Below are positions 1-64,000 of a DNA stretch of 64,000 nt, in pieces. The stretch covers positions 22,168-86,167 of the forward strand of contig DATDYS010000013.1 in assembly GCA_035288925.1 (NCBI GenBank), written 5' to 3'. The notes under the pieces were generated by a model that worked only from the letters and a program-made list of their open reading frames with translations, was not told the origin of the DNA and searched no databases. This DNA is from Candidatus Nanoarchaeia archaeon. GTDB taxonomy: Archaea > Nanobdellota > Nanobdellia > Woesearchaeales > GW2011-AR4. Within the stretch, counting starts at the first letter, position 1, and every line of letters starts with the position of its first letter. The translations under genes and the position numbers were made by a program.

Positions 1-659
1 TTCATGTCACCTTCCATTTTCAGGTCCTTTTCAGCCCTGTCGAGAACCTGGATAATTTTTATCTCATGGTCCCCTAGCGAGTAAAAAGCCTCCCTTATCT
101 CCTCGATATTGACAAGAAAATCCGACACAACGACGAGCATAGATTTACTGCCGATGACTTTCTTGTACTGCCTTAAAGTATCGGCCAGCTTGGAAAATCC
201 TTTGGGCTTTACAGAGTTCAGGTGCTGAACCATTGCAGCAAGCTGCGACAGCCCTCTCTTCGGCTGGAATATCTCAAGCGTGTCAGCAAATGTCGAGAAC
301 ATGAATTTTTCATTCTCGCGCATTGCAAGATACCCGAACCCGACTCCAATCATGGATGCGTAATCAAACTTGCTCACCGGCTTGCCGAAATCCATGGAAG
401 CGCTTCGGTCAATTATAATATGCACAGTAAGGTTTTTCTCCTCCTCATGAACTTTCAGGTAAAAATTGTCCGTCCGGGCATAAACTTTCCAGTCAATCAT
501 TCTAATATCATCGCCAGGCGCGTAAATTCTGTAATCCTTGAACGTTAACCCGTGCCCTCCCATCGCGGACTTGCGTGCGCCGCTTATTGTAGAAGTAACC
601 CTCTTGTTGACTACAAGATTAAATCTAGTCAGCTGGTCCAAAAATTGCGTGTTTATCAT
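1..659 (-). CDS. DUF58 family protein (vWA-like, MoxR partner), 3' partial; runs off the window start
   Basis: Hand translation of the minus strand from the ATG at 659 gives MINTQFLDQLTRFNLVVNKRVTSTISGARKSAMGGHGLTFKDYRIYAPGDDIRMIDWKVYARTDNFYLKVHEEEKNLTVHIIIDRSASMDFG..., with the DxSxS-like DRSASM motif typical of DUF58. It lies immediately downstream of MoxR on the same strand. It is not in the ORF track because no stop codon falls inside the window. Confidence 0.8.
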   Translation of the reverse strand, partial: MINTQFLDQLTRFNLVVNKRVTSTISGARKSAMGGHGLTFKDYRIYAPGDDIRMIDWKVYARTDNFYLKVHEEEKNLTVHIIIDRSASMDFGKPVSKFDYASMIGVGFGYLAMRENEKFMFSTFADTLEIFQPKRGLSQLAAMVQHLNSVKPKGFSKLADTLRQYKKVIGSKSMLVVVSDFLVNIEEIREAFYSLGDHEIKIIQVLDRAEKDLKMEGDM

Positions 660-739
660 TTTCAACCTTTTTCTTTACAAGATCCTAAAAAATCCTTTGA
701 GGATTTTTGGGAACTTGAAAATTATTAATTTTCAAGTAA

Positions 740-808
740 AAGCTTGACCAAAAAGTGTGACATGTGAGCGAGTGAGGCGAGCTCACTCGCAAGTCGCACG
801 TCAAGCTT
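740..808. repeat. ~70-bp imperfect palindromic element. Outer arms are AAGCTTGAC/GTCAAGCTT; the core is GTGACATGTGAGCGAGT...GAGCTCACTCGCAAGTC. A second copy is at 34214..34288
   Basis: Read directly. GCGAGTGAG and CTCACTCGC are exact reverse complements flanking a 5-nt loop. The sequence is shared with 34214..34288 (TGACATGTGAGCGAGT, GAGCTCACTCGCAAGTC, GTCAAGC). Confidence 0.6.
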
Positions 809-1006
809 GAAGAGGCATAAAGCCTCTATTTTTTCTTGTATTTTTATCGCTGCGAAATTTCCAGCATGGATGAGAACTGAGTGCAGAACTTTTTTCCTTA
901 CGAAGTCGGGAAAAAAGTTTTGCGAATAAGCTTTTGACCAACAAAAGCCGTGTTCGAATCCTATGTTTGGAATTTTTTAAATTATTTTTTCGATATTTTT
1001 ATTCTC

Positions 1007-1942
1007 CTATTTTACCCTGTCAAGTATCGCCTTGATTGCATCATCGACTGACATGCCCTTTCTCTCGGCTTCAAAGTTCAGGACTATCCTGTGCCTTAAA
1101 ATAGGGTAAGCCAAAAAGTTGAGGTCGTCGTTGCTCACGTGGTTTCTTCCCTGTATCAGCGCCCTTGCTTTTGACGCCAAAATCAGTCCGATTGACGCTC
1201 TGGGGGATGCACCATATTGTATAATCTCCTTGTTTGAACGGGTCGCGTGTATTATTTTGACTGCCCTTTGCTTTATATCGTTCGCAATCGGAACCTGCCT
1301 TGTCAGCCCCTGCAAAGTCAGCAGGTGATTTTTGTTCAGCATCACTTTTAGCCTGCGGTCCCTGGCCTCTGCCGAGTACAGGTCAACTATTTCAATTTCC
1401 TGGTCAAATGTCGGGTAAGCCACTTTTATTTTCAGCAAAAACCTGTCAGCCTGCGCTTCCGGCAATGGATAAGTTCCCTCCTGCTCAATCGGGTTCTGCG
1501 TTGCAAGGACAAAAAACGGCGCGTCGAGCTTGTAAGTGTTTGTTCCGACGGTGACCTGCTTTTCCTGCATTGCCTCAAGCAGCGCCGACTGTGTTTTTGG
1601 AGTCGCACGGTTGATTTCATCAGCAAGAACTATATTTGCAAATATTGGGCCGGGCTGGAATTTAAACTGCCTCTTTCCTCCCGACTCCTCGATTATGTAA
1701 GTTCCGGTTATATCCGACGGCATTAAATCGGGGGTATTCTGGATTCTCGAGAATTTCAAATCCATCAGCTCTGCAAGCGTCCTCACGGTCAATGTCTTTG
1801 CGAGCCCGGGATAGCCTTCAAGCAAAGCGTTTGCATCGCACAAAATGGATACAAGAATCTGCTCAACAACATCCTGCTGGCCTACGATAACTTTGCCGAG
1901 CTCTTTCTGCAGCTCGTCAAAAACCTGCTTATAATTTTTCAT
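1007..1942 (-). CDS. moxR: MoxR-like AAA+ ATPase
   Basis: 311 aa. Walker A-like GLAKT, DEINRA Walker B, and the conserved MoxR C-terminal region. Confidence 0.9.
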   Translation of the reverse strand: MKNYKQVFDELQKELGKVIVGQQDVVEQILVSILCDANALLEGYPGLAKTLTVRTLAELMDLKFSRIQNTPDLMPSDITGTYIIEESGGKRQFKFQPGPIFANIVLADEINRATPKTQSALLEAMQEKQVTVGTNTYKLDAPFFVLATQNPIEQEGTYPLPEAQADRFLLKIKVAYPTFDQEIEIVDLYSAEARDRRLKVMLNKNHLLTLQGLTRQVPIANDIKQRAVKIIHATRSNKEIIQYGASPRASIGLILASKARALIQGRNHVSNDDLNFLAYPILRHRIVLNFEAERKGMSVDDAIKAILDRVK

Positions 1943-2202
1943 TTACAATTCACCTCAATATTTTTTGTTGGAAATTTTATTCAATTCATTATTATTAATT
2001 TTATTTTGATGTTATTTTTATGCATTATTTATTCTTTTATTTTATTTATTATTTTTAATTTTTGGATTTATGTTTTTCAATTAAGTTATTTTCCGCCAAA
2101 ATTTTGATTTCATTTATTTTTATTTTATTATTATTTTATCTTTTAATTATATTACTTTTTAATAATCAATAAATTTTGTTTCTTATTATCAGATTTATAT
2201 TA

Positions 2203-2967
2203 TTAACCCTCAGCCAGCTTCTTAAAATAATTCTTGACCAATTCCTGCTGCTCCTGGGGAATATTTTCTTCGAAAGCAGTTGTTTCCTTGACAGCCAGTT
2301 CAGAGGGAAAAGTTGCCTCAAACTTCTGCTGCTGCGAGTCGCCCTCTTCCTTCACATTGACCTTGAAGTCAACCGGCTTAAGCCGTATGTTGAGCTCTTT
2401 GTCACCGAGCGTCGCAACGTCATTCTTGCCGAAAATGTCCCCGCTTGTGTTTAGTTTTGCCGCCACAAAATTCCCGGCTCCCTTCGGGCCCTGGAAAATG
2501 TCAGGGACGGTGTTTCTTGCAAATTCAACTATCTTCAGGTTCATTGTCGTGGCAAAAATAATCAAAAATGAAAGCACCATGACGGCAAATATCTTGTAGG
2601 ACAGTGTCCTTGGATTGATAAACATGGACAGCTCAACATTCTTCATCGCATTTGTAACTTCATACTCAAGCTCATTTGCAATCGGGTTGTCCATGCCAAC
2701 ATTGTCAGCAGCCGTCCTTAATTTCTCCCTGAGCGGAGCGTATTTGCCCTCAACCATCATTGGCTTTGATGTTTTTACCGACATATAGCTGTAAAAACCA
2801 AGATACGCAACGGCGGGAATCAATGACAGCATCGGATGGAAATCCAGCACGGACAAAATAAGGTATGAAGCCAAAAAGACAAGAGTCGTGTTCACCACGT
2901 TCTCAAACAGCGTCAGCTGGTTCAGCGTCCTGTTGATTTCCTTTACGACCTGTGAAAATTGTTTCAT
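2203..2967 (-). CDS. hypothetical membrane protein in the MoxR/vWA operon
   Basis: 254 aa with several hydrophobic segments. Co-oriented and adjacent to the MoxR and vWA genes. Confidence 0.5.
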   Translation of the reverse strand: MKQFSQVVKEINRTLNQLTLFENVVNTTLVFLASYLILSVLDFHPMLSLIPAVAYLGFYSYMSVKTSKPMMVEGKYAPLREKLRTAADNVGMDNPIANELEYEVTNAMKNVELSMFINPRTLSYKIFAVMVLSFLIIFATTMNLKIVEFARNTVPDIFQGPKGAGNFVAAKLNTSGDIFGKNDVATLGDKELNIRLKPVDFKVNVKEEGDSQQQKFEATFPSELAVKETTAFEENIPQEQQELVKNYFKKLAEG

Positions 2968-2968
2968 T

Positions 2969-3490
2969 TTAGCAAGTTTCCGAAGCGCCTGCCGTGCTTT
3001 TTAAGCAGGCGTTCTTTTTTTCCAGAACATCAACTTTATCATCAAGCCTATTAACGTCCGATTTCAAATTCAGCACCTGGGTGTTCAACTGCTGCACCAG
3101 CACAGCCTGCGCTGCCAACTGGCTTTGGGTGTCAGCCAATTTGCTCAATGTAGCCGCCAACTCAGACTTTGTGCTTGTCAAGTCAACCGTCAGCTTAGTT
3201 TTATCAGCCTCCAGTTGGTCCCTTTCGCTTTTTGTATCCACATATTTCTTACTCAGGTCCTGCTCTTTCTGGCCCTGAAGCACGAGCTGCACATTCGTCT
3301 GGTTAAGCTGGCCTTTCTTGGCCTCAAGCTCTTTGCTTATCGTGTTAAGCTCATTGAGCTTTATCTCGTAGCTTTTCGACACATTCTTGAAAGTAGTCTG
3401 GTAATAAACGGTGAATCCGCTGAACATTAATATCGCCGCAACTATCAGCAGAAGCAGCCCAAGATTGACATCACGCCTCATTATCGCCAT
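2969..3490 (-). CDS. membrane-anchored coiled-coil protein
   Basis: 173 aa. N-terminal TM segment (LGLLLLIVAAILMFSGF) followed by a Q/L/K-rich coiled coil. 1-nt spacing to the downstream gene. Confidence 0.5.
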   Translation of the reverse strand: MAIMRRDVNLGLLLLIVAAILMFSGFTVYYQTTFKNVSKSYEIKLNELNTISKELEAKKGQLNQTNVQLVLQGQKEQDLSKKYVDTKSERDQLEADKTKLTVDLTSTKSELAATLSKLADTQSQLAAQAVLVQQLNTQVLNLKSDVNRLDDKVDVLEKKNACLKSTAGASETC

Positions 3491-3701
3491 TTTATCGCCT
3501 CATTTTAAATTAAATTTGTTTGAATTTTATTTTCCTATTAAATTAAATTTTTTATATTTTTTTACTGAATAAAATTTTTGATATATAATTTCTAAAATCA
3601 TATTTTCATAGTTTTTGGCTCATTATTTTTTATTGCTTTTATTAATTTTCTTATTCATTATTTTAATTATTCTTTGATTATCAATCCCTTAACTTAAATA
3701 T

Positions 3702-6179
3702 CTATCTTTGCGCATTCTCCCTGAATCTTCTTATCGCTATCTCGGCCAAAAACAGCAGCATCGCGATTATTGCAAACGGCCACCTGTAATCAGTTGAGTC
3801 AATTTTTATTCTTTTCGATTTTGCCTTGATGAATTCTATGATTCCTTTTGTATCACCGGGCTCAAAAACCTTGCCGCCGGTTTTCTGCACGAGAGTTGTG
3901 AATTCCGGATTAATTCCGAGGTTTGCGTATTCGTCATTGTAATTGGTGGCGAAAGTCGCGCCGAGCAGGTCCTTGAATCCAATTTCAGCCGGAGTGTATG
4001 GGGATGAATAAAGGTTCGTGTCTATTTTTGCGAACGCAAGGCCATATCCTTTCGGCATGTCTTTGGTTATCACATTCACGCTTGTAGATTTTCCCAGAAC
4101 GGTGTCGGCTATGCTCACATCATAGCTTTTTTTTCTTGCAAGATCGCCTATGGCCCAGTTTATGCTCTTGGTTATGAGTTTGGAATTTTCCTTGTTTAAT
4201 AATGCCCCCGCCCATCTTGAGCCGTCGTCAGTTCCAAATGTTACAACTCTTCCAAGCCCGAAGCGCCACACAGCCAGGATTGGAATATTCTTCTGCGTTG
4301 TCACAAGCAGCCTTGCCGCAGGCTTTGGCACCATATAATTATAGCCAGAAATGGTCGCATGCATGTCATCCATGGCAAGAGTTATAAAATGGGAAGTGTC
4401 AATTGGAATCAGCGTGTTGTAAAACTCCTCCCCTTTTGTCTCGTCTTTGTCGCCAAACTGGACTTTGAGTTTATTGGACGCGTCCGTCTTGAAGTAAATT
4501 CCCTCCCCGAGCCGTGCTATGTTGTCAAGGAAAAGGTTGTTGTCAGAAGACAGAACATCAGTGTCGGTTCCCACTCCGACGGTAAATATTTTTACGCCCT
4601 GGGCATTCACGCTCCGCACAATGTTAAGCGTGTTTTCCCTCAGCTGCTTGTATGTTGTCTTGCCGTCGCTGATGAAAATTATGTTTTTGCTTCCGCCGAC
4701 CTTGCCTAGCAGCTGCGCTCCGCCCTGTATGCCGACATCAAAGCAGGACTGGCCGTCAAAATCAAGTTTGGAGATTCTGTCCTTGAGCTCTTTTTTTACC
4801 TCCTTTAAGGGCTTCAAGCCGCCGGGAAGTATATCAAAAGCCTGGCATCTTTCTGTATGCCCATTGCCAAATGCAACAGCTCCGATGTTATTTTTCTCGC
4901 TCAGGCTGTCCACAACGCTTATTGCAAGAGCTTTTTCCAGCCCAATCGATTCGGACGTGCTGCTTGAAATGTCAATGACCAGCGCGATGTTTATGTCGCT
5001 TTTATTCGACTCCTCGCTTGCGCCGATTTTTACCGGAAGAAGCGTCTCAAGCAAAGTCCCTTTATACCCTCCCCTGTCGTAAGAATGCTCTCCGCCCAAA
5101 AATATCAGCCCGTTTCCGTCTGATACGTAGCTGCTGAGCCCGTCAATGCGGGAGTTTATGCTGGAGGCCGGAATGTCATTAAAAATTACAGCCATATAGT
5201 CCGACAAATCCTGCGGAAGCGAATCCCTGACGTCAACTTCATAAATCTTAAACAGCTGCTCGGCCAGCGGAGATGTTTTTTGCGTCATGTAAAGAATTTT
5301 CGGCCTTGGAACGATTTTCACGCTCTTGTAATAGGCATTGTTGTTCTGGAAATAGTCATCCTTGCCGACATTAAGCAGCCTTGCAGTCAGCTTGTGGTAC
5401 TCCCCCTCAGGAAATATTTTTGAAAATGCAAATGTTTTGGAGCCACTTCCCTGCTCTTCCAGTATAAGCACCGAATCATCCATGCTGACCTGCAGGGTGT
5501 AGGGGATGCTGCTGCCGATGACAGAAACCTTCACGACAAAATCGCCTTCGGTGTCCTTTATAAGCTCGGGGGGGCCGTCAATCGTAACCCCGACATCATT
5601 TTTCACGGCATCCATTTTCAGGGTGCTGATTGAGGAATTTATTCCGGAGGCAAAAAGCATGATGTCTCCAAGCACCTTGCCCTCGTTGTTCACCCCGTCC
5701 GTAACAACCAAAACATTGTCATCGCCCTCTATGTTGTTAAGTATCCCGTTTCCTATTGTTGAATGCTCTCCGCCCGCAATTGTCCTAATCTGCACCGGCA
5801 CCGTGCCTTCCAGTTTTTTGTACAAATTGTAGGCTATGTTTGGATTGTAAAGAGCCATAGACGTGGAATTGTCAACGAGAATCGTCAGCCTTGGATTGCC
5901 GGGAACGGTTTTGCTTTCCAGCATGAAAGGAGATGCAATCGCAATCATCAAAAATACAAATGCAAAGCTCCTCAGCGCAAGCACTATCTTCCTGTCCGTC
6001 TTCTTTGACTTCACATAATTTTCCAGTTCAAATTTGTTGTTGAATTTCACAAAAGTCTTTCTCGTAAGCCAAAATAAAAACAGCAGGATTGGGATTATTG
6101 CAATTAGCACATAGAAGTACCTGACGCAGTATTTGGACGTGCAGTATATGTTTGAGTAATCTGGGATAATAAAGCTCAT
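3702..6179 (-). CDS. membrane-anchored protein with two von Willebrand factor A domains (BatB-like)
   Basis: 825 aa. N-terminal TM. Two MIDAS-type motifs, LTILVDNSTSM and IALVIDISSST. Confidence 0.7.
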   Translation of the reverse strand: MSFIIPDYSNIYCTSKYCVRYFYVLIAIIPILLFLFWLTRKTFVKFNNKFELENYVKSKKTDRKIVLALRSFAFVFLMIAIASPFMLESKTVPGNPRLTILVDNSTSMALYNPNIAYNLYKKLEGTVPVQIRTIAGGEHSTIGNGILNNIEGDDNVLVVTDGVNNEGKVLGDIMLFASGINSSISTLKMDAVKNDVGVTIDGPPELIKDTEGDFVVKVSVIGSSIPYTLQVSMDDSVLILEEQGSGSKTFAFSKIFPEGEYHKLTARLLNVGKDDYFQNNNAYYKSVKIVPRPKILYMTQKTSPLAEQLFKIYEVDVRDSLPQDLSDYMAVIFNDIPASSINSRIDGLSSYVSDGNGLIFLGGEHSYDRGGYKGTLLETLLPVKIGASEESNKSDINIALVIDISSSTSESIGLEKALAISVVDSLSEKNNIGAVAFGNGHTERCQAFDILPGGLKPLKEVKKELKDRISKLDFDGQSCFDVGIQGGAQLLGKVGGSKNIIFISDGKTTYKQLRENTLNIVRSVNAQGVKIFTVGVGTDTDVLSSDNNLFLDNIARLGEGIYFKTDASNKLKVQFGDKDETKGEEFYNTLIPIDTSHFITLAMDDMHATISGYNYMVPKPAARLLVTTQKNIPILAVWRFGLGRVVTFGTDDGSRWAGALLNKENSKLITKSINWAIGDLARKKSYDVSIADTVLGKSTSVNVITKDMPKGYGLAFAKIDTNLYSSPYTPAEIGFKDLLGATFATNYNDEYANLGINPEFTTLVQKTGGKVFEPGDTKGIIEFIKAKSKRIKIDSTDYRWPFAIIAMLLFLAEIAIRRFRENAQR

Positions 6180-8050
6180 AGGTCCCCCCTCCTCTTTATG
6201 TATATAAACTCAGCCAGCATGAGCAAAAACACCAGCAATAAAATTAAAAATTCAAGATTGAAGTCCTGCTCCTTGCTTTCCCTTCCCAGCAGATTTTCCC
6301 TCGCCTGCCGGCTCTCAACCTTTGACGGCAGCGCAATATCGGATTCTTTTTCATCAATAAGGTTGGCCGCATATTTCTTGTTGTTGAATTCATAAACGCC
6401 TGCCTCATCCATCAGCACCCTGGATGTTGTAAAGCTGGCTGAGGGAGTGGTAACTTTCTGCTCATCCACTACAAATATTTTCCCAGTCTTAAAATTATAG
6501 TCTTTTATGTCCTCCGCCCCGACCATGAAATTTATGAGCGAGCTCCAGAAGATGGGATAGGCCGGAAGCGTCTTGAAGTCGCTTGAATCGTCGAGTATTC
6601 CATAATAGGCGACTTTTCCCTTCTGCCTTTCGCCGTAGACTACCAAAGGGGTTTTGTCATCGGCAGAGGCAAATGTGATTGTTCCTTTTTTGGAATCCGC
6701 CCCAAAATAAGCCCCTGAAGTGGTGAAGCACCTTTCTTTCTCGAACTGTTTTGTTATCTGGTTGATTGTCTCTACGCATGCTTTTGTTGCTTTGTTTATC
6801 ATGGACTTCACATTAATTGGCAAAAGGTCTTCCGTGTTTATATCCTTCAAATCACTCTGGGCGGCTATTATCACGTTTCCCCCCCTCTCAACATAATTCT
6901 GGATATCCTGGAATGTGCCAGGCACGATTCCGTCCTTTTTATTGGCATTGTTTATTTTGTATACTACGATAAGGTCCTGCTTGTAGGGGTCAACTTTTTC
7001 TTTTTTCGTGTTGATTGTCAGCACCGGCGGGTTCACAACATTCAGCTCAATATCCTTGGCGGACTCCAGCGCCAGCTCAAGATTGCTTGATTTTTCATTT
7101 GTAATGAGAAGCACGGAATTTTTTATTTTTCTGGGAGTAGCGATGTATGCAGCATCATCAGCCTCCAGACCGTCTTTCGGATCAAGCTCGACTTTTGACA
7201 CTCCTGCGGGCGTGTCAAATATGAAATTTTCAACTGAGTGAGGCGCTATGGTTACCTTAGTTTGCGTTATAACCTTGCCTTCCCTCACTATCTTTACAGT
7301 CCTGTCTTTTGGCTGGGAATCAAAATTTTTGATGTAAACCTTGGTATTATATTTTGTGACCTCCAGTTTTATGATGCCGACATTGCTGGCATCGTTTGAC
7401 ACGTCAACAAAGTCCACAAGCTTGTCTTCTGACAACAGAGTTGCCCTGACAACACCTATATCGGGCCCTTCTGTCGAGAGAAAATCACTAAGCACTACTA
7501 CTCTCCCGGGCCTTTCTCCCAGGATATCCTTGGCAAGCAGGAGTGAATCCCCTAAATTTGTTGTTGTTGCCTTTGGCCCTATTTTTGACAGGACATCAAG
7601 CGCAACGTCGGTGTTTTCATCCTCAAGGACAATCAGGGGGGTATTTTCAGCCAGGATTATGCTGTTTCTCCCGCTGAGCACTTTTTTTGCCTCATCTATT
7701 GCCGTGTCAAACCTCATAACCCCTTTTTCCTTTGCCTGCATTGAAGCGCTGACATCAATTATCACTACGGTGTTCTCAAGCGTGGAATCATATTTCAGCT
7801 TGACAAAAGGGGCAGCCGCCACCAGTGCCAATCCGAGGATCGTGAGGAGCTGCATCAGGAAAAGGAGGTTTGTCATGAGCTTCTGCAGGAAAGAATACTG
7901 CCTTGACCTTTTGTTGTCCTGCATTATGAACATCAGCGACGGGATAACCTTATCCTGCGGCTTTGGCCTCCTGAGATAGAGAATTATAAACGCAGCGACA
8001 GCTGCCAGCGCTATCAAACCAAGCGGCCTTGCAAAAGGGAGTGCTGCCAT
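6176..8050 (-). CDS. membrane-anchored vWA domain protein (BatA-like)
   Basis: 624 aa. N-terminal TM. TVVIIDVSASM MIDAS motif. Overlaps the downstream gene by 4 nt. Confidence 0.7.
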   Translation of the reverse strand: MAALPFARPLGLIALAAVAAFIILYLRRPKPQDKVIPSLMFIMQDNKRSRQYSFLQKLMTNLLFLMQLLTILGLALVAAAPFVKLKYDSTLENTVVIIDVSASMQAKEKGVMRFDTAIDEAKKVLSGRNSIILAENTPLIVLEDENTDVALDVLSKIGPKATTTNLGDSLLLAKDILGERPGRVVVLSDFLSTEGPDIGVVRATLLSEDKLVDFVDVSNDASNVGIIKLEVTKYNTKVYIKNFDSQPKDRTVKIVREGKVITQTKVTIAPHSVENFIFDTPAGVSKVELDPKDGLEADDAAYIATPRKIKNSVLLITNEKSSNLELALESAKDIELNVVNPPVLTINTKKEKVDPYKQDLIVVYKINNANKKDGIVPGTFQDIQNYVERGGNVIIAAQSDLKDINTEDLLPINVKSMINKATKACVETINQITKQFEKERCFTTSGAYFGADSKKGTITFASADDKTPLVVYGERQKGKVAYYGILDDSSDFKTLPAYPIFWSSLINFMVGAEDIKDYNFKTGKIFVVDEQKVTTPSASFTTSRVLMDEAGVYEFNNKKYAANLIDEKESDIALPSKVESRQARENLLGRESKEQDFNLEFLILLLVFLLMLAEFIYIKRRGDL

Positions 8051-8051
8051 T

Positions 8052-8261
8052 TTATTTTTTATTTCTCTTTTTTTTATTCATTATGACATCCATAATCTCA
8101 TTCGGATTAACCAAATCCTTGACAAGAATCAGGACATCATTAAGTTCGTACCAATAAACATCTGAGGCGGAATCTATCTCCAGGTCCTGCCTTCCCTCCT
8201 GGGGCAGCGTAAGCTGGCCCTGCTTCGTAAGCTTCGCCTTTCCTATGAACTTGGGTTCCAT
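8052..8261 (-). CDS. AbrB/MazE (SpoVT-AbrB swapped-hairpin) family DNA-binding protein
   Basis: 69 aa. KAKLTKQGQLTLPQEGRQDLEI resembles the AbrB-type motif. Lies at the head of the minus-strand vWA/MoxR operon. Confidence 0.5.
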   Translation of the reverse strand: MEPKFIGKAKLTKQGQLTLPQEGRQDLEIDSASDVYWYELNDVLILVKDLVNPNEIMDVIMNKKKRNKK

Positions 8262-8402
8262 TATTATTTGTATTACTTTTATTAAAATTATGTTATTTGA
8301 TACATATATTAAATTAATTAAAATTAATATTTATAAACTTTTCTGTTCAATTATTTTATCACTATACAGTAATAAACAAACGAAAGCTTTATATACTAGT
8401 TA

Positions 8403-8966
8403 TTGCAGTTATATAGTAGTACGGGGGTAAAATTGAACAAAAAAGCAGCCATATTTGCAGTCATGCTGTTTGCCCTTGGGTGGGTGAGCAGCATTATATA
8501 CTCAGGAGTTATGAGTAGCTCCAGCCCTGTTGACCATCCGGTAAGCACGCAAAGCAATGTTGCGGGTTTGCAGAAATTGCAGGGCAGCGCTTCAAGGGAC
8601 AAGCCTTCCCCTTCTGAATGGGTAAAAAACAGCCAGATTAATGTTTTTAATGACGAAGTTGTCCTTAAAATCAAAAATGCAAAGTGGGCAGTTTTTACCG
8701 ACACCAAGTCAATGGATCCGGTGATAGACTCAACCAGCAAGGCAATTCAAGTCATTCCTGAAAGTGAAAATTACATTCATGTCGGCGACATTGTGGCATA
8801 CAATTCAAAATATGAAAATGGAACTGTAACGCACAGGGTTGCCGAGATTGGGCACGATTCAAAAGGATGGTATGCTATGCTCAAAGGAGACAACAATAGA
8901 TATCCTGACCCTGAGAAAGTAAGATTTGAGCAGATAAAAAGCGTTGTTGTTGCGGTTATTTATTAG
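8403..8966 (+). CDS. signal peptidase I (archaeal Sec11/S26 type)
   Basis: N-terminal TM. SMDPV (catalytic Ser box), GDIVAY, THRV (His box). The true start may be downstream of 8403. Confidence 0.7.
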   Translation: MQLYSSTGVKLNKKAAIFAVMLFALGWVSSIIYSGVMSSSSPVDHPVSTQSNVAGLQKLQGSASRDKPSPSEWVKNSQINVFNDEVVLKIKNAKWAVFTDTKSMDPVIDSTSKAIQVIPESENYIHVGDIVAYNSKYENGTVTHRVAEIGHDSKGWYAMLKGDNNRYPDPEKVRFEQIKSVVVAVIY

Positions 8967-9153
8967 TTCTAAAAAGAAAATTATAAATAGAAGTTTGGTT
9001 TTTAGCTTTACTATGAAAAAGTTTACTTTAAATTTACCGGATGAATTCTTCACCAGATTAACAACTTCTACAACTACAACAGCGTAAAAGCTGCCCATTG
9101 TTTTATTCTTTTGTTCAATAAATATTTAAATCTGACAAAAACTAAACACAAAA

Positions 9154-11106
9154 ATGACCCACATCAAAATAACTTTCCCGGATGGAAGCGTGAAAGATTA
9201 TGCTAAAGGGATTACTGCAGGGGAAATTGCAATGCAAATAAGCCCAAGACTGGCAGAAGAGGCGGTTGTTGCAAAAGTAAACGGCGAATTGAAGGATTTA
9301 AGCCATTCAATAAATGAAGACGCAAATTTGCATATTTTAAAATTAAAAGACAAGGAAGGGCTTGATGCGTTAAGGCATTCTGTTGCGCACCTTCTCGCCG
9401 CTGCAGTCATGGAACTTTACCCAAACACAAAAAGAACCATAGGGCCGGCAATAGAAAACGGGTTTTATTTTGATTTTGAATTTGAAAAGCCCATTTCAGA
9501 AGAAGATTTGGCAAAAATAGAAAATAAAATGCGTGAAATTCTTCCAAAATGGGATAAATTCGAAAGGCATGAATTAAATGCATCAGAAGCTAAAAAAGAG
9601 TATCCGCACAACCAATTCAAGCACGAGCTTATAGAAGAGTTCTCAAAAGACGGGAAGAAATTAAGCTTCTATAAGTCAGGAGATTACTGGGATTTATGCA
9701 GAGGCGGTCATCTCTCGAGCATGAAAAAAGTAAAAGCAGAGTCATTCAAGCTTACCAAACTGGCCGGCGCTTACTGGAGGGGCTCTGAAAAAAATCAAAT
9801 GCTCACAAGAATCTATGGATTGGCCTTTGCTACAAAAAAAGAACTGAATGAATATTTGAAACAGCAGGAGGAAGCTGAGAAGCGGGATCACAAAAAGCTG
9901 GGAAGGGAAATGGAATTGTTCATGACTCACGAGCTCGTCGGAAAAGGCCTTCCGATTTGGCTGCCAAAGGGAGAAATAATCAAAAGAGAAATAGAAAATT
10001 TTGCAGTCGATACGGAAAGAAAAGCCGGCTATCAGAGAGTTTCAACGCCGATTCTTGCGAAAAAAGACCTGTACATCAAGTCTGGCCACATACCCTATTT
10101 CCAGGAATCTATGTTCCCGGAGATGGTTTTGGATGACGGCAGCTATTATCTCAAGGGAATGAACTGCCCGCACCACCATTTGATTTACGGACACAAAACA
10201 AGAAGCTACAGGGACTTGCCATTGAGGATTTCTGAATATGGGCTGTGCCATAGATATGAGTTGTCAGGCACTTTGGCAGGCTTGCTTCGGGTAAGGATGC
10301 TGTCCATGAATGATGCCCACATCTACTGTAGGAAAGACCAAATTGAGGAAGAATTTGAGAACGTGATAAGGCTCGTTGTAAATTACTATAAAATATTCGG
10401 CCTTGAACATTATTATTTCAGGCTGTCAACATGGGATCCAGAAAACAAAGAAAAATTCATCAATGAGCCGGAAAACTGGGAATTTTCGGAAAATATAATT
10501 AGAAAAGTGCTTCAGAGGAATAATGTAAAATTCACAGAGGCAAAGGGAGAAGCGGCGTTTTACGCAGTCAAGGTTGACATCCAATTTAAAGCGGTTACCG
10601 GAAGGGAAGAAACCATGTCAACAATCCAGCTTGATTTTGCAGCCAAGAAAAAGTTTGACTTGAAATACGCAGACAAAGATAACACCGAGAATAATGAGGT
10701 TTACGTAATCCATCGTGCGCCTCTTTCTACTCACGAAAGGTTTATGGCATTCTTAATAGAGCAGTATGCCGGCAGGTTCCCATTATGGCTGAGCCCGGTG
10801 CAAATCAGAATTTTAACCGTTGCCGACAGGTTCAATGATTATGCAAACAAATTAAAAGATGAATTTGAAAAAAATAATTTAAGGGTTGAAATTGATTCAA
10901 GCGCAGAAAGCATAGGCAAAAAGGTTTTTGAGGCGCAGAATGAAAAAATTCCCCTGATAATTACTGTAGGCGAAAAAGAAGAAAGCGCAAATACTGTTGC
11001 CGTTCGTACCTCGGAAGGAAAAGTTCATTTCGGGCTGAAGAATGAAGATTTCCTGAAGAAAGTTTTGGATAATGTCAAAAACCGCAATTTACAAATGATT
11101 TTTTAA
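9154..11106 (+). CDS. thrS: threonyl-tRNA synthetase (bacterial-type N-terminal TGS/SAD editing domains)
   Basis: 650 aa. HSVAHLL motif in the SAD domain. Class II motifs FRLSTWDPE and RDLPLRISEYGLCHRYE. C-terminal anticodon-binding domain. Confidence 0.9.
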   Translation: MTHIKITFPDGSVKDYAKGITAGEIAMQISPRLAEEAVVAKVNGELKDLSHSINEDANLHILKLKDKEGLDALRHSVAHLLAAAVMELYPNTKRTIGPAIENGFYFDFEFEKPISEEDLAKIENKMREILPKWDKFERHELNASEAKKEYPHNQFKHELIEEFSKDGKKLSFYKSGDYWDLCRGGHLSSMKKVKAESFKLTKLAGAYWRGSEKNQMLTRIYGLAFATKKELNEYLKQQEEAEKRDHKKLGREMELFMTHELVGKGLPIWLPKGEIIKREIENFAVDTERKAGYQRVSTPILAKKDLYIKSGHIPYFQESMFPEMVLDDGSYYLKGMNCPHHHLIYGHKTRSYRDLPLRISEYGLCHRYELSGTLAGLLRVRMLSMNDAHIYCRKDQIEEEFENVIRLVVNYYKIFGLEHYYFRLSTWDPENKEKFINEPENWEFSENIIRKVLQRNNVKFTEAKGEAAFYAVKVDIQFKAVTGREETMSTIQLDFAAKKKFDLKYADKDNTENNEVYVIHRAPLSTHERFMAFLIEQYAGRFPLWLSPVQIRILTVADRFNDYANKLKDEFEKNNLRVEIDSSAESIGKKVFEAQNEKIPLIITVGEKEESANTVAVRTSEGKVHFGLKNEDFLKKVLDNVKNRNLQMIF

Positions 11107-11122
11107 CGGTTTTTGAGCATGA

Positions 11123-11163
11123 TCGAAAATCGTAATACATACTGTAAAATTTGCGATTTTCGA
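11123..11163. terminator. 10-bp perfect inverted repeat TCGAAAATCG / CGATTTTCGA between convergent genes
   Basis: Read directly. Lies between the thrS stop (11106) and the convergent ORF ending at 11203. Confidence 0.35.
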
Positions 11164-11202
11164 CATATTCAAGAGAAAAAGATTAAAGTTGAGCTGTAAA
11201 AC

Positions 11203-11493
11203 TTACGTGTTCTTCTTATTTATTTTCTTAAAGATTGAGACTATCAAACACGAAACAAAATAAGAGATTATAAACCCAAGGATTAGGTAAGAATAATTAA
11301 TCTCATAGATATGTCCTGCATACTTCAGCGACATCAGCCACATTGCAGCTGAGCCTGTTGTATCTGCTGGGCAGGGAATTGTAAAGCATCGTATTCCATT
11401 GTCATACCTGATAAATGGAACAAAGATTGCCAAAACTATCAAAAACAAAATTAATTTCCCAATAGTCGGCCTGAAAAATTCTTTCCAATCCAT
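11203..11493 (-). CDS. small membrane protein
   Basis: 96 aa, two hydrophobic helices. Confidence 0.4.
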   Translation of the reverse strand: MDWKEFFRPTIGKLILFLIVLAIFVPFIRYDNGIRCFTIPCPADTTGSAAMWLMSLKYAGHIYEINYSYLILGFIISYFVSCLIVSIFKKINKKNT

Positions 11494-11526
11494 TTTATTA
11501 AAATTAAATCAAAAAAATAAAAAAAT

Positions 11527-13737
11527 TTATTCTATCATCACGGGCAGGTCTCTGTAAAGCGGCGGATACGGGTAATTATCCTGCTTGTAAGGCAATTTAA
11601 TTTCTTTTAATTCAGTGGCGATGTTGTTCAAATCATTTGCCTTAATCTTTTTGTCCGAAACTGTGTAAAGCACATCGTCCATGAACAATGACCTTCGGAC
11701 TGCATTTGGCGAGCCGTACCAGTACCAATCCTGCTTTTCGTCGCCTTCATTGTGGGTTATGGTTCCTTTAACATCAAATCCGCTTAAGTCGACATTAAAG
11801 ACATAAGCGCCCTGCCAGCTTCTCTGCCTATAGTAGCCAAGATTCTGATCATATTCCATCTTGCCCCTGATTTCAGTAACCGGAATTACAAGCAGATTCT
11901 TTTCCCTGTCAAACAGGAATGCCTTGTGGTCCCTCAATGCTTCTGAGTCCGTTCCGGATGTTCCTATCTCATATTTATCCACTTGCTTTGGATTTTTGAC
12001 ATCAGATACATCGAACAAAGCTAATTTAACTCCTTTAACTGAAACTCCGCCCCATTCATTTCCTTCAGTCTCTTTCCCAATTCCAATTATGTGATTTTCA
12101 TCGTACGGATGCAAATAATCAGAGTATCCAGGTATTTTCAATTCTCCGAGTACTTCCGGCTTTTGAGGATTTGACAAATCTATAACAAACAATGGGTCGA
12201 TTCTCTTGAAAGTCACCATATACAATCTGTCGCCCAAAAATCTCGCTGAATAAATTCTTTCGTCTGGGGCAATTGCCTCAAGCTTTCCGACCGTATTCAA
12301 TTTGCTGTCAAGCACAAAAACATTGTTGTACATCACATTTTCCCTTTGAGTCCATATTTCAGTCGTCGTTGCAACCCTGAAATAATCTCCGTTCTCGTCC
12401 ATTGAAAATTGGTTCAGCAGGTATCCGGAAACTTCCCCTTTTGCGCCGTATTCAATTTTGCCGTTGTCTATTGCTATCCTGTGAATTATTGTTTTCCTTC
12501 TCTCGGCTTCAAGCTTCGCCTCGTAATCATTGACGGCATTTTCTATTTTCTGTATTAAATCATCTTTGCCGCTCTCATCCATCTTGTTGTACATTTCCTC
12601 AAGGACTGTTGAGATTTTATCCCATCTTTGATACGGGTTTAGGCTGTTGTCGTTCTTCAAATCTTTTATTTTATTTTGCGCATCTGACGAAAGCAGCGGC
12701 ACAACAACTTCAAAGAACCTGTCTTCATTGTGCGATTCGTAGTAATTATACGGCAAATTTTTCTGGTAAGTTATGTAAATGTTATTTTTTGAGACGTAGA
12801 TGCTGTTGGAGTACCCCATCATGAAAGTCTTTGCATTTACGTCATCACTTCCGCTTAAAATATTGAACGAAGTAACCGTGTTGAAATTATAATTGTATTC
12901 CGGATTGTCAAAATAATAAATTTCCGGCCTCACAATCATCTTTGCGCTTTTTGCAGATTCCATTATTATGGGAGTGTCAATTACCCTGTTGGAATAATAG
13001 ACGTTCTCCTGTGTTATAAAATAAACATAATTGTCTATCATTCTTGATTCAAGGTAATAGCCGCCTAAGTTGTAATCTTTCACAAGCTTAGGGTTTCTTC
13101 GGTCAGAAATATCATAGACCAAGGAATGCGTTTTCTGGGTGTATCTTGGGCTTGGCCTGAAATCATAAGGCGAAAACCCCGCCACTTCATCATTTCCATC
13201 GGAGAAAACAACCAGCCTGTCCTTGTTTACAAATATGTTCCTCGGGTTTCCGTCTATTTTTGTTTCTGACAGTATTTTTGCATTTTCCGCAGGATAAGCG
13301 TCAACAATCACCAACTTATTTTGCGTCAAAGTATAAATATATTTGTCATCGTTTTTTACAAAATCCGCCTCATCAACACCCTGAACCTGAACATTTGTCT
13401 GCGAGTAATCAGTTGCGCCAGCGCTTGATTCCGAAGCAGAAGATTTGACTTGTGCAGCCATTGGAGCGGCTATATCCATAGCAATTCCACCCCTTATCCC
13501 GCCGCCTATTGTTCCATAATTTCCTGAATTTGTGTTTACCTTGTCAAGAAAATCCATCAATTCCTGAGTTGAGGAAAATTTTTTCAACTCCTGCGTCGAC
13601 TGGAACTGGGCCAGATTGGAATCCGGGGATTTGTTCTTCCCGTAATCATTGGCAACACCGGTGTTGCATGATGCCACAGCCAATATCAAAAATAAAAATG
13701 TAAATATGTAAAAAATCTTAGTGCTTTGGTTTTTCAT
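11527..13737 (-). CDS. secreted lipoprotein with a predicted beta-propeller domain
   Basis: 736 aa. Signal peptide with a lipobox-like AVASC. Repeated aromatic/Gly-rich blades. Family assignment is from recall only. Confidence 0.5.
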   Translation of the reverse strand: MKNQSTKIFYIFTFLFLILAVASCNTGVANDYGKNKSPDSNLAQFQSTQELKKFSSTQELMDFLDKVNTNSGNYGTIGGGIRGGIAMDIAAPMAAQVKSSASESSAGATDYSQTNVQVQGVDEADFVKNDDKYIYTLTQNKLVIVDAYPAENAKILSETKIDGNPRNIFVNKDRLVVFSDGNDEVAGFSPYDFRPSPRYTQKTHSLVYDISDRRNPKLVKDYNLGGYYLESRMIDNYVYFITQENVYYSNRVIDTPIIMESAKSAKMIVRPEIYYFDNPEYNYNFNTVTSFNILSGSDDVNAKTFMMGYSNSIYVSKNNIYITYQKNLPYNYYESHNEDRFFEVVVPLLSSDAQNKIKDLKNDNSLNPYQRWDKISTVLEEMYNKMDESGKDDLIQKIENAVNDYEAKLEAERRKTIIHRIAIDNGKIEYGAKGEVSGYLLNQFSMDENGDYFRVATTTEIWTQRENVMYNNVFVLDSKLNTVGKLEAIAPDERIYSARFLGDRLYMVTFKRIDPLFVIDLSNPQKPEVLGELKIPGYSDYLHPYDENHIIGIGKETEGNEWGGVSVKGVKLALFDVSDVKNPKQVDKYEIGTSGTDSEALRDHKAFLFDREKNLLVIPVTEIRGKMEYDQNLGYYRQRSWQGAYVFNVDLSGFDVKGTITHNEGDEKQDWYWYGSPNAVRRSLFMDDVLYTVSDKKIKANDLNNIATELKEIKLPYKQDNYPYPPLYRDLPVMIE

Positions 13738-13824
13738 TTTTATTACCTCGCTGTTTTTAATTAATCTTGATAATCACTACGTGTTTATATACTATTTCAT
13801 AACTATTAGCCGGTTTGAAGTTAT

Positions 13825-14442
13825 TCAGTCTGTATCTTTTCTCATTAAGCCAATTATAAAATAAACCAGCAAGGCGAATATTGCGCCGGCCAAAAACCAT
13901 AAGGCGATATTTGGAATTGCTGTTTGCGCCTGCTGTGTTGCCTGAACTGCAGCTTCCTGCGCCACCATAGGCGCTGCCATTGTTTTTGCAACTTCAGCAT
14001 CACCTGCTATTTGCCTAGTTGAAATTATATTTCCTCCTGAAAAATAATTATTAACCAGCTGGATTATCAATGCAGCTCCGCTCACTATCAGAACGGCTGG
14101 AAGAATGCTTTTTAATTTTTCTTTTATACTGGAAGCATTTTTCGGCGCTATTATTATATACTTGTTTGCCAGCCTGTAATGGTTTACTTCCTTGCCTTTC
14201 TCACTATAATGATACTCATTCGCATCAATCAGCCCAGTTTCCATCAGCTGCTGAAGATTATAATGCACCGTTGAGATTGGGATATCAAGTTTTGATGCAA
14301 GCTCTGATTCAGTCGCTTCCTTATTTGCCAAATAGTCCAGTATCTTCCTGCAGGAATCATTGCTGATTACGTTTGAAATCTTCTTAATCTTTGAATCTTC
14401 CATAGATAACAGTATGAAATTTTTCTTTGCCATAGTAAACAA
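13825..14442 (-). CDS. ArsR-like winged-helix regulator with a C-terminal TM anchor
   Basis: 205 aa. HTH region ISNDSCRKILDYLANKEATESELASKLDIPISTVHYNLQQL. C-terminal hydrophobic helix. Confidence 0.6.
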   Translation of the reverse strand: MFTMAKKNFILLSMEDSKIKKISNVISNDSCRKILDYLANKEATESELASKLDIPISTVHYNLQQLMETGLIDANEYHYSEKGKEVNHYRLANKYIIIAPKNASSIKEKLKSILPAVLIVSGAALIIQLVNNYFSGGNIISTRQIAGDAEVAKTMAAPMVAQEAAVQATQQAQTAIPNIALWFLAGAIFALLVYFIIGLMRKDTD

Positions 14443-14561
14443 TACAGATTGGGTTTTATAAATAGTTTTTGATGGATTTGAATTGGGTGGAAGCTATCTC
14501 CTAAGATTCAAAATATGCCTAAACGAATAGTTTTATAAATTAAATTGTACACCTAGCCTGT

Positions 14562-15911
14562 ATGGTCCTCGACAAGCTAAGCGACTCCCTGAAGAACACT
14601 CTGCAGAAGATAGCCAAATCTCTTTTTGTAGATGAAAAGCTGATAAATGAGCTAATAAAGGATATTCAGAAAGCATTATTGCACTCGGACGTCAACGTAA
14701 AATTGGTTTTTAACCTGACCGAAAATATCAAGCAAAGGGCATTAAATGAAGAATCTCCAAAAGGCCTGACAAAAAAAGAGCAGATAATAAACATTGTTTA
14801 TGACGAGCTGGTTAATTTTCTTGGAAAAGAGCAGCATAAAGTTGACATTAAGCAAAAGCCTTTCAAGATAATGCTCGTTGGATTGTTTGGCTCGGGAAAA
14901 ACAACAACCACTGGAAAACTCGCTAAATTCTACACAAAAAGGGGATATAAAGTTGCTTTGGTTGGGCTGGATGTCCACCGCCCGGCAGCGATGGACCAAA
15001 TTGAGCAAGTAGGAAAAACTGCAAATGTAAAAGTTTTTTCTGACAGGCACATCAAAGACGCTGTTGAAATATGGGAAAAATACAAAAATGAAGCTTATGA
15101 TTATGATGTTCTTATTATAGACACTTCCGGACGAGATGCACTGTCAAAAGACTTGATTCTTGAAATAGAAGAGGTAAACGGAAAAATACAGCCAGATGAA
15201 AATTTGCTTGTCATTTCTGCTGATATCGGGCAGGCTGCGCAAAAGCAGGCTGAGCAGTTTCACAAAAGCTGCGGCATAACCGGGATAATTGTTTCCAAGA
15301 TGGACGGGACTGCAAGGGGCGGCGGGGCATTGACAGCAGCAGCAGTTTCAGGAGCGCCGATAAAATTTATCGGTGTCGGCGAGAAAATAGATGATTTAGA
15401 ACAGTTCAACCCGCAGGGATTTGTCGGGCGCATTCTCGGAATGGGCGACCTGGAAGCTTTATTGGAAAAGGCAAAAGAAGCCATAAAAGTCGAGGATGCG
15501 GAAGATTTGGGAAAAAAATTTTTGAAAGGAGAATTTAATCTGATAGATTTATACGAGCAGATGGAAGCAATGTCAAAGATGGGGCCTTTGTCCTCGATTG
15601 TCGAGATGATTCCCGGATTCTCGTCATTGAAATTGCCGAAAGAAATGCTCCAGGTTCAGGAAGGCAAGCTAAAAAAATGGAAGATAGCCATGAATTCGAT
15701 GACAAGAGCGGAGCTTGAAGAGCCGGAATTGGTTGATTCCTCAAGAATCGAAAGAATCTCAAAAGGCTCAGGCATTCCAACAAATGAAATAAGGGAAATG
15801 ATAAAGCAGCACCGCCAGTCAAAGAAAATGGTCAAGATGTTCAAAGGAAGCAAAGGCGACATGGGCAAGATGATGAAGAAATTTGGAGGAAGGCTGCCGA
15901 TGGGCGGGTGA
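14562..15911 (+). CDS. srp54: signal recognition particle protein SRP54
   Basis: 449 aa. N domain MVLDKLSDSL. G domain GLFGSGKTTT, DTSGR, SKMDG. M domain is Met-rich. Confidence 0.95.
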   Translation: MVLDKLSDSLKNTLQKIAKSLFVDEKLINELIKDIQKALLHSDVNVKLVFNLTENIKQRALNEESPKGLTKKEQIINIVYDELVNFLGKEQHKVDIKQKPFKIMLVGLFGSGKTTTTGKLAKFYTKRGYKVALVGLDVHRPAAMDQIEQVGKTANVKVFSDRHIKDAVEIWEKYKNEAYDYDVLIIDTSGRDALSKDLILEIEEVNGKIQPDENLLVISADIGQAAQKQAEQFHKSCGITGIIVSKMDGTARGGGALTAAAVSGAPIKFIGVGEKIDDLEQFNPQGFVGRILGMGDLEALLEKAKEAIKVEDAEDLGKKFLKGEFNLIDLYEQMEAMSKMGPLSSIVEMIPGFSSLKLPKEMLQVQEGKLKKWKIAMNSMTRAELEEPELVDSSRIERISKGSGIPTNEIREMIKQHRQSKKMVKMFKGSKGDMGKMMKKFGGRLPMGG

Positions 15912-15912
15912 A

Positions 15913-16587
15913 TTACTCTCCCAGAAACTTCGGGTTAAATTTGTCAAACCATTCTCTTTTCTCTATCTCGTCAAGAATATTGTAGAATCCGAAAGTCGAG
16001 GCGTTCCCGTAAACCTCTATTTTTTTGTCAAACCCATTTTTTAGCGCGTAGAAAGCGCAGATCCTGAAGCAGGCCGAGTTGCCATTCAAAATTTCCGGGG
16101 CGTTGCAAATAATTTCAACCATTTTTTCTTTCCGGTCATACTCCGCGGCAACCGTGCCTGTCCCGTTCTCAGGGTCGATGTAGGAAAGGAACAATTTGTC
16201 CATTATCGAATCAAGAAAATTTGCAAATTTCTCAACATTTCCGACGTCAATCTGGCTGAAATTTGCCCTTCCGGCCGATTTCAATCCCGGGATCTTTGAG
16301 GCGGAATTTACGAAGAAATCTTTGACGTCTTTTTCTTTTACGAAAATTCTTACTTTGTAGCTGTCTATTGCTTTCCTTGTTTTTACTTTTATTCCTTTGT
16401 ATTTTCTGTTGAACTGCTCTGACAACTTTTCGAATTTCGGGATAAACATATCCAGGTCAGTCTGCGCCTCGCCGTAGTACCTGTCTATTTCCGCGCCTAC
16501 TTTAATCATCTGGAAAAAATCTTTCCTGAACTGGGAAATATCGTTTGCAGAAAACTCAGACAGCAGGTCACCGTTAGCCATGGGCAA
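15913..16587 (-). CDS. hypothetical protein
   Basis: 224 aa, no recognisable motif. Confidence 0.4.
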   Translation of the reverse strand: MPMANGDLLSEFSANDISQFRKDFFQMIKVGAEIDRYYGEAQTDLDMFIPKFEKLSEQFNRKYKGIKVKTRKAIDSYKVRIFVKEKDVKDFFVNSASKIPGLKSAGRANFSQIDVGNVEKFANFLDSIMDKLFLSYIDPENGTGTVAAEYDRKEKMVEIICNAPEILNGNSACFRICAFYALKNGFDKKIEVYGNASTFGFYNILDEIEKREWFDKFNPKFLGE

Positions 16588-16692
16588 ATTATTTTTACGG
16601 GATTATTTAAATATTGCGTATTAATCCATTTCAGCTGCCCAAATCAAAAGGTTTAAATACTATTTTTAAAATAGCCAGTTTATTAAAAAGAG

Positions 16693-16896
16693 GTGATTAT
16701 GTTGAATACAAAAACTGCCTATAAGCTTACAGGACTGGTGGTGCTTATATTGGGAATATTGTTCTTCCTGAGGGATATCGGTGTCAATCTCATCGGAGAT
16801 ACAAGCGGATGGACTATAGTGATAGTTCTGATAGGCGCAGGATTGATTGCCGGGGAAGTTACGCTGCCAAATCCGCCTGCAAAAAAGTCTAAATGA
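16693..16896 (+). CDS. small two-TM membrane protein
   Basis: 67 aa, two hydrophobic helices. Confidence 0.35.
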   Translation: MIMLNTKTAYKLTGLVVLILGILFFLRDIGVNLIGDTSGWTIVIVLIGAGLIAGEVTLPNPPAKKSK

Positions 16897-16984
16897 ATTA
16901 GTTTTTTCTTTTATATTTTTGATTTATTCTGAAATGGATGTGAATAGAAAAATAAAAAGGGTCAGCAATAAGCCAACCCTAAAA

Positions 16985-17145
16985 TCCCCGCGGCCGGACT
17001 TGCATGCGGAAGCACGCTCGCTTCTCGCAATTTGAACCAGCAACCTCCCGGGAACTGCTGCTGTTTTACCTTCATCCTTTGCCAATGCACAGTCGGTAAA
17101 TGAGTTTATCTACAGCCGAGCGCTCCACCGTTAAGCTACGCGGGG
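16985..17145 (-). tRNA. tRNA-Tyr (anticodon GTA) with three predicted introns: anticodon loop (~12 nt), variable region (~45 nt) and T-arm (~32 nt)
   Basis: Minus-strand read. Acceptor CCCCGCG pairs with CGCGGGG. D-arm GCTT-AACGGTG-GAGC with G18G19. Anticodon stem CTCGG, loop CTGTAG|A. T-stem GCTGG + TTCAAAT and CCGGC. Exon sequence matches the recalled M. jannaschii tRNA-Tyr layout (loop CTGTAGA, GCTGGTTCAAATCCGGC). The 161-nt length implies ~88 nt of introns. Confidence 0.55.
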
Positions 17146-17217
17146 ACAGGCTTTAGAAATGATTTTGGTTTATAAAGATTGTGTAAAAAAATCCGTTTTT
17201 TCCATTAATCCGCGTTC

Positions 17218-18651
17218 CTATCCGCCAACACTGACCCTGTTAGAATTAGTTATAATAACTTTATTCCCTATTTTAGTCCTTGCATTTGCGGCAGGCAGGT
17301 TAAACTCTCCAAGAATTGAAAGCCTTGACCTCATTTTATATGAAAGAACGCGCTCATCCCCTGGCTCAATCGATTCAATGTTCCACTTAATCATGATTCC
17401 TTTTTTTGGGTGCTGCAAAATCGCATGCGGCTGCATTGAGCCGATTGACAGTTCTTTCTCAACGTTTGCGATGTGGGGCACATTGTCCATGACTTCAATA
17501 GCTTCAATCAGCTTCGCGCTTCTGTTCTTGACCCTTACGACCACTTTTGCCTCTGAAATCCCGCCGTCGCTCATGCCGACATTCGCAATGCTTTTCCTCA
17601 CGACAAGAGGGCTTCTGAAAAGGAAGTAAAGAACCACGGCAACTATTATCAGCGCGATTATAACAACCAAAGGCCTGTAATTTTCAGTAACACGCAAGGA
17701 TATCGAGCGATCGCTGCCCAGGCTGACATCCCAGACAAGGTAATACCCATCATTCTCTTTAACAGTTCTTGCCCTGGGGCTTGTGGTCAGGAATAAATTT
17801 TTTATCGGGGAAGTTTCAATTTTTACAACTCCCTTATAATCCGGATTGTTGGATGATATCTTTATTCCGCTTCTCGTCTTCAGCAATAGCACTTCTTTCT
17901 TCAAATCTTCCTTTACAACATACTCAGCCACGCTGAATTCCGCTTCAGTCGGGCTGACAATTACCCTGTCCCCTTTCATGACTGTCACAGTCAGCCTGTC
18001 CAGCTGGGGAGGGGTCATTGAATCAAGTTCTTTCCTGATTTCAATTGTTTTTTCCTCCTTAGGATCAAGAGAAGTATAAAGCTCGCCATTAACCAGGCCG
18101 CTTTCGAGCTTTACTGTCAGGTTTGTGTAGTTAATCACGTTTTGATTGTTTAATTTAACTCTTATTGTGAACTCATTTCTTGGGTCAATGCTTTCCGGCA
18201 CTACGCTCGCAGTTGCCAGCACGGTAGGAATGTAGCCGCCAATTAGCGGCTCAGTGGATATTATCCCAACGATGACCGGGACTTTCTGCTCTTCTTTCAG
18301 CCGCTCAAGCACAACTCCCACATCCAAAGTGTAAGTGTCAACAGAGGTTATATGGAGCGGCGCAACATAAAGCGGCACAATCACATTGCCGTCTGCAGGA
18401 ACAATTACAGTTATCGGGTTTTGCAGCGGCTTGGTATACATGTCCCAGAAAGGGTACCCTGTTTTCTTGATTGTAAATTCTTCAGAAGTTGCCAGATTAT
18501 TGTGTATGTTTATATCAAAGAGCGCCACATCATCAACAACAATCTTGTCCTTGACGGGGGTTGCATTGATATCAAAAGAGCTTGCATAAGCCAGGTTAAT
18601 AGCCAGCAAAAATATGGAAGCGAGAATAAGCGACTGTGTTATTTTTCTCAT
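17218..18651 (-). CDS. secreted/surface protein with signal peptide and C-terminal TM anchor
   Basis: 477 aa. N-terminal signal peptide. Beta-rich repeats. C-terminal LVVIIALIIVAVVLYFLF. Confidence 0.55.
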   Translation of the reverse strand: MRKITQSLILASIFLLAINLAYASSFDINATPVKDKIVVDDVALFDINIHNNLATSEEFTIKKTGYPFWDMYTKPLQNPITVIVPADGNVIVPLYVAPLHITSVDTYTLDVGVVLERLKEEQKVPVIVGIISTEPLIGGYIPTVLATASVVPESIDPRNEFTIRVKLNNQNVINYTNLTVKLESGLVNGELYTSLDPKEEKTIEIRKELDSMTPPQLDRLTVTVMKGDRVIVSPTEAEFSVAEYVVKEDLKKEVLLLKTRSGIKISSNNPDYKGVVKIETSPIKNLFLTTSPRARTVKENDGYYLVWDVSLGSDRSISLRVTENYRPLVVIIALIIVAVVLYFLFRSPLVVRKSIANVGMSDGGISEAKVVVRVKNRSAKLIEAIEVMDNVPHIANVEKELSIGSMQPHAILQHPKKGIMIKWNIESIEPGDERVLSYKMRSRLSILGEFNLPAANARTKIGNKVIITNSNRVSVGG

Positions 18652-18801
18652 GAACGCACCTTTTTTACGTGTAAAAGACCGGACTGCCTACCTAATTGCA
18701 AAATTTTTGATGTTCTTAAATTGAATTACTTATATATAAATCTTTTCTTATATGAGTACCCATAGAAAACTTTATATACAACGATAATCAAAAATCAGCT
18801 C

Positions 18802-19365
18802 ATGCAACCCGATGATTTTATACACTTTAATGAAGCGCCTACGCGAACTGCCTACATCCAGTACAAGGGGATTTTTGACATGCAGGATTTGTATGAATCT
18901 GTGGCGGACTTCTTCAGCCAGAAAAAATTCAAGTTTTATGAAAAACAGCAGCGGTATAGGAAGCCGGGGCCTTTTGGCCCGGAAATATTATACCAATTTG
19001 AGGCCAACAGGACAATTGAAGATTATTATAAATGGTATGTATACATAACAATGGAAACTTTTGACGTGCACGATGTGGAGGTTGTGTCAAAAGACGGCAC
19101 AAAGAAAAAGATGACCAAAGGCAGGATTTGGGTGCAGCTTTACGGGAAAGTTGAGATGGACCCGGAGCATGTCTGGGATAAATCGGCATTTCTCGCGCAT
19201 TTAAAAGGATTTTACAACAAGTATGTACTAAGAAAAAGGATTGAAGGGGTGTGGTGGGATGAGCTCCAGTACAAAATTGTCTTGCGGCTTCATGCTCTTA
19301 TAAAAGAAAGGCTGAAAATGTCTTCTGAAGTCAATGAGACAAGGCACCACAGCGGCGTGCATTAA
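18802..19365 (+). CDS. hypothetical protein, paralog 1 of a tandem triplet
   Basis: 187 aa. Shares its layout with the next two ORFs (Y.G.F, W..E.GF/Y, V.KDGK/NGKK, IDAF/IDGFIDAH, FLRTI/FMRTIVD). Confidence 0.55.
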   Translation: MQPDDFIHFNEAPTRTAYIQYKGIFDMQDLYESVADFFSQKKFKFYEKQQRYRKPGPFGPEILYQFEANRTIEDYYKWYVYITMETFDVHDVEVVSKDGTKKKMTKGRIWVQLYGKVEMDPEHVWDKSAFLAHLKGFYNKYVLRKRIEGVWWDELQYKIVLRLHALIKERLKMSSEVNETRHHSGVH

Positions 19366-19377
19366 AAAAAGAGAAAA

Positions 19378-19905
19378 ATGGGACATCTAAAGATAATTGT
19401 AGACCATGTAAAGCTGGAATACAAGGGGCCTCTTGTTCTTAGCGATATGTTCAGGATGATTGAGACTTTCATCTGGGAAAAGGGCTATGACAAGCAGCAT
19501 GAGAAAGATTTTGAGCTTAACAACCCGGCAGGAAAATCATTCGAGTGGCAGGTTTCCCCATGGAAAAAGATATCAGACTATTCGCAGTACATACTTAAAA
19601 TCAGAATTCTTGGTTACGATTTCGTGAAAAGCGATATAATGGTCAACGGGAAGAAAACCAAAATCGACACCGGCAGGGTCAGCGTGGTGATTGACGCATT
19701 TCTTCAGCATGATTATGACAACTACTGGGACGAGCATCCGGTCCTTTATTTTTTGAGGACTATCTACGACCACTTTATTTTCAAGGTTTATACGGAAAAC
19801 CTCGAGCACAGGCTTGTGCACGACATGAACATGCTTGCCGATGACATTGCAAAATTTTTCAACATGTGCAGGCATTACACTGTGATTTCAAAATCAAAGC
19901 CATAA
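19378..19905 (+). CDS. hypothetical protein, paralog 2 of a tandem triplet
   Basis: 175 aa, same family as 18802 and 19910. Confidence 0.6.
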   Translation: MGHLKIIVDHVKLEYKGPLVLSDMFRMIETFIWEKGYDKQHEKDFELNNPAGKSFEWQVSPWKKISDYSQYILKIRILGYDFVKSDIMVNGKKTKIDTGRVSVVIDAFLQHDYDNYWDEHPVLYFLRTIYDHFIFKVYTENLEHRLVHDMNMLADDIAKFFNMCRHYTVISKSKP

Positions 19906-19909
19906 AAAA

Positions 19910-20422
19910 ATGTCAGAAAAAAAACAGGTAATTTACGATTTGAGGTACAGCTACAGCGGGCCTTTCCTGGTCGAGGATTTTTATGGCTATGTTGATGGCT
20001 GGATAAAAGAGCACGGGTTTGAGAAGGAGCCGAAAAAATCCCTTGAGTACGTGACGAAAGACGGCAAGCAAATCCAGTGGATTATTGAAGTCCACAGCCA
20101 CCTGGATGATCTGCACCACGGAATCGTGTTCCTGAAAGTCCTGATGAGCAATGTGAAGGAAACCGTGATAAAAATGAACAATAAAAAAATCAGGATAAAC
20201 AGCGGCGACGTCTTTGTCAACATTGACGGGTTCATTGACGCGCACGTGCACTCCACTTTCTGGCAGGTCAAGCCGGTTTATACTTTCATGAGAACTATAG
20301 TGGACAGGTTTGCGTACCATTTCCACTCTGACAAATACGACGGGGTTGTAGCAGAGCAGTCCCACAAGCTGTTCAAGGACATCCGTGCATTCTTCAACAC
20401 GCAGAAATTCAAGTACGAGTAA
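19910..20422 (+). CDS. hypothetical protein, paralog 3 of a tandem triplet
   Basis: 170 aa, same family. Confidence 0.6.
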   Translation: MSEKKQVIYDLRYSYSGPFLVEDFYGYVDGWIKEHGFEKEPKKSLEYVTKDGKQIQWIIEVHSHLDDLHHGIVFLKVLMSNVKETVIKMNNKKIRINSGDVFVNIDGFIDAHVHSTFWQVKPVYTFMRTIVDRFAYHFHSDKYDGVVAEQSHKLFKDIRAFFNTQKFKYE

Positions 20423-20490
20423 AAGATTATAATTTAAGTATAGGTAGAAATAAATTTCCTAAGCAATTTTTCTTTGATAATTTTATAATT

Positions 20491-20610
20491 AATCAGGGAG
20501 GGAATGTTCTTGCCGCACTAAATGTTATTTAGTTGCCCTCCACCCACCCGATAAAATATTTGTTAATAGTGCCCGATAAAACTCAATATGCGCAAGGGGG
20601 TGGGGAACGG
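20491..20610 (+). repeat. dispersed repeat family, copy A (AATCAGGGAGGGAAT ... GCCCTCCACCCACCC ... GGGGGTGGGG)
   Basis: 15-mer AATCAGGGAGGGAAT at 20491-20505 and 15-mer GCCCTCCACCCACCC at 20535-20549, identical to copy B at 55311-55360. GGGAGG/CCTCCC can pair. Confidence 0.65.
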
Positions 20611-20743
20611 ATGTTAAACAGAAAAAGTAGGAATCTGGTATTTCCCCTGAAGAATTTTAAAGTTTTGATTGAAAAGTAAATTATAAATTTTTTCACAACA
20701 TTTAAATAAGGTTTTCCAATTCAAAATAGATGACTAGGCAAAT

Positions 20744-20890
20744 GCGGGGGTTATTCTTAAGCGCACGCTTTTGAATCCTTAGAGCAAAGCCTGGTCAAAT
20801 GCGCAGGACTTAAGGAGGCACCCATCTGTAAATGGGATTATGATATCCTGTCTCTTAGTGAGTACGAGGGTTCGAATCCCTTCCCCCGCA
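20744..20890 (+). tRNA. tRNA-Leu (anticodon TAA) with two predicted introns: ~31 nt near position 8/9 (non-canonical) and ~30 nt at 37/38
   Basis: Acceptor GCGGGGG pairs with CCCCCGC, then A. D-arm GCA-AAGCCTGGTCAAA-TGC. Anticodon stem CAGGA/TCCTG with loop CTTAAG|A. Long variable arm TCTCTTAGTGAGTAC. T-arm GAGGG-TTCGAAT-CCCTT. Matches the recalled archaeal tRNA-Leu(UAA) layout. Confidence 0.55.
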
Positions 20891-20941
20891 TTTTTTCTTT
20901 TCACAAACTTTTAAAAATGAGACTAATTATCAAATTACAGC

Positions 20942-21026
20942 GCCTCTGTAGCATAGTAGCCATTGCGTTGCCTTGGTATTTCAAACAAACAGGCAAAGGT
21001 CGTGGGTGCAATTCCCATCAGAGGCT
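20942..21026 (+). tRNA. candidate tRNA (anticodon GGT, Thr-like) with a 12-nt anticodon-loop intron; atypical T-loop
   Basis: Acceptor GCCTCTG/CAGAGGC. Anticodon stem TTGCC/GGCAA. T-stem GTGGG/CCCAT. The T-loop reads TGCAATT (G at 55), which is unusual. Confidence 0.35.
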
Positions 21027-21082
21027 TATTATATTTCTCTCGATTAGAAAACTTTTTATATAACTGATGGAATGGCATTTCG

Positions 21083-21559
21083 ATGGCGAAAGTCAGGAAA
21101 GTGATGTTGACAGACGTGCCGACATTAAAAAAAGAGGACAAAGTGGAAGAAGCAGCGCGGCTTCTGACCAAGACGGACAATGGCTGCCTGATAATAGTGG
21201 AGAATGACGTGCCAATCGGAATTCTTACGGAGCTGGATATTGTCAGGCACATCAAGTCAAAGAACATCATGAAGCAGCCAGTCAGCAGCATAATGTCTTC
21301 ACCAGTGAGATTCATGACTCCCGACATGAAACTGGACGAAGCGCTCAAGATAATCGACACGAAAAGATTTAGAAAATATCCGGTAATAGAGAACAACAGA
21401 TTAGTTGGATTGGTTACAAAAAATGACGTGATACTTGCAATCAGCGACAATATGAAGCTCCACAGGGCAATACAAAATATAGTGCTGATTCTCTTCGTGC
21501 TTTTCGAGCTCTTCGTTTTCATTCTTTACGAGCCGCTGAAACAGTATCTTGGAGGATAG
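21083..21559 (+). CDS. CBS-pair domain protein with C-terminal TM helix
   Basis: 158 aa. Two CBS motifs, then a hydrophobic tail. Confidence 0.7.
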   Translation: MAKVRKVMLTDVPTLKKEDKVEEAARLLTKTDNGCLIIVENDVPIGILTELDIVRHIKSKNIMKQPVSSIMSSPVRFMTPDMKLDEALKIIDTKRFRKYPVIENNRLVGLVTKNDVILAISDNMKLHRAIQNIVLILFVLFELFVFILYEPLKQYLGG

Positions 21560-22028
21560 CATGATAAGGGCAAAAAACATGATGAGCAGGGAAGTGATAG
21601 CGGTATCGCAAAATTCGAGCATAATGGATGCAGCCCAGCTGTCGCTGTCAAAGTCAGTAAGCAGCCTCGTTGTAATGGAAAAGGAAAAGATAGTTGCTGT
21701 TCTTAGCGAAAGGGATATAATTGCAGGAGTATTATTAAAAAAATCGAAAGTGAAAGATGTGATGAACAAAAACTTCACAACTATAGGCCCAAATACTTCC
21801 TTCAATGCGGTGAGCAGGCTTCTCAGGCAAAAGCAAACAATCAGATTTCCTGTCGTGGAAAATGACAAGGTAATAGGCATAGTGACAGAGACTGACATTG
21901 TGCAGGCCACGAGGGACTTCACGAGACTTCACCAGGTCGTGCAGGATGTCATCCTGACGATTTTTGGGGTCGCAACGGCATTCTTTCTCTTTTATTTCAG
22001 CCCCCTCAGGGTATGGATTTTCGGATAG
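21549..22028 (+). CDS. CBS-pair domain protein with C-terminal TM helix (tandem paralog)
   Basis: 159 aa, same architecture as 21083. Confidence 0.7.
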   Translation: MEDSMIRAKNMMSREVIAVSQNSSIMDAAQLSLSKSVSSLVVMEKEKIVAVLSERDIIAGVLLKKSKVKDVMNKNFTTIGPNTSFNAVSRLLRQKQTIRFPVVENDKVIGIVTETDIVQATRDFTRLHQVVQDVILTIFGVATAFFLFYFSPLRVWIFG

Positions 22029-22077
22029 CTTTTGATTAGAAAAATATAAATACAGCGCGCCATGAGCAGAAGTTAAG

Positions 22078-22201
22078 GGGCCTGTGGTCTAGCGGTATGA
22101 CGTCACCTCGACAAACGGCAAAGTCCGTTTACACCTTGTGGGACATAAAGTCCCGAGTATCGAAACGGTGAAGGCCACCAGTTCGAATCTGGTCAGGCCC
22201 A
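22078..22201 (+). tRNA. tRNA (anticodon GAC, Val-like) with a ~51-nt intron; position 33 is C, not U
   Basis: Acceptor GGGCCTG/CAGGCCC, then A. D-arm GTCT-AGCGGTA-TGAC. Anticodon stem TCACC/GGTGA. T-arm ACCAG-TTCGAAT-CTGGT. The intron contains two hairpins (ACGG..CCGT, GGGAC..GTCCC). Confidence 0.5.
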
Positions 22202-22283
22202 TTATTATTTAACCGTGCCATCGCAGATGGCACTTGTTTCCGCACTCAACTGACGGAACAGTTGATTAGGTCAGGCCCATTAT
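22191..22283 (+). repeat. 15-bp direct repeat GGTCAGGCCCATTAT (tRNA 3' end at 22191-22205, duplicated at 22269-22283) bracketing 63 bp
   Basis: Read directly. The intervening 63 bp contains an 8-bp perfect hairpin, GTGCCATC-GCA-GATGGCAC. Confidence 0.6.
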
Positions 22284-22307
22284 CATCCTTAATCATAAAA
22301 AAAGAGT

Positions 22308-23399
22308 GTGAGAATCATCAAGTCAAAACTTTATCCCAGGCTGTTCTTTTTGGGCTTGCTTGCTGCAATCCTGATTCTGGGATTTTATATAACCAGGCCG
22401 TTTCTGCCGGCGCTGCTTACCGGAGCAACAATTACATATCTTTGCTATCCTTTTTACTGCAAGTCGCTTAATTATATCAAAAACAAAAATGCAGCTGCAT
22501 TTGCAGTTTCAATCATCATAGTCCTTCTTTTTACAGTGCCTTTTATTATAATACTCGGCCTGGTGTCACAGGAGGCCTACTACACATACACCACGCTTAG
22601 CCAGCACAACCTTGGAACAAATTTCATGAAAATAGCCTGCAGGGATGAGGGCTGGCTGTCATGCAAGGGCATGCGCACTGTCGTCAGCCTTCTTCCGGAG
22701 CAAAATCTGGATTACTATCTCCAGGTTTCAATAGAAAAGATAACAAAATTCATTGTAGAAAATTTTTCAGCATTCATTGTTTCGCTTCCCTCAATAATGC
22801 TCAATTTCTTCATCATGATTTTCGTTGTTTACTACTTGCTTAAAGACGGCAACAAAGTGGCGGAACGGATAAAAAACCTTCTCCCGCTGAAAGAGCCGCA
22901 CAAGCAGAAAGTTTTGGCAAGATTCCACGATTTGACATTCGGCTCATTTTACGGAAGCATCCTGATGGCGGTCCTGCAGGGCGTTTTGGGCGGAATAGGG
23001 TTTCTCGTGCTCGGAGTGCCATCGGCATTATTATGGGGGTTTGTAATGATTCTTTTCGCGCTGGTTCCGTATTTTGGAACCGCGGTTGTCTGGCTTCCGG
23101 CTGCTCTCGACCTGATATTCCAAGGATACCTGCAAAATGACACATCTTTCACAGTGAGGGGGGTTGTGCTGATAATTTACGGGCTCCTTGTGGTAAGCAC
23201 CATAGACAATTTTTTGAAGCCGAAGCTGATTGGCTCAAAAACAAAAGTTCACCCAATAGTGGTTTTGCTTGGAGTTTTGGGCGGCCTGAAATTGTTCGGG
23301 TTTATAGGCATTATCCTGGGTCCGGTTATGCTGGCACTGCTCATGACGTTTGTTGAAATTTACGAAACGGAAAAAGGCGAAGTGGAAAAATATTTTTGA
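22308..23399 (+). CDS. AI-2E family transporter (PerM/UPF0118 permease)
   Basis: 363 aa, about 8 TM segments. Glycine-rich C-terminal helices typical of the AI-2E family. Confidence 0.55.
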   Translation: MRIIKSKLYPRLFFLGLLAAILILGFYITRPFLPALLTGATITYLCYPFYCKSLNYIKNKNAAAFAVSIIIVLLFTVPFIIILGLVSQEAYYTYTTLSQHNLGTNFMKIACRDEGWLSCKGMRTVVSLLPEQNLDYYLQVSIEKITKFIVENFSAFIVSLPSIMLNFFIMIFVVYYLLKDGNKVAERIKNLLPLKEPHKQKVLARFHDLTFGSFYGSILMAVLQGVLGGIGFLVLGVPSALLWGFVMILFALVPYFGTAVVWLPAALDLIFQGYLQNDTSFTVRGVVLIIYGLLVVSTIDNFLKPKLIGSKTKVHPIVVLLGVLGGLKLFGFIGIILGPVMLALLMTFVEIYETEKGEVEKYF

Positions 23400-23458
23400 T
23401 GCTTTAGCCTGCCCTTTATCTAAAATTTTAAATACTAATAACAAAGCAGTCCAATAAA

Positions 23459-24943
23459 ATGAAGCTCAAAATAAAAGACATTGACATTTCCAGCGGCGGG
23501 CCGCTGATTGCGGTAATGAACAAGTCAGACGCCGCGCTGCTTGACCTGCACCTGATGGACAGGATTAAGGTAAAAAAAGAAAAAAAAATTGAGACGGTTG
23601 TCCTGGACATTTCAGAGGGAAATAAAATCATCCCGGAAGGAAGGATAGGGGTGTTTGAAGAGGTAATTAATTCTCTTAAGCTAAAAAACAACGATGAAGT
23701 CACGATAATTCCCGCAAGAAAGCCGCTGTCCCTGGACTTCATAAAAAAAAAGCTCGACGGGCAGGAGCTCTCAAAAAAAGAAATAAACCAGATTGTCTGG
23801 GACATTGTGCACAACAAATTAAGCGCAGTTGAATTGACTTATTTTGTCGCGGCATGCTACATGCATGTCATGAGCACAAGGGAAACAATACTCCTTACAG
23901 AGGCGATGGTCGCGCACGGCGATACGCTGAAGCTAAATAAATATCCCGTGATAGACAAGCACTGCATCGGCGGAATTCCCGGCAACAGGACAACCCTTAT
24001 TGTAGTTCCGATAATTGCAGCTTCCGGCTATACAATTCCAAAAACAAGCTCACGTTCAATTACTTCACCCGCAGGAACTGCAGATACAATGGAAGTTCTC
24101 GCAAACGTAACCTTTCCGATAAAAAAAATGAAGGAAATAGTCCTGAAAACAAATGCCTGCATCGTATGGGGCGGCTCTTTAAATTTGGCGCCTGCGGATG
24201 ACAAGATAATCGCGGTTGAAAGGCCTTTGGAAATTGATGCGGAATCGCAATTGCTCGCATCCATCATGGCAAAAAAGCATTCTGTTTCAAGCACACACAT
24301 TTTGATTGACATTCCGAGCGGAAAGGACGCGAAAGTAAAAAGCAGGCGCGCAGCGCTTAAGCTGAAAAAAGAGTTCGAGAGCATCGGCAAAAGGTTGAAG
24401 AAGCACATTAAAGTAATTGTTTCAGACGGCAACCAGCCGGTTGGAAACGGAATCGGGCCTGCGCTTGAAGCCCGCGATATCTTATGGCTTTTGAAGCGGG
24501 ACCCTCGAAGGCCTCTTGATTTAGAGAAAAAGTGCCTGATGATGTGCTCCGAGATTTTTAGGATGATTGGAGTTAAAGATGGCTACAGGAAATCACTTGA
24601 GATTCTTGATTCAGGAAAAGCTTATTCGAAAATGATTGAAATAATAAAGGCCCAGGGTGGCAAGGAAATTGCAGCAGAAGACATTCCGATTGGAAAGTAT
24701 TCTCAGGATATTGTTTCGAAAAAATCATGCAGCGTAAGGGACATTGACAATTTGGTGATTTCCCGCATCGCAAGAATTGCAGGCGCCCCAAAAGACAAGG
24801 GTGCAGGAGTTTATTTGTACAAGCACAACGGCGACAAAGTAAAGCGGGGAGAAAAATTGTTTACAATTTATTCTGAATCTGAACACGAGTTCAAGTTTGC
24901 GGTTGAGTATACGAAAAAGAACAATGGATTTTTAGTGAAATAG
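23459..24943 (+). CDS. deoA: AMP phosphorylase (thymidine phosphorylase family, archaeal AMPpase type)
   Basis: 494 aa. N-terminal MKLKIKDIDISSGGPLIAVMNKSDAALLDLHLMDRIKV extension as in archaeal AMPpase, followed by the glycosyltransferase family 3 core. Confidence 0.75.
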   Translation: MKLKIKDIDISSGGPLIAVMNKSDAALLDLHLMDRIKVKKEKKIETVVLDISEGNKIIPEGRIGVFEEVINSLKLKNNDEVTIIPARKPLSLDFIKKKLDGQELSKKEINQIVWDIVHNKLSAVELTYFVAACYMHVMSTRETILLTEAMVAHGDTLKLNKYPVIDKHCIGGIPGNRTTLIVVPIIAASGYTIPKTSSRSITSPAGTADTMEVLANVTFPIKKMKEIVLKTNACIVWGGSLNLAPADDKIIAVERPLEIDAESQLLASIMAKKHSVSSTHILIDIPSGKDAKVKSRRAALKLKKEFESIGKRLKKHIKVIVSDGNQPVGNGIGPALEARDILWLLKRDPRRPLDLEKKCLMMCSEIFRMIGVKDGYRKSLEILDSGKAYSKMIEIIKAQGGKEIAAEDIPIGKYSQDIVSKKSCSVRDIDNLVISRIARIAGAPKDKGAGVYLYKHNGDKVKRGEKLFTIYSESEHEFKFAVEYTKKNNGFLVK

Positions 24944-25136
24944 GAATTTATAATCTCATATAGCTAAATGATTTTTGAATTGCAAAACTTTGCAGCCACC
25001 GAAACTCGTTTTATTATTCTGAATTTACGTATAAAACATCAGAAAGCTTTATAAATCCTCTAACTTTCCCAAACAAGCTAAAAAATAGTTGTAAAACTAT
25101 AATAATTGATAATCAAAACTTGGAGGGTATTTTAAA

Positions 25137-26423
25137 ATGGCTAAAGGAAAACCGCACATGAATATTGTATTTATCGGTCACGTTGACCACGGCAAATCAA
25201 CGACAGTCGGAAGATTATTGTACGACACGGGAAACATCGACGAGCAGGCAATGAGGAAGCTCAAGGACACTGCCAAGGAATTAGGAAAAGTCGGCTTCGA
25301 ATTCGCGTTCGTCATGGACAATCTAAAAGAAGAAAGAGAGCGTGGAGTTACAATCGACCTTTCACATAAAAGATTCGAATCGGCAAAATATTATTTTACA
25401 ATTATCGACGCACCTGGGCACAAGGATTTCATCAAGAACATGATTACGGGCGCAGCGCAGGCTGATGCCGGAATTCTGGTTGTTTCTGCAAACCCGGGCG
25501 ACGGAGTGCAGGCGCAGACCAAGGAGCACATTTTCTTATCAAGAACTTTGGGAGTCAACCAGCTGGTTGTTTATGTCAACAAGATGGACATGGCAAAGTA
25601 TGATGAAAGGAGATTCAACGAAGTCAAGGAAGAAGTTTCAAAGCAATTAAAAATGGTCGGCTACAAAGTTGAGGACGTTCCGTTCGTTGCAGGGGCTTCA
25701 TTCCCGGGCGACAACGTTGCCAAGAAATCAGACAAGATGCCTTGGTACAAAGGGCACACTTTGCTTGAGACACTTGATAATTTAAAAGAGCCTCAGAAGC
25801 CGACACAATTGCCATTGAGGCTTCCGATTCAGGATGTGTATAATATCACAGGAATTGGGGTTGTCCCGGTCGGCAAAGTTGTGACTGGCGTAATGAAAAT
25901 CAATGACAAAGTTATAGTTGTTCCTGCCAGGGAAGGAAAAGGAATTGTTGGTGAAGTCAAGACGATAGAGATGCACCACGAGCAGATGACAGAAGCTGAG
26001 CCGGGAGACAACATCGGATTCAACGTCAGGGGCATTGAAAAGAAAGACATTGCAAGAGGCGATGTTTTGGGGCACGTTAGCCACCCGCCAAGCGTTGCAA
26101 CTGAATTCACAGCGCAGATGATTGTTTTGAACCACCCAACTGTCATAACTGTCGGATACACTCCGGTGTTTCACGTTCATACAGCGCAGGTCGCATGCCA
26201 AATCACAGAGATTGTGAAGAAGCTTGACCCTGCAACGGGCGCAACAAAGGAAGAGAAGCCTGACTTCATCAAGAATGGAGACGCAGCAATCGTTAAAATC
26301 AAGCCTATACAGCCTTTGTGCATTGAAAAGCAGGCTGAGATACCGCAGATGGCAAGATTTGCCGTCAGAGATTCGGGTGTCACAGTAGCAGCAGGAATGT
26401 GCATTGACTTAGTGAAGAAGTAA
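25137..26423 (+). CDS. tuf: translation elongation factor 1-alpha
   Basis: 428 aa. [18 protein letters not shown]. aEF-1alpha-specific regions. Confidence 0.95.
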
Positions 26424-26513
26424 TTTTATTTTTTCATTTTCCCCGATTTGGGGTCATGATAAACTGACAATTATCATGAAGCACTAAGTTGCTGAAAAAT
26501 CAATACCTAAAAA

Positions 26514-26822
26514 ATGCAAAAAGCAAGAATCAAACTGGCAAGCATTGATATCAACAAGATCAATGAAGTATGCAGCTACATTAAAGATATTTCTGACAAG
26601 ACGGGCGTTGACATGAGAGGCCCGATTCCTTTACCGACAAAAAGATTAAAGGTTACGACAAGAAAATCCCCAGATGGCGAAGGAACAGCAACTTGGGAAA
26701 GATACGAGATGCGGGTTCACAAAAGGTTGATTGATTTAGGCCTTGATGAGCGCGCTTTAAGATTGGTGATGAGAGTTCCTATTCCTGAAGGATTAAATAT
26801 CGAGATTGAAATGATAGAATAG
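26514..26822 (+). CDS. rps10: ribosomal protein uS10
   Basis: 102 aa. Follows tuf as in archaeal str-like clusters. Confidence 0.9.
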
Positions 26823-26845
26823 GTTTTTTCTGATTTCTTAAAATT

Positions 26846-27553
26846 TTAATCATTTATTTGCAGATTATTTATCACGCTAAGGGATCTTAATAAATCGTCC
26901 TTTTTGACTATTATTAATAATTCAGGCGCACAGCTCATTATTTCAACAATATTAACTCCTTCCGAATTCAGGCTGGATGCAACCAATGCAACAATTCCCT
27001 TGATATCCTGCGCTTCCTGTGTGAACTGCAGGTTGATTTCAACCAGTTTTTTATCAACTGAGATGACATCGTTTTTGTTGAATATATTGTAGAACTTTTC
27101 CATGTTTTTGTCATCTATGATAATTGTAATGCTTTGCTCTGCCTGGATTACCCTTATAATTTCTCCTTTTTCTATGTCCACTATTGAGTTTAACTTGCTT
27201 ATAGACTCGACGCTTCTTTTGTTTTTGCTGACCCTTAAGTCAACTATGTCGCTCCTTGTTTTTACTGCGATTTTCAGGAATAATTTTTTTAGGTTCCTGT
27301 CAGTTTCATCTTTTTCTGTTTTTTTGTATCTTCTTATTGCGCTTATCACGGCGTCCATGTTCTTGTCTTTCAAATCCAGTTTTTCTATCAAGTATCTCGC
27401 CAGTGCTCTCAGGCTCAATATATTCCTAAAAAGAGTTCTTCTTATTACGAAATCGCTGTCAAGGTATGTTTTTATCCTGTCTGATACATTATCATGTGTC
27501 ATAAAAGACCTATATGTGTCTTTATTTATAAATTTAATGGTTTTGTGCCACAA
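26846..27553 (-). CDS. hypothetical protein, possible regulator; divergent from trpE with an ACT-like C-terminal segment
   Basis: 235 aa. C-terminal GIVALVASSLNSEGVNIVEIMSCAPELLIIV looks ACT-like. Its position mirrors archaeal TrpY. No HTH could be confirmed. Confidence 0.35.
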   Translation of the reverse strand: MWHKTIKFINKDTYRSFMTHDNVSDRIKTYLDSDFVIRRTLFRNILSLRALARYLIEKLDLKDKNMDAVISAIRRYKKTEKDETDRNLKKLFLKIAVKTRSDIVDLRVSKNKRSVESISKLNSIVDIEKGEIIRVIQAEQSITIIIDDKNMEKFYNIFNKNDVISVDKKLVEINLQFTQEAQDIKGIVALVASSLNSEGVNIVEIMSCAPELLIIVKKDDLLRSLSVINNLQIND

Positions 27554-27657
27554 TCTTTAAGTACATGTATTTGTTTTATTTGTTTATGAAAATTAACTTA
27601 CTTAACGGATATTTGGATATTCTCTTTGATAATTTAGTCTCTGTTTCTTGGAATTAA

Positions 27658-29358
27658 GTGTTTTGTGGTGCAAAAATGATAAACAAACAGCTATATCGTG
27701 AATTGCAGGAATCTATTAAAAATAGCTGCAATTCACGTGATAGACAATTGCGCGTAAATGAAGTAAATCAGCACAATTGTCTATATAAAAATTTGGAGAT
27801 AGGAAGTGTTGTTCCGATAGTTGAAACACTCCCTTTTGCAATAAATCCGGTAGAGTATTTTGCAAAATTATCTGATTACGGAAGAAAGAAAAATTCATTA
27901 TTATTTGAATCAGCTTCAATCGTGCCAAAATATGGCGAGAGGAGCTTGGGGACTTCTGACCCGTGCCTTAAAATAATCGGCAGAGGGGAATCTTTTGAGA
28001 TAACTGCCCTGAATAAGGCTGGAATTAAATTCCTTGATTTTCTTAAGAATGATTTTGATTTTTGCGATGAAGTTGAATATTCCAAAGATTACATTAAGGG
28101 AAAATTAAAGCCAAAAAGGGAAAATGTAAGTGAAAATGAAAGATTGAAGCTGAAAAACCATACGGATATTTTAAGGGCAATTGCATTCAAGTTTAAGCCT
28201 GCTTCAAAACCATTTATTCCTTACTGCGGGCTTTTTGGCGCGATTTCTTATGACTTCATAGATCAGTTTGAGGATTTGCCCAAAAATGAAATTGATTTAT
28301 TGGAAGATGCTGATTATGTTTTTTATTTTGTGGATAATTTGTTTATGGTTGACCACAAGGAGCAAAAAACTTATTTTGCCGCAAACGCGCTGGTCACTAA
28401 AGATTTTGAAGAAGCTTATTCTGAATGCATTTCAAAGATTCAAAATTACAAAGAGTTAGTTAATGAAAAATTTGACGCTTCCAAACTTAATGATAATCCA
28501 AATAAATCTAAAATAAAATTTGAAAGTGATACAACCAAAGAAGAGTTTATAGAGCAGGTAAATAAGATTAAAAACCATATTTTGGCCGGCGATGTTTACC
28601 AGTGTGTTATATCAAGGACTATTAGCACTGAGTTTAATGGAAACGCTTTTGATATTTATAAAAAATTGAAGGAAGTAAATCCAAGCCCTTACATGTTTTA
28701 TATCAACAATTCAGACGAAATTGTTCTTGGAGCTTCTCCTGAGATGAATTTAAGAGTCGAAGGTGACAAGGAGAAAATAGTTGAAATTCGACCAATTGCA
28801 GGAACAAAGCCAAGAGGAATAGTAAATAGTAAAATTGATTCTGATTTGGATTCAAGATATGAGATTGAATTAAAAACTGATGCAAAGGAGATTGCAGAGC
28901 ATACAATGCTTGTTGATCTAGCAAGGAATGATATCGCCAGAATTTCAAAGCCCGGAACAAGGTATGTTGACGAGCCTTATACGATTGAGAAATATTCTCA
29001 TGTGCAGCATTTGGTTTCAAATGTTTCAGGTGTCTTGAAAGATGACTTGGATGCTTTGCATGCTTACCTTGCGACGATGAACATGGGAACTTTGAGCGGG
29101 GCTCCAAAGGTCGAGGCAATGAAACTGATTAGATTGTATGAAAAGACGAAAAGAGGATTTTATGGCGGGGCAGTTGGATATCTAACGCCAAGTGGAGATA
29201 TGGATAGTGCTATTTTGATACGTTCTATTAGAATTAAAGATAAAAAAGCTTATGTCAGGGTTGGTTCCGGGATTGTACATGATAGCAATCCTGAGTCTGA
29301 GTTTGTTGAAACTGAAAGAAAGGCTAGGGCTTGTTTGAAAGCTATTGAAGGTGTTTAA
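27658..29358 (+). CDS. trpE: anthranilate synthase component I
   Basis: 566 aa. Chorismate-binding core LVDLARNDIARIS...GAPKVEAM. Has insertions. Confidence 0.9.
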   Translation: MFCGAKMINKQLYRELQESIKNSCNSRDRQLRVNEVNQHNCLYKNLEIGSVVPIVETLPFAINPVEYFAKLSDYGRKKNSLLFESASIVPKYGERSLGTSDPCLKIIGRGESFEITALNKAGIKFLDFLKNDFDFCDEVEYSKDYIKGKLKPKRENVSENERLKLKNHTDILRAIAFKFKPASKPFIPYCGLFGAISYDFIDQFEDLPKNEIDLLEDADYVFYFVDNLFMVDHKEQKTYFAANALVTKDFEEAYSECISKIQNYKELVNEKFDASKLNDNPNKSKIKFESDTTKEEFIEQVNKIKNHILAGDVYQCVISRTISTEFNGNAFDIYKKLKEVNPSPYMFYINNSDEIVLGASPEMNLRVEGDKEKIVEIRPIAGTKPRGIVNSKIDSDLDSRYEIELKTDAKEIAEHTMLVDLARNDIARISKPGTRYVDEPYTIEKYSHVQHLVSNVSGVLKDDLDALHAYLATMNMGTLSGAPKVEAMKLIRLYEKTKRGFYGGAVGYLTPSGDMDSAILIRSIRIKDKKAYVRVGSGIVHDSNPESEFVETERKARACLKAIEGV

Positions 29359-29935
29359 TATGAATATCCTGATGATTGATAATTTCGACTCATTCACTTT
29401 CAATTTGGTTGATGAATTTGAAAAAAGAAATTGCAAAGTTCATGTATATAGAAATAATATTAGTCTTGAGAATTTTGAAAGAATAGTTGATGAGATAAAA
29501 CCTTCACTAATTGTTATTTCTCCCGGTCCTTCTACTCCTAAAGATGCTGGAATTTCAATTGATGTTATAAAAAAATATTCCGGTGAAATTCCAATATTTG
29601 GCGTTTGCCTTGGGCATCAGGCAATAATTGAGGCTTTTGGCGGTATTGTAGATAAAGCTCCTGAAGTGTTTCACGGAAAGCCTTCTAAAATCAGCCATGA
29701 TGGGAAAAATATCTACAAAAATCTTTCAAATTCACTGCAGGTTGCAAGGTATCATTCTTTATGCGGCTTAAAAGTTCCTGATTCGCTGGAAGTTACTTCA
29801 AAAACAAACAGTGGAATTGTGATGGGCGTTCGCCATAAGAAATTCTTTGTTGAAGGAGTGCAGTTTCATCCCGAGAGCATTCTAACTCCTGACGGCGGAT
29901 TGATGATTGAAAATTTGTTAGAGGGATTACAATGA
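29345..29935 (+). CDS. trpG: anthranilate synthase component II (class I glutamine amidotransferase)
   Basis: GVCLGHQ catalytic Cys box and HPES His box. Confidence 0.9.
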   Translation: MKVFNMNILMIDNFDSFTFNLVDEFEKRNCKVHVYRNNISLENFERIVDEIKPSLIVISPGPSTPKDAGISIDVIKKYSGEIPIFGVCLGHQAIIEAFGGIVDKAPEVFHGKPSKISHDGKNIYKNLSNSLQVARYHSLCGLKVPDSLEVTSKTNSGIVMGVRHKKFFVEGVQFHPESILTPDGGLMIENLLEGLQ

Positions 29936-30942
29936 TTAAAGAAACAATTTCAAAATTATCAGAAAAAAAGAATTTGACTGAAATTGAAACAGCTAGCACA
30001 ATGGAATTCATAATGGAAGGCAAAGCCACAACTCCGCAAATCAAGGAATTTTTGCTCGGACTGAAAACAAAAGGGGAAACTATTGATGAGATAACCGCGT
30101 GCGCAAGGATAATGAAATCCAAATCAATCAAAATTGATCCCGATGCAATGCATTTGGTTGATACGTGCGGAACTGGCGGAGATAACTCAGGCACTTTCAA
30201 CATTTCAACAGCCGCTGCTTTCGTTGCTGCAGGCGCAGGCGCTTCTGTTGCAAAGCATGGAAATAAATCAATCAGCTCAAAGTGCGGAAGCGCTGATGTA
30301 CTGAAAGCGCTTGGAGTTAATATTGAACTGGAGCCTGAAAAAGTTTCTAAATGCATTGAAAAAGTCGGAATAGGATTTTTGTTTGCTCCAAAATTTCATC
30401 CTGCAATGAAATATGCGATGGACGCTAGGCGGGAACTTGGAGTCAGGACGATTTTTAATATTTTAGGCCCGCTTACTAACCCAGCCGGCGCCAAATCGCA
30501 GTTAATTGGGGTGTTTGATGCAAAATTAATGCCTATCATGGCAAATGTTTTGAAGAATCTTGGAAGCAGGCATGCAATGATTGTAAATGCAAATGGATTG
30601 GATGAAATTTCAATAAGCTCTAAAACCGATGTTTTTGAATTAAAGCATGGAGAAATTCATAATTATTCCATTAATCCTTCTGATTTTGGATTTGAATTAA
30701 GCTCGATTGAAACTTTAAAGGGAGATGCGCCTGAAGAGAATTCCAAGATTATTACTGACGTTTTAAATGGATTGAAAGGGCCTAAAAGAGATGTGGTTGT
30801 GTTAAATGCCGCAGCAGCTTTATTGGTTTGCGGTCTTGCAAAAGATTTTGAAGGTGGGATTGCAATGGCTTCAAGGTCGATTGATAGCGGCAATGCGTTG
30901 GAAAAACTAAAACTTTTGAGGGAACAGAATGGACATTCTTGA
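29932..30942 (+). CDS. trpD: anthranilate phosphoribosyltransferase
   Basis: DTCGTGGD motif, KHGN. Confidence 0.9.
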   Translation: MIKETISKLSEKKNLTEIETASTMEFIMEGKATTPQIKEFLLGLKTKGETIDEITACARIMKSKSIKIDPDAMHLVDTCGTGGDNSGTFNISTAAAFVAAGAGASVAKHGNKSISSKCGSADVLKALGVNIELEPEKVSKCIEKVGIGFLFAPKFHPAMKYAMDARRELGVRTIFNILGPLTNPAGAKSQLIGVFDAKLMPIMANVLKNLGSRHAMIVNANGLDEISISSKTDVFELKHGEIHNYSINPSDFGFELSSIETLKGDAPEENSKIITDVLNGLKGPKRDVVVLNAAAALLVCGLAKDFEGGIAMASRSIDSGNALEKLKLLREQNGHS

Positions 30943-31699
30943 CAAATTCATTGAACAGGCAAAAGAAAATGTGAAACGCGGATATTATGATATATCGCGT
31001 GGGGCTATGCTTGATATAAAGCGAAATTCCCTAAAGCAAAAACTGCTGTCCCAATATTTTACGTTAATTGCTGAAATAAAGCACGCTTCCCCTGCAGGAG
31101 AGTATTCTTTTGATGATGTGGATGCAAATGAGCTGGCATTCAAGTTCAAAAAAGCAGGCGCAGATGCCATTTCAGTTGTGGTAGAGCCAAGAATTTTCAA
31201 AGGGCGCCTGGATAACATCACTATCGCAAAGAAAACTAATTTGCCCGTGCTTTTCAAGGATTTTATCATTGGGGAAACACAAATTAAAAGCGCTGCTGCA
31301 TTGGGAGCAGACTGCATACTTTTGATTGTAAAAGTCGGAGAAAGGCTGAATTTGGATATTGGCAAACTGATAAGAAGAGCGCATTCTTATGGCATGGAGG
31401 TTTTGCTGGAGTGCTATGATAAAGAAGAAGCCCAAAAAGCATTAAGGACAGAAGCAGATATCATTGGCATAAACAACAGGGACCTAAAAACTCTTAAAGT
31501 CGATTTAAATCAGACAAGGGAAATGATGGAATATCTTAGAACTCAAAATCGCCCGGTAATAAGCGAAAGCGGAATAAAGTCAGATAAAGATGCTGAATTT
31601 GTCAAATTGCAAGGTGTCAATGGAATATTGGTCGGCACTGCCATCTGGACTGCAAATGACCAATACGCTAAAATAAAAGAGCTTAGGCTGCGTGAATGA
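30929..31699 (+). CDS. trpC: indole-3-glycerol phosphate synthase (monofunctional; no TrpF domain)
   Basis: 256 aa. IAEIKHASP and INNRDLKT motifs. Confidence 0.85.
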   Translation: MDILDKFIEQAKENVKRGYYDISRGAMLDIKRNSLKQKLLSQYFTLIAEIKHASPAGEYSFDDVDANELAFKFKKAGADAISVVVEPRIFKGRLDNITIAKKTNLPVLFKDFIIGETQIKSAAALGADCILLIVKVGERLNLDIGKLIRRAHSYGMEVLLECYDKEEAQKALRTEADIIGINNRDLKTLKVDLNQTREMMEYLRTQNRPVISESGIKSDKDAEFVKLQGVNGILVGTAIWTANDQYAKIKELRLRE

Positions 31700-31792
31700 T
31701 ATATTCAAATTAACAAAATAAATGAATATTATGCGGAGAGAATATTAAATAAAATAACACAAAGAAATTGAATCGAGACTTTATGTCTCTTC

Positions 31793-31857
31793 AAGCTTGA
31801 CGAGTTTCTTTTGGTCAAGCTTTTCTTTGTTAAAGAAAAGGTTGTTGGTGAACAATA
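31793..31857 (+). promoter_or_regulatory. conserved leader element: AAGCTTGAC-N12-GTCAAGCTT palindrome plus TTTCTTTGTTAAAGAAAAGGTTGTTGG, upstream of trpB
   Basis: Perfect 9-bp inverted repeat. The downstream 35-nt block recurs almost unchanged at 35494-35524 (aroB leader) and inverted at 43075-43114. Confidence 0.6.
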
Positions 31858-33033
31858 ATGAAAACTTTAGGAAAATTTGGAGACTTCGGAGGAATATTTG
31901 TTCCGGAAACTTTGATTCCGGCGCTTGAAGAATTGGAAGAAGCGTTTTTTAGGTTGAAGGATGATAAAAAGTTTAATTCCGAGCTAAAAGATTTGCTTGA
32001 GAAATACGCGGGAAGGCCGACTGCTTTAACTTTCTGCCCAAATTTAAGCAGGAAGCTTGGCTTTAAGCTTTATCTTAAGCGGGAAGATTTGCTGCACACA
32101 GGCGCCCATAAGATAAACAATGCTTTGGGGCAGGCTTTGCTTGCAAAATACATCGGAAAGAAAAGATTGATTGCAGAAACGGGTGCAGGGCAGCATGGAG
32201 TTGCAACTGCAACAGCCGGAGCCCGCCTTAATTTCAAGACAGATGTTTACATGGGCTCAAAAGACATTGAAAGGCAGAAATTAAATGTCCTTAGGATGAA
32301 ACTGCTTGGCGCAAATGTTGTTCCCGTTGAATCAGGCTCTAAAACTCTTAAGGATGCCATTAATGAGGCACTTCGTGACTGGACTGCCAATGTTGAAGAT
32401 ACTCATTATCTTCTTGGAAGTGTACTGGGGCCGCATCCGTTTCCAACCATGATTAAATATTTCCAGAGCGTAGTTGGAATTGAAGCGCGGAAGCAGATAC
32501 TTGAAGCTGAGGGCAGATTGCCTACCCATATAATTGCCTGTGTCGGAGGCGGCTCAAATGCTATCGGAATCTTTAATTCATTCATTGATGATAAAAGCGT
32601 GGGATTGATTGGCGTGGAAGCCGGTGGGGAAGGGATTAAGGGCGGAAATCACGCTGCCCGTTTTGCAGATTCTTCGCTTGGAAGAGTCGGAGTCATACAC
32701 GGCACGAAAACATTTGTCTTGCAGGATAAATACGGCCAGATACACAATACTTCTTCAATAGCCGCAGGCCTTGATTATTGCGCTGTTGGACCTGAGCATA
32801 GCTTATTGAGAGATATTAAAAGAGTTTTATACACTTATGCAACTGATTTGGAGACACTTGATGCTTTTAAGGTATTATCTAAAGAAGAAGGGATTATTCC
32901 TGCGCTTGAAAGCGCGCATGCTGTTGCTCATATTTTGAAAATTGGCAAGAGCTTGAAGAAGGACGATGTTGTAATAGTAAACCTATCGGGAAGGGGAGAT
33001 AAGGATTTGGATCAGATTCAGGAATATCTTTGA
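31858..33033 (+). CDS. trpB: tryptophan synthase beta chain
   Basis: 391 aa. [12 protein letters not shown]-lysine motif. Confidence 0.95.
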
Positions 33034-33134
33034 TTTAAGATTTGATTTTGATTAGGATAATTAGGATTAAAATAAAAATAAAACATTAATGGCAGGCAAA
33101 CACGGGTTTTCTTGGTGAAAACCCTACTCACAAG

Positions 33135-33166
33135 GGAAATTTCCGAACTTCGTAACGGAAATTTCC
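33135..33166 (+). promoter_or_regulatory. intercistronic stem-loop GGAAATTTCC-N12-GGAAATTTCC between trpB and trpA
   Basis: Two copies of the self-complementary 10-mer GGAAATTTCC at 33135-33144 and 33157-33166. Confidence 0.4.
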
Positions 33167-33220
33167 TCTGCATTCGGTTTGCCGCCATACGACTCAGTTT
33201 TCGTCCAACGGAACTTCAAA

Positions 33221-34030
33221 ATGAAAACCTATGAAGAAGTTTTTTCAAATCTGAAAAAGGAAAATAAAGGCGCTTTGGTTGCTTTTATCGTAGCCGGAGA
33301 CCCTGATTACGAGACTAGCCTTCAAATAGCAAAAGCAGTTTGCGATGCAGGTGCTGATATTCTTGAAATCGGGCTGCCGTTTTCCGACCCTATCGCTGAC
33401 GGAAAGACCATACAGGCTGCTGATATACGGGCTTTAGGGAATGGAATGAATACTGACCTATTTTTTAAGTTTGTAAGCGATTTAAGGAAGCATACTGATG
33501 TTCCCATTGGCGTATTGTCATATTATAATCTTGTTTACCAAAGAGGCATAGAGAAATTCTGCATTGATTCAGGGAAAGCCGGAATCAACAGCATCCTGAT
33601 TGCTGACATGACAATAGAGGAAAGCGATTCAATGATTCTTAATGCCAAGAGGCACTCTGTTGAAACTGTTTTCATGATAACTCCGCTTACAAATGATTTG
33701 AGGATAAAAGAAATATCTTTACATTCCAATGGATTTATTTATCTGGTTTCAAGGCTTGGAGTCACAGGCGCCAGAGAGGATTTAAGCAAATCCACTTTGG
33801 AATTAATTAAAAGAGTCAGGAAATTTACTGACAAACCTCTTTGCGTTGGATTTGGAATAAGCACAGCTTCCCATGTTCAAGATGTAATTAACGCAGGCGC
33901 AGACGGCGCAATTGTCGGAAGCGCGATTGTCAAGATTATTGAAGAGAATTTAGAAAACAAAAAAAAGATGGTGGAAGAAGTTAAGGAGTTTGTGAAAGGA
34001 TTAAAAAACACAACATTTAAAAACACATAA
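33221..34030 (+). CDS. trpA: tryptophan synthase alpha chain
   Basis: ORF track frame from 33179. The likely start is MKTYEEV at 33221. Motifs GLPFSDPIADG, GFGIS, GSAIV. Confidence 0.85.
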   Translation: MKTYEEVFSNLKKENKGALVAFIVAGDPDYETSLQIAKAVCDAGADILEIGLPFSDPIADGKTIQAADIRALGNGMNTDLFFKFVSDLRKHTDVPIGVLSYYNLVYQRGIEKFCIDSGKAGINSILIADMTIEESDSMILNAKRHSVETVFMITPLTNDLRIKEISLHSNGFIYLVSRLGVTGAREDLSKSTLELIKRVRKFTDKPLCVGFGISTASHVQDVINAGADGAIVGSAIVKIIEENLENKKKMVEEVKEFVKGLKNTTFKNT

Positions 34031-34213
34031 TCAATCTTATCAATAATATGGAAAGCATCGTTTCAACTTCAAATGTAAGTTCTTTTAGCTATTTCTATTT
34101 CTGGCAGTAAGCCAGACCACCATAATTTTTAAATCATTGGCAATTTCAAGCCTTGATAGGGCTATATTCAGTTTTATCAAGTCGCTTTGAGTTCGGCACG
34201 CCACCATGGCGCT

Positions 34214-34288
34214 GGCTTGACGGGGGTTGTCCCGTGACATGTGAGCGAGTTCGCAACGAGCTCACTCGCAAGTCACTGGGTGTCAAGC
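34214..34288. repeat. second copy of the ~70-bp palindromic element (GCTTGAC...GTGACATGTGAGCGAGT...GAGCTCACTCGCAAGTCAC...GTCAAGC), upstream of the DAHP synthase gene
   Basis: Shares TGACATGTGAGCGAGT, GAGCTCACTCGCAAGTC and GTCAAGC with 740-808. Confidence 0.6.
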
Positions 34289-34369
34289 GAGGCGAAGCCG
34301 ACAGCCGCCATTGTGTGGCGTGCACTAATAAGAATAAACAATTAAAATCAATCAACGGAGGAAACTAAA

Positions 34370-35386
34370 ATGATAATCGTATTGAAAGAAGAAACATCAA
34401 AAGAGGAAATAAAAGATTTAATAGAGAAAATAAAAGAAACCGAGTTAAGGCCGGTTGAGTTCAATGGAGACGAAAGAACTGTAATCCATGTTCTGGGAAA
34501 CGTCACAGAGCAGACTGTAAACAGCTTCAGCTCCATTAAATGCGTTGAAAGGGTAATGAGAATTCTAAAGCCGTTCAAGCTGGCGTCTAAAGAGCATCAT
34601 CAGGGAACAACTGTTGTAAGAGTTGGAGATGTGAGTATAGGAAACGGAGAGATAACCGTAATAGCAGGCCCCTGCTCGATTGAATCAGAAGAGCAGATAA
34701 TGGAATCAGCAAACATAATGAAGAAATTGGGAATAAAAATCATGAGAGCTTCAGCATTCAAGCCAAGAACTTCGCCTTACGATTTCCAGGGAATGGGGAT
34801 AAAAGGATTAAAGCTGTTAAAGAAAGTCAAGGAAAAAACAGGAATATTAACAGAAACAGAAGTAATGGACGTAAGGGACGTTCCCATAGCTGCAGAATAT
34901 GTTGATGTCCTGAGAGTTGGAGCAAGAAACATGCAGAACTATGACTTGTTAAAGGAATTGGGAAAGATAAACAAGCCGGTCATATTAAAAAGGGGAATGT
35001 CAGCCACAATCAATGAATTCCTGATGGCAGCTGAATACGTACTATACCACGGCAACAAAGATGTGATATTATGCGAAAGGGGAATAAGGACTTTCGAGAC
35101 CGCTTACAGAAACACTTTGGATGTAGGCGCAGTTGCAGTATTAAAAAACATGACGCATTTGCCTGTGATAGTTGACCCAAGCCACGCAGCCGGAAAAAGA
35201 GAATTAATTGCACCGTTAAGCAAGGCAGCGATTGCAGCAGGGGCAGACGGGTTATTAATTGAATGCCATCCAAATCCAGAGAAAGCACTAAGCGATGGAG
35301 CGCAATCCATATATCCTGAGCAGTTAGCGCAATTGTTAAAAGATCTAAAGCCTTTATGCGAGGCTTTGGGAAGAAAATTGGGTTAA
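34370..35386 (+). CDS. 3-deoxy-7-phosphoheptulonate (DAHP) synthase, class I-beta, with N-terminal ferredoxin-like regulatory domain
   Basis: 338 aa. ~70-aa N-terminal extension, then the KDO8PS/DAHPS I-beta core (CSIESEEQ, KPRTSPY, DPSHA). Confidence 0.8.
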   Translation: MIIVLKEETSKEEIKDLIEKIKETELRPVEFNGDERTVIHVLGNVTEQTVNSFSSIKCVERVMRILKPFKLASKEHHQGTTVVRVGDVSIGNGEITVIAGPCSIESEEQIMESANIMKKLGIKIMRASAFKPRTSPYDFQGMGIKGLKLLKKVKEKTGILTETEVMDVRDVPIAAEYVDVLRVGARNMQNYDLLKELGKINKPVILKRGMSATINEFLMAAEYVLYHGNKDVILCERGIRTFETAYRNTLDVGAVAVLKNMTHLPVIVDPSHAAGKRELIAPLSKAAIAAGADGLLIECHPNPEKALSDGAQSIYPEQLAQLLKDLKPLCEALGRKLG

Positions 35387-35439
35387 AAACAATAAAAACT
35401 AAAAATAAAACAAGAAAAATAAGGGCTTTATGCCCTTCC

Positions 35440-35524
35440 AAGCTTGACGAGTTCCTCTTCAAGAGGGCTTTGAACTTTGTTCAAAACTTTTTTGTCAAGC
35501 TTTTTCTTGTGGAGAAAAAGGTTG
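35440..35524 (+). promoter_or_regulatory. conserved leader element, aroB copy (AAGCTTGACGAGTT ... GTCAAGCTTTTTCTTGTGGAGAAAAAGGTTGATGG)
   Basis: Same 5' AAGCTTGACGAGTT and 3' GTCAAGCTTTT-CTTTGT-AGAAAAGGTTG-TGG blocks as the trpB leader. Confidence 0.6.
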
Positions 35525-36652
35525 ATGGACACCATAAATGCGAAGATAAAATCAAAGGAATACGATTACCAGATTTTCGTAGGCAGCTCTATCCTAAACG
35601 AACTGGCAGATTTTATTAAAAAAAATCACAGCGGAAAGAAAGTTGCAGTCATAATGGGAGAGCACACCAGCAGGCTGCACAAGCCAAAGCTCGGCAAAAT
35701 ATTAAGCGACCTAAACCCATTGTTCATAACAGTCCCTTCAGGAGAATCTTCCAAATCCAGGGAAATGAAGGAAGAAATAGAGGACAATTTATTAGACCAT
35801 AAGTTCGGAAGGGATTCTTTAATCATAGCAATTGGCGGCGGAGTAATCGGAGATTTAGCCGGATTCGTGGCATCGACTTTCAACAGGGGGATTCCGGTAA
35901 TTCATGTGCCGACTACTTTATTGGCAATGGCAGACTCATCCATCGGCGGGAAAACGGCGATAAACACAAAGCACGGAAAGAATTTAATCGGAACTTTCCA
36001 CCAGCCCGATGCGGTATTTGTTGACATGGATTTTCTGGAAACGCTGCCGGATGACGAATTCAAAAGCGGATTGGGAGAAATCATAAAGCAGGGAATAATA
36101 CAAGACAAAGAACTGTTCAATTTTCTGGAAAAACACTGCAAGGAAATTCTTGAAAGAAAAAAAGACGTCCTGCAGCATATAATAAAGCGCTCAATTGAAT
36201 TAAAAAAGCAGGTTTTTGAATTGGACTCTCATGAAATGGGTTTGAGGCAGATTCTGAATTTCGGGCACACTTTCGGGCATGCTTTGGAAGCATATTACAA
36301 TTACAAGATAAAGCACGGATTTGCAGTAGCCATAGGAATGGTTGTAGAAGCAAGAATTTCAGCAATGACAAATAGTCTAAAGGAAAATGAGGAAGAAAGA
36401 ATCAGAAACATGATTAAAATATTCGGGTTTCCCATGTCTGATTCCGCCGGCACTTCAAAAATAATGGAACTTATGGTATCGGACAAGAAATCAAAAGGAA
36501 ACCGGCCAAGGTTTGTCTTGATTGACAGAATAGGAAAAGCAAAAGAAAAAGACGGCAGTTTCTCGTTTGAAGTTGACAGCAAGGTCGTAGAAGAAGCGAT
36601 AGAAAAAAGCAAAGATGAGTATGATTCAAAAACCAATCAGTTAATAAAATGA
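35525..36652 (+). CDS. aroB: 3-dehydroquinate synthase
   Basis: The ORF track starts at 35477. The likely start is MDTINAK at 35525, which falls inside the conserved leader block. Motifs GGGVIGDLAGF and the metal-binding His region. Confidence 0.85.
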   Translation: MDTINAKIKSKEYDYQIFVGSSILNELADFIKKNHSGKKVAVIMGEHTSRLHKPKLGKILSDLNPLFITVPSGESSKSREMKEEIEDNLLDHKFGRDSLIIAIGGGVIGDLAGFVASTFNRGIPVIHVPTTLLAMADSSIGGKTAINTKHGKNLIGTFHQPDAVFVDMDFLETLPDDEFKSGLGEIIKQGIIQDKELFNFLEKHCKEILERKKDVLQHIIKRSIELKKQVFELDSHEMGLRQILNFGHTFGHALEAYYNYKIKHGFAVAIGMVVEARISAMTNSLKENEEERIRNMIKIFGFPMSDSAGTSKIMELMVSDKKSKGNRPRFVLIDRIGKAKEKDGSFSFEVDSKVVEEAIEKSKDEYDSKTNQLIK

Positions 36653-39600
36653 TTGAGATAAATTCTGTTCAGAATCTTGATGCAGAGATTTCCATTCCTG
36701 GCAGCAAGTACATAGCAAACAGGTTGCTGATTATATGCGCTTTAGCCAACGGAACTTCAGTTCTGAAAAATGTGCCTGACAATGAGGATATTAATAATTC
36801 CATAAAAGCCCTGCAGCAATTCGGAATCGAGATTGAAAAAAATAAGGATAATCTGACAATAACCGGAACAGGAAAATTAAAAGCTCCAAATAACGAAATA
36901 AATGTAGGCGACTCAGGAACTTTATTAAGATTTATAACTGCATTTTCCGCTCTTGCAAAAGGGAACACCAAAATTACCGGAAGCAAAAGGATTCAGGAAA
37001 GGCCTATTTCTGATTTATTAAAAAGCTTGAGTGATTTGGGCATCAAATCCAATTCAAAAAATGGAAATGCGCCTTTGACAATTACCGGCGGGAATTTAGA
37101 TGGCGGAAAAACGAAAATCAAAGGAAGCATAAGCAGCCAGTTCATCAGCGCTTTGCTGTTAATCTCGCCTTTTGCAAAAAATGATGTAGAAATAACCATA
37201 GATGGGGAGCTGGTTTCTTCTGGATACGTTGATTTAACAATTAATTTGATGAAAGAATTCGGAGTAAATGTGGAAAGAAGCGGAAGCAGATTCACAGTCA
37301 AGGCAAATCAAAAATATAAATCAAGAAATTTTACAATTCCATCTGACTGGGCCTCTGCAAATTATTTTCTGGCAGCTGCAGCAATTGTTCCGGGAACTGT
37401 GACAATTAATAATCTGGATTTTAAGTCAAAAGTCCCTGAATCAGGATTTTACAGGGTATTGGAGAAGATGGGCTGCAAAGTTTTGCTGGATAATAATTCA
37501 ATAAAAATAACTGGAACTGATAAGTTAAAGCCAATTGATGCAGATATGGGTTCAATGCCAGATTCAGCGCAAACCTTAGCTGTTGCTGCACTATTTGCAG
37601 ACGGGACGACAAAAATAAGAAATATTGGAAATTTAAAATTCAAGGAATCAGACAGGATTAATGATACTGCAACTGAATTAAGGAAATTGGGCGCAGATGT
37701 CGAAGTAAAAAACGACGAATTAATAATTAATAATAATTTAAAAAAACTAAATTTCAAATCGGCAATCATTGATTCCCATAATGACCACCGGATGGCAATG
37801 AGCTTTGCAGTTGTCGGATTAAGAATTCCTGGAATTAAAATAGATAATCCGGAATGCGCAAACAAATCATTTCCGCAATTTTTCGCCAAATTAAATAAAA
37901 TAACAGCAAAGAAACAGAAAAATATTGTTCTGATTGGGTACAGGGGAGCCGGAAAGACGTCAACGGCAATGGAATTATCAAAATTGACAGGAATGAATAT
38001 CATTAGCACAGATGAAGAAATCTCAAAAAAAGTCGAAATGCCGATAGCGGATTTTATCGATAAAAACGGATGGGATGAGTTCAGGAAAGCTGAAAATGAA
38101 GTAATTGAAAGCCTCAAAGATGCTGATGGAGTGATAATTGACTGCGGCGGCGGAGTGGTTGAGAATGAGAATAATATCAAACTAATAAAACAAAATGGAG
38201 TGGTTTTCTGGCTTCGTGCGCAGGTCAGCGTGCTTGCTGACAGGATTAAAGACACTAAAAACAGGCCCTCAATAACCGGAAAAAAATCCTTTATTGACGA
38301 GATTGACGAAGTCTTGAGAAAAAGAATCCCCTTTTACAGGAAAGCCTGTGATTTTGAAATTGATACCAGCAACGAAAATCCGCTTCAAATAGCCCAATTG
38401 ATAATAAAATTGTATTCAATTCAACCTGTGAAAACAAGAATATGCGCCGTGATAACCGCAGACAATGTGAAAGACGCGCTTAATGATATGAAAAAAGCGG
38501 AATCCTCGGATTTGGTAGAATTAAGGCTGGATTTCATCAAGAATATTGATGAAAACAAAGTTAAGGAATTAATGAATAATAAAAAACAAAGAATAATTGC
38601 AACACTAAGGCCAGTTAAATTTGGTGGATTATTCAAAGGAGAAAAGAAAGGGAGATTTGCATTATTAAACAAAGCAATTGAGCTCGGAGCGGATTTTGTT
38701 GATGTTGAATTCGGCTCTGAAATTGCCGCGGATATTATTAAGAATAAAAAATCTTCAAAAATAATAATTTCGCACCATGACTTTAATGAAACTCCGTCAC
38801 TGGAAAAATTGGAATCAATCTACAGCCAAATAGATAAGTTGAATCCTGATTTTGTGAAGATTGTAACGGCTGCAAATTCAATCAATGATAATTTTATAAT
38901 TTTTGATTTACTTAAAGGAAAAAATAATTTAATATCATTTTGCATGGGGCAAAAAGGGGAGATTTCAAGGATTTTAGCGCCAAAGTTCGGCTCTGCGGTT
39001 ACATACTGCAGTATAAATCAAAACAAAGAATCCGCTCCCGGGCAGATTACTCAGGAAGAAATGAATAATCCGTATCATGTTGGTTTAATCAATCCGCAAA
39101 CTAATGTAATTGGAATAATTGGAGAATTCGCCGAGAATTCAATGTCAAAGTACATGCACAATCCTAATTTTGTGAAGAACAACGCCAATTTTGTCTATGT
39201 CCCTTTCAAAGTGTCTCCAAATGAATTAAGCGAGTTCATGGATAATTTCAAGAAATTTAATTTTAAGGGGGCTGCTGTTACGATTCCGCATAAAGAAACC
39301 ATAATCGGCCTGATACACAATGTAAATGAAACTGCGGACGAAATCGGGGCTGTAAATACGTTGGTTAGGGATGACGAAAAAATCATAGGCTATAATACTG
39401 ATTATTACGGCGCCGTTGAATCATTAAAGGAGAAATTAAATTCAAAAGGAAAGAAAGTCTTGGTTATTGGAGCAGGAGGGGCTGCAAGAGCCGTTATTTA
39501 CGGATTAAAGAAAGAAGGGGCAGAAATTATAATAATTAACCGAACAGGAGACAAGGCAAAAGAGCTTGCAGAAAATTTTAAGGTTAGCTTTGACAAATTT

Positions 39601-39921
39601 GAGAATATAAAATCATTGGCAAGGCAGGCTGATGTAATAATCAACACAACCAGTTTGGGGATGACGCCATTTGAAAACGGATGCGCCCTGGAAGAAGATG
39701 AATTGCCGGAAGGAAAGATTGTCATGGATGTTGTCTACAAGCCGGTTATCACAAAACTTATTAAGCTTGCGCAAAAAAAGAAATGCAGGACAATCACTGG
39801 CGACAGAATGCTTATATACCAGGCAGTAAGGCAATTTGAATTATGGACGAAAATAAATCCTGGATTTGAAAATATGGAAAAAGAACTGGCAAAGGAAATT
39901 AATAAAAATAAAAAACAATAA
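36649..39921 (+). CDS. tetrafunctional shikimate-pathway fusion: EPSP synthase, shikimate kinase (AroK-type), 3-dehydroquinate dehydratase (type I), shikimate dehydrogenase. AROM-like domain order
   Basis: 1090 aa. The EPSPS N-terminal ~420 aa carry LGNSGT-like GDSGTLLRF. P-loop kinase IGYRGAGKTS. Type I DHQase segment ICAVITAD...LRLDF. SDH segment with GAAVTIPHK and GAGGAARAVIYGL. Overlaps the aroB stop by 4 nt. Confidence 0.8.
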   Translation: MIEINSVQNLDAEISIPGSKYIANRLLIICALANGTSVLKNVPDNEDINNSIKALQQFGIEIEKNKDNLTITGTGKLKAPNNEINVGDSGTLLRFITAFSALAKGNTKITGSKRIQERPISDLLKSLSDLGIKSNSKNGNAPLTITGGNLDGGKTKIKGSISSQFISALLLISPFAKNDVEITIDGELVSSGYVDLTINLMKEFGVNVERSGSRFTVKANQKYKSRNFTIPSDWASANYFLAAAAIVPGTVTINNLDFKSKVPESGFYRVLEKMGCKVLLDNNSIKITGTDKLKPIDADMGSMPDSAQTLAVAALFADGTTKIRNIGNLKFKESDRINDTATELRKLGADVEVKNDELIINNNLKKLNFKSAIIDSHNDHRMAMSFAVVGLRIPGIKIDNPECANKSFPQFFAKLNKITAKKQKNIVLIGYRGAGKTSTAMELSKLTGMNIISTDEEISKKVEMPIADFIDKNGWDEFRKAENEVIESLKDADGVIIDCGGGVVENENNIKLIKQNGVVFWLRAQVSVLADRIKDTKNRPSITGKKSFIDEIDEVLRKRIPFYRKACDFEIDTSNENPLQIAQLIIKLYSIQPVKTRICAVITADNVKDALNDMKKAESSDLVELRLDFIKNIDENKVKELMNNKKQRIIATLRPVKFGGLFKGEKKGRFALLNKAIELGADFVDVEFGSEIAADIIKNKKSSKIIISHHDFNETPSLEKLESIYSQIDKLNPDFVKIVTAANSINDNFIIFDLLKGKNNLISFCMGQKGEISRILAPKFGSAVTYCSINQNKESAPGQITQEEMNNPYHVGLINPQTNVIGIIGEFAENSMSKYMHNPNFVKNNANFVYVPFKVSPNELSEFMDNFKKFNFKGAAVTIPHKETIIGLIHNVNETADEIGAVNTLVRDDEKIIGYNTDYYGAVESLKEKLNSKGKKVLVIGAGGAARAVIYGLKKEGAEIIIINRTGDKAKELAENFKVSFDKFENIKSLARQADVIINTTSLGMTPFENGCALEEDELPEGKIVMDVVYKPVITKLIKLAQKKKCRTITGDRMLIYQAVRQFELWTKINPGFENMEKELAKEINKNKKQ

Positions 39922-40009
39922 TAAAAATACATTACGAAACTAACTACAATACGACTAAAAATTCAATACAATACTAATAATCATCAACGAAAAATCAAAA
40001 ACTTAAAAG

Positions 40010-41113
40010 GTGAATAAAATGCCGGGAAACTCGTTTGGAGAATCATTCAAAATAACAAACTGGGGCGAGAGCCACGGAAAGGCGATTGGAGTGGTCATAG
40101 ATGGGTGTCCGGCACTATTAGAACTGAATGAAGGTTACATACAAAAATTTCTTGACAGAAGAGCGCCAGGCCAAAGCGATATCACAACTCAAAGGCAGGA
40201 GCCTGACAAGGTGGAAATACTTTCAGGACTGTTCAACGGCAGGACAACAGGAACTCCAATCAGCATGATAATCTCCAATAAAGATTACAAAAAAGAAGAC
40301 TACAAGGAGATTGCAGCAGCCTTCAGGCCCAGCCATGCGGACTTTACGTACCAAAAAAAGTTTGGAATCAGGGACATGTCCGGCGGAGGAAGAAGCTCGG
40401 CAAGATTGACCGCAGGAAATGTCGCAGCAGGGGCAATTGCATACAAGATACTGAATGAAAGGTTTGGCGTTGAAGTGGTTGCTTATGTAAAGCAGATTAA
40501 AGATGTACAAGCTGAAATTGATTCTGAAAAAGTTTCAAAAAAAGACGTTGACTCAAACATTGTCAGGTGTCCGGACAAAACTGCGGCAAAGCAGATGATT
40601 GAATTAATTGAAAATGCAAAAGACAAGGGAGATTCCGTAGGCGGAATAATAGAATGCATCATAAGAAACGCCCCAATCGGACTGGGAGAGCCGATTTTTG
40701 ACAAGCTGGAAGCGGATTTGGCAAAGGCAATGCTCTGCATCAATGCAACAAAGGGCTTTGAAATAGGCTCCGGGTTTGAAGGGACTAAATTATTCGGCAG
40801 CCAGCATAATGATGCCTTCGTGATGAAAAACGGAAAAGTTGAAACAAAAACAAACAACTCAGGCGGGGTCCAGGGAGGAATTTCAAACGGAATGCCAATC
40901 ATCTTTAGAGTCGCATTCAAGCCCACATCTACAATTCAAAAAGAGCAGGATACTATTGACATCAAAGGAAAGTCAGTAAAATTAGCCGCTAAGGGGCGCC
41001 ATGACCCATGCGTTTTGCCCAGGGCAGTCCCGATTGTCGAGGCAATGGCTTCTCTTGTCCTGTGCGACCATTACTTAAGGCAAAGGGCGCAGAACGGTGA
41101 TAAATTTGATTGA
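40010..41113 (+). CDS. aroC: chorismate synthase
   Basis: 367 aa. GESHG, GRSSAR motifs. Confidence 0.9.
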
Positions 41114-42116
41114 TGAGCTAAGAAAGGCAATTGATGGGCTGGATGAAAAAATATTAAATCTGCTTTCCAAAAGGAAAAATTTAGCTAAGGAAGTTGCGAA
41201 ACTAAAGGAAAATCTGGACTTGCCTGTTTTTGACAAAAAAAGGGAAGAGGAAATATTAAAAAATATTTCCGGCAGGGCAAAGCAGTTGGGACTTGATGTG
41301 AATTCTGTTTCAGATGTATTTAACGCAATCTTCCGGGGCTCGAGAAGCGAGCAGCAAAAGCAGATGGGCAAAGTTGAATGCAGCGTCAAAAAAATAGGAC
41401 TAATCGGCTTTGGAAGATTCGGAAAATTGATAGTAAGGCATCTTTCAGGCGACTTTGATTTTTATGTTTATGACAGATTGGCAAACAAGAATGAAATAAA
41501 AAATAATAATGCAGTCCCATCATCACTAAAGGAATTATGCCGGCTGGATATTATAATCTTAGCTGTCCCAATTTCAGAGATTAAATCTGTTTTGAATGAC
41601 ATCAAAAATTTATTAAAAAAAGATGCATTGGTTGTGGATGTCTGCTCGGTGAAAGAATACCCTATTAAATTAATGAAAAATATTTTGCCAAAAAGCGTGC
41701 AGATTCTTGGGACTCATTCAATGTTCGGGCCCGATACCGCCTACGACTCATTGGAGGAAAAAAAAATAGTATTGTGCAAAGTCAGGATTCAAAATAATCT
41801 TTATCTGCAAATCAAAAGATTTCTTGAAAGTAAGCAGCTTGCAGTTATCGAGGCAACTGCGCAGCAGCATGATGCGGAAATGGCAAAATCGCTTGTGCTG
41901 ACTCATTTTATCGGAAGAGCACTTATGGATATAGGAGTTTCTGATATGGAAATTGATACAAAAAGTTACAGGGATTTGCTCAGAATTTTAGATACTGTAA
42001 AAAATGACACATGGCAGCTTTTTGAGGATATGAATAAATTCAACAAATATTCAAAAGGAGTGAGAAAGGATTTAATCAAGTCGTTAAGCAACGTGGAGAA
42101 AAAATTATCAAAATGA
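41097..42116 (+). CDS. tyrA: bifunctional chorismate mutase (AroQ) / prephenate dehydrogenase
   Basis: N-terminal AroQ helix [20 protein letters not shown], then the NAD-binding [10 protein letters not shown]. Confidence 0.75.
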
Positions 42117-42931
42117 AAATAGCATACCAGGGAATCAAGGGGGCTTACAGCGAGGCAGCTGTCTACAAGCATTTTGGAGACAAAGCAGAATCTGCCGGGT
42201 TTGATACTTTTGAGGAAGTGTTTGAAGCAGTCAAATCAGGCAAAGTGGATTATGGAGTTGTGCCTGTTGACAACACAATAGCTGGAACTGTTGCTGCAAA
42301 CTGCGATTTGCTTTTAAAGCACGATGTTTATGTGATTGCGGAGATTTATTTGGATATCCATCATAATCTGCTTTCGCATAAAGGAACTTCATTGAAAGAT
42401 TTGAAAATTATTTATTCGCATCCCCACGCGCTGGAGCAGTGCAGGGAATTCATTAAAAAGCATAAATTAAAGTCAGTGCCGGAATATGACACTGCGGGAG
42501 CTGCAAAAATAATAAAGGAAAGAAACAAGAAAGACGAGGCTGCCATAGCTTCCGAATTCTGTGCCAAAATTTATGGTTTGGGTATAATTGAAAAAAATAT
42601 TTCAACTGCAAAGAACAACATTACAAAATTTTTTGTTTTTGTCAACAGCGATAAAATTCCCAAAAATATCAAGCAGGAAAAAACAAGCATTGTTTTCAGG
42701 ACAAAGCATTACCCGGGAGCATTGATCAACTGCCTTCAGAGGCTGGCAAAGCATGATATTAACCTGACCAAGCTTGAATCAAGGCCGGTTCCTGAAAATC
42801 CATGGGAGTATTCTTTCTATGCGGACTTTGAAGGCGGAGTCGAGGACGAAAAGGTAAAGCTTGCATTAAGCGAGATGGAAGCTTCTTGTGAATTCTTAAA
42901 GGTGCTTGGAAGCTATCCGAAAGGAAAATGA
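42113..42931 (+). CDS. pheA: prephenate dehydratase with C-terminal ACT domain
   Basis: 272 aa. PDT domain then an ACT domain with ESRP. Confidence 0.85.
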   Translation: MKIAYQGIKGAYSEAAVYKHFGDKAESAGFDTFEEVFEAVKSGKVDYGVVPVDNTIAGTVAANCDLLLKHDVYVIAEIYLDIHHNLLSHKGTSLKDLKIIYSHPHALEQCREFIKKHKLKSVPEYDTAGAAKIIKERNKKDEAAIASEFCAKIYGLGIIEKNISTAKNNITKFFVFVNSDKIPKNIKQEKTSIVFRTKHYPGALINCLQRLAKHDINLTKLESRPVPENPWEYSFYADFEGGVEDEKVKLALSEMEASCEFLKVLGSYPKGK

Positions 42932-43049
42932 CAGGGAACATTTATAAACAAAAAATCAATTCGAGTTCTTATCACGCCGGGGTCGCATAACCTGGTCAAT
43001 ATTCGAAGATGTTGAATCTTCAATATTCAGGAAATTGCGCAAGCCTGGA

Positions 43050-43125
43050 AAGCTTGTTTCCGAAAGGATATCTGGGTTCAAAACAACCTTTTCTTTTGCA
43101 AAGAAAAGCTTGACCAAAAGAAAGG
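43050..43125 (-). promoter_or_regulatory. inverted orphan copy of the trpB/aroB leader element
   Basis: The reverse complement reads CTTTCTTTTGGTCAAGCTTTTCTTTGCAAAAGAAAAGGTTGTTTTGAAC, near-identical to 31806-31850. Confidence 0.5.
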
Positions 43126-43262
43126 CACTCACGAGGTGGTGGGGCAAACCCCACTGGCTTAATGTTGCTTTCACACGGAAAGGTTGCTGAAATTCCCAGC
43201 TCCGGCGTTTTTAATTTTAATTCTTTGAGAGGTTATAGGCCAATTTTCAAAAGATATTACTG

Positions 43263-43970
43263 CTAAAATCCCCTGTTATTCCCCCATAAATGAATGTGCA
43301 GCCTATCGCTGAAATTAAAACCATGCTCTTTGCATAGTTCAATGAGCCATCTGCTTCTTTCTCTTATAGTTTCACTGTTATCCCCTTCAGGCATCAAGTA
43401 AACTTTGCCGGCTGGAATTGCAAGCTGGGTTCGCAGTTCAGAGACATCATCTAAATCCTCTGGAGATGCTACCACAAATTTTAATTGGTAATCATGCCTT
43501 GCCATAAATTTAGATAGTGCTTCAAGGTTTCTCATTAACCTTCTGTGCCTTGCCTCATACCTAGATCCTAAAGGAATACTGTTTTCCATTTTTGGTGATA
43601 TGCTCATATAAATTTGAGTCGGCAATTCCTTAAATATACTTCCATTGGTCTCCACTGTAACCTGATAGCCTGATTCTGTAAGCATTCTGGCAAGCTCAGG
43701 AAGATCCTTTTGTAAAAATGGTTCACCGCCTGTAATTACAACATGCCTTGCCGGGGTTTTTGCTGCCTGCCCCACTAATTCTTCCAATGGCACAAAACTG
43801 CCCTTAGGCTCCCACGATGTGTAGGGCGTGTCGCATTTTGTAACTTCCCCAGTTCTTTGGTCTCTCCACTCGCATCTTAAATTGCAGCCGGAACTTCTGA
43901 TAAAAAAAGATGGCACGCCTATATGTTTTCCTTCGCCCTGCACCGAGTAAAAAGTTTCTGCAACGTACAT
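43263..43970 (-). CDS. queE: 7-carboxy-7-deazaguanine synthase (radical SAM)
   Basis: 235 aa. FIRSSGCNLRCEW...C cluster, TGGEP. Confidence 0.85.
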   Translation of the reverse strand: MYVAETFYSVQGEGKHIGVPSFFIRSSGCNLRCEWRDQRTGEVTKCDTPYTSWEPKGSFVPLEELVGQAAKTPARHVVITGGEPFLQKDLPELARMLTESGYQVTVETNGSIFKELPTQIYMSISPKMENSIPLGSRYEARHRRLMRNLEALSKFMARHDYQLKFVVASPEDLDDVSELRTQLAIPAGKVYLMPEGDNSETIRERSRWLIELCKEHGFNFSDRLHIHLWGNNRGF

Positions 43971-44086
43971 AAACCTAAGGATAGGCGACCAATATTTAAA
44001 TTTTTTTAATTATTACTACTTGGGAGTTGAATCACACATAAGATTTATAAGTTAATCATCATTAATATCACTTTCTTGGGGGGTTT

Positions 44087-45043
44087 ATGCAGTATGAAAA
44101 ATTAGTTGAAATATCTGACAGAGTGCTCGTTTCGCCTAGGGACATAGAGCAAATGCTCTTTATCTTAAGAGGAGGCCCTACAAAACAGATTGAGATTCAA
44201 AGGAGACTGGGTTTTCCAAAATCGGCTATGCAAATTCTGCCGGTTGAGCTTAGCGATTTAATAACCAGGGAAGGGGACCGGTTCAGCTTAAGACAGAACG
44301 CTCAAGATGAAGTCGATGAGCTGCAAAGCAGAAGGGCGGGCTTTGATGCGCAGGTTGAGGCAAGATTAAGCTATGCAGTTGAAGAATTAAAATCGGTAGA
44401 GCAATCGAGGGACAGGTCTTACAGAAATTTTGACCAGTTCAGGGCTGTTCCGGAATCAACTGTTGCTAAAGTAGGCCTGATATATCAGCGCGGTGATTTG
44501 GAGTCAAGAGATATAATCCTTATTGGTGACAATGATTTAGCTGCGGTTGCGGCAGGATTTACAGGCGTTCCAAAAAAAATAACTGTCCTAGACATAGACA
44601 AAAAAATTCTTGATTTATTGGAGGAATTAAACAGGCAGCACTCTCTAAATATAGAAACTGTATGCTACAACGCGAAAAGCCCATTTCCGAACAGCTTAAA
44701 ATCACAATATTCTGTTGCAGTCACAGACCCGCCTTATACGCCTGAAGGGATCTCGCTGTTTGTGTCAAGATGCATTGGGGCATTGGGGAGAAAAAATGGA
44801 GTTATTTACCTTTCATATGGGTATAGCCCTAGAGCTGCTGAAAGGGCATTGCCAATTCAGGACGCTCTGACTAAAATGGGGCTGGTGATTGAGGAAGTAA
44901 AGCCGGGCTTCACAAAATATTATGCTGCACAGTCAATCGGATCATCATCTGCTCTTTACGTGTGTAGGATGACGCCAAGGTCTAAACCAATTATCAGCGG
45001 AAAGTTTACCGGTGACATTTATACAAAAACAAGGCCTAAGTGA
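44087..45043 (+). CDS. DUF43 / BpsA-like aminopropyl- or methyltransferase-fold protein with N-terminal winged helix
   Basis: 318 aa. GDNDL in place of GxGxG; TDPPYT motif. Family assignment is from recall of DUF43/BpsA motifs only. Confidence 0.45.
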   Translation: MQYEKLVEISDRVLVSPRDIEQMLFILRGGPTKQIEIQRRLGFPKSAMQILPVELSDLITREGDRFSLRQNAQDEVDELQSRRAGFDAQVEARLSYAVEELKSVEQSRDRSYRNFDQFRAVPESTVAKVGLIYQRGDLESRDIILIGDNDLAAVAAGFTGVPKKITVLDIDKKILDLLEELNRQHSLNIETVCYNAKSPFPNSLKSQYSVAVTDPPYTPEGISLFVSRCIGALGRKNGVIYLSYGYSPRAAERALPIQDALTKMGLVIEEVKPGFTKYYAAQSIGSSSALYVCRMTPRSKPIISGKFTGDIYTKTRPK

Positions 45044-46759
45044 ATGTTTATGCAGGAAGAATTTATAATCGGAATAAATGGATGGCAAGTCAGAGGCCAT
45101 GATGCTTCAGCAGCATTGATTAAATGCAAAACTGATGGCTTAGTGGAAATAGTTGCGGCTGCGGAGGAAGAACGATTTTTGGGTGTTAAGCATGCATATG
45201 ACACTTTGCCACTACACGCTGTCCAATTCTGCTTAGACGCAGCAGGAATTCAGCCGGAGGATTTAAGTTCTATTGCAGTTCCTTTTGAATATCCAAAAAT
45301 ATATGAAACACGGGGCTTAAGGTTTGATGTCAGTAATTCAAAATTAAGGAAAATCCTGTTTCCAAATCTTACACAAGCCAATAAGCCAGAAATATTTTAC
45401 GTGAATCACCACCTTGCCCATGCAGTCAGTGCATTTGCCCCATCTATGTCAAACTCCTCTCTTGTAATGGTTATAGACGGGCAAGGGGAATTTGAATCCT
45501 CAACGATATGGAGTGTAGGTAACAGAGGAAAACAAATTCAAAAAATTGCATCTTCAGATATTGCATCTTCACTAGGGTATTTTTATGAAGCCCTGACAGA
45601 ATTTATAGGATTTCAGCCGAACGAACCGGGAAAAACAATGGGCCTTGCCCCATATGGAAATCCGGAGAGATATAAAGGGAAGATTAATAATTTATTTGTT
45701 GTTAATGGAGGGGTAATCACGGTGCAGGGCCCGGAATTAAAATTTGGTTTGGCTGTCGGAGATTATCTTCCAATAGATGAGCAGCATCAGGTAAGATTGT
45801 TCTGGTTAAAAAAATTTTCTGAGATAACTGGAATGAACCCTAATGACAACTCCAGGAAGTATTCATTTAGAAATTTCCCTAAAGGCTATGCAGATTTGGC
45901 TGCATCTGGACAAAGAGTTCTTGAAGAAGTTGTAGTTACATTAGCGGCTCAGGCACAGAATTTAACACAATCAAAAAATGCCGGCATTGCAGGCGGTGTT
46001 GGATTAAATTGTGTAGCAAATGGGCTAATCGCTGAATCAGGGCTTTTTGACAGAATATATGTTCAGCCCGCATCAAACGATGCCGGCACATCCTTGGGGG
46101 CGGCATTAGAGGTAGCCAGACAAAAAGGTTATGGTATTCACAATGTGCCTATGGCCCCTTACCTGGGCTTAAGTGTTAGTAATCAGGATATACTAAAAAT
46201 TTTGACAAGATCCAATTATAATTTTATTATTTGTGATGACGCCTACAGATTTATCGCTGACCTAGTAGCAAATGGTAAGGTGGTTGGATTATTCCAGGGA
46301 AGAGCAGAATTTGGCCCTAGGGCATTAGGCAACAGGTCATTTATTGCAGATGCCAGGCAGGCAAGCATGCAGGATTATATTAATCAGCATGTAAAGGGCA
46401 GAGAAGAAGGCAGGCCGCTTGCACCTGCGGTTCTGGATTCAGATTCTGAGTACTTATTTGGCCAAACTGTAAATGCGCCGCATATGACAGTGGCATATCA
46501 AATCCAAGAGGGATTGGACGCAGTCACGCATGTTGACGGCACGACAAGGCCGCAGATAGTAACTGCTGCATCCAATAGCTCGTTTTACCGTCAGCTGCAG
46601 GCGGTTCAGAATAAGATAGGGATTGGTGCAGTAATCAACACTTCATTAAATTTGAATGGCCCGATAGTAAATACGCCTCAGCAGGCACTGAGATTATTGG
46701 AAACAACGGGAGCTGAGGCAATTGTATTCAACAACAGATATTTGGTGAGGCGAAAATGA
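45044..46759 (+). CDS. carbamoyltransferase (NodU/CmcH/TobZ family)
   Basis: 571 aa. HDASAAL, HHLAHAVSAF. ASKHA/Kae1-like N domain with a YrdC-like C-terminal region. Confidence 0.75.
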   Translation: MFMQEEFIIGINGWQVRGHDASAALIKCKTDGLVEIVAAAEEERFLGVKHAYDTLPLHAVQFCLDAAGIQPEDLSSIAVPFEYPKIYETRGLRFDVSNSKLRKILFPNLTQANKPEIFYVNHHLAHAVSAFAPSMSNSSLVMVIDGQGEFESSTIWSVGNRGKQIQKIASSDIASSLGYFYEALTEFIGFQPNEPGKTMGLAPYGNPERYKGKINNLFVVNGGVITVQGPELKFGLAVGDYLPIDEQHQVRLFWLKKFSEITGMNPNDNSRKYSFRNFPKGYADLAASGQRVLEEVVVTLAAQAQNLTQSKNAGIAGGVGLNCVANGLIAESGLFDRIYVQPASNDAGTSLGAALEVARQKGYGIHNVPMAPYLGLSVSNQDILKILTRSNYNFIICDDAYRFIADLVANGKVVGLFQGRAEFGPRALGNRSFIADARQASMQDYINQHVKGREEGRPLAPAVLDSDSEYLFGQTVNAPHMTVAYQIQEGLDAVTHVDGTTRPQIVTAASNSSFYRQLQAVQNKIGIGAVINTSLNLNGPIVNTPQQALRLLETTGAEAIVFNNRYLVRRK

Positions 46760-47640
46760 GCGACGAAACAAGAAATTCAGTAGTCAGATTAAATCAGCAT
46801 TTTTTAAGGGATAGTTCTGCTCTCGAGCAGATTGTTTCATTATCGGAAATCGAGCCGCAGGAAACAGTATTGGAAATAGGGCCCGGGCAAGGTTCTTTGA
46901 CTGGCAGAATAGCTGAGCGTGCTAAAAAAGTAGTAGCTATTGAAGCAGACGCAAGATTAAAAGCCGATTTGGATGCACTTCAAGCCCAGTATCCGAATGT
47001 CAGCGTGGTATATGGCGATGCAATTGAAATGAGATTTCCAAAGTTTGATAGGATGGTAGCTAACATACCGTTTAACATCACAGAGCCATTGATTACAAAA
47101 TTAATGGGGGAGAAATTTGTTGGCGCTTATTTACTGGTGGGGGAGAGTTTTGCAGATAATTGCACGACCATGGGAGGCTACACGACCAGGCTGGGATTAT
47201 TGACCAGGGCTTATTTTAAGACGGAGCAGCTGCTTCAAGTTCCAAAAGAAAGCTTTGATCCAATTCCGTCAACTGACGGTGTTTTAATATCACTCAGTCC
47301 AGTTAAAAAAAGCGATCTTCGGGAAGATTTTCCGCTTTACATGCTGCACTGCATGTGGGATCAAAGAACCAAACCATTGAAAGATGCTCTTTCATCTGCA
47401 TTGTACCAATATGCCTCAGGTAAAATTACGGGGGAGATAGACGTAAGCAGGGTGATAAGAGATTTTGAAAGGGATCACTCCGGAATTATAAATAGAAGAG
47501 TTGATGCGATAGGAAACACTGAATTTTTAGATTTATATCACGGATTGTCCGGAATGAAACTAAATAAATTATTTGGAAGGCACAAGCCAAGAGGCGGTGC
47601 GCAAAACTGGAGAAAAACTTATGCAGAACACCTTAGATAA
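46756..47640 (+). CDS. rRNA adenine N6-dimethyltransferase family protein (KsgA/Dim1/Erm-like)
   Basis: 294 aa. QHFLRD, VLEIGPGQGSLT, NIPFNITEP. Overlaps both neighbours by 4 nt. Confidence 0.7.
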   Translation: MSDETRNSVVRLNQHFLRDSSALEQIVSLSEIEPQETVLEIGPGQGSLTGRIAERAKKVVAIEADARLKADLDALQAQYPNVSVVYGDAIEMRFPKFDRMVANIPFNITEPLITKLMGEKFVGAYLLVGESFADNCTTMGGYTTRLGLLTRAYFKTEQLLQVPKESFDPIPSTDGVLISLSPVKKSDLREDFPLYMLHCMWDQRTKPLKDALSSALYQYASGKITGEIDVSRVIRDFERDHSGIINRRVDAIGNTEFLDLYHGLSGMKLNKLFGRHKPRGGAQNWRKTYAEHLR

Positions 47641-48298
47641 AATGGCCAACATAACTGTTTTGGCTCCGCACATAGACGATGAGATTATCGGAGCAGGAGG
47701 AAGCATAGCAAAGCATATTGATTTGGGCAACGCAGTTAGGGTTATCTATGTGCATTCAGGCGATACCCATGATGAAGTTCAAGTAAGAGAAAGCGAAGCT
47801 GCCAGAGTGGCAGATTTTCTTGGAATAAAGGATTCACATTTCTTAAGGCAGAGGCCAACATCAATCTCCAATAAGTCAGTTGAAGAAATAGTCGGACTAT
47901 TAAGAAAACAATCAACGGATTTTCTGTATGCCCCCCATCTGGATGATGGAGATACTGAGCACGTTGCAGTTTCTCAGCTCGCCCACAGGCTTTTGTGGCT
48001 GACAAACGGAGAATATTTTAAAGAACAGAATGGGCAAGGACGCTTGAAAGGATTGTTTTTGTATGAAGTTCACAGGCCAATTAGCCAAGTACATTATTTG
48101 GAAGACATTACAAAATATGAAAATAAAAAAATTGCTGCAATCAGATTATTTGAATCACAAGTAGCGAGGGTTAGATATGATTTAAGCGCTGTTCACCTCA
48201 ATAGGTACAGGGGCATAACTACCGAAGTTGCGCCTTCTGTCGAATCTTTCCAAATTGCAGGCGCAAGAAATTTTTTTGAACTTTTCAGGAGCAGATAA
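47573..48298 (+). CDS. LmbE/PIG-L family N-acetylglucosaminyl deacetylase
   Basis: LAPHIDDEIIGAGGSIAKH; the HxDD(E) zinc motif typical of PIG-L. Confidence 0.7.
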   Translation: MEGTSQEAVRKTGEKLMQNTLDKMANITVLAPHIDDEIIGAGGSIAKHIDLGNAVRVIYVHSGDTHDEVQVRESEAARVADFLGIKDSHFLRQRPTSISNKSVEEIVGLLRKQSTDFLYAPHLDDGDTEHVAVSQLAHRLLWLTNGEYFKEQNGQGRLKGLFLYEVHRPISQVHYLEDITKYENKKIAAIRLFESQVARVRYDLSAVHLNRYRGITTEVAPSVESFQIAGARNFFELFRSR

Positions 48299-48300
48299 TA

Positions 48301-49098
48301 ATGGACTTGTCTATTGTAATACCAGTTCACGATGATATAAGGGTTGAAAGATGCGTGAATAGCATTGACGAAAATGTTGAAGTTGTGCTTGCACTGAACA
48401 GGCCAACTGAAGAAGTTAAAGGAATTGCCAAAAAATTGGGAGTTAAATCAGTTAATGTTCCGGAACAAAATCTGGGCATGTGTTATAATTATGGCATGGA
48501 CGCTTCCACCTCTGAAAATGTTCTTTTTATGGACAGTGATTGTGTTTTTGCTCCGCGCACAATCGAAAGAGTTTATAGTGCAAAAACATCGCATCCGGAT
48601 GCGCTGATAAGAGGAAATGTAGTATATCTCACAGATTCTATTCAGTCCAGAATAACAAAAGCCGGGCGCGATGTGACAACAATTAATGTCCCTTATGCAT
48701 TTATCCCACTGCTTTTATTGGACAAAGGTGTTTTTTCCAGGATAAATGACGGGCGCAGATTTGCAGAAGATGTGGGCTGGACCGCGGATTATGAATTTGA
48801 ACTCCGAAGATCAAAAGCAGGAATACCTTTAGTACAGGTTCCAGAAGCCAGGATATTCCATGACCCCATGACTATTGCCTCCGATTTAAGGAGCGCTTTC
48901 AAATATGGCACTGGAAAAAGGATAAGGCATGAAAGGACAGGCGAACACACCAATTTCCTTGAAGTGTTGAAAGAGCCAATACTCAGAGGTTTTAGGGAAG
49001 GCGGATTTGTTGCTGGAGCTTATTTGATTGTATGGAAATCGGCTTTATATTCTGGCTACTATTCACAAAAATATGGATTAAACCAAACTAAAAGGTGA
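48301..49098 (+). CDS. glycosyltransferase family 2
   Basis: SIVIPVHDD and DSDC (DxD) motifs. GT-A fold. Confidence 0.7.
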   Translation: MDLSIVIPVHDDIRVERCVNSIDENVEVVLALNRPTEEVKGIAKKLGVKSVNVPEQNLGMCYNYGMDASTSENVLFMDSDCVFAPRTIERVYSAKTSHPDALIRGNVVYLTDSIQSRITKAGRDVTTINVPYAFIPLLLLDKGVFSRINDGRRFAEDVGWTADYEFELRRSKAGIPLVQVPEARIFHDPMTIASDLRSAFKYGTGKRIRHERTGEHTNFLEVLKEPILRGFREGGFVAGAYLIVWKSALYSGYYSQKYGLNQTKR

Positions 49099-49103
49099 TT
49101 TAA

Positions 49104-50372
49104 ATGAATCCAAGAAATATGGAAGAATTACGGAACTTAACTTTAAAGGATGCTGTTGTTGCAGTCACGGCTGATGATTCAGCAATCGATAACACATTAA
49201 TTAAGCATGCGAGAGCCACTGGAAGAAAATCTTTTTTGCTGTCTTTCAGGCAAAACTCAAATGTCAGAAGCGGTTCTATCATAGAAGACAGTGTAGCATA
49301 TCGCCAGTTTTTTACGCTTGATGATATTATAAACAGGGTAAGCTCAGGAACTTCTTCAGAACCAGAGGAAGTTAAAAGCACATTTGGATATTTTCTTCTT
49401 CTTTATTCATTAGGCGTAGCCAGAGCAGAATCCATGGCAGCTTCCAATTTAGTGCTGCCGGATAATATATTTCCAGCAGGTGTAAACAATTTAGGGCATT
49501 TTTACAATGTTTTGCAGAATCTGACTAATGAAGGAACAAGCAGAGACACAAACATTGCCGTAAAACTTCTGCTTACAGAAAAGCCAAAGTTGCATTACGG
49601 AAAAAGATACTTGTCTCCTGACAAAGTTGCCGCATTGATTTCCGGCGGAACAGACAGCGTGGGCGTGTCATTTATAGAACACAGATTGGGGAAAACTGTT
49701 TTGCCGGTGCAGGTTATATATGACCAAGCGGCCAGGCATCAGGAATTGTGGTGCGTTGACAGAGTTGCTGAAGATTTGGGAATAAAAGCTGATGATTTAT
49801 GCATAGTTTATCTTCCGATGCTGAAAAATTTTGGCGCTTCCGGCCTTTTGCGGGATGATGTGCAAATAAATGCGCAGAACACAAAAATAGAATATGTTCC
49901 GTTTAGAAATACTGTACTTCTGGCTATTGCAATAATGCGGGCTGAATTAGTTGGCGCGAAGTATGTTGCCATAGGCGCAAATCACGATGATACTTTAGCA
50001 CCCGATGGGACTCCACAATATGTAAAAGCAATAAATGAAGTCATTCAGGCAGTTGATGGGCAGGTTCCGTCAGTAATAGCCCCTCTTCTGGGATTTGGAG
50101 GAAAGCCGGAAATCGTAAGAACCGGGCTTGATTTGGGAGTTAATTTTTCCCATACATGGTCATGCCACGCATATGTTCCTCCTCCGGAAGTTGGGCTTGA
50201 TGCAAAATCCTGCGGCACCTGCGGAAATTGTGCAACAAGATATTCTGCTTTCGAGATGCTTGGGCTCAAAGACCCTGTAGGATACAAGGAAATTCCAAAA
50301 CTGAGAACCAAGTGGGCCGGGCCGCAGGGAAATTATGAATCTCTGAGAAGTGCCCTTGGAATCAGGAAATAA
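49104..50372 (+). CDS. QueC-like PP-loop ATPase (7-cyano-7-deazaguanine synthase family) with a ~190-aa N-terminal extension
   Basis: 422 aa. SGGTDS PP-loop, VPFRN, C-terminal SCHAY...CGTCGNCATR zinc motif as in QueC. The N-terminal 190 aa have no recognisable motif. Confidence 0.65.
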   Translation: MNPRNMEELRNLTLKDAVVAVTADDSAIDNTLIKHARATGRKSFLLSFRQNSNVRSGSIIEDSVAYRQFFTLDDIINRVSSGTSSEPEEVKSTFGYFLLLYSLGVARAESMAASNLVLPDNIFPAGVNNLGHFYNVLQNLTNEGTSRDTNIAVKLLLTEKPKLHYGKRYLSPDKVAALISGGTDSVGVSFIEHRLGKTVLPVQVIYDQAARHQELWCVDRVAEDLGIKADDLCIVYLPMLKNFGASGLLRDDVQINAQNTKIEYVPFRNTVLLAIAIMRAELVGAKYVAIGANHDDTLAPDGTPQYVKAINEVIQAVDGQVPSVIAPLLGFGGKPEIVRTGLDLGVNFSHTWSCHAYVPPPEVGLDAKSCGTCGNCATRYSAFEMLGLKDPVGYKEIPKLRTKWAGPQGNYESLRSALGIRK

Positions 50373-51111
50373 CTTTTGATTTTTTCATTATTAAAAGATA
50401 CCTGCAGGAGCCGGTCTTAATTCCAAGCTTATAACTGAATTTCTTTTTTATTATTTTCAAAAAAGGCATATCTTTTTTTAAATTGAAGCCCGGGATTATT
50501 GGCGTATTTTCCAAGAGAAAAATCAAATCAGGCAATTTATAATATTCAGTTGAGTGATAATGATATTTTACTGATACATTAAAACCGGCATCTTTAGCTT
50601 TTTTGATGTACTCATCTATTAATTTTCCGTGCTTTTTGCAGTAAGACTGGCCCCTTCCAAATATGTCTTTAATGTTTTGCTTATCCCTTTCCCCTACTTG
50701 TTGCGTTATCAGCAGCCCGCCTTCTTTCATTACTCTGTAAGCCTCTTTGAAATTTATTGGAGCGTGCCTGCTTGCAATAATGTCAAAAGTTTTATTTCCA
50801 TAAGGAACCTTATTGTTGTCGCCAATTTTGAATTCTGCATTCTTTAGCTTAACATTTTGTTTTGCTTTTGCTATCATAGATTTCGAGTTATCTATCCCGC
50901 AAACTCTCTTGCATTTTTTTGCAAAGGGAATAATTTTCTCTCCGCTTCCGGTTCCCAAGTCAAGCAAAATGGAATTTTTAGTAATATATTTTCCAACAAC
51001 TGCTGTAAAATCCCACTTCTGATTCTTAACAGCCACCCCCTTATCTAATTTTGAGAAATCCCATCCGATTCTTTTTCCCACTGAATCATAAAATTCCTTT
51101 TCGCGCGTCAT
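50362..51111 (-). CDS. class I SAM-dependent methyltransferase
   Basis: ILLDLGTGSGE motif I. Confidence 0.75.
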   Translation of the reverse strand: MTREKEFYDSVGKRIGWDFSKLDKGVAVKNQKWDFTAVVGKYITKNSILLDLGTGSGEKIIPFAKKCKRVCGIDNSKSMIAKAKQNVKLKNAEFKIGDNNKVPYGNKTFDIIASRHAPINFKEAYRVMKEGGLLITQQVGERDKQNIKDIFGRGQSYCKKHGKLIDEYIKKAKDAGFNVSVKYHYHSTEYYKLPDLIFLLENTPIIPGFNLKKDMPFLKIIKKKFSYKLGIKTGSCRYLLIMKKSKVIS

Positions 51112-51221
51112 AATTTAAAATAATAGTTAGTTATTATATAAATTTTTATCATTTGCTATGGGAAGCAACCTTTTTAATTAATAATTCTCCTGACGAAAAT
51201 ACGACAAAGCCCTTTCTAAAT

Positions 51222-51327
51222 TAAATAAGTATTTAAATAAGTACTAAAATAAGTAAATTCTGTTTTCAGTAAGAATTTCAAACCACAAGACTTATAAATA
51301 AGTATTTTATTAAGTAATAAAATAAGT
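51222..51327 (+). promoter_or_regulatory. array of five exact AAATAAGTA 9-mers (51222, 51235, 51247, 51296, 51319) upstream of a small AbrB-like gene
   Basis: Read directly. Confidence 0.6.
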
Positions 51328-51330
51328 AGA

Positions 51331-51498
51331 ATGGTAGAATTCAAAAGAAAACTGTATAGGAGAGGCTCGAGCTTTGAGACGACTATCCCTATGCCGCTTC
51401 TGTTTGCTCTCGACAGGAAAAAAAAGTATAACGTTGTTTTTTCGTATGATGGGGAATCAAACAAGTGGTTTTTGAAGTTTGAAGAAATGGGAAAATAA
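51331..51498 (+). CDS. small AbrB/SpoVT-like protein (55 aa); not in the ORF track
   Basis: Hand translation: MVEFKRKLYRRGSSFETTIPMPLLFALDRKKKYNVVFSYDGESNKWFLKFEEMGK. RRGSSFETTIP resembles the AbrB-type swapped-hairpin motif. Confidence 0.45.
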   Translation: MVEFKRKLYRRGSSFETTIPMPLLFALDRKKKYNVVFSYDGESNKWFLKFEEMGK

Positions 51499-51533
51499 AA
51501 ATTATAAAAAACAAAACAAACGAGGTGGATTAA

Positions 51534-51872
51534 ATGGGCAGGCGCTTTGAAGAAGTTATAGACGTGCTGGATTATGATGAATTGATGCGTTTTAAGTCTG
51601 ACCTGGACAGCGGGGCTGTAACTATCAAGAAACTGATGGAGGAAAAAATAAAGAAGAAGTTAAAAGAGCATGAGAAAATATGCGCCACGTGCTCGAACAC
51701 TTTGAACTTCTACAAGTCAAATAATTACACGATTGTATTCGGCCCCGATGATTTCAAGAAAAAAGCCAGCTTCTGCGGGCTGGACTGCCTGGAATATTTT
51801 ATCATAAAGCTAAAAGAGATGAATGACAAGCCGAAAGAAGACAACGTAAGCAACGCCGGCAGTTACATGTGA
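51534..51872 (+). CDS. small zinc-ribbon-like hypothetical protein
   Basis: 112 aa. CATCS...CGLDC cysteine pairs. Confidence 0.4.
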   Translation: MGRRFEEVIDVLDYDELMRFKSDLDSGAVTIKKLMEEKIKKKLKEHEKICATCSNTLNFYKSNNYTIVFGPDDFKKKASFCGLDCLEYFIIKLKEMNDKPKEDNVSNAGSYM

Positions 51873-51876
51873 AAGA

Positions 51877-54498
51877 ATGCACAACAAGCCCATAGAGCAG
51901 GTATTGAGGGAACTAAACACTTCAAATAATGGGCTGTCCCAGCAGGAAGCCGAGGAAAGGTTAAAGCAATACGGCTTCAATGAATTAAAGGAAGGAAAAA
52001 AGATTTCTCCGCTGGAAATTTTCATAAGCCAGTTCAAAAGCATCGTTGTGTGGATTTTAATTGTTGCAACGGTTATTTCAGCATTTCTAGGCGAGTACGT
52101 TGATTCGATTGTCATTTTCTCCATTATAATACTGATTGCCCTGCTGGGATTTTTCGAGGAGTACAGAGCCGAAAAAGCCATAGAGGCGCTGAAAAAGCTG
52201 GCGTCTTTAAGGGCAACTGTCATCAGGGACAGCCAGAAAAAGGAAATTGATGCAAAAAGCCTTGTGCCCGGCGATGTGATAATCCTGCAGACAGGCGACA
52301 AGGTGCCTGCCGATGCGCGCCTGATTGAGGTTTTCAACCTGCAGACACAGGAAGCCGCGCTTACCGGCGAATCCCAAGCCGTGAAGAAAAATATATCCCA
52401 GCTGGAAGAAAAAACAAGCATAGCCGACAGGCACAACATAGTTTTCTCCAGCACAATCGTCGTAAGCGGAAGGGCTAAGGCAGTAGTGATAGCAACGGGC
52501 ATGCAGAGCGAGATAGGAAAAATTGCCAAGATGATAGAGGAAGTAAAGCCCGAGCCGACGCCACTTCAAAAAGATATGGACCAATTGGGAAAATTTATCG
52601 GCACGATAACCCTCATTATAGCGGCGCTCATTTTTGCGGCTGGCATGCTGATTCGCCATTCCAACTGGGTTGACATGCTCCTTGTGTCAGTGTCGCTGGC
52701 AGTGGCAGCTATTCCGGAAGCGCTGCCGGCAGTCGTCACCATCTCCCTCGCCCTCGGCACCCAAAAAATGCTGAAGAGGAATGCGCTCATAAGAAGGCTG
52801 CCAAGCGTGGAAACTCTTGGCTCGACCACTGTAATATGCACCGACAAAACAGGCACGCTCACGGCCAACCAGGTGACTGTGAGAAAATTATACACTAATG
52901 GCAAGATAATAGATGCAACCGGCGTAGGCTACGGGACAAAGGGAATCTTTCTTTACAAAAACAAGCCGGTTCCGCCCGAAGAAATCGAACTTCTGCTGAG
53001 AATCGGAATACTGAACAATAATTCCGAGATAAAAGAGGGCAAGGTCATAGGCGATCCAACGGAAGCGGCATTGATTGTGAGCGCGGCCAGGCTTGGGCTG
53101 ATAAAAGAAGATTTTGATATTGAGTACAGAAGGATTGATGAAATTGAATTCACAAGCGAAAGAAAAATGATGACCACCATACACGGGCATCACGGCGAAA
53201 ATATTTCTTATGTCAAAGGCGCTCCGGAAGTTGTCCTGAAACTCTGCAATTTCATCTACATGAACGGGGAAATCAAAAAGCTGACAGCCGACATGAGGGA
53301 AGATATAATTGAGGCAAACAGGCAGTTTGCCGAAGGGGCGTTAAGAGTGCTGGGATTCGCCTATAAAACAATTGTTGACTCAAGCCCGGAAAAAAACCTG
53401 ATTTTTGTCGGCCTGCAGGGAATGATTGACCCGCCCAGGGAAGAAGTCAAAATTGCAATCGAGAAATGCAAGAAAGCGGGCATCAGGGTAATCATGATTA
53501 CTGGAGACCATGAGATAACAGCAAGGGCAATTGCAAAGGAGATTGGGCTGACTGGAAAAACAATAACCGGCGAGAAGCTTGACGAAATAAATAATTTGGA
53601 TTCTTTGGTTGAAGATATATCCATTTTTGCCAGGGTAAATCCGGAGCACAAGATTAAGATTGTCGATGCCCTGAAGAAAAAGGGCCACATTGTTGCGATG
53701 ACAGGGGATGGCATAAATGACGCGCCTGCATTAAAAAAGGCCGACATCGGCGTTGCGATGGGAATTTCAGGCACGGATGTAAGCAAAGAAGCAAGCGCAA
53801 TGATTCTTACTGATGATAATTTTGCATCAATTGTAAATGCAGTGGAGGAAGGAAGGGGGATTCATGACAATATAAAAAAATATTTTGCGTTCCTAATATC
53901 CGGCAATATAGGGGAAGTGCTGATAATATTCATTTCAATAATAATGGGCATTCCGCTCCCTCTGACCGTGACGCAGATTTTGCTCATAAATCTAGCAATG
54001 GACGGGCCTCCTGCCATATCACTTTCAGCGGAGCCTTCTGAGCCGGATGTGATGAGCAGGAAGCCAAGAAATCAAAAAGAGCCTATATACAGCAGAATTG
54101 GGAATTATGTATTTTTATTTCCTGCTGTGATGGTGGTGGCTGTGTTGCTGGTTTTCATTTATTTTTACCGCGCAGACGGCCTTGTAAAGGCGCAGACCAT
54201 GGCGTTCCTGACAATCATAATGTTCAGGCTCTTTGAAGTTTTCGCCTGCAGGTCGCTGACAAAAAATGTTTTCAAGATGGGATTGTTCAAAAACAGGTGG
54301 CTTGTGGCTGCAGTTGCGTCGTCATTTGCCATAGTTGTACTGACATTGTACGTTCCGCTCATGAACAAAATATTTGACACTATGCCCATAAGCATCCTTG
54401 AATTTCTTTTTATAATCCTGCTATCAAGCCTAGGGGCCATTGCAATTGAAATTTCAAAATTCCTTGGCAATAGGGGAAAAGCTGCTGTTAACATTTAA
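51877..54498 (+). CDS. P-type cation-transporting ATPase (type II, Ca2+/PMCA-SERCA-like)
   Basis: 873 aa. TGES, CTDKTGTLT, MITGD, GDGINDAPAL. Confidence 0.9.
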   Translation: MHNKPIEQVLRELNTSNNGLSQQEAEERLKQYGFNELKEGKKISPLEIFISQFKSIVVWILIVATVISAFLGEYVDSIVIFSIIILIALLGFFEEYRAEKAIEALKKLASLRATVIRDSQKKEIDAKSLVPGDVIILQTGDKVPADARLIEVFNLQTQEAALTGESQAVKKNISQLEEKTSIADRHNIVFSSTIVVSGRAKAVVIATGMQSEIGKIAKMIEEVKPEPTPLQKDMDQLGKFIGTITLIIAALIFAAGMLIRHSNWVDMLLVSVSLAVAAIPEALPAVVTISLALGTQKMLKRNALIRRLPSVETLGSTTVICTDKTGTLTANQVTVRKLYTNGKIIDATGVGYGTKGIFLYKNKPVPPEEIELLLRIGILNNNSEIKEGKVIGDPTEAALIVSAARLGLIKEDFDIEYRRIDEIEFTSERKMMTTIHGHHGENISYVKGAPEVVLKLCNFIYMNGEIKKLTADMREDIIEANRQFAEGALRVLGFAYKTIVDSSPEKNLIFVGLQGMIDPPREEVKIAIEKCKKAGIRVIMITGDHEITARAIAKEIGLTGKTITGEKLDEINNLDSLVEDISIFARVNPEHKIKIVDALKKKGHIVAMTGDGINDAPALKKADIGVAMGISGTDVSKEASAMILTDDNFASIVNAVEEGRGIHDNIKKYFAFLISGNIGEVLIIFISIIMGIPLPLTVTQILLINLAMDGPPAISLSAEPSEPDVMSRKPRNQKEPIYSRIGNYVFLFPAVMVVAVLLVFIYFYRADGLVKAQTMAFLTIIMFRLFEVFACRSLTKNVFKMGLFKNRWLVAAVASSFAIVVLTLYVPLMNKIFDTMPISILEFLFIILLSSLGAIAIEISKFLGNRGKAAVNI

Positions 54499-54523
54499 AT
54501 ATCTCAAACAAGTTCTGTAGGTA

Positions 54524-56527
54524 ATGGGCAGTTTCATGCAAGTTTGCACGGAGATAGTTAAGGAGCTTAAGAAAAGCGATGTGAAAACGCAGCGACAGCT
54601 GAATAAAATTAAGCTTAAAATTCTGAATAAATATAAGTCCAAAGGGAATATAATTCAAATACCGAAAAACGCTGACATATACTTTGCCGCTTCTGAAAAA
54701 GACAGGAAAAAGTTCATGGAGCTTCTTTCACTAAAACCCGTTCGGACAATAAGCGGAGTCGCTCCGATTGCATTGATGTCAGAGCCTTATCCGTGCCCGC
54801 ATACTTTAAAGGGAATAGGCCCTTGCACTTACTGCCCTGGCGGCCCGGGCTCGCCGTTCGGGAATGTTCCGCAAAGCTACACCGGCAAGGAGCCTTCAAC
54901 AAGAAGGTCAATAAGAAGCAATTACGACCCTTACATGATAGTTTTCAACAGGCTCGAGCACTATGTCGCGATGGGCAAAGTTCCGGACAAGGCCGAAATA
55001 ATTGTTCAGGGCGGCACTTTCACCTTTTTTCCAAAGCTGTACCAGGAATACTTTGTAAAGTACGCGCTGAAAGCAATGAATGACTTCTCAAGGCTATTTT
55101 TCGATGACGGCGGAAACATAGACATGCTGAAATTCAAGATTTTCTTTGAGCTGCCGAGAATAATTTCCGAAGACGAAAAAAGAACAAAGTCAATACAAAA
55201 AAAATTATTGCAGATTAAGCATCTGGATTTAAGCGATTCAAAAGTATTTGATAAAATTAAGCATGATTTTTTTAATGATAAACTTACAAAATTTGAAAAT
55301 AATCAGGGAGGGAATTTAATGAACGCACCAGCTGCAGATTTCAAAGCCCTCCACCCACCCCTCGCTGTTGAACTTAATAGTGCCAGCAGTTCATTGAAAC
55401 TAACAAATATAAATAACGCAAATGTCAGGGCAATAAAAAATGTGCAGAACAAAATCAAAACTGAAAATTTAACTCCGTTGTCATTAAAGCAGATTCAGAA
55501 AGAGAACGAAACTGCCTTAATCAGGTGCGTTGGCCTTACAATAGAGACAAAAAGCGATTTTGGTAAATTATACCACGGAAACATTATGCTGGAATTGGGC
55601 TGCACAAGAGTGGAATTGGGAATTCAGTCAGTTTATGATAAGGTTCTCAAAGAAACTCACAGGGGAAACACAGTAGCGGACAATATTGAATCAATCAGGA
55701 TTCTGAAAGATTTGGGATTTAAAATAAACTACCACTACATGCCGGGCCTGCCGCTGACAACCAAGAAAATGGATTTGAAAGGGCTGAAAGAATTGTTCAA
55801 AAATCCAGATTATATGCCCGATATGCTGAAAATCTACCCATGCATGGTTATGGAAGGAACAAAATTATACGATGACTGGAAAGCAGGAAAATTCAGGCCA
55901 TTAACTACAAAAGAAGCTGCTGAGATGATTGCCGAAACAAAAAGAAATGTGCCAAAATGGTGCAGAATAATGAGGGTTCAAAGGGATATTCCCACAAATG
56001 CGACCGCAGGCGGCGTTGACAAAACGAACCTGAGGCAGTATGTTGAGAAAATCTGCAAAGAAAAAAATATCCACTGCAAGTGCATAAGGTGCAGGGAGGT
56101 AGGATTTTATTCAAAAAATAAGGATAACCTAAAAATAAATTTTGATAAAATAAAAATAACAACAACAGAGTATAAAGCGTCGCACGGAAAAGAATTTTTT
56201 ATTGAAGCGGAAGATAAAAAAAATGACATACTGATTGGATTTGTCAGGTTAAGATTTCCTTCCCAGTTCCTAAGGGAAGAAATAACAAAAAAATCCGCTT
56301 TGATAAGGGAGATTCACGTCTTCTCGTCCGCAGTCCAGATAGGCAAAAAATCAGAAGACAGCTTCCAGCACCGCGGTTTGGGAAAAAAATTGTTAAAGAA
56401 AGCGGAAGATATCGCAAAGCAGAGCGGAAAAAACAAAATGGTTATAATCTCAGGCATCGGAGCAAGGGAATACTTCAGAAAACTGAGTTATGAGATGGAA
56501 GGGCCTTATATGGTCAAAAAGATTTAA
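54524..56527 (+). CDS. elp3: Elp3-family radical SAM / GNAT tRNA wobble-uridine modification enzyme, with ~90-aa insertion
   Basis: 667 aa. PCPHTLKGIGPCTYCPGG cluster, RCVGLTIETKSDF. C-terminal GNAT motif HRGLGKKLL. Confidence 0.8.
   Translation: MGSFMQVCTEIVKELKKSDVKTQRQLNKIKLKILNKYKSKGNIIQIPKNADIYFAASEKDRKKFMELLSLKPVRTISGVAPIALMSEPYPCPHTLKGIGPCTYCPGGPGSPFGNVPQSYTGKEPSTRRSIRSNYDPYMIVFNRLEHYVAMGKVPDKAEIIVQGGTFTFFPKLYQEYFVKYALKAMNDFSRLFFDDGGNIDMLKFKIFFELPRIISEDEKRTKSIQKKLLQIKHLDLSDSKVFDKIKHDFFNDKLTKFENNQGGNLMNAPAADFKALHPPLAVELNSASSSLKLTNINNANVRAIKNVQNKIKTENLTPLSLKQIQKENETALIRCVGLTIETKSDFGKLYHGNIMLELGCTRVELGIQSVYDKVLKETHRGNTVADNIESIRILKDLGFKINYHYMPGLPLTTKKMDLKGLKELFKNPDYMPDMLKIYPCMVMEGTKLYDDWKAGKFRPLTTKEAAEMIAETKRNVPKWCRIMRVQRDIPTNATAGGVDKTNLRQYVEKICKEKNIHCKCIRCREVGFYSKNKDNLKINFDKIKITTTEYKASHGKEFFIEAEDKKNDILIGFVRLRFPSQFLREEITKKSALIREIHVFSSAVQIGKKSEDSFQHRGLGKKLLKKAEDIAKQSGKNKMVIISGIGAREYFRKLSYEMEGPYMVKKI
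55311..55384 (+). repeat. dispersed repeat family, copy B, in-frame inside the Elp3 coding sequence
   Basis: AATCAGGGAGGGAAT (55311-55325), GCCCTCCACCCACCC (55346-55360) and TTAATAGTGCC, all shared with copy A. Confidence 0.65.
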
Positions 56528-56566
56528 TAGGGTTATAAGATTACCAAAACTGTGTTTTAAAAATAG

Positions 56567-57841
56567 GTGATAAAAATTAAACATCAGAATGAAAAGGATT
56601 GGCCATACATCGTTGAATTTTTGCATCACGGGACAAAAAACCCTTACGTTGCGAATCTTGTCACATCTATAGCAAAAAAAACTCGCAAGGATAGTAAACT
56701 TGGGCCAAGAGATGCAATAGATACAATAAAAAGAGACGGGCTTAAAGGAGTCATCTCACTTTTTGAGCACGTTAATTCTGCAGATGTCTGGTCTGGAGGA
56801 ACAGTAAGGGGAATGCACCATGTCGGATCCTATACTGAATTGCAAAATATCGGACTCAGGACTAACATCCACGTAGGAAGCTCAGCTGGTGGGATAACTG
56901 CCGTCTTTAGGGCCTTTGATATGGGCTATAATCATCAACCAACAGGTTTGATTGATACCGATGCGGCTTCTCTCAATAGTTTTGTCATGAAGCTTTTAGA
57001 GAGCATTCAACTTCCAAAATCAGAAGGATGGATGGGTAAAATTATTTATTTGTTAAAAGAAATTTTAAGAGTTATTAAGCTCGAAGGAATTGTGCCATCT
57101 GACAGGCTGGAAAAATTATTGAAGGAAACCTTAAGCAAAAGCGAAGGAGTCCCCTTCCTCATGGAGGATGCTCCAAATTTATATCTCGTTGTCACGCATC
57201 TGAATAGCTCTAGAGAGCATAAGCTGGTTATCAATTCCCATAGCCAGCCAAAAGAGCAAATATGGAAAGTTTTAAGAAAGTCGGCAGGCCATGTATATTT
57301 GTTTAGGCCAATAAATGAAGAAGGGGAAATTTATATCGATGGGATAGTTGAGGGGTTTCCATTGATGACTGCAATGGATGCCGGTGCAGACATATCAATT
57401 GGATTTTTTGTTAATTACGGGCTTACTAATGAAAATTTGGAAAGAATTAACATCAAAAAAGTAATTGAAAAGGTCGTCGTTAGGTGGCCATTAAAGGTTG
57501 CTCAATACATCGGGATTACTCAAATTCCAAGAACACTTAGTTATTTTGATGCTTTAATTCACATACTTTCCATGCAAATAAACTCTAACAACTGCAAAAA
57601 TTTAACAGGCTACAGCCCAGACGAATTATCATCCAAAGGGGACCCGTACGGCAAAGTGCTGCTTGTTATGCCTGATATATCAAACGTTTCTCCTACTGAA
57701 TTCACAGTCCACACCTCAGAGGAATTGATAATCAGGGGCAGAAAGGATACATTAAAAGCAATTAAATATTTTTTGAATCCGGCATTTGCGCATGAGAAGT
57801 ATGACCCAAACTATTTTTCCAAAAAACTTATTAAATGTTAA
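56567..57841 (+). CDS. patatin-like phospholipase domain protein
   Basis: 424 aa. SGGTVRG (GGxR oxyanion motif) and GSSAGG (GxSxG nucleophile). Confidence 0.55.
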   Translation: MIKIKHQNEKDWPYIVEFLHHGTKNPYVANLVTSIAKKTRKDSKLGPRDAIDTIKRDGLKGVISLFEHVNSADVWSGGTVRGMHHVGSYTELQNIGLRTNIHVGSSAGGITAVFRAFDMGYNHQPTGLIDTDAASLNSFVMKLLESIQLPKSEGWMGKIIYLLKEILRVIKLEGIVPSDRLEKLLKETLSKSEGVPFLMEDAPNLYLVVTHLNSSREHKLVINSHSQPKEQIWKVLRKSAGHVYLFRPINEEGEIYIDGIVEGFPLMTAMDAGADISIGFFVNYGLTNENLERINIKKVIEKVVVRWPLKVAQYIGITQIPRTLSYFDALIHILSMQINSNNCKNLTGYSPDELSSKGDPYGKVLLVMPDISNVSPTEFTVHTSEELIIRGRKDTLKAIKYFLNPAFAHEKYDPNYFSKKLIKC

Positions 57842-57861
57842 TTATAGTTTACTAAATTAAA

Positions 57862-58815
57862 ATGCAGACAAATCCATTTCACAATGCGGCTGAGATAACA
57901 TTCAAGCCCAAGTTTATAGAAAGGTATTCTAACCTAACAGACTGGGAAGAATTCAAGACATGCTCTTTGTCGTTTCTGCACCGCTCAATCCGCATCAACA
58001 CTTTAAAAATTTCAGTCAAAGAATTAAAGGAAAAGCTGGAAAAGAACTGGAATCTTGAGCAGGTTCCATGGTGCAAAGAGGGCTTTTTGATTGAGCACCA
58101 TAAAAAAGAAAGAAGAGATATTGGAAATTTAATCGAGCATTCATTGGGTTATTTTTACATACAGGAAGCGGCATCTATGATTCCGCCGATTGTTCTTGAG
58201 CCAAAGCCGCACGAAATCATTTTGGACATTGCAGCATCCCCGGGAAGCAAAACAACGCAAATTGCGCAGTACATGGAAAACAAGGGAATTCTGATAGCAA
58301 ACGATTACACATACGAGAGAATGAAGCCGCTGTCAATCAATTTGCAGAAATGCGGCGTTACAAACACAATAATAACTTTAATGGACGGACAGTGGTTTAA
58401 AAAATCCGGAATTGAATTTGACAGGGTCTTGGTTGACGCGCCCTGCTCCGGAACCGGCACTATTAGAAAAAGCCTGAAAACAATCGGCATCTGGAATCCT
58501 GACATGATTAGGAGGCTTTCAATAACCCAAAAGCAATTAATTGAAACGGGGTTTAATTTATTAAAAGAAAACGGAACTTTGACTTATTCAACCTGCTCAT
58601 TAGAGCCGGAGGAAGATGAGGCAGTTGTTGATTTCCTGTTAAATAAATATGAAAATGCAAAAATTGAAGAAATAAAATTAAATCTGAAAAGAAGCCCAGC
58701 AATTCTAGAGTTTGAAGATAAAAAATATTCAGATGAAGTCAAGAAATGCCTGAGAATCTGGCCGCAGGATAATAATACTGAAGGTTTCTTCGTGGCGAAG
58801 ATAAGGAAATCCTAA
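57862..58815 (+). CDS. NOL1/NOP2/Sun family RNA cytosine-C5 methyltransferase
   Basis: DAPCSGTG and TYSTCSL catalytic cysteine motifs. Confidence 0.85.
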   Translation: MQTNPFHNAAEITFKPKFIERYSNLTDWEEFKTCSLSFLHRSIRINTLKISVKELKEKLEKNWNLEQVPWCKEGFLIEHHKKERRDIGNLIEHSLGYFYIQEAASMIPPIVLEPKPHEIILDIAASPGSKTTQIAQYMENKGILIANDYTYERMKPLSINLQKCGVTNTIITLMDGQWFKKSGIEFDRVLVDAPCSGTGTIRKSLKTIGIWNPDMIRRLSITQKQLIETGFNLLKENGTLTYSTCSLEPEEDEAVVDFLLNKYENAKIEEIKLNLKRSPAILEFEDKKYSDEVKKCLRIWPQDNNTEGFFVAKIRKS

Positions 58816-59363
58816 GCCTTCCCTTTCAGCACTTTGCCGTTTACTTCCAATTCCTTTATCTTTGTTCTTAAGAAATCAATTGTTTTAGTGTTATCCTGAT
58901 GATTCAGAATAGATCCGCACTCAGGGCATCTGTATTCCAGGTCAACAGCTTTCTCAAAGCCAACCCTTACGCATGCGTTTGGGCACAGGTAAAAGTTTCC
59001 GAAATTTGCCTCTTCGTCTTTTAATCTTTGAGTATACTTGGAAAGTTTTTCTTTTGATGTCTTGTCAAGCAGTTCTTTAACCCGTTTCTTGTTGAAAGTC
59101 CAATAACTGATATACCATCCTTTCTGCCGGTCTTTCTTCCTGTAATAAGAAACAAGGTTGTGGTTGTAAAGCCTGTAAAGAATGTTCCTGACTTCGTGAA
59201 TGTCCCTGTCAACTTTCTCGGCAATCTTGAAATCCGAGATATTCTTCTTGTCTTTAAGGTACTCAATTATTTTTAACGAGTCTTCTCCAATTACTTCCTT
59301 GACTGTATCATTCACTTTGTTATTTGTTATTTTAGTTGTCATTGTGATTTCCTGTAATTTCAA
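58812..59363 (-). CDS. tfe: transcription factor E (TFIIE-alpha homolog)
   Basis: 183 aa. Winged helix plus CPNAC...CPECG zinc ribbon. Confidence 0.7.
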   Translation of the reverse strand: MKLQEITMTTKITNNKVNDTVKEVIGEDSLKIIEYLKDKKNISDFKIAEKVDRDIHEVRNILYRLYNHNLVSYYRKKDRQKGWYISYWTFNKKRVKELLDKTSKEKLSKYTQRLKDEEANFGNFYLCPNACVRVGFEKAVDLEYRCPECGSILNHQDNTKTIDFLRTKIKELEVNGKVLKGKA

Positions 59364-59616
59364 ATGATATAGGGCTATCCCAAACCGAATAAGCGCCTAT
59401 TCACCCCCTTTGATAATAACACAATACCTATAGCGAAACGTGACAAGTAATTACAGCAATAGAGCTAGAAGCTTACTGCATAGTTCTCACGGGTCTGGTA
59501 TATATAAACTTTATCATTATACAACATCTATTTTATAAACTATATATTAGGATTGTACTAATTAAGCTCACCCAGCCTGATAAAAGTTTTTATATTAAGC
59601 GTGATTTCCATGATTA

Positions 59617-60033
59617 ATGGCAACAGAAAAGAGCTGCGGTGCAGTTGTTTTTAAAAGAATGAAAGATAATTCTGCAAAATACCTGATTCTGCATTACATA
59701 AACGGGCATTGGGAATTCCCAAAAGGCCACATGGAAAAGAATGAGAAAGAAGAGCAGACTGCAATGCGCGAGATAAAGGAAGAAACCGCCTTAGAGGATG
59801 TGGAGTTCGTTGACGGATTCCGGGAAACGGTAAAATATTTCTTCAAGAAAGGCGAAGAGACTGTATACAAGGAAGTCATTTTCTTCCTTGGAGAAACCCA
59901 TTCTGATGAAGTCACACTGTCAAGCGAGCACATTGGTTATGCATGGCTGAATTACGAGCATGCTTACAAGAAATTAAACTTTAACAATTCCAAAGAGCTG
60001 CTGGAAAAGGCTGAGAAATTTTTGCATAAGTAA
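59617..60033 (+). CDS. NUDIX hydrolase
   Basis: Nudix box GHMEKNEKEEQTAMREIKEETAL. Confidence 0.85.
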   Translation: MATEKSCGAVVFKRMKDNSAKYLILHYINGHWEFPKGHMEKNEKEEQTAMREIKEETALEDVEFVDGFRETVKYFFKKGEETVYKEVIFFLGETHSDEVTLSSEHIGYAWLNYEHAYKKLNFNNSKELLEKAEKFLHK

Positions 60034-60087
60034 TAATGAGCCAATATTCTCCAAAACTTTAAATACAATAAAATTAAAGCCATTCCT

Positions 60088-61797
60088 ATGAAAAACTTTG
60101 AAGTCGCAGCGCTTCTTAATGAAATCGCCGATTACCTGGAATTTCAGAATGAGCCGTTCAAAGTGAGGGCGTACAGGAAAGCTGCCCTGATGATTAACGG
60201 GCTGTCGGAAGACATTGGGCAGATTTGGAAAGACAGCAAATTGGAAGAGCTGCCGGGAATCGGCGAGGGCATTGCAAAGAAAATTGATGATTTTCTGAAA
60301 AATAATAAATCAAAATATCTTGATGAATTAAAAAAGAAAACTCCGGTTGACATGGAGCAGCTCGGCACGATTGATGGCATCGGGCCAAAGACAATAATGA
60401 GATTGTACAGGGAATTGAAAATAAAAAATGTTAAAGATTTGGAAACGGCTGCAAAAAAAGGCAAAATACGAAAAATTGAAGGCCTCGGCCCAACTGTAGA
60501 AAAAAATATTCTGAAAAGCATTGATTTTGCAAGAACTTCCAAAAAAAGAGTTCTTTTGGGATTTGCCTTAAGCTATGCTGAAGAAATCGTTAACACGTTA
60601 AAAACACTAAAGGAAGTCAAAAGAGCGAATGTTGCCGGTTCAACAAGAAGAATGAAAGAGACAATAGGCGACATTGATATTTTAGTTACATCCCAAAACC
60701 CGGCAAAAGTCATTGAGTTCTTTGCAAAAATGCCAAATGTCGACCAGGTTCTTGCAAAAGGCGACACAAAATCTTCCATAAGGCTAAAAGAAGGAATTCA
60801 GGTTGACTTAAGGGTTGTTGATGATAAAATTTTTGGAGCCGCTTTGCTGTATTTCACTGGCAACCAGCAGCACAACATAATTCTGAGAAGAAGGGCAATC
60901 AAAAGGGGCCTGAAATTAAGCGAGTACGGATTGTTTGACAGAAAAAATGAAAAATTAATTGCAGGAAAAACTGAAGAAGAAATCTACAAAAAGCTTGGAT
61001 TAAGCTATATTGAGCCAGAGATGAGGGAAGATGAAGGCGAGATTGAAGCGTCACAGCTCGGCTCGCTGCCAAAAGTAATCGGCTACGATGGCATCAAAGG
61101 CGATTTGCAGATGCACACCAAATGGAGCGACGGCTCAAACACAATTGAGGAGATGGCCCTTGCCGCAAAAAAGCTCGGGCATGAATATATCTGCATAACT
61201 GACCACACCGGAAGATTGGCAATTGCAAATCCTCTTGATGAAAAAAGAATCCTGCAGCAGAAAAAGGAAATTAAAAAGGTAAATAAGAAAATTAAAGGAA
61301 TAACTGTATTGCACGGAACCGAAGTCAATATAACCGAAGACGGAAGTTTGGATATGAATGACCGAATTTTGAAACAATTTGATATTGTTATTGGCGCAAT
61401 TCATTCGGGCTTTAAGAATCCAAAGGAGAAAACAACTAAAAGAATGATTAGGGCAATGCAGAACGAAAATGTGGATATCATTGCGCATCCGACCGGAAGG
61501 CTGATTACCAAAAGAGAGGCTTACGAAATTGACCTGGAAAAAGTTTTCGATGAAGCAAAGAAAACGGGAACTGTGATGGAAATAAATTCTTACCCTGAAA
61601 GGATGGATTTGAAAGATACTGATGTCCGCGCAGCAATAAAAAATGGGGTTAAGCTGGTTATAAGCACAGACTCCCACAACACAGACCAATTAAAATTCAT
61701 AAAATTAGGAATCGGAACAGCAAGAAGAGGCTGGGCGAGGAAAGAGGATATCATCAACACGAGAAGCTTGAAGGAAATGATGAAGATGCTGAAATAA
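60088..61797 (+). CDS. DNA polymerase X family protein with C-terminal PHP domain
   Basis: 569 aa. Pol beta-like HhH motifs (LPGIGEGIAKKI, IDGIGPKT), nucleotidyltransferase GSTRR, PHP histidine clusters. Confidence 0.8.
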   Translation: MKNFEVAALLNEIADYLEFQNEPFKVRAYRKAALMINGLSEDIGQIWKDSKLEELPGIGEGIAKKIDDFLKNNKSKYLDELKKKTPVDMEQLGTIDGIGPKTIMRLYRELKIKNVKDLETAAKKGKIRKIEGLGPTVEKNILKSIDFARTSKKRVLLGFALSYAEEIVNTLKTLKEVKRANVAGSTRRMKETIGDIDILVTSQNPAKVIEFFAKMPNVDQVLAKGDTKSSIRLKEGIQVDLRVVDDKIFGAALLYFTGNQQHNIILRRRAIKRGLKLSEYGLFDRKNEKLIAGKTEEEIYKKLGLSYIEPEMREDEGEIEASQLGSLPKVIGYDGIKGDLQMHTKWSDGSNTIEEMALAAKKLGHEYICITDHTGRLAIANPLDEKRILQQKKEIKKVNKKIKGITVLHGTEVNITEDGSLDMNDRILKQFDIVIGAIHSGFKNPKEKTTKRMIRAMQNENVDIIAHPTGRLITKREAYEIDLEKVFDEAKKTGTVMEINSYPERMDLKDTDVRAAIKNGVKLVISTDSHNTDQLKFIKLGIGTARRGWARKEDIINTRSLKEMMKMLK

Positions 61798-61881
61798 GGA
61801 ATTCATTCTTTAAATTGTATTGCTTTAATAGTAGTTAATTACAAAATATTTATATAACGCGCATCTTTCCCCAGTCTTAAA

Positions 61882-62148
61882 ATGAGTATAAACGAATTGC
61901 TGGAAACTTATAGAAGTTTACGCACAGAGGATGCAAATCCGCAGCATAAGTATCAAAGAGGCTCGACTTCGCTGGCATCGGTATGGCAGGAAATTGTTTA
62001 TAACAAGCTCCCAGTAAGCCAATTTGACTTGCGTGCGATTTTAATGTATGGAATTGTGTCGTTGAAGCATCCGAAGGAATTGCCTGAATGGAAATTTGAA
62101 GAAACCAGAAGAAGTCTTGCATCGGTTGGCAGCGCAATCAGAACCTAG
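61882..62148 (+). CDS. hypothetical small protein
   Basis: 88 aa, no motif. Confidence 0.3.
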   Translation: MSINELLETYRSLRTEDANPQHKYQRGSTSLASVWQEIVYNKLPVSQFDLRAILMYGIVSLKHPKELPEWKFEETRRSLASVGSAIRT

Positions 62149-62241
62149 CTGAAAACTAATTTGCAGATAAAATAAGCTTAACACAATATTTTTATATAAG
62201 GTATAACTCTCCCGAATCAAAACTTTCAAAGGGGGGTTTAA

Positions 62242-63234
62242 ATGATAAACGTCGCAATAAACGGTTTTGGCAGGATCGGAAGATTAGTCCTAAGGGCAGG
62301 AATGAAGGATAAAAGCATAAACTGGGTTGCTGTCAATGATGTGACTGATGCAAAGACTCTGGCCCATTTGTTCAAATATGATTCTGTGCATGGAAAATAT
62401 GAAGGAACAGTCGAGCACACTGATGACTCTCTAGTAATTGACGGAAAGAAAATAAAAGTCTTGTCTGTGCTGGATGCGGCAAAATACCCCTGGAAAGAAT
62501 TGAATATCGACGTCGTTGTTGAAAGCACCGGAAAATTCACCGACAGGGCGGGAACTGAGATGCACCTTAAAGCGGGGGCAAAAAAAGTCCTGCTCAGCGC
62601 GCCAGGAAAAGGAATGGACCTTACAATTGTAATGGGCGTCAATGACGAAATGTATGACAAAAACAATCACCATATTGTTTCAAATGCGTCATGCACGACA
62701 AACTGCCTTGCGCCAGTTGTAAAAGTCCTTAACGATAACTTTGGCGTCAAAAGAGGGTTTATGACAACAGTCCATGCTTACACGGCAGACCAAAAATTAG
62801 TTGATGCCCCGCACAAGGACTTGAGAAGGTCAAGAAGCGCGGCAGTCTCCATAATACCAACAACAACCGGAGCTGCAAAATCAATCGGTGAAGTGATTCC
62901 AGAATTGAAGGGAAAGCTGGACGGCATTTCATTAAGAGTTCCCATACCGACCGGCTCTGTGACTGATTTGGTGTGCGAGCTGGAAAAGGAAACAACCAAA
63001 GAAGAGATAAATGAAACTTTCAAGAAAGCGGCAGAGAAGCTCAAAGGAATACTTGAATATTCAGAAGAGCCGCTGGTCTCGGTTGATATAGTAACCGACC
63101 CGCACTCGTCAATACTGGACTCGCAGCTCACGAACGTCATCGGCGGCAGCTTCGTAAAAGTTGTTGCATGGTATGACAACGAGTGGGGATTTTCAGTGAG
63201 AATGATTGATGTGATTAAATTGCTGATGAAGTGA
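62242..63234 (+). CDS. gap: glyceraldehyde-3-phosphate dehydrogenase, class I (bacterial/eukaryotic type)
   Basis: INGFGRIGR and [12 protein letters not shown] active-site motifs. Confidence 0.9.
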
Positions 63235-63299
63235 TTGATTTTTATTTTGATTATTTTTTTCTTAACTTTTAATTGCTGCAGGATTTCTAGATAAATTAA

Positions 63300-63390
63300 T
63301 CTTAAGGGAGGGAACTTTACATTTGCACTCAATGTGGTTTATCCGCCCTCCAGCCACCCGTAACTATTTTATATCGGGCGCGCTTCCCGG
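63300..63390 (+). repeat. dispersed repeat family, copy C (AAGGGAGGGAA ... GCCCTCCAGCCACCCG)
   Basis: Diverged copy. Same spacing (~30 nt) between the GGGAGGGAA and CCCTCC blocks, and GCACTCAATG matches GCACTAAATG in copy A. Confidence 0.55.
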
Positions 63391-63395
63391 AATGT

Positions 63396-64000
63396 ATGTA
63401 CCAAATAAAAGCAATTCCAAAAGATTTCATCGTAAAAGAAGTAAGCAAGTTTAACACAAAAGAGAATGGCCAATACGCATATTTCCTTCTCAAAAAAACC
63501 AATTATTCCACGGTAAAGTCGCTGGAAGTTCTGTCTGAAAAACTTAATATTCCATTAAAAAATATCGGCTTTGCCGGTAACAAAGACCGAAATGCAGTCA
63601 CGGAACAGGCAATCTCAGTCCTCAAAGGAAGTAGAAACGCTGAAAATCTCAGCTTAAGGGGCATTGAATTAAAATATTTGGGAAACGGAAAAGAGCCGAT
63701 TTCTTTGGGTGATTTGGAAGGCAATGAATTCACAATTACTGTGCGGAATTTAAATGATAATGAAGTTAAAAAAATAAAAAACCTGGAAAATAAAAAGATA
63801 AACGTGCCAAACCTATTCGGGCCACAGAGGTTCAGCAATAACAACCATCTCGCCGGAAAATCCATTATAAAAAAAGATTTCAAAAAAGCTGTTGGGCTGA
63901 TTATGGAAAATGAAGGAAACATCGAGAATGAAATCCAAGGATATCTTGAAAATAAAAAAAATGACTATGCCGGAGCATTAAGGCTGATTCCGCTAAAAAC
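63396..64000 (+). CDS. truD: tRNA pseudouridine synthase TruD, 5' partial (runs off the window end)
   Basis: Hand translation MYQIKAIPKDFIVKEV...NIGFAGNKDRNAVTEQ. F.V.E motif and GxKDR catalytic Asp motif. Not in the ORF track. Confidence 0.65.
   Translation, partial: MYQIKAIPKDFIVKEVSKFNTKENGQYAYFLLKKTNYSTVKSLEVLSEKLNIPLKNIGFAGNKDRNAVTEQAISVLKGSRNAENLSLRGIELKYLGNGKEPISLGDLEGNEFTITVRNLNDNEVKKIKNLENKKINVPNLFGPQRFSNNNHLAGKSIIKKDFKKAVGLIMENEGNIENEIQGYLENKKNDYAGALRLIPLK

Follow-up and report, generated by a model that had tools for sequence, protein, structure and literature searches.

The tRNA-Tyr locus

The minus strand of the window (the whole 64-kb stretch of DNA that was analysed) carries, from 17145 to 16985, a tRNA-Tyr(GUA) gene of 161 nt (Table 1). 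The gene starts with CCCCGCG and finishes with CGCGGGG-A, which reads as a 7-bp acceptor stem with the pair C1-G72 and A73 as the discriminator base. Both C1-G72 and A73 are identity elements of archaeal tRNA-Tyr. Once spliced, the product is a class I cloverleaf of 72 nt with the anticodon GUA, which aragorn calls tRNA-Tyr(gta); CCA is not encoded. The original prediction, made from the letters of the window, had placed a tRNA-Tyr(GTA) gene at 16985-17145, and the call on the spliced product bears out both its ends and its anticodon.

The gene is preceded by a TATA-like box, TTTATAAA, which is kept at an equal distance from the gene in the related loci L121-L128, L130 and L132, and the run TTTT that follows the discriminator base is likely to serve as the transcription stop of the gene. 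The identical gene sequence was seen on four independent metagenome contigs, and the SRP54 protein of the window was present on 24 metagenome contigs (those examined).

Standard tools pass over the locus. Default ARAGORN returned no tRNA anywhere in the 64-kb window, and Rfam gave no match at 16985-17145, either at the gathering threshold or at E up to 10, its only tRNA matches in the whole window being those at 20942-21026 and 22078-22201. The intron-aware search (aragorn -i) on the unedited sequence also misses the tRNA-Tyr locus, because of the second intron; when the T-loop intron was removed first, the same search returned a single intron of 57 nt.

Table 1. Coordinates of the tRNA-Tyr gene, its parts and the other tRNA genes of the window
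Feature	Position	Strand	Description	Basis or conservation
Complete tRNA-Tyr(GUA) gene	16985..17145	-	Full cloverleaf once spliced	aragorn call on spliced product
TATA-like box	17169..17176	-	TTTATAAA, -31 to -24 relative to position 1	Sequence reading
T-run	16981..16984	-	TTTT, immediately 3' of the discriminator base	Sequence reading
5' exon	17110..17145	-	tRNA positions 1-37, CCCCGCGTAGCTTAACGGTGGAGCGCTCGGCTGTAG	Same in L126, L127, L128, L130 and L132
Intron 1	17053..17109	-	57 nt, canonical position 37/38	BHB geometry, aragorn -i, covariance model R1
k-turn-like module in intron 1	17065..17100	-		Invariance and covariation in relatives
Middle exon	17031..17052	-	Positions 38-59: C38, CCGGG, AGGUU, GCUGG, UUCAAA	Conserved in close relatives
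Intron 2	16999..17030	-	32 nt, non-canonical position 59/60, T loop	BHB script and relatives
3' exon	16985..16998	-	Positions 60-73: U60, CCGGC, CGCGGGG, A73	Same in five close relatives
tRNA-Leu(UAA)	20744-20890	+	31-nt intron after position 8 (20752-20782); 30-nt intron at 37/38 (20815-20844)	31-nt intron: H 4/4, h 2, h' 4
tRNA-Thr(GGU)	20942-21026		12-nt intron at 37/38	
tRNA-Val(GAC)	22078-22201	+	52-nt intron at 37/38 (22114-22165)	Perfect UCGA/UCGA central helix
tRNA-Ser(GGA)	42976-43207	+	37-nt D-loop intron (42997-43033) and 111-nt intron at 59/60 (43083-43193)	D-loop intron: H 4/4, h 3, h' 6; 59/60 intron: H 4/4, h 5

Exon and intron architecture

The archaeal splicing endonuclease requires a 4-bp helix between two 3-nt bulges, and this geometry, together with flanking helices, was the one scored by the BHB script used here. 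Both introns present two 3-nt bulges around a central helix and a flanking helix. In intron 1 the bulges are AGA and TTC, the central helix CUGU/GCAG is fully paired (4/4) and the outer helix CUCGG/CCGGG (5/5) is the anticodon stem itself. This motif is a relaxed hBH rather than a strict hBHBh', because the inner helix beside the bulge amounts to a single base pair. In intron 2 the T stem provides the outer helix (5 bp), the central helix UUCA/UGCA has three of four pairs, with one U-C mismatch, and the inner helix UGCG/CGCA has 4 bp.

Removal of the 57-nt segment after CUGUAG (positions 32-37) leaves C38 and CCGGG contiguous with AGGUU and the T arm, and the product obtained when both the 57-nt and the 32-nt segments are taken out is a full tRNA-Tyr cloverleaf in aragorn, with one U28-G42 pair in the anticodon stem. 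C38 is rarer than A38 in tRNA-Tyr. In an unbiased enumeration, in which every BHB-compatible segment was taken in all combinations of up to three and the products were scored by aragorn, this solution ranked first among 3669 BHB-filtered combinations. A fold constrained to the cloverleaf and both BHBs has an energy of -48.3 kcal/mol. The unconstrained minimum-energy fold (-62.2 kcal/mol, z-score -2.15) is not a cloverleaf, agrees neither with this structure nor with the three-intron pairing discussed below, and is uninformative on the splice sites.

The gene structure and BHB motifs computed here suggest how the precursor would be expressed, cleaved and ligated. The gene's own TATA box would drive a 161-nt precursor carrying two BHB introns to be spliced by protein. 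In intron 1, C32-U35 would form base pairs with a GCAG close to where the intron ends on its 3' side and make up, with the anticodon stem, a helix-bulge-helix-bulge substrate, and in intron 2 the T-loop positions 54-57 would pair with UGCA near the 3' end, with the T stem as outer and UGCG/CGCA as inner helix. The splicing endonuclease EndA would then cut the four 3-nt bulges, and ligation, expected of RtcB, would give a 72-nt tRNA with C38 and U28-G42, to which CCA would be added later. The T-loop intron at 59/60 needs an enzyme that tolerates introns outside 37/38, in agreement with the relaxed endonuclease that had been proposed for this organism at the outset; a Pfam scan of the 40 ORFs of the window found neither an EndA nor an L7Ae domain among them.

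The gene family in distant relatives

The unusual D-arm pattern of the gene was used to scan species-representative genomes, which gave 120 loci, mostly from DPANN archaea (Micr-, Woese-, Pace-, Aenigm- and Nanoarchaeota). An intron at 37/38, of 15 to 162 nt, is carried by 84 of the 84 parsable archaeal genes, and the window parses in the same frame as these relatives (CTCGG and CTGTAG, the 57-nt intron, then C, CCGGG, AGGTT and GCTGG). The arrangement of CUCGG followed after the intron by C38 and CCGGG (C CCGGG AGGTT in the DNA) recurs in L017, L035, L043, L088 and L115, and C38 and U28-G42 are therefore traits of the family. Introns of the Woese/Pace-type subfamily share a conserved 3' end, CAGCNGNN, which pairs with the invariant C32-U35. 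Insertions in the T loop were found in ten further relatives, and all ten fit a BHB at 59/60.

Two further observations were made in the same scan. In L060 and L076, both Woesearchaeota, the tRNA-Tyr gene has an insertion right after the 5' strand of the T stem (GCTGG/AAG...), a third intron position in the family. The D-arm pattern also matches bacterial tRNA genes of Patescibacteria/Saccharibacteria (L002, L003, L006, L011, L016, L037, L061, L072 and others), in which insertions of well over 200 nt after CCTGTAGA resemble self-splicing group I introns.

An alignment of the anticodon stem and intron of nine relatives (A2), from which the window was left out, is clean and covaries strongly, with 89.5% of cells paired, compared with 69% in shuffles. 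The covariance model built from these nine relatives, again without the window (R1), gave one match in the 64 kb, at 17120-17047 on the minus strand, which runs the full length from CUCGG to CCGGG (30.9 bits, E 3e-6). In this match the CCGA of the window is aligned to a conserved xGA, and its GGAUGAA to a conserved AUGAA. The R1 family has 27 members among 93 sources, in which the covariation persists.

A k-turn-like module in intron 1

The conserved part of intron 1 consists of an outer helix (UUUACC/GGUAAA), a GA on the 5' strand (17093-17094, within ACCGA at 17093-17097), an inner hairpin and, on the 3' strand, a 3-nt bulge GAU followed by a second GA, which lies within GGAUGAA (17071-17077). 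The 5'-strand GA and the 3'-strand (N)AUGA are invariant in A2, and the outer helix has compensatory changes at all six of its pairs, with 98% of cells paired. In nine of nine relatives, a Watson-Crick pair (CG, UA or GC) joins the base that follows the 5' GA to the base four before the 3' GA, so that one strand has exactly three unpaired bases (N-A-U) and the other has none. A second covarying helix follows the two GAs. This pattern holds in the 27 model matches.

A k-turn consists of a Watson-Crick helix, a 3-nt bulge in one of the strands, tandem sheared G-A/A-G pairs to which each strand contributes a GA, and a second helix, and archaeal L7Ae binds k-turns. In a test confined to sequence and covariation, the module of intron 1 follows this set of rules; it also resembles a box C'/D' pair. 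The module is most likely a predicted L7Ae site, which would hold the intron in shape.

It is possible, though less likely, that GA...AUGA forms some other internal loop, makes a contact for a different protein such as the endonuclease, or represents one half of a degenerate guide RNA of the box C/D type. There is an irregularity just after the tandem G-A pairs, where the 3' strand has one nucleotide more than the 5' strand, AUGA and xGA also match the box C'/D' consensus, and the intron ends in CUGA in many relatives. The geometry nevertheless matches the k-turn rules in the covarying pair beside the GA, in the three nucleotides and GA on the opposite strand and in the second covarying helix; moreover, intron 1 has no second C/D box pair, the would-be guide region upstream of xGA itself forms a strand of the intron's outer helix, and the locus has no match to a C/D family of Rfam at E up to 10.

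A complete box C/D guide sRNA, which has two box pairs (C/D and C'/D') and guides of 10-12 nt complementary to a target, was considered as a separate candidate for intron 1 and rejected, since there is only one GA...AUGA pair and the guide region lies inside a helix.

Conservation and replacement in close relatives

A metagenome scan with the exact D arm of the window returned nine contigs. Five close relatives (L126, L127, L128, L130 and L132) are syntenic with the window, with flanking DNA 67-84% identical. When the gene is read with two introns, its 36-nt 5' exon and 14-nt 3' exon are identical in all five, and their middle exon differs from that of the window at one base of the variable loop (T or C), whereas the introns are variable or absent at the predicted junctions. 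Intron 1 is 57 to 89 nt long among the window and these relatives. The length of intron 2 in the five forms the series 0, 25, 33, 109 and 166 nt: L128 has none, and its sequence, GGTTCAAATCCGGCC, equals the predicted splice product; the 33-nt intron of L132 is homologous to that of the window, with the inner helix UGCUG/CAGCA in place of UGCG/CGCA; and the same site holds unrelated introns in L127 (25 nt), L130 (109 nt) and L126 (166 nt). None of the long T-loop introns of the relatives matched an Rfam family. This comparison confirms the boundaries at 59/60, and with them the 32-nt insertion of the original prediction, now placed at 16999-17030, where a BHB fits and which is absent or replaced at the same junction in relatives.

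The same comparison rules out, with very little room for doubt, a decaying tRNA pseudogene that has gathered insertions while a canonical tRNA-Tyr elsewhere does the work. Standard tools do give no score at the locus, and the search for another gene covers the 64-kb window, but the exons are conserved save for that one variable-loop base although the flanks are only 67-84% identical and the insertions have diverged freely across species. The BHB pairing of intron 2 is kept by compensation (UGCG/CGCA in the window, UGCUG/CAGCA in L132), the promoter box is maintained, synteny with the neighbouring 477-aa gene extends to distant Woese/Pace relatives, and tRNA-Tyr is interrupted in all 84 parsed relatives.

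Even less probable is the division first proposed for this gene, into three introns (12 nt at 37/38, 45 nt in the variable region at 42/43 and 32 nt at 59/60) with a 5-nt exon ACCGA, A38 and the stem CUCGG/CCGAG, which the same comparison also rules out. It was said that the arms of the tRNA are intact only after three removals; aragorn does call the three-cut product of 72 nt tRNA-Tyr(gta), its stem being perfect and its base 38 the commoner A, and a 12-nt intron does occur in the neighbouring tRNA-Thr, but removal of the single 57-nt segment also gives a full tRNA-Tyr. Three separate introns were rejected on four grounds. First, the central BHB helix has only 2/4 pairs for the 12-nt intron taken as a separate unit and 0/4 for the 45-nt intron (1/4 after removal of the 12-nt segment), so that of the three proposed junction pairs only that at 59/60 has a BHB. 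Second, the putative exon ACCGA reads ATCGA, GCTGA or ACTGA in relatives whose exons are otherwise identical, and these versions (ACCGA, ATCGA, GCUGA and ACUGA) change in step with their partners (GGUAAA, GAUAAA, AGCAAA and AGUAAA), the GCUGA version being unable to pair with CUCGG. Third, the three-intron combination never passes the BHB filter in the enumeration. Fourth, the fold constrained to its pairing reaches -37.4 kcal/mol, which is 11 kcal/mol weaker than that of the cloverleaf with both BHBs. The model built from relatives likewise aligns CCGA to the conserved xGA motif of the intron. The 12-nt intron, ACCGA and the 45-nt intron thus correspond to one intron of 57 nt, in which ACCGA is the 3' end of one strand of the intron helix together with the GA of the conserved internal loop. 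More than one intron and the non-canonical position 59/60 remain from the original proposal, the count being two rather than three and two of the three positions wrong.

The locus is thus read, at a probability of about 90%, as a real tRNA-Tyr(GUA) gene that is functional, has two BHB introns at 37/38 and 59/60 and belongs to an archaeon of DPANN type with a small genome. The lineage of this archaeon is probably of the Woesearchaeota/Pacearchaeota type, as judged by the tRNA-Tyr family and by the synteny shared with named Woese-, Pace- and Nanoarchaeota genomes, and the Woese/Pace-type DPANN relatives of the family agree with the small-genome archaeal origin that had been suggested from the letters of the window.

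Other interrupted tRNA genes and 59/60 introns

Each of the window's five tRNA genes is interrupted, including the four in 17-22.2 kb (Tyr, Leu, Thr and Val) for which introns had been correctly foreseen. Default ARAGORN finds none of the five and Rfam finds two; the tRNA-Ser gene is missed by ARAGORN, by aragorn -i and by Rfam.

The 31-nt intron of tRNA-Leu, between positions 8 and 9, lies at an unusual site. The predicted mature anticodon loop of tRNA-Val, UCGACAC, departs from the almost universal U at position 33, where it has a C. A reading with two introns, giving tRNA-Val the loop UUUACAC (anticodon UAC), was also weighed but lacks a good BHB. Next to this gene, at 22266-22322 on the minus strand, lies a possible box C/D sRNA (UGAUGA...GGAUGA...CUGA) with a weak match to Rfam sR4 (19 bits). 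Its guide in front of box D, UAAUGGGC, shows complementarity to the 3' end of that tRNA-Val, and there are two copies of the 15-mer GGTCAGGCCCATTAT, one at 22192-22206 and one at 22268-22282. The plus strand from 27658 to 42931 carries a tryptophan operon and, after it, genes of the shikimate pathway, one of which encodes a protein of 1090 aa that unites EPSP synthase, shikimate kinase, dehydroquinase and shikimate dehydrogenase; this set of tryptophan and shikimate genes exceeds the usual biosynthetic capacity of a DPANN-type genome.

The 111-nt intron at 59/60 of tRNA-Ser is homologous to the 59/60 introns of tRNA-Tyr in L130, L126 and L090. The alignment of the Ser and Tyr introns has 37 invariant columns, mostly in the first 41 nt, and blastn of the Ser intron against the Tyr introns gives 92% identity over 38 nt and 89% over 53 nt. 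Two different tRNA species thus carry homologous introns at one and the same position. The window's own 32-nt intron of tRNA-Tyr is shared with the more distant L132, L128 has no intron at this site, and the flanks of the sister species L130 and L126, which carry the Ser-like introns, are about 84% identical to those of the window. This distribution suggests that 59/60 introns may move between tRNA-Ser and tRNA-Tyr, by replacement or mobility at one site. In the locus, its sister species and tRNA-Ser, introns are seen, as a clean example, to be gained, lost and replaced at a single site.

Two linked readings go further, namely that the 37/38 intron of tRNA-Tyr in DPANN archaea of Woese/Pace/Nanoarchaeota type is a conserved, structured RNA whose true k-turn brings in L7Ae, and that the 59/60 introns of the present lineage are actively mobile, hopping from tRNA-Ser to tRNA-Tyr or back and displacing one another among species with flanks about 84% identical; we hold them tentatively, at slightly less than even odds. 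If they are true, the L7Ae-bound intron of tRNA-Tyr would have a role of its own, in chaperoning BHB formation or as a stable circular RNA, and the actively mobile 59/60 introns would offer a natural system for the spread of archaeal tRNA introns.

Comparison with known systems

The tRNA-Tyr locus belongs to a known class, that of multi-intron archaeal tRNA genes overlooked by standard finders. tRNA genes with several introns, up to three, and with non-canonical BHB introns are well documented (PMC4033280, PMC4090602, PMC3239211), and have been described in Thermoproteales, Korarchaeum, Nanoarchaeum and ARMAN-1/2 (PMC4033280, PMC4090602). The gene described here resembles those of Thermoproteales, Korarchaeum, Nanoarchaeum and ARMAN in its BHB or relaxed hBH motifs, in having more than one intron, in its T-loop intron and in being missed by finders. 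It differs from them in its host, a DPANN archaeon of Woese/Pace type with about 40% G+C rather than a hyperthermophilic crenarchaeon or an acidophilic ARMAN, and it has two introns as against the reported maximum of three.

Several DPANN lineages have an alpha4-type EndA with an extra L3 loop, which has been associated with more tRNA gene disruption, and some DPANN tRNA sets cannot be completed by standard predictors, which points to undetected disrupted genes (Kaneta et al. 2018, PMC5829648). The tRNA-Tyr locus is such a gene, and its link to an EndA with the L3 loop would follow from that literature. Default ARAGORN misses all the tRNA genes of the window and Rfam three of the five, so that genomes of this kind look as if they lacked essential tRNAs, the same point that was made for DPANN (PMC5829648). 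The case also bears on method, as a working cloverleaf after chosen removals does not prove the positions of introns, for which BHB geometry and relatives are needed.

The analysis also brings to light a putative, conserved k-turn-like module in an intron, and in the literature that was searched neither k-turns in tRNA-Tyr introns nor intron mobility in DPANN were found described. The closest precedent for the module is the intron of euryarchaeal tRNA-Trp, which holds a box C/D guide RNA (Clouet d'Orval et al. 2001, Singh et al. 2004, as cited in PMC7994747). As that account describes it, the tRNA-Trp intron shares with intron 1 the canonical position 37/38, a length of about 50-60 nt, conserved GA motifs of the k-turn type and predicted binding of L7Ae. 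On the same account, the intron described here is unlike it in having a single k-turn-like motif, a guide region inside a helix and tRNA-Tyr as its host, and its family is confined to Woese/Pace/Nanoarchaeota-type genomes, whereas the tRNA-Trp intron is euryarchaeal.

For the 59/60 introns, the nearest parallel is the transposition of introns between tRNA species described in Thermoproteales (a 2010 study, as cited in PMC4033280). As outlined in that citation, the two cases share the occurrence of similar introns in different tRNA species, here Ser and Tyr at 59/60. The present case differs from the one so outlined in that it concerns DPANN archaea and in that one intron appears to have replaced another at a single site, between flanks that are about 84% identical.

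Follow-up and report, generated by a model that had tools for sequence, protein, structure and literature searches.

A dispersed, modular RNA-hairpin cassette as a candidate operon-internal leader in a Woesearchaeota/Nanoarchaeia clade

Structured elements upstream of trpB and aroB in the 64,000-nucleotide stretch of DNA analyzed here (the window) are best explained, with moderate confidence, as copies of a dispersed and modular RNA-hairpin cassette that is specific to a Woesearchaeota/Nanoarchaeia (DPANN) clade and may serve as an operon-internal leader RNA. Database records name this clade both as 'Candidatus Nanoarchaeia archaeon' and as 'Woesearchaeota'. Because the leaders precede many unrelated genes, the cassette would appear to be a general gene-expression element with no particular tie to the biosynthesis of aromatic amino acids, rather than a switch for aromatic genes.

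All four sequences that the initial annotation reported were recovered where it had placed them. The arms of hairpin H2, AAGCTTGAC and GTCAAGCTT, lie on the forward strand at 31793-31801 and 31814-31822 in the trpB copy (copy A) and at 35440-35448 and 35494-35502 in the aroB copy (copy B). Counted on its own, the arm 9-mer gives an excess of a weak kind only (33 matches with at most one mismatch versus 19.7 expected, with 33 reached in 0 of 100 shuffles); tests of the leader family as whole elements are decisive. Comparison of intergenic regions by blastn linked five of them. A covariance model (R1) trained on 13 copies, including A and B, with C and D outside the training set, assigned 98.9 bits to copy A, 97.6 to B, 68.1 to D and 30.7 to C (E = 6e-5). 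A scan of the whole 64 kb with filters off returned no significant match beyond these four, giving the window three full copies (A, B and D) and one degenerate copy (C), and another ~19 kb of this genome contained no copies of the leader element. The leaders are thus present as first described, but they are longer, ranging from 86 nt in the short form up to 180 nt, and the additional parts comprise S1, which is A-rich and lies upstream, and H1, a hairpin whose loop reads TTTAT.

Copy A is a short form on the forward strand (31759-31844), situated between trpC, which ends at 31699, and the trpB ATG at 31858. It consists of S1 at 31759-31767 (ACAAAGAAA), H1 at 31775-31789 (GAGAC TTTAT GTCTC), the H2 arms given above, S2/S3 at 31823-31841 and GGTTG at 31840-31844, and an extra, separate GGTGA Shine-Dalgarno sequence stands ahead of the trpB ATG. 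Its S1 and S2 are complementary over 9 bp, and S1, S2 and S3 have changed coordinately. Copy B (35406-35524, forward strand) separates the DAHP synthase gene, ending at 35386, from aroB, whose start codon we correct to the ATG at 35525, immediately 3' of GGTTG; a module of two hairpins, M1, occupies 35454-35486 on the same strand within its H2 loop. Copy D is a long form on the reverse strand (663-842), between moxR (1007-1942) and a DUF58/vWA gene (DUF58, E = 1.5e-35) that is read from an ATG at 659-657 and leaves the window edge, both genes also being on the reverse strand. Module M2 lies in the H2 loop of copy D and module M3, again two hairpins, in its S2/S3 loop; longer contigs also contain this very copy.

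The copies have a common layout, from 5' to 3', of S1 (ACAAGAAAAA), H1 (a variable stem with the loop UUUAU), UUCC, H2 (AAGCUUGAC, loop GAGUUCUUUUUG, GUCAAGCUU), S2 (UUUUUCUUGU), S3 (AAGAAAAAG), GGUUG and, after 0-13 nt in every copy that has a downstream gene, AUG. The element contains three helices within 86-180 nt at a GC fraction of 0.32-0.40. In five of six copies the predicted minimum free energy structure is a three-way junction of S1:S2, H1 and H2 that leaves S3 through AUG free (z = -4.1 to -4.7 for those five, -4.5 for copy A). Three of the six H1 pairs show GC-to-AU double changes and 97% of cells are paired, values reached in 0 of 500 shuffles, a control that overstates significance because the copies are inter-related. 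In 11 of 16 copies S1 and S2 are complementary over 8-10 bp, L074 being unmeasured because an insert displaced its S2. The TTTTACTTG variant (copy D, L079, L084 and L089) introduces an uncompensated A.A mismatch into both S1:S2 and S2:S3, while in L075 and L088 an A has become a G opposite U, a wobble that is workable only in the sense RNA. A structured RNA leader, one of the options in the initial annotation, is the best reading of the element.

S2 is predicted to have two mutually exclusive partners, S1 at -8 to -10 kcal/mol and S3 at about -9 kcal/mol; these pairings would involve the ribosome-binding region, where AAGG in S3 constitutes only a weak Shine-Dalgarno sequence. The 9 bp of H2 are invariant and therefore give no covariation evidence; H2 could equally be a protein or DNA recognition site. 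Inserts of 33-65 nt sit at loop apices, are themselves hairpins and carry compensatory changes (GAGC/GCTC versus GAAC/GTTC; AAAAAUCC/GGAUUUUU versus AAAAACC/GGUUUUU). A search of Rfam gave no match at the gathering score, the best sub-threshold hit (E = 0.004) being a chance hairpin match.

From its position between co-directional genes, the cassette would be transcribed within the operon mRNA. Pairing of S1 with S2 would close the three-way junction with H1 and H2 and leave the purine-rich S3 tract and the start codon single-stranded, such that the cassette may provide an insulated, reproducibly accessible translation-initiation region for the operon-internal cistron and perhaps also a protective 5' structure following processing. 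Pairing of S2 with S3 would represent an alternative, occluded state. Copies probably originate via duplication or recombination and acquire or shed self-folding hairpin modules at their loop apices, and one partial copy appears to have inserted, inverted, into a tRNA intron.

Related metagenomic contigs supplied 15 more copies (14 by pattern scan and one in L095), which precede aroB and genes for ribosomal proteins S13 and L18e, RNA polymerase B' (RpoB'), Sec61beta, SecD/F, LemA, a RimK-like protein and membrane proteins. The functions of these genes are mutually unrelated and most copies precede non-aromatic genes. Together with the DUF58 copy in the window, the copies at genes other than aroB contradict the proposal that the leaders are specific to an aromatic supraoperon. 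Wherever sequence upstream of the element could be read (12 of 12 cases, a small sample that includes the rpoB''|rpoB' junction), the gene there runs in the same direction, and every copy associated with a gene has the sense orientation.

Placement directly upstream of genes would also be expected of an internal promoter cassette, in which CTTTAT of the H1 loop, or T-rich S2 for leaderless transcripts, acts as the TATA box, so that transcription of the downstream genes would start separately, and GGGCTTTATGCCC does resemble the local promoter core GCTTTAAAAA / GCTTTATAAAT. However, nothing in the element matches the BRE/TATA consensus of the lineage, which would be expected some 22-24 nt 5' of the start: its best score is -3.4 bits with a weight matrix built from 13 local promoters, 12 of which scored 10-22 bits when left out in turn. 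Divergent spacers carry the element in 0 of 12 cases, whereas it does occur in closely packed operons, rpoB''|rpoB' among them. The H1 stem shows covariation that is not required of a TATA flank, and inserts of the observed sizes would shift any fixed TATA-to-start distance. Internal promoters, as the initial annotation had suggested, are therefore improbable.

Confinement to spacers of co-directional genes would likewise suit an intra-operon terminator or polarity element, where H2 plus U5, and a second U5 in the H2 loop, would partially stop archaeal RNA polymerase and so tune how strongly the upstream gene is expressed relative to the downstream one. The sequence GUCAAGC UUUUU CUUG falls immediately after the 9-bp hairpin, tRNA genes in the window end in runs of T5-T6, and it is a caveat to the cassette reading that archaeal RNA polymerase could terminate at its two T5 tracts. 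We nevertheless give termination a low probability, since the element takes its position from the downstream start and not from the upstream stop codon, which lies anywhere between 0 and about 390 nt away, is found between RNA polymerase subunits required in equal amounts, and has conserved S1, H1, S3 and GGUUG that a terminator leaves unexplained.

The initial annotation had reasoned that leaders lacking from the orthologous operons of relatives would indicate a recent local duplication without function. At least six related lineages (L006/L079, L075, L084, L085, L089 and L095) keep the aroB copy at the orthologous DAHPS|aroB junction, so that this objection fails, and the family exceeds chance or purely local duplication. 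The orthologous cores are 91.6-100% identical (mean 95.8%), and the aroB DNA beside them is 71% identical, with third codon positions at 50%. The trpB copy is not conserved, trpF occupying that position in relatives. More distant relatives with identical gene order (L097 and L098) lack the element, which is therefore dispensable.

Such a distribution raises the alternative of a selfish miniature mobile repeat, MITE- or REP-like and without host function, whose likeness between copies reflects recent spread or gene conversion. The family is dispersed and modular in composition, the modules differ between orthologous aroB sites, and presence or absence is lineage-specific, with copy A replacing the trpF of relatives. 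A partial inverted copy lies within a tRNA intron, and M2 is shared with an otherwise unrelated palindrome (element E, below). Against this, the core is 96% identical though synonymous sites are near saturation across lineages, orientation is strictly single, and start codons anchor the copies. Neither terminal inverted repeats nor flanking target-site duplications show in the alignments, the S1 and S3 ends being direct-repeat-like, and viral contigs gave no matches. We consider a purely selfish origin unlikely.

The copy within the tRNA intron is copy C (43084-43169, reverse strand), an 'orphan' copy without a downstream gene. The initial annotation had correctly recognized a reversed copy here; it proves to be full-length, half-degenerate and located inside a tRNA intron rather than in plain spacer. 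Its 3' half (43082-43123) matches copy A with 95% identity over 42 nt and contains the S2/S3 variant otherwise private to copy A, whereas its 5' half has degenerated to the hairpin GTGGGGTTTGCCCCAC with the left arm gone. The host is an unannotated tRNA-Ser(GGA) gene (42976-43207, forward strand) with two non-canonical introns on that strand, one in the D-loop (about 42995-43031) and one in the T-loop (43084-43186) that holds copy C in antisense. Neither ARAGORN nor Rfam detected the gene in raw, unspliced DNA, yet ARAGORN called tRNA-Ser(gga) in 88 of 88 variants spliced in silico. A BHB-like junction of the T-loop intron can be read off the sequence as CUGGG UUCA [AAA] CAACCUUUUC ... GGAAAGGUUG C UGAA [AUU] CCCAG, and an orthologue is conserved in L006 with a different intron set. 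The cloverleaf after intron removal, the BHB and the orthologue all identify the host as an intron-containing archaeal tRNA. By inspection, predicted folds of the canonical cassette copies contain no BHB (3-nt bulge, 4-bp helix, 3-nt bulge), which speaks against an element bounded by splicing-endonuclease sites.

Better attenuator candidates than the cassette are two leaderless leader-peptide ORFs that the initial annotation had missed. Upstream of DAHP synthase, the ORF at 34048-34110 on the forward strand (MESIVSTSNVSSFSYFYFWQ) encodes a peptide ending FSYFYFWQ, and a TATA box (TTTAAAAA, 34016-34023) is located 24 nt 5' of its ATG. Its stop codon falls in the loop of the hairpin CTGGC AGTAA GCCAG, 3' of which are a second hairpin and a T-rich tract (attenuator-like region 34048-34200). 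This leader peptide is kept in 7 of 7 lineages, with indels in multiples of 3 and fixed TATA-ATG spacing. A second conserved ORF of 23 codons (27586-27657, forward strand; MKINLLNGYLDILFDNLVSVSWN*) stands upstream of trpE, the real ATG of which is at 27676; a TATA box (27556-27563) and the palindrome TTGTGCCACAA (27543-27553) lie 5' of it, and orthologues are found in L095 and L075 (3 of 3 lineages). A short ORF enriched in codons for the regulated amino acids and followed by hairpins is present at both of these sites and not in the cassette.

These promoters bear on the model in which the leaders form an aromatic-supraoperon operator or attenuator bound by the ACT-like protein divergent from trpE. 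Three copies and the related palindrome E do lie within 12 kb of trp/aro genes, the arms form a perfect inverted repeat, and the adjoining 218-aa protein, with its weak ACT_7 match, keeps its place beside trpE in L095. That match is sub-threshold (E = 0.0015), however, and the protein's own divergent promoter has a different, conserved palindrome, TTGTGCCACAA. The trp and aro units each possess their own promoter and leader-peptide ORF, arm spacing varies (12, 43, 45 or about 65 nt), which argues against a shared operator for a dimeric regulator, and the model is further contradicted by the unconserved trpB copy and the non-aromatic genes that follow most copies. We regard it as highly improbable.

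Element E is a GC-rich 128-nt palindrome (34196-34323) inserted in the DAHP-synthase 5' leader. Its outer stem (GGCACGCCAC.../...GTGGCGTGC) encloses module M2 and the arms GCTTGAC (34215-34221) and GTCAAGC (34282-34288), which match seven of the nine cassette arm bases and not the other two, so that the identity of arms claimed for this palindrome stands in part. The inner 40-nt M2 is common to E (34234-34274) and copy D (757-795), in inverted relative orientation. E is predicted to fold at -75.8 kcal/mol (z = -5.6) and is absent from the DAHP-synthase leaders of L075, L089, L095 and L006. We rejected E as a member of the leader family, since model R1 does not recognize it and only M2 and the 7/9 arm bases are in common.

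The cassette, which we continue to read as a probable operon-internal leader RNA, can be compared with several known systems. Like integron attC sites, it lies between co-directional ORFs as an imperfect palindrome whose outer arms are conserved and whose centre varies. In contrast, attC sites follow mobile cassette ORFs beside an integrase, whereas the cassette is flanked by core genes (rpoB, ribosomal proteins, trp/aro) with no integrase seen and takes start codons as its anchor. E. coli trpL and pheL are leader-peptide attenuators. Such attenuators control amino-acid biosynthesis in cis from the 5' leader, as the initial annotation had sought, but the cassette encodes no peptide. Leaderless polycysteine sORF attenuators are described in mycobacteria (bioRxiv 10.1101/834739).

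REP/BIME elements, which the cassette resembles, are short repeated intergenic palindromes, often intra-operon, co-transcribed and acting at the RNA level. REPs are linked to RAYT transposases, and about 83 kb of this genome showed no RAYT (IS200/IS605-like) transposase. Each REP is one GC-rich, imperfectly palindromic hairpin of about 20-40 nt, and both orientations occur, whereas the cassette spans 86-180 nt at 33-40% GC, with three helices plus optional modules, in one orientation anchored to the downstream start codon; it thus departs from REP/BIME in size and palindrome as in placement and orientation. REPs, repetitive extragenic palindromes of bacteria and, by RepRanger, archaea, tend toward 1-20 nt past the upstream stop codon (PMC12306157).

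MITEs such as the Correia elements of Neisseria are similarly about 100-150 bp, dispersed and modular, with the presence/absence polymorphism seen for the cassette between relatives, and can be co-transcribed and alter the expression of adjacent genes (PMC10969869). The cassette differs in having internal inverted repeats, without terminal inverted repeats or target-site duplications, a core 96% conserved despite saturated synonymous sites and a fixed gene-relative orientation. Translational riboswitches and RNA thermometers, whose expression platforms conceal or expose the ribosome-binding site, differ in turn: the cassette precedes unrelated genes, suggests no ligand, has no Rfam family and tolerates large insertions in two loops. 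It nevertheless shares with them a conserved, predicted multi-helix junction immediately 5' of the start codon, and its U-rich S2 is predicted, riboswitch-like, to pair with either upstream S1 or purine-rich, ribosome-binding S3.

The look-alike leaders are real and non-random. All four stretches singled out by the initial annotation, in front of trpB, aroB and the DAHP synthase gene and downstream of pheA, are present as described, and an all-against-all comparison linked five intergenic spacers (549-1006, 31700-31857, 34031-34369, 35387-35538 and 42932-43262). Since the first of these is linked, the window already contains a copy away from the aromatic genes, in the spacer separating moxR from a DUF58 gene. 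A covariance model (R1) built from 13 copies of the leader element, A (31759-31844, +) and B (35406-35524, +) included, scores A at 98.9 bits, B at 97.6, copy D (663-842, -) at 68.1 and the degenerate copy C (43084-43169, -) at 30.7 (E = 6e-5). There was no other significant R1 match in the 64 kb with filters off, and ~19 kb more of the same genome beyond the window held no additional copies; the density is about one copy per 20-25 kb.

Inspection of the copies reveals a common layout. From 5' to 3', a pairing strand S1 (ACAAGAAAAA) is followed after 2-8 nt by hairpin H1 (a 4-6-bp stem of variable sequence with a TTTAT loop), TTC(C) and hairpin H2 (AAGCTTGAC, GAGTTCTTTTTG, GTCAAGCTT), and then by strand S2 (TTTTTCTTGT), a G, strand S3 (AAGAAAAAG), GTTG, 0-13 nt and ATG. 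That same 0 to 13 nt of spacing led us to reject GGTTG as a fixed-distance Shine-Dalgarno. Optional self-folding modules occur at three places: the H2-loop apex, the position directly 3' of the H2 right arm, and the S2/S3 loop. M1 is carried by copy B and the relative's contig L088, M2 by copy D and L084, and M3 by copy D, L079/L006, L084, L080 and L095.

The surrounding cluster is encoded on the + strand. It comprises trpE, trpG, trpD and trpC (ending at 31699), trpB (start 31858) and trpA, DAHP synthase (34370-35386), aroB (ATG at 35525), a four-domain EPSPS-SK-DHQase-SDH fusion (36649-39921), and aroC, chorismate mutase-prephenate dehydrogenase and prephenate dehydratase (ending at 42931). 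The fusion after aroB (aroB and fusion together, 35525-39921) is 1090 aa long and is kept in the clade at 67-84% identity; its domain order is that of the eukaryotic pentafunctional AROM protein minus AROM's first domain. Pentafunctional proteins of 1523-1527 aa at 31% identity were also found, as were AroB-EPSPS fusions in other Woesearchaeota. The window is archaeal, as two intron-containing tRNAs and the presence of aEF-1alpha, ribosomal protein S10 and AMP phosphorylase show, and a sigma-70 -35 box (TTGAC) was rejected because the host is archaeal.

The element is under tight constraint. Across seven orthologous DAHPS|aroB copies, core identity is 91.6-100% (mean 95.8%), while in the same lineages aroB has diverged to 71% identity over its first 291 nt and to 50% at third codon positions. 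Strong purifying selection or continual homogenisation must therefore act on the element, which, on this comparison of sequences, is not decaying junk. H1 shows GC<->AU double changes at three of six pairs, with 97% of cells paired; H2 is invariant and hence uninformative for covariation. S2:S3 has two covarying pairs, in copy A, where a single G:C pair has moved one position in S1, S2 and S3 together. Of 16 copies, one of which (L074) has S2 displaced by an insert, 11 show 8-10 bp of S1:S2 complementarity, and an A-to-G change opposite U in L075 and L088 fits only sense-strand RNA pairing. The weak point of the structure case is the uncompensated TTTTACTTG variant of copies D, L079, L084 and L089, in which an A.A mismatch weakens S1:S2. 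RNAfold predicts a three-way junction (S1:S2, H1, H2) for five of six copies, with z of -4.1 to -4.7, and the predicted junction leaves the GAAGAAAAAGGUUG-AUG tract unpaired in those five. S2:S3 is nearly iso-energetic with S1:S2, so an occluded alternative state is possible in these models.

The best explanation, which we hold at about an even chance, makes the element a structured RNA leader cassette that is lineage-specific and internal to operons. Such a cassette would offer ribosomes an unpaired purine-rich initiation region and would spread by duplication and recombination; we infer every functional step of this model from sequence. The junction might further act as a translational switch, in which a protein, small molecule or physical signal would favour S1:S2 (ON) over S2:S3 (occluded), a reading built on the predicted folds that we regard as unlikely.

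Searches of relatives address how widely the element is distributed. An AroB search returned one true relative, a 'Candidatus Nanoarchaeia archaeon' MAG at 80% identity, whose DAHPS|aroB spacer holds the element; its contig begins 1.3 kb upstream, short of the trpB site. A 38-bit pattern scan of metagenomes gave 19 loci, 14 of them true members, and further contigs were reached through fusion-protein homologues named Nanoarchaeota or Woesearchaeota. At DAHPS|aroB the element is present in L095 and absent from L097 (67% identity; a plain A-rich spacer instead), L098 (47%) and L093, where phage-like genes break up the locus. In L093, an insertion with an M23 peptidase gene and a Bro-N gene separates DAHP synthase from aroB (7274-8703), and an M3-like hairpin is the sole remnant of the element; a Bro-N gene likewise adjoins the cluster in L097. 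The trpC|trpB copy is confined to the window's lineage. L075 (6082-6696), L095 (4727-5341) and L097 (2910-3536) have trpF between trpC and trpB, and the window has copy A in that place (31700-31857), with no trpF noticed elsewhere in the 64 kb.

The initial annotation had read these leaders as a shared operator for a dimeric regulator, an attenuator or a leader RNA coordinating internal promoters. The arms lie 12, 43, 45 or about 65 nt apart, and this variability rules out a conventional dimer operator; the operator model as a whole is now highly improbable. Nor is an aromatic-specific reading supported, for copies also precede DUF58, ribosomal, RNA polymerase, Sec and other genes. Genes 3' of the other copies encode ribosomal proteins S13 and L18e, RNA polymerase B', Sec61beta, SecD/F, LemA, a RimK-like ATP-grasp protein and unknown membrane proteins. 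The gene on the 5' side is read in the same direction in all 12 cases that have upstream sequence, rpoB''|rpoB' among them. At such junctions an internal promoter could be imagined, as could a polarity terminator. The former is quite improbable: against a PWM from 13 promoters of the clade (CCGAAAGCTTTAAAAA type), 12 of which reach 10-22 bits in leave-one-out scoring, the best score inside the element is -3.4 bits, and a promoter of the local type was rejected. The hairpin-rich anatomy invites the polarity terminator and the attachment to downstream starts does not; we find it equally doubtful.

The leader element matches no Rfam family; searches of the whole window at the gathering threshold, and of 42900-43300 and 31600-35600 at an E-value threshold, returned chance matches only. 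No link to viruses emerged: viral contigs gave 0 matches to the specific 5' pattern and 64 chance-like matches to the 3' pattern TTKGTCAAGCTTTTNYTTG, which is too unspecific. A BHB-bounded intron-like RNA was rejected, as inspection of the predicted folds showed no BHB, and so was an integron attC site, given the core genes around it and no integrase. The 34-nt direct repeat at 51222-51255 and 51295-51328 (91% identical, with an internal palindrome), in a 422-nt spacer before a P-type ATPase operon, is unrelated to the family.

The orphan inverted copy reported downstream of pheA does exist, but it lies antisense inside the T-loop intron of a tRNA. The spacer, conserved in L006, contains an unannotated tRNA-Ser(GGA) (42976-43207, +) missed by ARAGORN and by Rfam, with two non-canonical introns, one in the D-loop and one of 103 nt in the T-loop (43084-43186). 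ARAGORN calls tRNA-Ser(gga) in 88/88 in-silico spliced variants. The L006 orthologue has a canonical-position intron and an unrelated T-loop intron, so intron positions vary between close relatives. Elsewhere, Rfam detected two intron-containing tRNAs (20942-21026 and 22078-22201) that ARAGORN did not, as their introns left it with zero tRNAs on raw window DNA. Adjoining these, ~150 nt at 20744-20892 (+), with acceptor GCGGGGG...CCCCCGC and T arm AGGGTTCGAATCCCT, was reported by neither program and is probably another intron-containing tRNA.

The 3' half of copy C matches copy A at 95% identity and has a private variant of A in common, so that C looks like a recent intragenomic transfer into spliced-out sequence. 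No other finding speaks so clearly for movement or recombination of the cassette, or of parts of it, at the DNA level. Such movement is what a selfish repeat would show, and the constraint on the element is not; we consider this reading fairly unlikely. A classical MITE or REP was rejected, terminal inverted repeats and target duplications not being seen. Moreover, REPs are anchored to upstream stop codons (PMC12306157) and the leader element, in contrast, to downstream start codons.

The palindrome before DAHP synthase, described in the initial annotation as flanked by the same arms, stands outside the family despite some common parts, as R1 misses it. This GC-rich hairpin (E, 34196-34323; MFE -75.8 kcal/mol) contains GCTTGAC / GTCAAGC arms and M2, inverted relative to copy D. 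It is an insertion in an otherwise conserved DAHPS leader and is absent from L075, L089, L095 and L006.

DPANN archaea have small genomes and few regulators, and this lineage has very few transcription factors. To our knowledge, very little is known about the expression of genes within DPANN operons. An 86-nt non-coding element that is 96% kept where neighbouring synonymous sites are scrambled, and that always lies shortly before a start codon, is thus a strong candidate for a new archaeal cis-acting RNA, with possible roles in translation initiation, insulation, stability or switching. If the switch were true, several dozen operon-internal genes, for ribosomal proteins, RNA polymerase B', Sec components and aromatic biosynthesis, would form a post-transcriptional regulon, and the element would be a new class of archaeal cis-regulatory RNA in a DPANN lineage. 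The element is also a handy clade marker, and an attractive but wrong inference, the pathway-specific operator, is corrected.

Better candidates for aromatic control than the hairpin cassette are two short ORFs, which from their sequences look like leaderless Phe/Tyr/Trp leader-peptide attenuators before DAHP synthase and trpE. The conserved part of the DAHPS leader (region 34016-34200) is a Phe/Tyr/Trp-rich ORF at 34048-34110, MESIVSTSNVSSFSYFYFWQ and stop. Equivalent ORFs ending YFYFWQ, YFYFGW or SAFYFSC before the stop occur in 7/7 lineages (the window, L075, L089, L093, L095, L097 and L098, the last with a fusion protein only 47% identical), with length differences in multiples of three and synonymous TAT/TAC changes. 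Every lineage has a TATA box whose end is 22-24 nt ahead of the ATG, which predicts leaderless transcripts. L098 folds differently; the six closer lineages share a conserved hairpin with the stop codon in its loop, followed in most cases by a second hairpin, variable in sequence, and a U-rich tract. The arrangement resembles a classical aromatic attenuator. RNAalifold recovers the stop-codon hairpin alone because the second does not align. Masking the ribosome-covered part of the DAHPS leader revealed no clear antiterminator; in L075 a pairing of the YFY codons with the DAHPS Shine-Dalgarno is predicted. Three DAHPS leaders (L093 6020-6140, L095 7520-7640, L097 7540-7660) carry a ~120-nt conserved block (GAGTGCAGAGGGAA..TCC...TTTCCTTTGCGAATAGG..TTTTGA...) 3' of the leader peptide, which may be another structured RNA; the window lacks it and has palindrome E at about that position.

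The second conserved leaderless ORF, of 23 codons (27586-27657, MKINLLNGYLDILFDNLVSVSWN and stop), ends in SVSWN with a single penultimate Trp and stops 19 nt before the real trpE ATG (27676). Just upstream of its TATA box lies a conserved palindrome, TTGTGCCACAA (27543-27553), at the promoter common to this ORF and the divergent 218-aa protein, for which it is a candidate operator; that protein's ACT_7 match is sub-threshold only. If real, the DAHPS and trpE leader peptides would make the question of archaeal attenuation directly testable. Our literature search found no paper on leader-peptide attenuation in Archaea, and the nearest concept is that of the leaderless polycysteine sORF attenuators of mycobacteria (bioRxiv 10.1101/834739).

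Follow-up and report, generated by a model that had tools for sequence, protein, structure and literature searches.

The AROM (Aro1) protein of fungi and protists is a homodimer held together by its dehydroquinate synthase (DHQS) and dehydroquinase (DHQase) domains. Its domain order is AroB-AroA-AroK-AroD-AroE, abbreviated B-A-K-D-E (PMC6851490). The plant DHQ-SDH enzyme, for which structures from Arabidopsis are available (PDB 2GPT and 2O7S), joins D to E but is without EPSP synthase (EPSPS) and shikimate kinase (SK) domains. The window analysed here, a stretch of DNA of 64,000 nucleotides, contains an ORF in which A, K, D and E are joined in the AROM order. It is quite probable that this ORF encodes a tetrafunctional DPANN enzyme, that the fusion arose within the archaeal lineage and that the AROM order is convergent.

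An earlier note on this DNA had described four intact, AROM-ordered domains in one ORF directly behind aroB, and this description holds. The domains named for annotation (EPSP_synthase, SKI, DHquinase_I and Shikimate_DH) are all present, and the protein aligns with 7u5s and 6hqv in a single colinear phmmer stretch. In the 1090-residue ORF (Table 1) the Pfam matches are EPSP_synthase (residues 6-415, E 1.6e-112), SKI (432-587, E 8e-40), DHquinase_I (599-807, E 7e-59) and, for shikimate dehydrogenase (SDH), Shikimate_dh_N, Shikimate_DH and SDH_C (823-1080). The junctions lie at nucleotides ~37909, ~38425 and ~39085, close to those estimated before. The NCBIfam aroA, aroD and aroE models each exceed their own cut-offs, with 433.9 bits for TIGR01356 (cut-off 287), 171.5 for TIGR01093 (139.3) and 263.2 for the bacterial-type aroE model TIGR00507 (200.2). 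The NCBIfam shikimate kinase equivalogs fall short on the kinase domain (126.5 vs 204 and 125.1 vs 161 bits) and so assign it to no subfamily; SKI (PF01202) gives 136.9 bits against a cut-off of 22.1.

Table 1. Features of the aromatic supraoperon, in window coordinates
Feature	Coordinates	Strand	Size or residues	Basis and remarks
trpE-trpG-trpD-trpC-trpB-trpA, upstream part of the same supraoperon	27658..34030	+		Pfam
DAHP synthase type I-beta, N-terminal ferredoxin-like (FXD) domain	34370..35386	+		DAHP_synth_1, DAHP_snth_FXD; NF006421 492.7 bits
aroB, 3-dehydroquinate synthase	35525..36652	+	375 aa	Pfam DHQ_synthase, DHQS_C; TIGR01357 388 bits (cut-off 305)
aroAKDE, predicted tetrafunctional EPSP synthase/shikimate kinase/type I 3-dehydroquinase/shikimate dehydrogenase	36649..39921	+	1090 aa	ATG start; ORF, Pfam, NCBIfam
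EPSP synthase domain, class I type	36649..37908	+	aa 1-420	E. coli AroA identity 40%; catalytic residues
AroK-type (P-loop) shikimate kinase domain	37915..38418	+	aa 423-590	Pfam SKI; motifs
Type I 3-dehydroquinate dehydratase domain	38431..39078	+	aa 595-810	Pfam DHquinase_I; TIGR01093
NADP-type shikimate dehydrogenase domain	39094..39921	+	aa 816-1090	TIGR00507; catalytic pair, motifs
aroC, chorismate synthase	40010..41113	+		Pfam Chorismate_synt E 5.6e-144; start GTG 40010 or ATG 40019
Chorismate mutase/prephenate dehydrogenase fusion	41097..42116	+		Pfam CM_2, PDH_N; NCBIfam
Prephenate dehydratase	42113..42931	+		Pfam PDT E 4.6e-64

The residues expected in each active site are in place. 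The EPSPS domain keeps the equivalents of K22, R27, G96, S169-Q171, D313, K340-E341, R344, H385-R386 and K411, and scores 290-300 bits (about 295) to class I structures of the E. coli and plant enzymes vs 118-136 bits to class II structures (CP4 and S. pneumoniae); model score, residues and structure-class comparison all identify it as a class I EPSP synthase. The kinase domain retains the Walker A motif GAGKT, the shikimate-binding Asp, GGG and the lid Arg of AroK/AroL-type P-loop kinases. The DHQase general-base His (SHHDF, H710) and Schiff-base Lys (K737) do not vary within the fusion family, and neither do SDH residues K882 and D918, G941-A945 (GAGGAAR) and N964-T966 (NRT). From these residues all four domains of the ORF are predicted to be catalytically active, as a tetrafunctional shikimate-pathway enzyme. 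In the AlphaFold (AF2) model all four domains are confidently folded (pLDDT 90.2) and low confidence is confined to the linkers at 420-422 and 590-594; the pTM of the monomer is 0.54. The top Foldseek match of the model is the AROM structure 6hqv, in agreement with the domain order. The EPSPS domain matches E. coli EPSPS with a TMt of 0.94, and the D-E pair superimposes on Arabidopsis DHQ-SDH (TMt 0.89, rmsd 2.2 Å) with a similar relative placement of the two domains. The enzyme may dimerise through its DHQase domain, and fusion may bring an advantage in channelling or stoichiometry.

The fusion gene belongs to a 15-kb trp/aro/tyr/phe supraoperon. The start of aroB at 35525 and its 4-nt overlap with the fusion gene, both given in the earlier note, are exact as read from the sequence: aroB begins with an ATG preceded by GGAG, its product is 100% identical to the 375-residue database protein HLC61669.1, and its TGA (36650-36652) and the ATG of the fusion gene (36649) share the four nucleotides ATGA. 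AroB may be translationally coupled to the fusion protein. The fusion enzyme would perform pathway steps 3 (DHQase), 4 (SDH), 5 (SK) and 6 (EPSPS), and together with the separate DAHP synthase, AroB and AroC it would convert PEP and E4P to chorismate, which would supply the adjoining Trp, Tyr and Phe genes. No trpF was found, and a tblastn search for PRAI was negative.

The host is a DPANN archaeon of the class Nanoarchaeia, Woesearchaeota-like. An archaeal host is confirmed by two tRNA genes in the window with anticodon-loop insertions of ~52 and ~12 nt, by aEF-1alpha, Srp54 and Elp3, and by the NCBI label on identical proteins, 'Candidatus Nanoarchaeia archaeon'. The pathway in this operon is not of the archaeal type (ADTH/DHQS-II entry and GHMP kinase); its genes carry the domains DAHP_synth_1, DHQ_synthase and SKI. 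Both points had been anticipated: the Pfam match and motifs agree with an AroK-type P-loop kinase instead of a GHMP kinase, and Pfam and NCBIfam place both entry genes in the canonical DAHP synthase and DHQS types. The sampled clusters of Thaumarchaeota and Bathyarchaeia are arranged [D][E][A][C] (one gene per bracket) and are without AroK. Distances of the AroA domain are 0.95-1.08 to Desulfobacterota, CPR bacteria and E. coli, and 1.20-1.54 to Bathyarchaeia, Thaumarchaeota and Micrarchaeota. A bacterial A-K fusion (P0054), found in a context with sigma-70 and ClpB, falls within the AroA clade that holds the DPANN sequences (bootstrap support, BS, 83). The nearer bacterial distances and the placement of this fusion support the proposal of a bacterial-like and possibly horizontally acquired pathway. 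The operon is of bacterial type, its nearest outsiders are bacterial, and horizontal acquisition is possible.

Relatives of the host carry the same gene string cut differently. Three loci (L004, L005 and L006) have the arrangement [B][A-K-D-E], two (L002 and L003) have [B-A][K-D-E] with a 4-nt overlap, and single loci have [B][A-K][D-E] (L008) and [B][A][K-D-E] (L015). The fusion boundaries are therefore evolutionarily labile within a constant B-A-K-D-E order. It is proposed that the fusion arose within an archaeal lineage having a tightly packed aroB-aroA-aroK-aroD-aroE-aroC operon. Adjacent aro genes overlap by a few bases, so that losing or gaining a stop codon would fuse or split them, and the sublineages would bear different cuts of one colinear string. 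The boundaries have probably shifted as stop codons appeared or disappeared where these genes overlap. On whether genes were fused or split, a parsimony reading of five lineages and the broader D+E tree disagree.

Split versions in close relatives, and the origin of the sequence from a metagenome-assembled genome, could suggest that mis-assembly or a frameshift has joined separate genes, or that at least one domain is a decayed pseudo-enzyme. This is very improbable. The exact 1090-residue protein (NCBI HLC61670.1, Candidatus Nanoarchaeia) was assembled independently on 19 contigs (NCBI, JGI and ENA), the longest of 134 kb, which excludes an assembly artefact. Full-length homologues number 13 at 70-84% identity, plus one at 47%, and every junction is kept and the catalytic residues are unchanged in 14/14 of these diverged family members; the pLDDT of about 90 extends through all domains. 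In each single-domain tree the A-K-D-E family forms a group (BS 99-100) whose DPANN neighbours do not change from domain to domain; the four domains thus cohere in phylogeny and do not point to unrelated donors, a prospect the earlier note had raised along with frameshifts. The concatenated A+K+D+E neighbour-joining (NJ) tree places all the DPANN loci listed above in one clade (BS 100) with eukaryotic AROM separate (BS 100). In the D+E tree the family is nested among D-E and K-D-E forms. The deep backbone of every tree is weakly supported (BS about 0-60), and a supported affinity to eukaryotic AROM, whether as a member or as a sister of its clade, is absent from the single-domain, concatenated and D+E trees.

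AROM is the best full-length PDB match in sequence and structure, and with the colinearity this would fit a scenario in which the archaeon recently gained a eukaryotic AROM gene horizontally and the DHQS domain then became separate. Distances and trees effectively refute such a gain, and we give it hardly any credence. The EPSPS domain alone scores ~295 bits to the E. coli and plant enzymes vs 370 bits for four domains to AROM, at an identity of merely 27-35%; for A, K, D and E alike, bacterial groups are closer than AROM; the eukaryotic clade stands apart; the linkers are compact and GC is uniform; and the overlaps between operon genes are prokaryotic. Common ancestry, in which AROM goes back to a B-A-K-D-E operon or fusion of prokaryotes or the fused gene was exchanged between the DPANN lineage and early eukaryotes, is unlikely but deserves more weight. 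B-A-K-D-E is not the pathway order, yet it is identical in both and absent from the other prokaryotic groups sampled; B is fused to A in one DPANN lineage; and the AroB, K and D domains of DPANN are marginally the nearest to AROM among sampled prokaryotes (minimum AroB distance in the window 0.92 to AROM vs 1.12 to E. coli), in a sample biased toward relatives of the query. However, a sister relation is unsupported in every tree, the AROM EPSPS is nearer to E. coli/proteobacterial AroA than to DPANN AroA, and the archaeal SDH fits the bacterial aroE model but not the AROM-type model TIGR01809 (123.5 bits vs a cut-off of 196). A five-domain prokaryotic protein was not found among the best matches, all checked matches of 1300-1770 residues being on eukaryotic contigs. 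Since A-K and D-E blocks are frequent and B-(A-K)-(D-E) is one of six block orders (1/6), with other orders also found, a coincidental AROM order is not unlikely. Convergence, with the common A-K and D-E blocks assembled behind B and not direct descent, is most likely. There is a slim chance that the B-A-K-D-E string of Nanoarchaeia/Woesearchaeota is a surviving prokaryotic relative of the AROM precursor. If so, the non-pathway order of AROM would have been inherited from, or exchanged with, a prokaryotic operon or fusion and would not be a eukaryotic invention.

The expectation that such fusions are rare in prokaryotes holds for the four-domain A-K-D-E form, found in 2/1.84 billion 50%-identity representatives (P0002 and P0016), but not for A-K, D-E and K-D-E fusions, which are common. 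The direct relatives are the K-D-E (~660 aa), D-E (~495 aa), A-K (~600 aa) and B-A (~860 aa) proteins of Woesearchaeota/Nanoarchaeota, with 43-64% identity. As in the A-K-D-E family, their operon order is B-A-K-D-E-C and G, C, CM-PDH and PDT lie next to it, but each chain has fewer domains; the family, seen in just the two clusters, carries fusion furthest on the A-to-E side. Operons of CPR Microgenomates (Roizmanbacteria and Daviesbacteria) have the B-A-K prefix and the A-K fusion in common with the archaeon (37-40% identity); however, these are bacterial, are ordered [B][A][K][E][D][C] with E-D where the archaeon has D-E, and also include A-K-E fusions, and the four-domain form was not seen in those sampled. 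The same four domains occur in one chain of ~1160-1185 aa in other prokaryotic contexts as D-E-A-K (P0249/P0251, L097) and K-A-D-E (P0329, L098), and [D-E-K][A-C] is also found. The D-E-A-K and K-A-D-E forms group apart from the A-K-D-E family in trees, and their differing domain orders indicate independent fusion events; fusion of shikimate genes is therefore recurrent. The D-E half of the archaeal fusion aligns with plant DHQ-SDH over residues 597-1069 (281 bits, 34% identity).

AROM and the archaeal fusion share the EPSPS-SK-DHQase(type I)-SDH order in one colinear alignment, a class I EPSPS, pathway steps 3-6 and a DHQS that directly precedes. Unlike the five-domain AROM, in which DHQS is fused, the archaeal protein has four domains and its DHQS lies in a separate, overlapping ORF (35525-36652), so that the DHQS-mediated dimer does not apply to the fused chain. 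Its linkers are much shorter (1090 aa, where the corresponding part of AROM takes up about 1150-1200 aa), and its gene is a prokaryotic one that forms part of an operon. The likeness to AROM is architectural only, and the DPANN A-K-D-E protein is a real, undescribed prokaryotic variant colinear with AROM.

The fusion in the window and its relatives form a natural series of AROM-like fusion proteins among DPANN archaea, one that is real, clean and useful. The fusion is encoded by a single ATG-initiated ORF in the ORF listing, and Pfam places four modules on it (see the table), namely EPSP synthase (A), AroK-type shikimate kinase (K), type I dehydroquinase (D) and shikimate dehydrogenase (E), the content and order that the earlier note had described. 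A 3.3-kb open frame at 36-37% G+C with four such E-values is far beyond chance expectation. The ORF upstream encodes 3-dehydroquinate synthase (aroB, B). Its stop codon, TGA at 36650-36652, shares bases with the start ATG of the fusion at 36649 (…AAAATGATTG…), and the 4-nt overlap of that note is read as ATGA at 36649-36652. This overlap suggests translational coupling of the fusion with AroB. The ORF listing begins aroB at TTG 35477; ATG 35525, the start proposed earlier, has GGAG before it and gives a 375-aa product that matches a database protein at 100% identity.

Genes of the aromatic supraoperon (window coordinates; starts except for aroAKDE) and domains of the fusion (fusion residues)
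Feature	Position	Strand	Pfam E-value	Residues invariant in the 14-sequence alignment
trpE	27658	same as fusion		
trpG	29345	same as fusion		
trpD	29932	same as fusion		
trpC	30929	same as fusion		
trpB	31858	same as fusion		
trpA	33179	same as fusion		
DAHP synthase I-beta with FXD domain (aroG position)	34370	same as fusion		
aroB	35525	same as fusion		
aroAKDE (1090 aa)	36649..39921	+		
aroC	40010	same as fusion		
Chorismate mutase / prephenate dehydrogenase (CM-PDH)	41097	same as fusion		
Prephenate dehydratase (PDT)	42113	same as fusion		
EPSP_synthase	6-415		1.6e-112	K20, R25, S162-Q164, D305, K332-E333, R336, H380-R381, K406
SKI	432-587		8.3e-40	G433, G435, K436, T437, D455, R479, G500-G502, R539, R559
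DHquinase_I	599-807		6.8e-59	H710, Schiff-base K737
Shikimate_dh_N / Shikimate_DH / SDH_C	823-1080			S831, S833, K882, N903-T904, D918, G941-A945, N964-T966

Could the fusion be an artefact? Several observations show that it is not. An exact-sequence look-up found the identical protein as NCBI HLC61670.1, and 19 contigs (NCBI, JGI/IMG, ENA) carry it, the longest of 133,965 bp. The four domains are kept in 13 more full-length proteins with 70-84% identity to the fusion, and in full-length P0016 with 47-49%. All residues checked against the E. coli enzymes are invariant in the 14 members of the fusion family. The AlphaFold2 model (55-sequence alignment) has a mean pLDDT of 90.2, and values below 50 are confined to two linkers, 420-422 and 590-594. 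G+C and GC3 are alike across the domains and the adjoining genes. Per-domain trees, the check that the earlier note had proposed for a chimeric assembly, gave no sign of a chimera, and the nearest relatives are the same for all four domains. The protein is already public, under the title 'MAG TPA: 3-phosphoshikimate 1-carboxyvinyltransferase [Candidatus Nanoarchaeia archaeon]'. This annotation, as AroA only, under-describes a four-domain protein. A literature search turned up no account of an A-K-D-E fusion in DPANN archaea or any other prokaryotes, and a 2024 survey of archaeal fusions has aroD-aroE and aroE-aroK only (PMC11237513).

The DNA around homologues was parsed ORF by ORF with the domains of the window. 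The order aroB-aroA-aroK-aroD-aroE-aroC is kept in the DPANN group and the gene boundaries vary. With one pair of brackets per polypeptide, [B][A-K-D-E] is found in the window and at loci L004/L005 (78% identity) and L006 (47%), [B-A][K-D-E] with a 4-nt overlap at L002/L003, [B][A-K][D-E] at L008 and [B][A][K-D-E] at L015. A neighbour-joining tree of the concatenated A, K, D and E domains (1057 columns, 500 bootstraps) unites all these loci at BS 100. When the K-D-E part was the query, K-D-E (~660 aa) and D-E (~495 aa) proteins proved to be the common forms among Woesearchaeota/Nanoarchaeota. A D+E tree of 150 sequences nests the window family (BS 100) among D-E (sister, BS 88) and K-D-E (BS 93) forms and places a second A-K-D-E lineage (P0016/P0017) apart from it. 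Of 1.84 billion representatives at 50% identity, scanned exhaustively with HMMER, only two, P0002 and P0016, have the full prokaryote-type A-K-D-E architecture. The four-domain protein is therefore the maximal, and rare, member of a series of fusions in which the junctions have switched state again and again. Most simply, a stop codon would be gained or lost where neighbouring genes already overlap by a few bases, leading to fusion or split. The window family may have fused its genes or may have retained an ancestral state. Parsimony over five lineages suggests [B][A-K-D-E] as ancestral with later fissions, a result that is not relied on; the larger D+E tree points in a different direction.

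Among the matches listed in a genome contig scan, no species-representative genome was more than 50% identical to the window protein, and the best locus was L015. This locus (CAYRXW010000001.1), at 50% identity to the window protein, bears the title 'uncultured Methanosarcinales archaeon', a doubtful one for a DPANN-type arrangement. P0453, a protein of K-D-E type that carries the label 'Candidatus Marinimicrobia bacterium', groups at BS 100 with the unnamed K-D-E/D-E proteins P0437, P0441, P0480 and P0481 inside a broader DPANN-holding group of the D+E tree. These mismatches reflect either wrong labels or bins, or inter-domain transfer. An extra 178-aa P-loop (AAA_18-like) gene, possibly a second kinase, lies between the fusion and aroC in L004 (5723-6259) and L005 (5663-6199); in the window this gap (39922-40009) is an 88-nt AT-rich spacer only.

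The fusion gene lies within a 15-kb same-strand aromatic amino-acid supraoperon (27658-42931), which appears complete (trpEGDC-BA, aroG-B-AKDE-C, CM-PDH, PDT). No trpF (PRAI) homologue was detected by tblastn within the window. DPANN archaea are usually taken as auxotrophic and without such aromatic pathways. Despite this view, some of them appear to keep a complete bacterial-type pathway. The host is archaeal. Rfam detects two tRNA genes (20942-21026 and 22078-22201) with anticodon-loop insertions of ~12 nt and ~52 nt, which are introns of archaeal type; ARAGORN, run in bacterial mode, reported neither and gave zero tRNAs in the window. The window also encodes aEF-1alpha, Srp54 and an Elp3-type protein. 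Database proteins identical to its EF-1alpha, Srp54 and AroB are all labelled Candidatus Nanoarchaeia, and homologues carry the labels Nanoarchaeota or Woesearchaeota.

The Elp3-like ORF (54524-56527, 667 aa; 670 aa in the L004 relative) has Pfam ELP3_N at residues 4-76, and Radical_SAM begins only at residue 353 (profile positions 95-154). An insertion or a divergent half-domain could account for the ~270 residues between. No Pfam family matches four ORFs of 170-477 aa at 17218-18651 (-), 18802-19365, 19378-19905 and 19910-20422 (+), and three of them are consecutive and of near-equal size (187, 175 and 170 aa). Two large proteins with BatA/VWA domains (825 and 624 aa; DUF7406, DUF7407, DUF7408) adjoin each other at 3702-8050 (-), a pair that resembles an aerotolerance operon, here in an archaeal genome.

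The pathway is of bacterial type. The operon has DAHP synthase I-beta, DHQ synthase and a P-loop AroK-type kinase, and no ADTH route or GHMP kinase, which bears out the earlier reading of its entry steps and kinase. Sampled Thaumarchaeota and Bathyarchaeia clusters differ in being [D][E][A][C] without AroK. Window AroA is at distances of 0.95 from Desulfobacterota, 1.07 from CPR bacteria and 1.08 from E. coli, and is farther from Bathyarchaeia (1.20), Thaumarchaeota (1.32) and Micrarchaeota (1.54). In the AroA tree, the BS-83 clade with all the DPANN sequences also includes P0054, a bacterial A-K fusion whose 1.8-Mb contig encodes sigma-70, ClpB and Fur. CPR Roizmanbacteria have the B-A-K operon prefix in common with the window. 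The distances, the placement of P0054 and the shared prefix make inter-domain transfer of the pathway, in one direction or the other, likely. The suggestion of a bacterial-like, possibly horizontally acquired pathway holds as a description.

The predicted biochemistry of the fusion is ordinary. From established enzymology, AroB would make 3-dehydroquinate, which the fused chain would dehydrate through a Schiff base on K737 of its type I DHQase. The SDH domain, whose NRT motif indicates NADP use, would then reduce the product with NADPH, the SK domain would phosphorylate shikimate, the class I EPSPS domain would add enolpyruvate and AroC would complete chorismate. The predicted relative arrangement of the D and E domains is that of the bifunctional enzyme of plants (TMt 0.89). 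Dimers are the usual state of type I DHQases, and by analogy a homodimer of the fusion through this domain is possible. For AROM itself, the summary in PMC9074039 is that channelling gave no kinetic advantage. The benefit of fusion may be fixed stoichiometry, co-folding or stability, or gene compaction in a very small genome. The glyphosate/PEP loop of EPSPS (36910-36933, aa 88-95) reads D-S-G-T-L-L-R-F versus N94-A-G-T-A-M-R-P101 in E. coli, and the Phe at the Pro101 equivalent is invariant in 14/14 family members. Pro101 substitutions lower glyphosate sensitivity in class I EPSPS, and judging from this residue the family may be partly glyphosate-tolerant.

AROM is the textbook eukaryotic multi-enzyme fusion. 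It has been described as restricted to fungi and protists, with separate enzymes in bacteria and plants (PMC6851490, PMC9074039), and has the layout N-DHQS-EPSPS-SK-DHQD-SD-C (PMC6851490). The likeness put forward in the earlier note is borne out: the A-K-D-E order is the same, B is directly upstream, and the alignment of the window protein with Candida Aro1 (7u5s) and with Chaetomium AROM (6hqv) is one colinear stretch. The latter is also the top Foldseek match of the fusion model. Common ancestry is considered unlikely, and several features set the fusion apart from AROM. DHQS is fused in AROM and separate in the window, and the two proteins are no more than 27-35% identical. Against E. coli and plant class I enzymes the EPSPS domain by itself reaches ~295 bits, and the four domains together reach 370 bits against AROM. 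The SDH domain scores 123.5 bits with the AROM-type NCBIfam model, below its cut-off of 196, and 263 with the bacterial aroE model, above 200. In every tree the eukaryotic sequences make up a clade separate from the DPANN one; all are neighbour-joining trees with Kimura distances, and their backbone and deep nodes are unresolved. Distances from AROM to the sampled prokaryotic groups are about equal throughout. E. coli/proteobacterial AroA is nearer to AROM than DPANN AroA is, and for AroB, K and D the DPANN sequences come closest by a small margin that lies within noise, in a sample biased towards the query.

A search for AroB homologues gave stand-alone AroB only, and no five-domain prokaryotic protein, among the top 120. 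The 1300-1770-aa five-domain matches that were checked (P0034, P0257) lie on eukaryotic contigs with ubiquitin, Ebp2 and SMC genes, and P0320, P0328, P0348 and P0363 cluster with eukaryotes and were taken as AROM fragments. A-K occurs in 73 and D-E in 21 proteins of the sampled set, as fusions or neighbours. Since these blocks are common, only 3! = 6 block orders are available. Prokaryotes have also assembled others: D-E-A-K in P0249/P0251 (L097 1360-4917, 1185 aa, overlapping a CM-PDT gene in operon context), K-A-D-E in P0329 (L098 4028-7513, 1161 aa, bacterial context, assembly GCA_016288525.1), and, in a Micrarchaeota MAG (L054), [D-E-K] with a fusion of EPSPS and chorismate synthase [A-C] after it. 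The shared order is therefore less striking than at first sight, and with the SDH score and tree positions falling outside AROM, convergence is favoured.

The fusion is a concrete candidate for tests of where the domain order of AROM came from. The natural series can be used to ask what fusion buys, be it stoichiometry, stability, channelling or genome compaction in ultra-small cells, and the compact, intron-free scaffold is probably easy to express for structural and engineering work. Here is a prokaryote with four of the five AROM domains in one chain and in the same order, and its sister lineages cut the string at three other places.

Follow-up and report, generated by a model that had tools for sequence, protein, structure and literature searches.

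What a locus of a tiny DPANN archaeon of symbiotic type makes when genes of 7-deazaguanine synthesis bracket genes for sugar, alkyl and carbamoyl transfer, and whether these genes belong together at all, was explored for eight ORFs in a 64-kb stretch of DNA, referred to here as the window. An earlier note on this DNA had interpreted them as a candidate 7-deazapurine glycoside or modification gene cluster, an interpretation that the present analysis supports. The features are:

43263..43970, minus strand: QueE-like enzyme of the radical SAM family (7-carboxy-7-deazaguanine synthase type), oriented divergently to the operon; Pfam Radical_SAM
43971..44086, no strand: divergent AT-rich intergenic region, 116 bp, with putative promoters of queE and the operon
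44087..45043, plus strand: BpsA-like (DUF43) N-alkyl, probably aminopropyl, transferase; Pfam BpsA_C, E 1e-48; extra N-terminal domain of ~95 aa
45044..46759, plus strand: TobZ/NodU-type carbamoyltransferase; Pfam Carbam_trans_N and Carbam_trans_C
46756..47640, plus strand: KsgA/Erm-family methyltransferase of a cluster-specific clade; Pfam RrnaAD
47642..48298, plus strand: PIG-L/LmbE-family sugar N-deacetylase; Pfam PIG-L, E 6e-17; start uncertain
48301..49098, plus strand: GT2 glycosyltransferase (GT-A fold), small and of soluble type, from a rare clade; Pfam Glycos_transf_2
49104..49631, plus strand: N-terminal extension (~176 aa) of the QueC-like protein, a degenerate duplicate of the PP-loop domain; hhalign, AF2
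49632..50372, plus strand: QueC-family PP-loop/zinc domain with a non-canonical active site; Pfam QueC, E 2e-37
50362..51111, minus strand: convergent, strongly basic (pI 9.8) SAM methyltransferase of class I; Pfam methyltransferase families

The positions and strands given in the earlier note agree exactly with the coordinates, and its domain assignments (QueE, DUF43/BpsA, carbamoyltransferase, KsgA/Erm, PIG-L, GT2, QueC-like and SAM methyltransferase) were all recovered, every one of the eight ORFs scoring above the Pfam gathering score. The que-type and KsgA-type matches all fell under the NCBIfam curated cut-offs, so that these proteins are divergent members of their families. The junctions are as tight as it described: bpsA-like and carbamoyltransferase genes abut (0 nt), carbamoyltransferase and ksgA-like overlap by 4 nt, and gaps of 1 nt (ksgA-like/PIG-L, with ATG at 47642; sequence inspection also offers ATG 47621 and TTG 47573), 2 nt (PIG-L/GT2) and 5 nt (GT2/queC-like) follow, before an 11-nt convergent overlap between queC-like and the methyltransferase. 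The spacing and sequence of the plus-strand genes indicate one translationally coupled operon, separated from queE by the divergent AT-rich spacer of 116 bp. An N-terminal extension of the QueC-like protein is indeed present, but it measures ~176 aa and not the 190 aa first given. Pfam scans of the window ORFs place the locus among core housekeeping genes and outside any defence island.

In related archaeal MAGs the orthologues are clustered, and the scattering that the earlier note had named as a refutation of its reading is not seen. Eight or more distinct lineages of DPANN archaea retain the gene set (44–85% identity) with unrelated flanks, two of them differing in gene order, and the same genes recur between unrelated flanks in Woesearchaeota/Nanoarchaeia lineages. 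An Aenigmarchaeota locus (L094) has these genes too, but differently ordered and oriented, with FolE2-QueD-QueE in addition, and in L095 the cluster adjoins an MFS transporter. Because the same gene set occurs in many independent loci with differing flanks, the cluster is a conserved unit and more than a chance grouping. More remote versions are found in ultra-small CPR bacteria, Firmicutes and Actinomycetota and share a core of QueC-like protein, GT2 and TobZ-like carbamoyltransferase, with or without PIG-L. Their additions, among them hallmarks of secondary metabolism, include ABC or MFS exporters, an AMP-binding (adenylating) enzyme, extra glycosyltransferases, a diaminopropionate-type PALP and ornithine-cyclodeaminase pair, and a DegT (sugar) aminotransferase, GFO/IDH/MocA oxidoreductase or SAM decarboxylase. 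Only five archaeal species representatives were matched among 185,579 species genomes, a sparse phyletic pattern that fits an accessory trait, and no viral relatives were found. No TGT/DpdA-family gene occurred within 10 kb of any Pfam-annotated locus or among the Pfam-scanned ORFs of the window.

The QueE-like protein has QueE models as its five best NCBIfam matches (77–95 bits, all under cut-off) and three solved QueE enzymes (4njg, 5tgs, 6nhl) as its best PDB matches; its cluster motif, CX3CX12C, is unusual, and orthologues (66–79% identity) occupy the same position in four loci (L001, L031, L035, L038). The absence of queD and folE from the window, claimed earlier, was confirmed: neither tblastn, for which the queries were two QueD proteins and a single FolE and FolE2 each, nor Pfam scans of the window's remaining ORFs, down to a length of 150 aa, found either gene. 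This gap is explained by sister loci, as queD and folE2 belong to the cluster in L001, L003, L013 and L094. In loci of the Shapirobacteria type, a precursor transporter of the YhhQ family takes the place of de novo synthesis together with a QueF-like protein; such salvage resembles provision for an indispensable constituent of the cell more than for an antibiotic.

The QueC assignment is confirmed by Pfam (aa 177–386 of the ORF) and by NCBIfam (TIGR00364, 97.5 bits against a cut-off of 150). Among the residues invariant across the 15 aligned family members (alignment A1) are S180, G181, G182 and D184 (SGGxDS loop), VPFRN, and C354, C370, C373 and C376, and the protein retains both the PP-loop and the zinc site. 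APDG stands in place of YPDC, and His in place of Tyr after the first Cys; set against the canonical QueC signature, two of the four residues that E. coli QueC requires to make preQ0 are substituted (the YPDC Tyr and the Tyr that follows the first zinc Cys), and the YxQ(x)5E spacing is that of Cap9, a CDG-amine ligase (PMC13329287). The best fold matches of the model are Cap9 (9nto_B, top) and QatC (9y02_B), the latter covering the whole length at a TM of 0.49, whereas in sequence the domain stands closer to QueC of B. subtilis, at 86 bits, than to Cap9, at 48 bits, and has no match to QatC. PADLOC returned a generic QueC match and generic methyltransferase matches on the locus, and nothing else. 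The N-terminal extension aligns to the QueC domain (hhalign probability 86%, E 5e-6) and is modelled by AF2 as a confident alpha/beta domain; it is without the SGGxDS loop, has conserved motifs of its own (VARAES, EGTS) and finds relatives in only 5 of 1.84 billion representatives at E<=1e-3. It is a degenerate copy of the protein's own PP-loop domain.

Among the tailoring enzymes, the BpsA-like protein best matches N4-bis(aminopropyl)spermidine synthase (5xnc, 104 bits; motif TDPPY/TDPPE) in the PDB, and an AdoMet decarboxylase gene lies directly 3' of its orthologue in CPR relatives, with 13 bacterial loci so paired. The carbamoyltransferase, whose gene is found in most related loci, aligns end-to-end with the tobramycin O-carbamoyltransferase TobZ (E 2.5e-86, residues 8–562 against 9–565). 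The PIG-L protein has as its best PDB matches a B. cereus LmbE-related protein, archaeal diacetylchitobiose deacetylases and BshB. The GT2 is rare, with only 23 relatives at E<=1e-8 (word-indexed search, 5.8-billion-protein database) and no match in a sequence search of the PDB; its AF2 model (pLDDT 91.7) has as best fold match AvpGT, the GT2 nucleoside glycosyltransferase of tubercidin (PMC11959488), an argument weakened by its being only marginally better than the teichoic-acid and mucin GalNAc transferases close behind (the UDP-HexNAc enzymes TarP, TarS and GalNAc-T2). The KsgA-like protein falls in a clade of ~22 full-length proteins (169–656 bits), beyond which ordinary RsmA matches at no more than 112 bits with partial coverage, while the KsgA and Erm NCBIfam models score under cut-off. 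This clade is marked by a C-terminal tail, HKPRGGAxNWR, and a NIPF motif, and all five members whose locus was placed lie in the cluster (L003, L011, L038, L094, L095). The gene belongs to this specialised clade and is distinct from housekeeping KsgA. Both KsgA domains are kept and the best solved relatives are rRNA dimethylases, which makes an RNA substrate somewhere in the pathway plausible. Orthologues of the convergent methyltransferase (44–79% identity) adjoin the QueC-like gene in eight loci (L001, L003, L007, L010, L013, L031, L035, L038), and one is found inside the rearranged L094 cluster.

Judged by its enzyme families, it is moderately probable that the cluster is self-contained and encodes a small-molecule pathway leading to a carbamoylated, N-alkylated hexosamine conjugate of 7-deazaguanine. 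FolE2 and QueD, both presumably encoded outside the window in the present genome, would convert GTP to CPH4, from which QueE would make 7-carboxy-7-deazaguanine (CDG). Next, the QueC-like enzyme would adenylate the CDG carboxylate and then form the nitrile (preQ0) or, more likely given the altered pocket, an amide with an amine, and its dead N-terminal duplicate may take the part of a second subunit, giving a pseudo-dimer within one chain, and so shape the site where the acceptor binds. The GT2 would move an N-acetylhexosamine from a UDP-sugar onto the deazaguanine, which would give an N-glycoside like that of huimycin, or onto a carrier, and the PIG-L enzyme would take off the acetyl group, exposing the sugar amine. 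That amine or another could be methylated and aminopropylated, the BpsA-like enzyme using decarboxylated SAM; the second methyltransferase would add one more methyl group, and the TobZ-like enzyme would O-carbamoylate a sugar hydroxyl via carbamoyl-AMP. The KsgA/Erm-like enzyme may dimethylate an amine of the product or methylate the producer's own rRNA (self-protection). The expected product is a free, small, nitrogen-rich, polycationic carbamoylated amino-sugar conjugate. Support for this small-molecule reading comes from the closest characterised relatives of the tailoring enzymes, which act on small molecules (TobZ, LmbE/BshB, chitobiose deacetylases, BpsA and, by fold, AvpGT), from the secondary-metabolism genes of distant clusters, the BpsA-like/AdoMet decarboxylase pairing, the non-canonical QueC-like protein and the sparse distribution, and from the lack of an insertion enzyme nearby. 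It is weakened by the lack of any transporter or regulator in the window's own cluster, by the salvage genes of Shapirobacteria-type loci and by the plausible RNA substrate noted for the KsgA-like protein; moreover, secondary metabolism is seldom found in reduced genomes such as those of the DPANN and CPR hosts.

Those same reduced genomes would suit RNA hypermodification, in which an ArcTGT/TGT encoded elsewhere inserts preQ0 or preQ1 into tRNA and the cluster enzymes decorate the base there; we regard this as rather unlikely. Vertebrate tRNA queuosine is galactosylated by a GT2-family enzyme, and the KsgA-like protein belongs, over its full length, to a family of RNA methyltransferases, the convergent methyltransferase has a pI of 9.8, and the YhhQ-type transporter and QueF-like protein of some CPR loci recall queuosine salvage. 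Against this, no Pfam-annotated neighbourhood holds a TGT-family gene, clear relatives of the core genes adjoin genes for ABC/MFS exporters, for adenylating enzymes and for the building of amino acids, a very sparse distribution is out of keeping with a trait tied to translation, and the QueC-like active site is altered although canonical QueC would suffice for preQ0 supply. To our knowledge, the substrates of TobZ-type carbamoyltransferases and PIG-L deacetylases are small molecules and glycans only. Such a modification would be the archaeal/CPR counterpart of glycosylated queuosine.

The top fold matches and the Cap9-like YxQ(x)5E spacing (PMC13329287) would fit a third reading, in which the QueC-like enzyme works like Cap9 and QatC and attaches CDG to an amine of a protein (deazaguanylation) within a protein-modification or defence system. 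This is highly improbable: the sequence scores favour B. subtilis QueC, PADLOC gave merely generic matches, the surroundings are housekeeping genes, none of CD-NTase, Cap10, QatA, QatB and QatD lies nearby, and the constant partners are sugar-handling enzymes and the carbamoyltransferase. A chance juxtaposition of housekeeping archaeosine queE and queC with an unrelated glycan or polyamine operon would fit the missing queD and folE, and glycan pathways commonly have GT2, PIG-L and carbamoyltransferase genes. The synteny data contradict it, and its probability is close to negligible, as the association is repeated in dozens of archaeal and bacterial loci with varied flanks and gene orders, sister loci include QueD and FolE2 in the cluster, rare cluster-specific clades are formed by each of the three proteins QueC-like, GT2 and KsgA-like, and the genes share a single, translationally coupled operon. 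The surface-glycan operon merely neighbouring que genes, which the earlier note had offered as an alternative, is likewise rejected, because GT2 and carbamoyltransferase travel with QueC-like, QueE, QueD and FolE across two domains of life and several gene orders.

For the small-molecule reading, the bacterial deazapurine-glycoside precedent named in the earlier note is real in huimycin, a GlcNAc N-glycoside of methylated preQ0 with the sugar on the deazaguanine 2-amino group (PMC7439116), and the literature yielded no described archaeal counterpart, as that note had supposed; a 2026 survey lists 160 deazapurine cluster families, mostly uncharacterised and in bacteria only (bioRxiv 10.64898/2026.04.15.718813). 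Like huimycin (and dapiramicin), made in the former case by the hui cluster of Kutzneria albida, the present pathway would combine FolE, QueD, QueE and QueC with a SAM methyltransferase and a glycosyltransferase, which in huimycin sets N-acetylhexosamine straight on the base, without ribose; a carbamoyltransferase gene lies directly 3' of that glycosyltransferase (PMC7439116), and no nucleic-acid insertion enzyme is present. The huimycin-family glycosyltransferases are listed as PF13439, GT4-type (bioRxiv 10.64898/2026.04.15.718813), in contrast to the GT2 here, its QueC is canonical (72% identical to ToyM), it has no deacetylase, BpsA-like or KsgA-like protein, its neighbouring carbamoyltransferase is dispensable, and its host is an actinomycete and not an archaeon. 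The canonical archaeosine/queuosine precursor operon (FolE-QueD-QueE-QueC) shares QueE and a QueC-family protein, with QueD and FolE2 adjacent in sister loci, but here the QueC departs from the canonical form and has double the usual length, the operon incorporates six tailoring genes, and the distribution is sparse rather than lineage-wide.

Streptothricin, according to the title of Guo 2015 (cited in PMC10156733), acquires its carbamoylated gulosamine with a guanidino-N-glycosyltransferase and an N-acetyl-gulosamine deacetylase. The resemblance, one of pathway logic only, extends to an N-acetylhexosamine on a guanidine-type nitrogen, followed by deacetylation and O-carbamoylation, to a cationic chain on the freed amine, and to a guanine-like head bearing a carbamoylated amino sugar; a stand-alone adenylating enzyme is matched by the one added in Firmicutes relatives. 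The streptothricin head is streptolidine lactam and its cationic part beta-lysine, whereas 7-deazaguanine and aminopropyl/methyl transfer are predicted here. TobZ, the tobramycin 6''-O-carbamoyltransferase, shares the two-domain Kae1-like and YrdC-like architecture and length of the present enzyme, while its acceptor is an aminoglycoside sugar hydroxyl and its host and pathway differ. Closest to the QueC-like enzyme in proposed chemistry are RoyL (roseomycin A), a QueC homologue that ligates CDG to amines (bioRxiv 10.64898/2026.04.15.718813), and Cap9 (type IV CBASS), both QueC-family PP-loop enzymes that pass ATP-activated CDG to an amine with no nitrile. The catalytic Tyr41, His45 and Glu48 reported for RoyL have the canonical YxQxHxxE spacing, from which the present family differs, Cap9 is a minimal enzyme of ~185 aa acting on a protein N-terminus, and neither has the dead N-terminal duplicate. 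For the present QueC-like protein, a CDG-amine ligase activity is inferred.

All eight open reading frames of the cluster were recovered where the earlier note had placed them, and the domain calls made there hold, as every one of them scores above the Pfam gathering score.

Genes of the cluster, with strand and Pfam assignment
43263–43970, minus strand: QueE-like radical SAM protein (Radical_SAM)
44087–45043, plus strand: BpsA-like protein (BpsA_C/DUF43)
45044–46759, plus strand: carbamoyltransferase (Carbam_trans_N and Carbam_trans_C)
46756–47640, plus strand: KsgA-like protein (RrnaAD)
Possible start ATG at 47642, plus strand: PIG-L deacetylase (PIG-L)
48301–49098, plus strand: GT2 glycosyltransferase (Glycos_transf_2)
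49104–50372, plus strand: QueC-like protein of 422 aa (QueC at aa 177–386)
50362–51111, minus strand: class I SAM methyltransferase

The operon is tightly packed: its genes abut at the first junction (0 nt), overlap by 4 nt at the second, and are spaced by 1 nt at the third, provided that ATG 47642 is the PIG-L start, then by 2 nt and by 5 nt. The QueC-like and methyltransferase genes overlap convergently by 11 nt. An AT-rich spacer of 116 bp separates queE from the operon. The only recognisable feature of the 330-bp gap at 42932–43262 is a terminator-like hairpin. A sigma-70 promoter scan was uninformative, the host being an archaeon. In NCBIfam searches the top ranks were taken by five QueE models for the radical SAM protein, by KsgA and Erm for the RrnaAD protein, and by QueC for the last plus-strand gene; all of these scores fall below the curated cut-offs, marking the three proteins as divergent members of their families.

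The surrounding window is archaeal core chromosome. Upstream of the cluster are complete trp and shikimate/aromatic amino-acid operons (Pfam), downstream are genes for a P-type ATPase, Elp3, RsmB, TFE-alpha, PolX, and GAPDH, and genes for ThrRS, SRP54, and EF-1alpha occur elsewhere in the window. The shikimate genes include a 1090-aa fusion of EPSP synthase, shikimate kinase, dehydroquinase I, and shikimate dehydrogenase (36649–39921, plus strand), a domain order matching that of the four final domains of eukaryotic AROM, here in a DPANN-type archaeon; 3-dehydroquinate synthase is encoded separately upstream (35477–36652), overlapping the fusion by 4 nt. The Elp3 homologue (54524–56527, plus strand; 667 aa) matches Pfam ELP3_N at aa 4–76, with its radical SAM match confined to aa 353–409, and the roughly 270 unexplained residues between the two matches could be an insertion. 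A Bat/aerotolerance-like operon occupies the window's left end (1007–8050, minus strand); its genes encode a MoxR AAA ATPase, a DUF7502 protein, and proteins of VWA and BatA-like type. An Rfam scan of the window returned two tRNAs outside the cluster and no other RNA element. These tRNA genes (20942–21026, 85 nt, and 22078–22201, 124 nt, both plus strand) were missed by ARAGORN and, given their lengths, probably contain introns. GC content falls to 0.37 at 50001–52000, over the convergent methyltransferase gene and the small ORFs that follow it.

Related loci, collected through the QueC-like and KsgA-like proteins, bear out the main test proposed by the earlier note, co-localisation in related archaeal MAGs. 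Woesearchaeota RIFCSPLOWO2_01_FULL_38_40 (L001/L009; 52–66% identity) carries the BpsA-like, carbamoyltransferase, KsgA-like, PIG-L, GT2, and QueC-like genes and the convergent methyltransferase, with QueE and QueD divergent upstream, and the gene order of L001 and the window recurs in L011 and L031 (65–85% identity). A Nanoarchaeota MAG (L003/L012; 45–58% identity) has the window's operon and, after it, genes for an APH-family kinase, QueD, another type of QueE, and FolE2. QueD-FolE2 is also present in L013 and contig P0013, where some tailoring genes are missing. In an Aenigmarchaeota locus (L094) the order and orientation differ, and FolE2-QueD-QueE is found with a methyltransferase, carbamoyltransferase, PIG-L, GT2, a short QueC, and two KsgA-like genes. 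Locus L095 has KsgA-like, QueC-like, GT2, and PIG-L genes adjoining an MFS transporter. The flanks are different in every lineage, which makes the cluster boundaries, 43263 and 51111, synteny break points. The cluster includes QueD and FolE2 in L003, L013, and L094, and QueD in L001; in the window its deazapurine core consists of QueE and the QueC-like protein only, together with six tailoring genes and no transporter or regulator gene. The absence of queD and folE from the 64-kb window, stated in the earlier note, was confirmed by tblastn and Pfam. No TGT/DpdA insertion enzyme was detected among the Pfam-scanned ORFs of the window or within 10 kb in the Pfam-annotated loci. By the criteria of a bacterial survey, a 7-deazapurine secondary-metabolite cluster should hold the core genes FolE, QueD, and QueE, with QueC optional, should pair tailoring enzymes with a transporter or regulator, should lack such an insertion enzyme nearby, and should yield a metabolite containing a 7-deazapurine (bioRxiv 10.64898/2026.04.15.718813).

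The QueC-like protein departs from canonical QueC in ways that bear on its product. In place of a single domain of ~220 aa it has 422 aa, scores 97.5 bits against TIGR00364 (cut-off, 150.3), and has 16 relatives in a word-indexed search of 5.8 billion proteins. The PP-loop SGGxDS is kept (SGGTDS, aa 180–185), with S180, G181, G182, and D184 invariant in 15/15 members of a family alignment, as is VPxRN (YVPFRN, aa 264–269, also invariant). In canonical QueC (PF06508 cluster 1) the zinc motif is C(x)8CxxCxxC and an essential Tyr directly follows the first Cys (PMC13329287). Here all four zinc Cys are retained (C354, C370, C373, and C376), but the first two lie x15 apart, and a His that is invariant in the family stands directly behind the first of them (CH versus CY). 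The YxQxHxxE motif is represented by YDQAARHQE, a one-residue insertion relative to 3bl5 in the HMMER alignment that gives the spacing of Cap9, YxQ(x)5E; the YPDC motif is represented by APDG, of which only P300 and D301 are conserved. For E. coli QueC, the VPxRN Arg and the aromatic residue of YPDC are essential, and both the YPDC Tyr and the Tyr after the first Cys are essential for preQ0-dependent tRNA modification (PMC13329287).

The AF2 model of the QueC-like enzyme is confident (pLDDT 90, pTM 0.93), and its closest PDB folds are Cap9 and QatC, both protein-deazaguanylating ligases; by sequence, its nearest relative is B. subtilis QueC. Membership of QatC was rejected, as the fold is alike but there is neither a sequence match nor partner genes. 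The 176-aa N-terminal extension is a degenerate copy of the PP-loop domain that lacks the loop (hhalign versus the QueC domain: 86%, E 5e-6) and is near-unique in sequence (5 matches among 1.84 billion representatives). It has no N-terminal Cys and matches the QueC domain itself, which removed a glutamine amidotransferase, as in a GAT-QueC, from consideration. We infer that the extension forms an intramolecular pseudo-dimer and that the acceptor is altered. Amide formation appears more likely than plain nitrile synthesis, and RoyL provides a published precedent of a QueC homologue that ligates 7-carboxy-7-deazaguanine (CDG) to amines (bioRxiv 10.64898/2026.04.15.718813). Compared with RoyL by published residue numbers, the Streptomyces relatives (L024, L025, and L027) carry YGQRTASRE, and without the canonical spacing they are not obviously RoyL.

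The radical SAM protein is nearest to known QueE enzymes, with three QueE structures leading its PDB matches, and its orthologue in L001 adjoins QueD. Its NCBIfam scores are ≤95 bits versus cut-offs of 200–300. Its cluster motif (aa 29–46) is CX3CX12C, neither the standard CX3CX2C nor the known CX14CX2C, with ten extra residues before the third Cys compared with the CNLRCxWCDT of other QueE proteins in the cluster family. The Woesearchaeota orthologue (L001) has the same ten-residue insertion.

The KsgA-like protein belongs to a clade of ~22 full-length relatives, after which scores drop sharply to ordinary RsmA; these, including Pacearchaeota RsmA, match at 26–37% identity over 57–72% of the length. 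Both KsgA domains are kept, and SAM motif I (LEIGPGxG) and the target-amine motif (NIPF) are conserved in the clade. The last 25 aa of the clade (proteins P0017–P0036) form a basic, glycine-rich tail, LFGGHKPRGGAxNWRxxYxxYL, that ordinary KsgA/RsmA lack. The separate clade, the extra tail, and a TIGR00755 score of 148 bits, below the cut-off of 171, rule out a housekeeping KsgA/RsmA/Dim1. The protein could be a self-protection rRNA methyltransferase or an amine dimethylase of the pathway.

Among the other tailoring enzymes, the carbamoyltransferase combines a Kae1-like N-domain with a YrdC-like C-domain, both above the Pfam cut-off, and matches TobZ, the enzyme that O-carbamoylates the tobramycin sugar, from end to end (residues 8–562, E 2.5e-86). 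The PIG-L protein is nearest to LmbE/BshB and chitobiose deacetylases. The GT2 enzyme falls in a clade of ~23 proteins (word-indexed search); its model is confident and its closest fold is AvpGT, with the UDP-HexNAc-using TarP, TarS, and GalNAc-T2 close behind. AvpGT, likewise of the GT2 family, naturally acts on tubercidin, a 7-deazapurine nucleoside (PMC11959488). The BpsA-like protein scores 166 bits for BpsA_C (Pfam cut-off, 27) and matches the branched-polyamine aminopropyltransferase 5xnc at 104 bits. An AdoMet decarboxylase gene lies directly 3′ of its orthologue in 13 bacterial loci, and none accompanies the gene in any archaeal locus examined. The convergent methyltransferase is unusually basic (pI 9.8; 51 K+R versus 24 D+E).

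Scans with the motifs EYVPFRN and RHQExWC found 21 loci in 185,579 species genomes and 60 in the JGI metagenome-contig collection (241 million records). A tblastn presence table and the Pfam domains of recurrent unknowns resolved these into three architectures, all built around QueC-like, GT2, and carbamoyltransferase genes as their universal core. The DPANN type is that of the window. In the CPR type, seen in Daviesbacteria, Shapirobacteria, and others, the QueC-like gene is short and is accompanied by an SHMT-like gene, up to three KsgA-like genes, extra methyltransferases and glycosyltransferases, a DegT aminotransferase, a GFO/IDH/MocA oxidoreductase, and a BpsA-like gene with AdoMet decarboxylase directly after it; it also has either FolE-QueD-QueE or, in their place, a YhhQ-family transporter and a QueF-like T-fold protein. 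DPANN archaea and CPR bacteria are two groups of ultra-small putative episymbionts. The third type, in Firmicutes and Actinomycetota, has PALP and ornithine cyclodeaminase, a pair that makes 2,3-diaminopropionate in other pathways, along with an AMP-binding enzyme, ABC exporters, and, in some loci, PIG-L. Of the loci related to the window's cluster, L005, L014, L020, and L008 carry ABC exporters.

The short QueC form usually occurs with an SHMT-like gene, adjoining it in ~20 loci, and the long form and an SHMT-like gene were found together in 0/12 loci. A 1441-aa metagenomic protein (L052, 4386–8708, plus strand) fuses QueC-like, SHMT, and GcvT (a folate-binding aminomethyltransferase). Together, the fusion and the adjacency suggest folate-dependent one-carbon chemistry on a deazaguanine side chain in that branch. 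In the Shapirobacteria-type loci (L019, 8898–18147; L021, L055, L061, and L071), a YhhQ/Vut_1 transporter and a QueF-like protein replace FolE/QueD/QueE and the QueC-like gene is kept, which implies salvage of a deazaguanine precursor.

We lean, with somewhat more belief than doubt, towards the reading that the product of the cluster is an amino-sugar conjugate of CDG or preQ0 that is free, polycationic, and carbamoylated. This reading draws on biosynthetic precedents, on the exporters and amino-acid-activating genes of the bacterial relatives, and on the absence of any transglycosylase. That same absence weighs on its main rival, hypermodification on RNA of a deazaguanine that has already been inserted, which is rather unlikely even though it draws strength from the KsgA-like gene's descent from RNA methyltransferases, from the hosts' reduced genomes, and from the salvage-type CPR loci. 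Protein deazaguanylation, the activity of the ligases nearest in fold to the QueC-like enzyme, is highly improbable here, as neither Pfam nor PADLOC scans found a QatA, QatB, QatD, CD-NTase, or Cap10 partner. Slighter still is the likelihood that the que genes and the rest of the operon are neighbours by chance, a reading against which the recurrence of the gene set in the sister loci speaks. A defence system was rejected, since the PADLOC matches are only generic (QueC, methyltransferase, and radical SAM). So was phage or Dpd-type DNA modification, as there is no TGT-family gene in the window or the Pfam-annotated loci and the viral contigs scanned hold no relative.

If the small-molecule reading is true, deazaguanine conjugated to a carbamoylated amino sugar would constitute a chemical class of its own, a new QueC chemistry would be open to test, and the locus would give rare insight into what symbionts with reduced genomes make for their own use; should the RNA reading be true instead, the product would be a new hypermodified nucleoside. 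At ~8 kb the cluster is small enough for synthesis and expression, by which either reading could be tested. A bolder and doubtful extension is that DPANN archaea and CPR bacteria hold in common, through horizontal exchange, a pathway to a ribosome-directed, streptothricin-like antibiotic, with a 7-deazaguanine head replacing the guanine mimic and the KsgA/Erm-like protein conferring rRNA self-protection. If so, archaea would have their first nucleoside-type antibiotic pathway, and organisms credited with almost no secondary metabolism would possess a chemical weapon or a tool for manipulating hosts.

Gene clusters have been confirmed by experiment for five pathways to 7-deazapurine natural products, of which four are named (toyocamycin/sangivamycin, tubercidin, and huimycin, as well as roseomycin A), all of them actinomycete, and the sole large survey covers bacteria only, with 155 of its 160 predicted families uncharacterised (bioRxiv 10.64898/2026.04.15.718813). 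A literature search for deazaguanine or QueC with DPANN or CPR returned nothing on clusters of the present kind, the described deazapurine clusters being bacterial only, and a survey of the QueC family does not describe the present QueC-like subgroup (PMC13329287). What is new here is the host range and several cluster-specific enzyme clades. DPANN archaea, too, carry a distinct enzyme set, to which CPR bacteria and gut Firmicutes have related counterparts: a duplicated, non-canonical QueC, a GT2 of a rare clade, a carbamoyltransferase resembling TobZ, PIG-L, a BpsA-like protein, and a KsgA/Erm-like protein of a private clade. Under the small-molecule reading, an N-acetylhexosamine would first be transferred and then deacetylated, with decoration of the amine thus freed and O-carbamoylation to follow. 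Huimycin has GlcNAc directly N-linked to the deazaguanine base, and in its cluster a carbamoyltransferase gene adjoins the glycosyltransferase gene (PMC7439116). The proposed order follows the same logic as aminoglycoside pathways and as streptothricin sugar assembly (Guo 2015, cited in PMC10156733).
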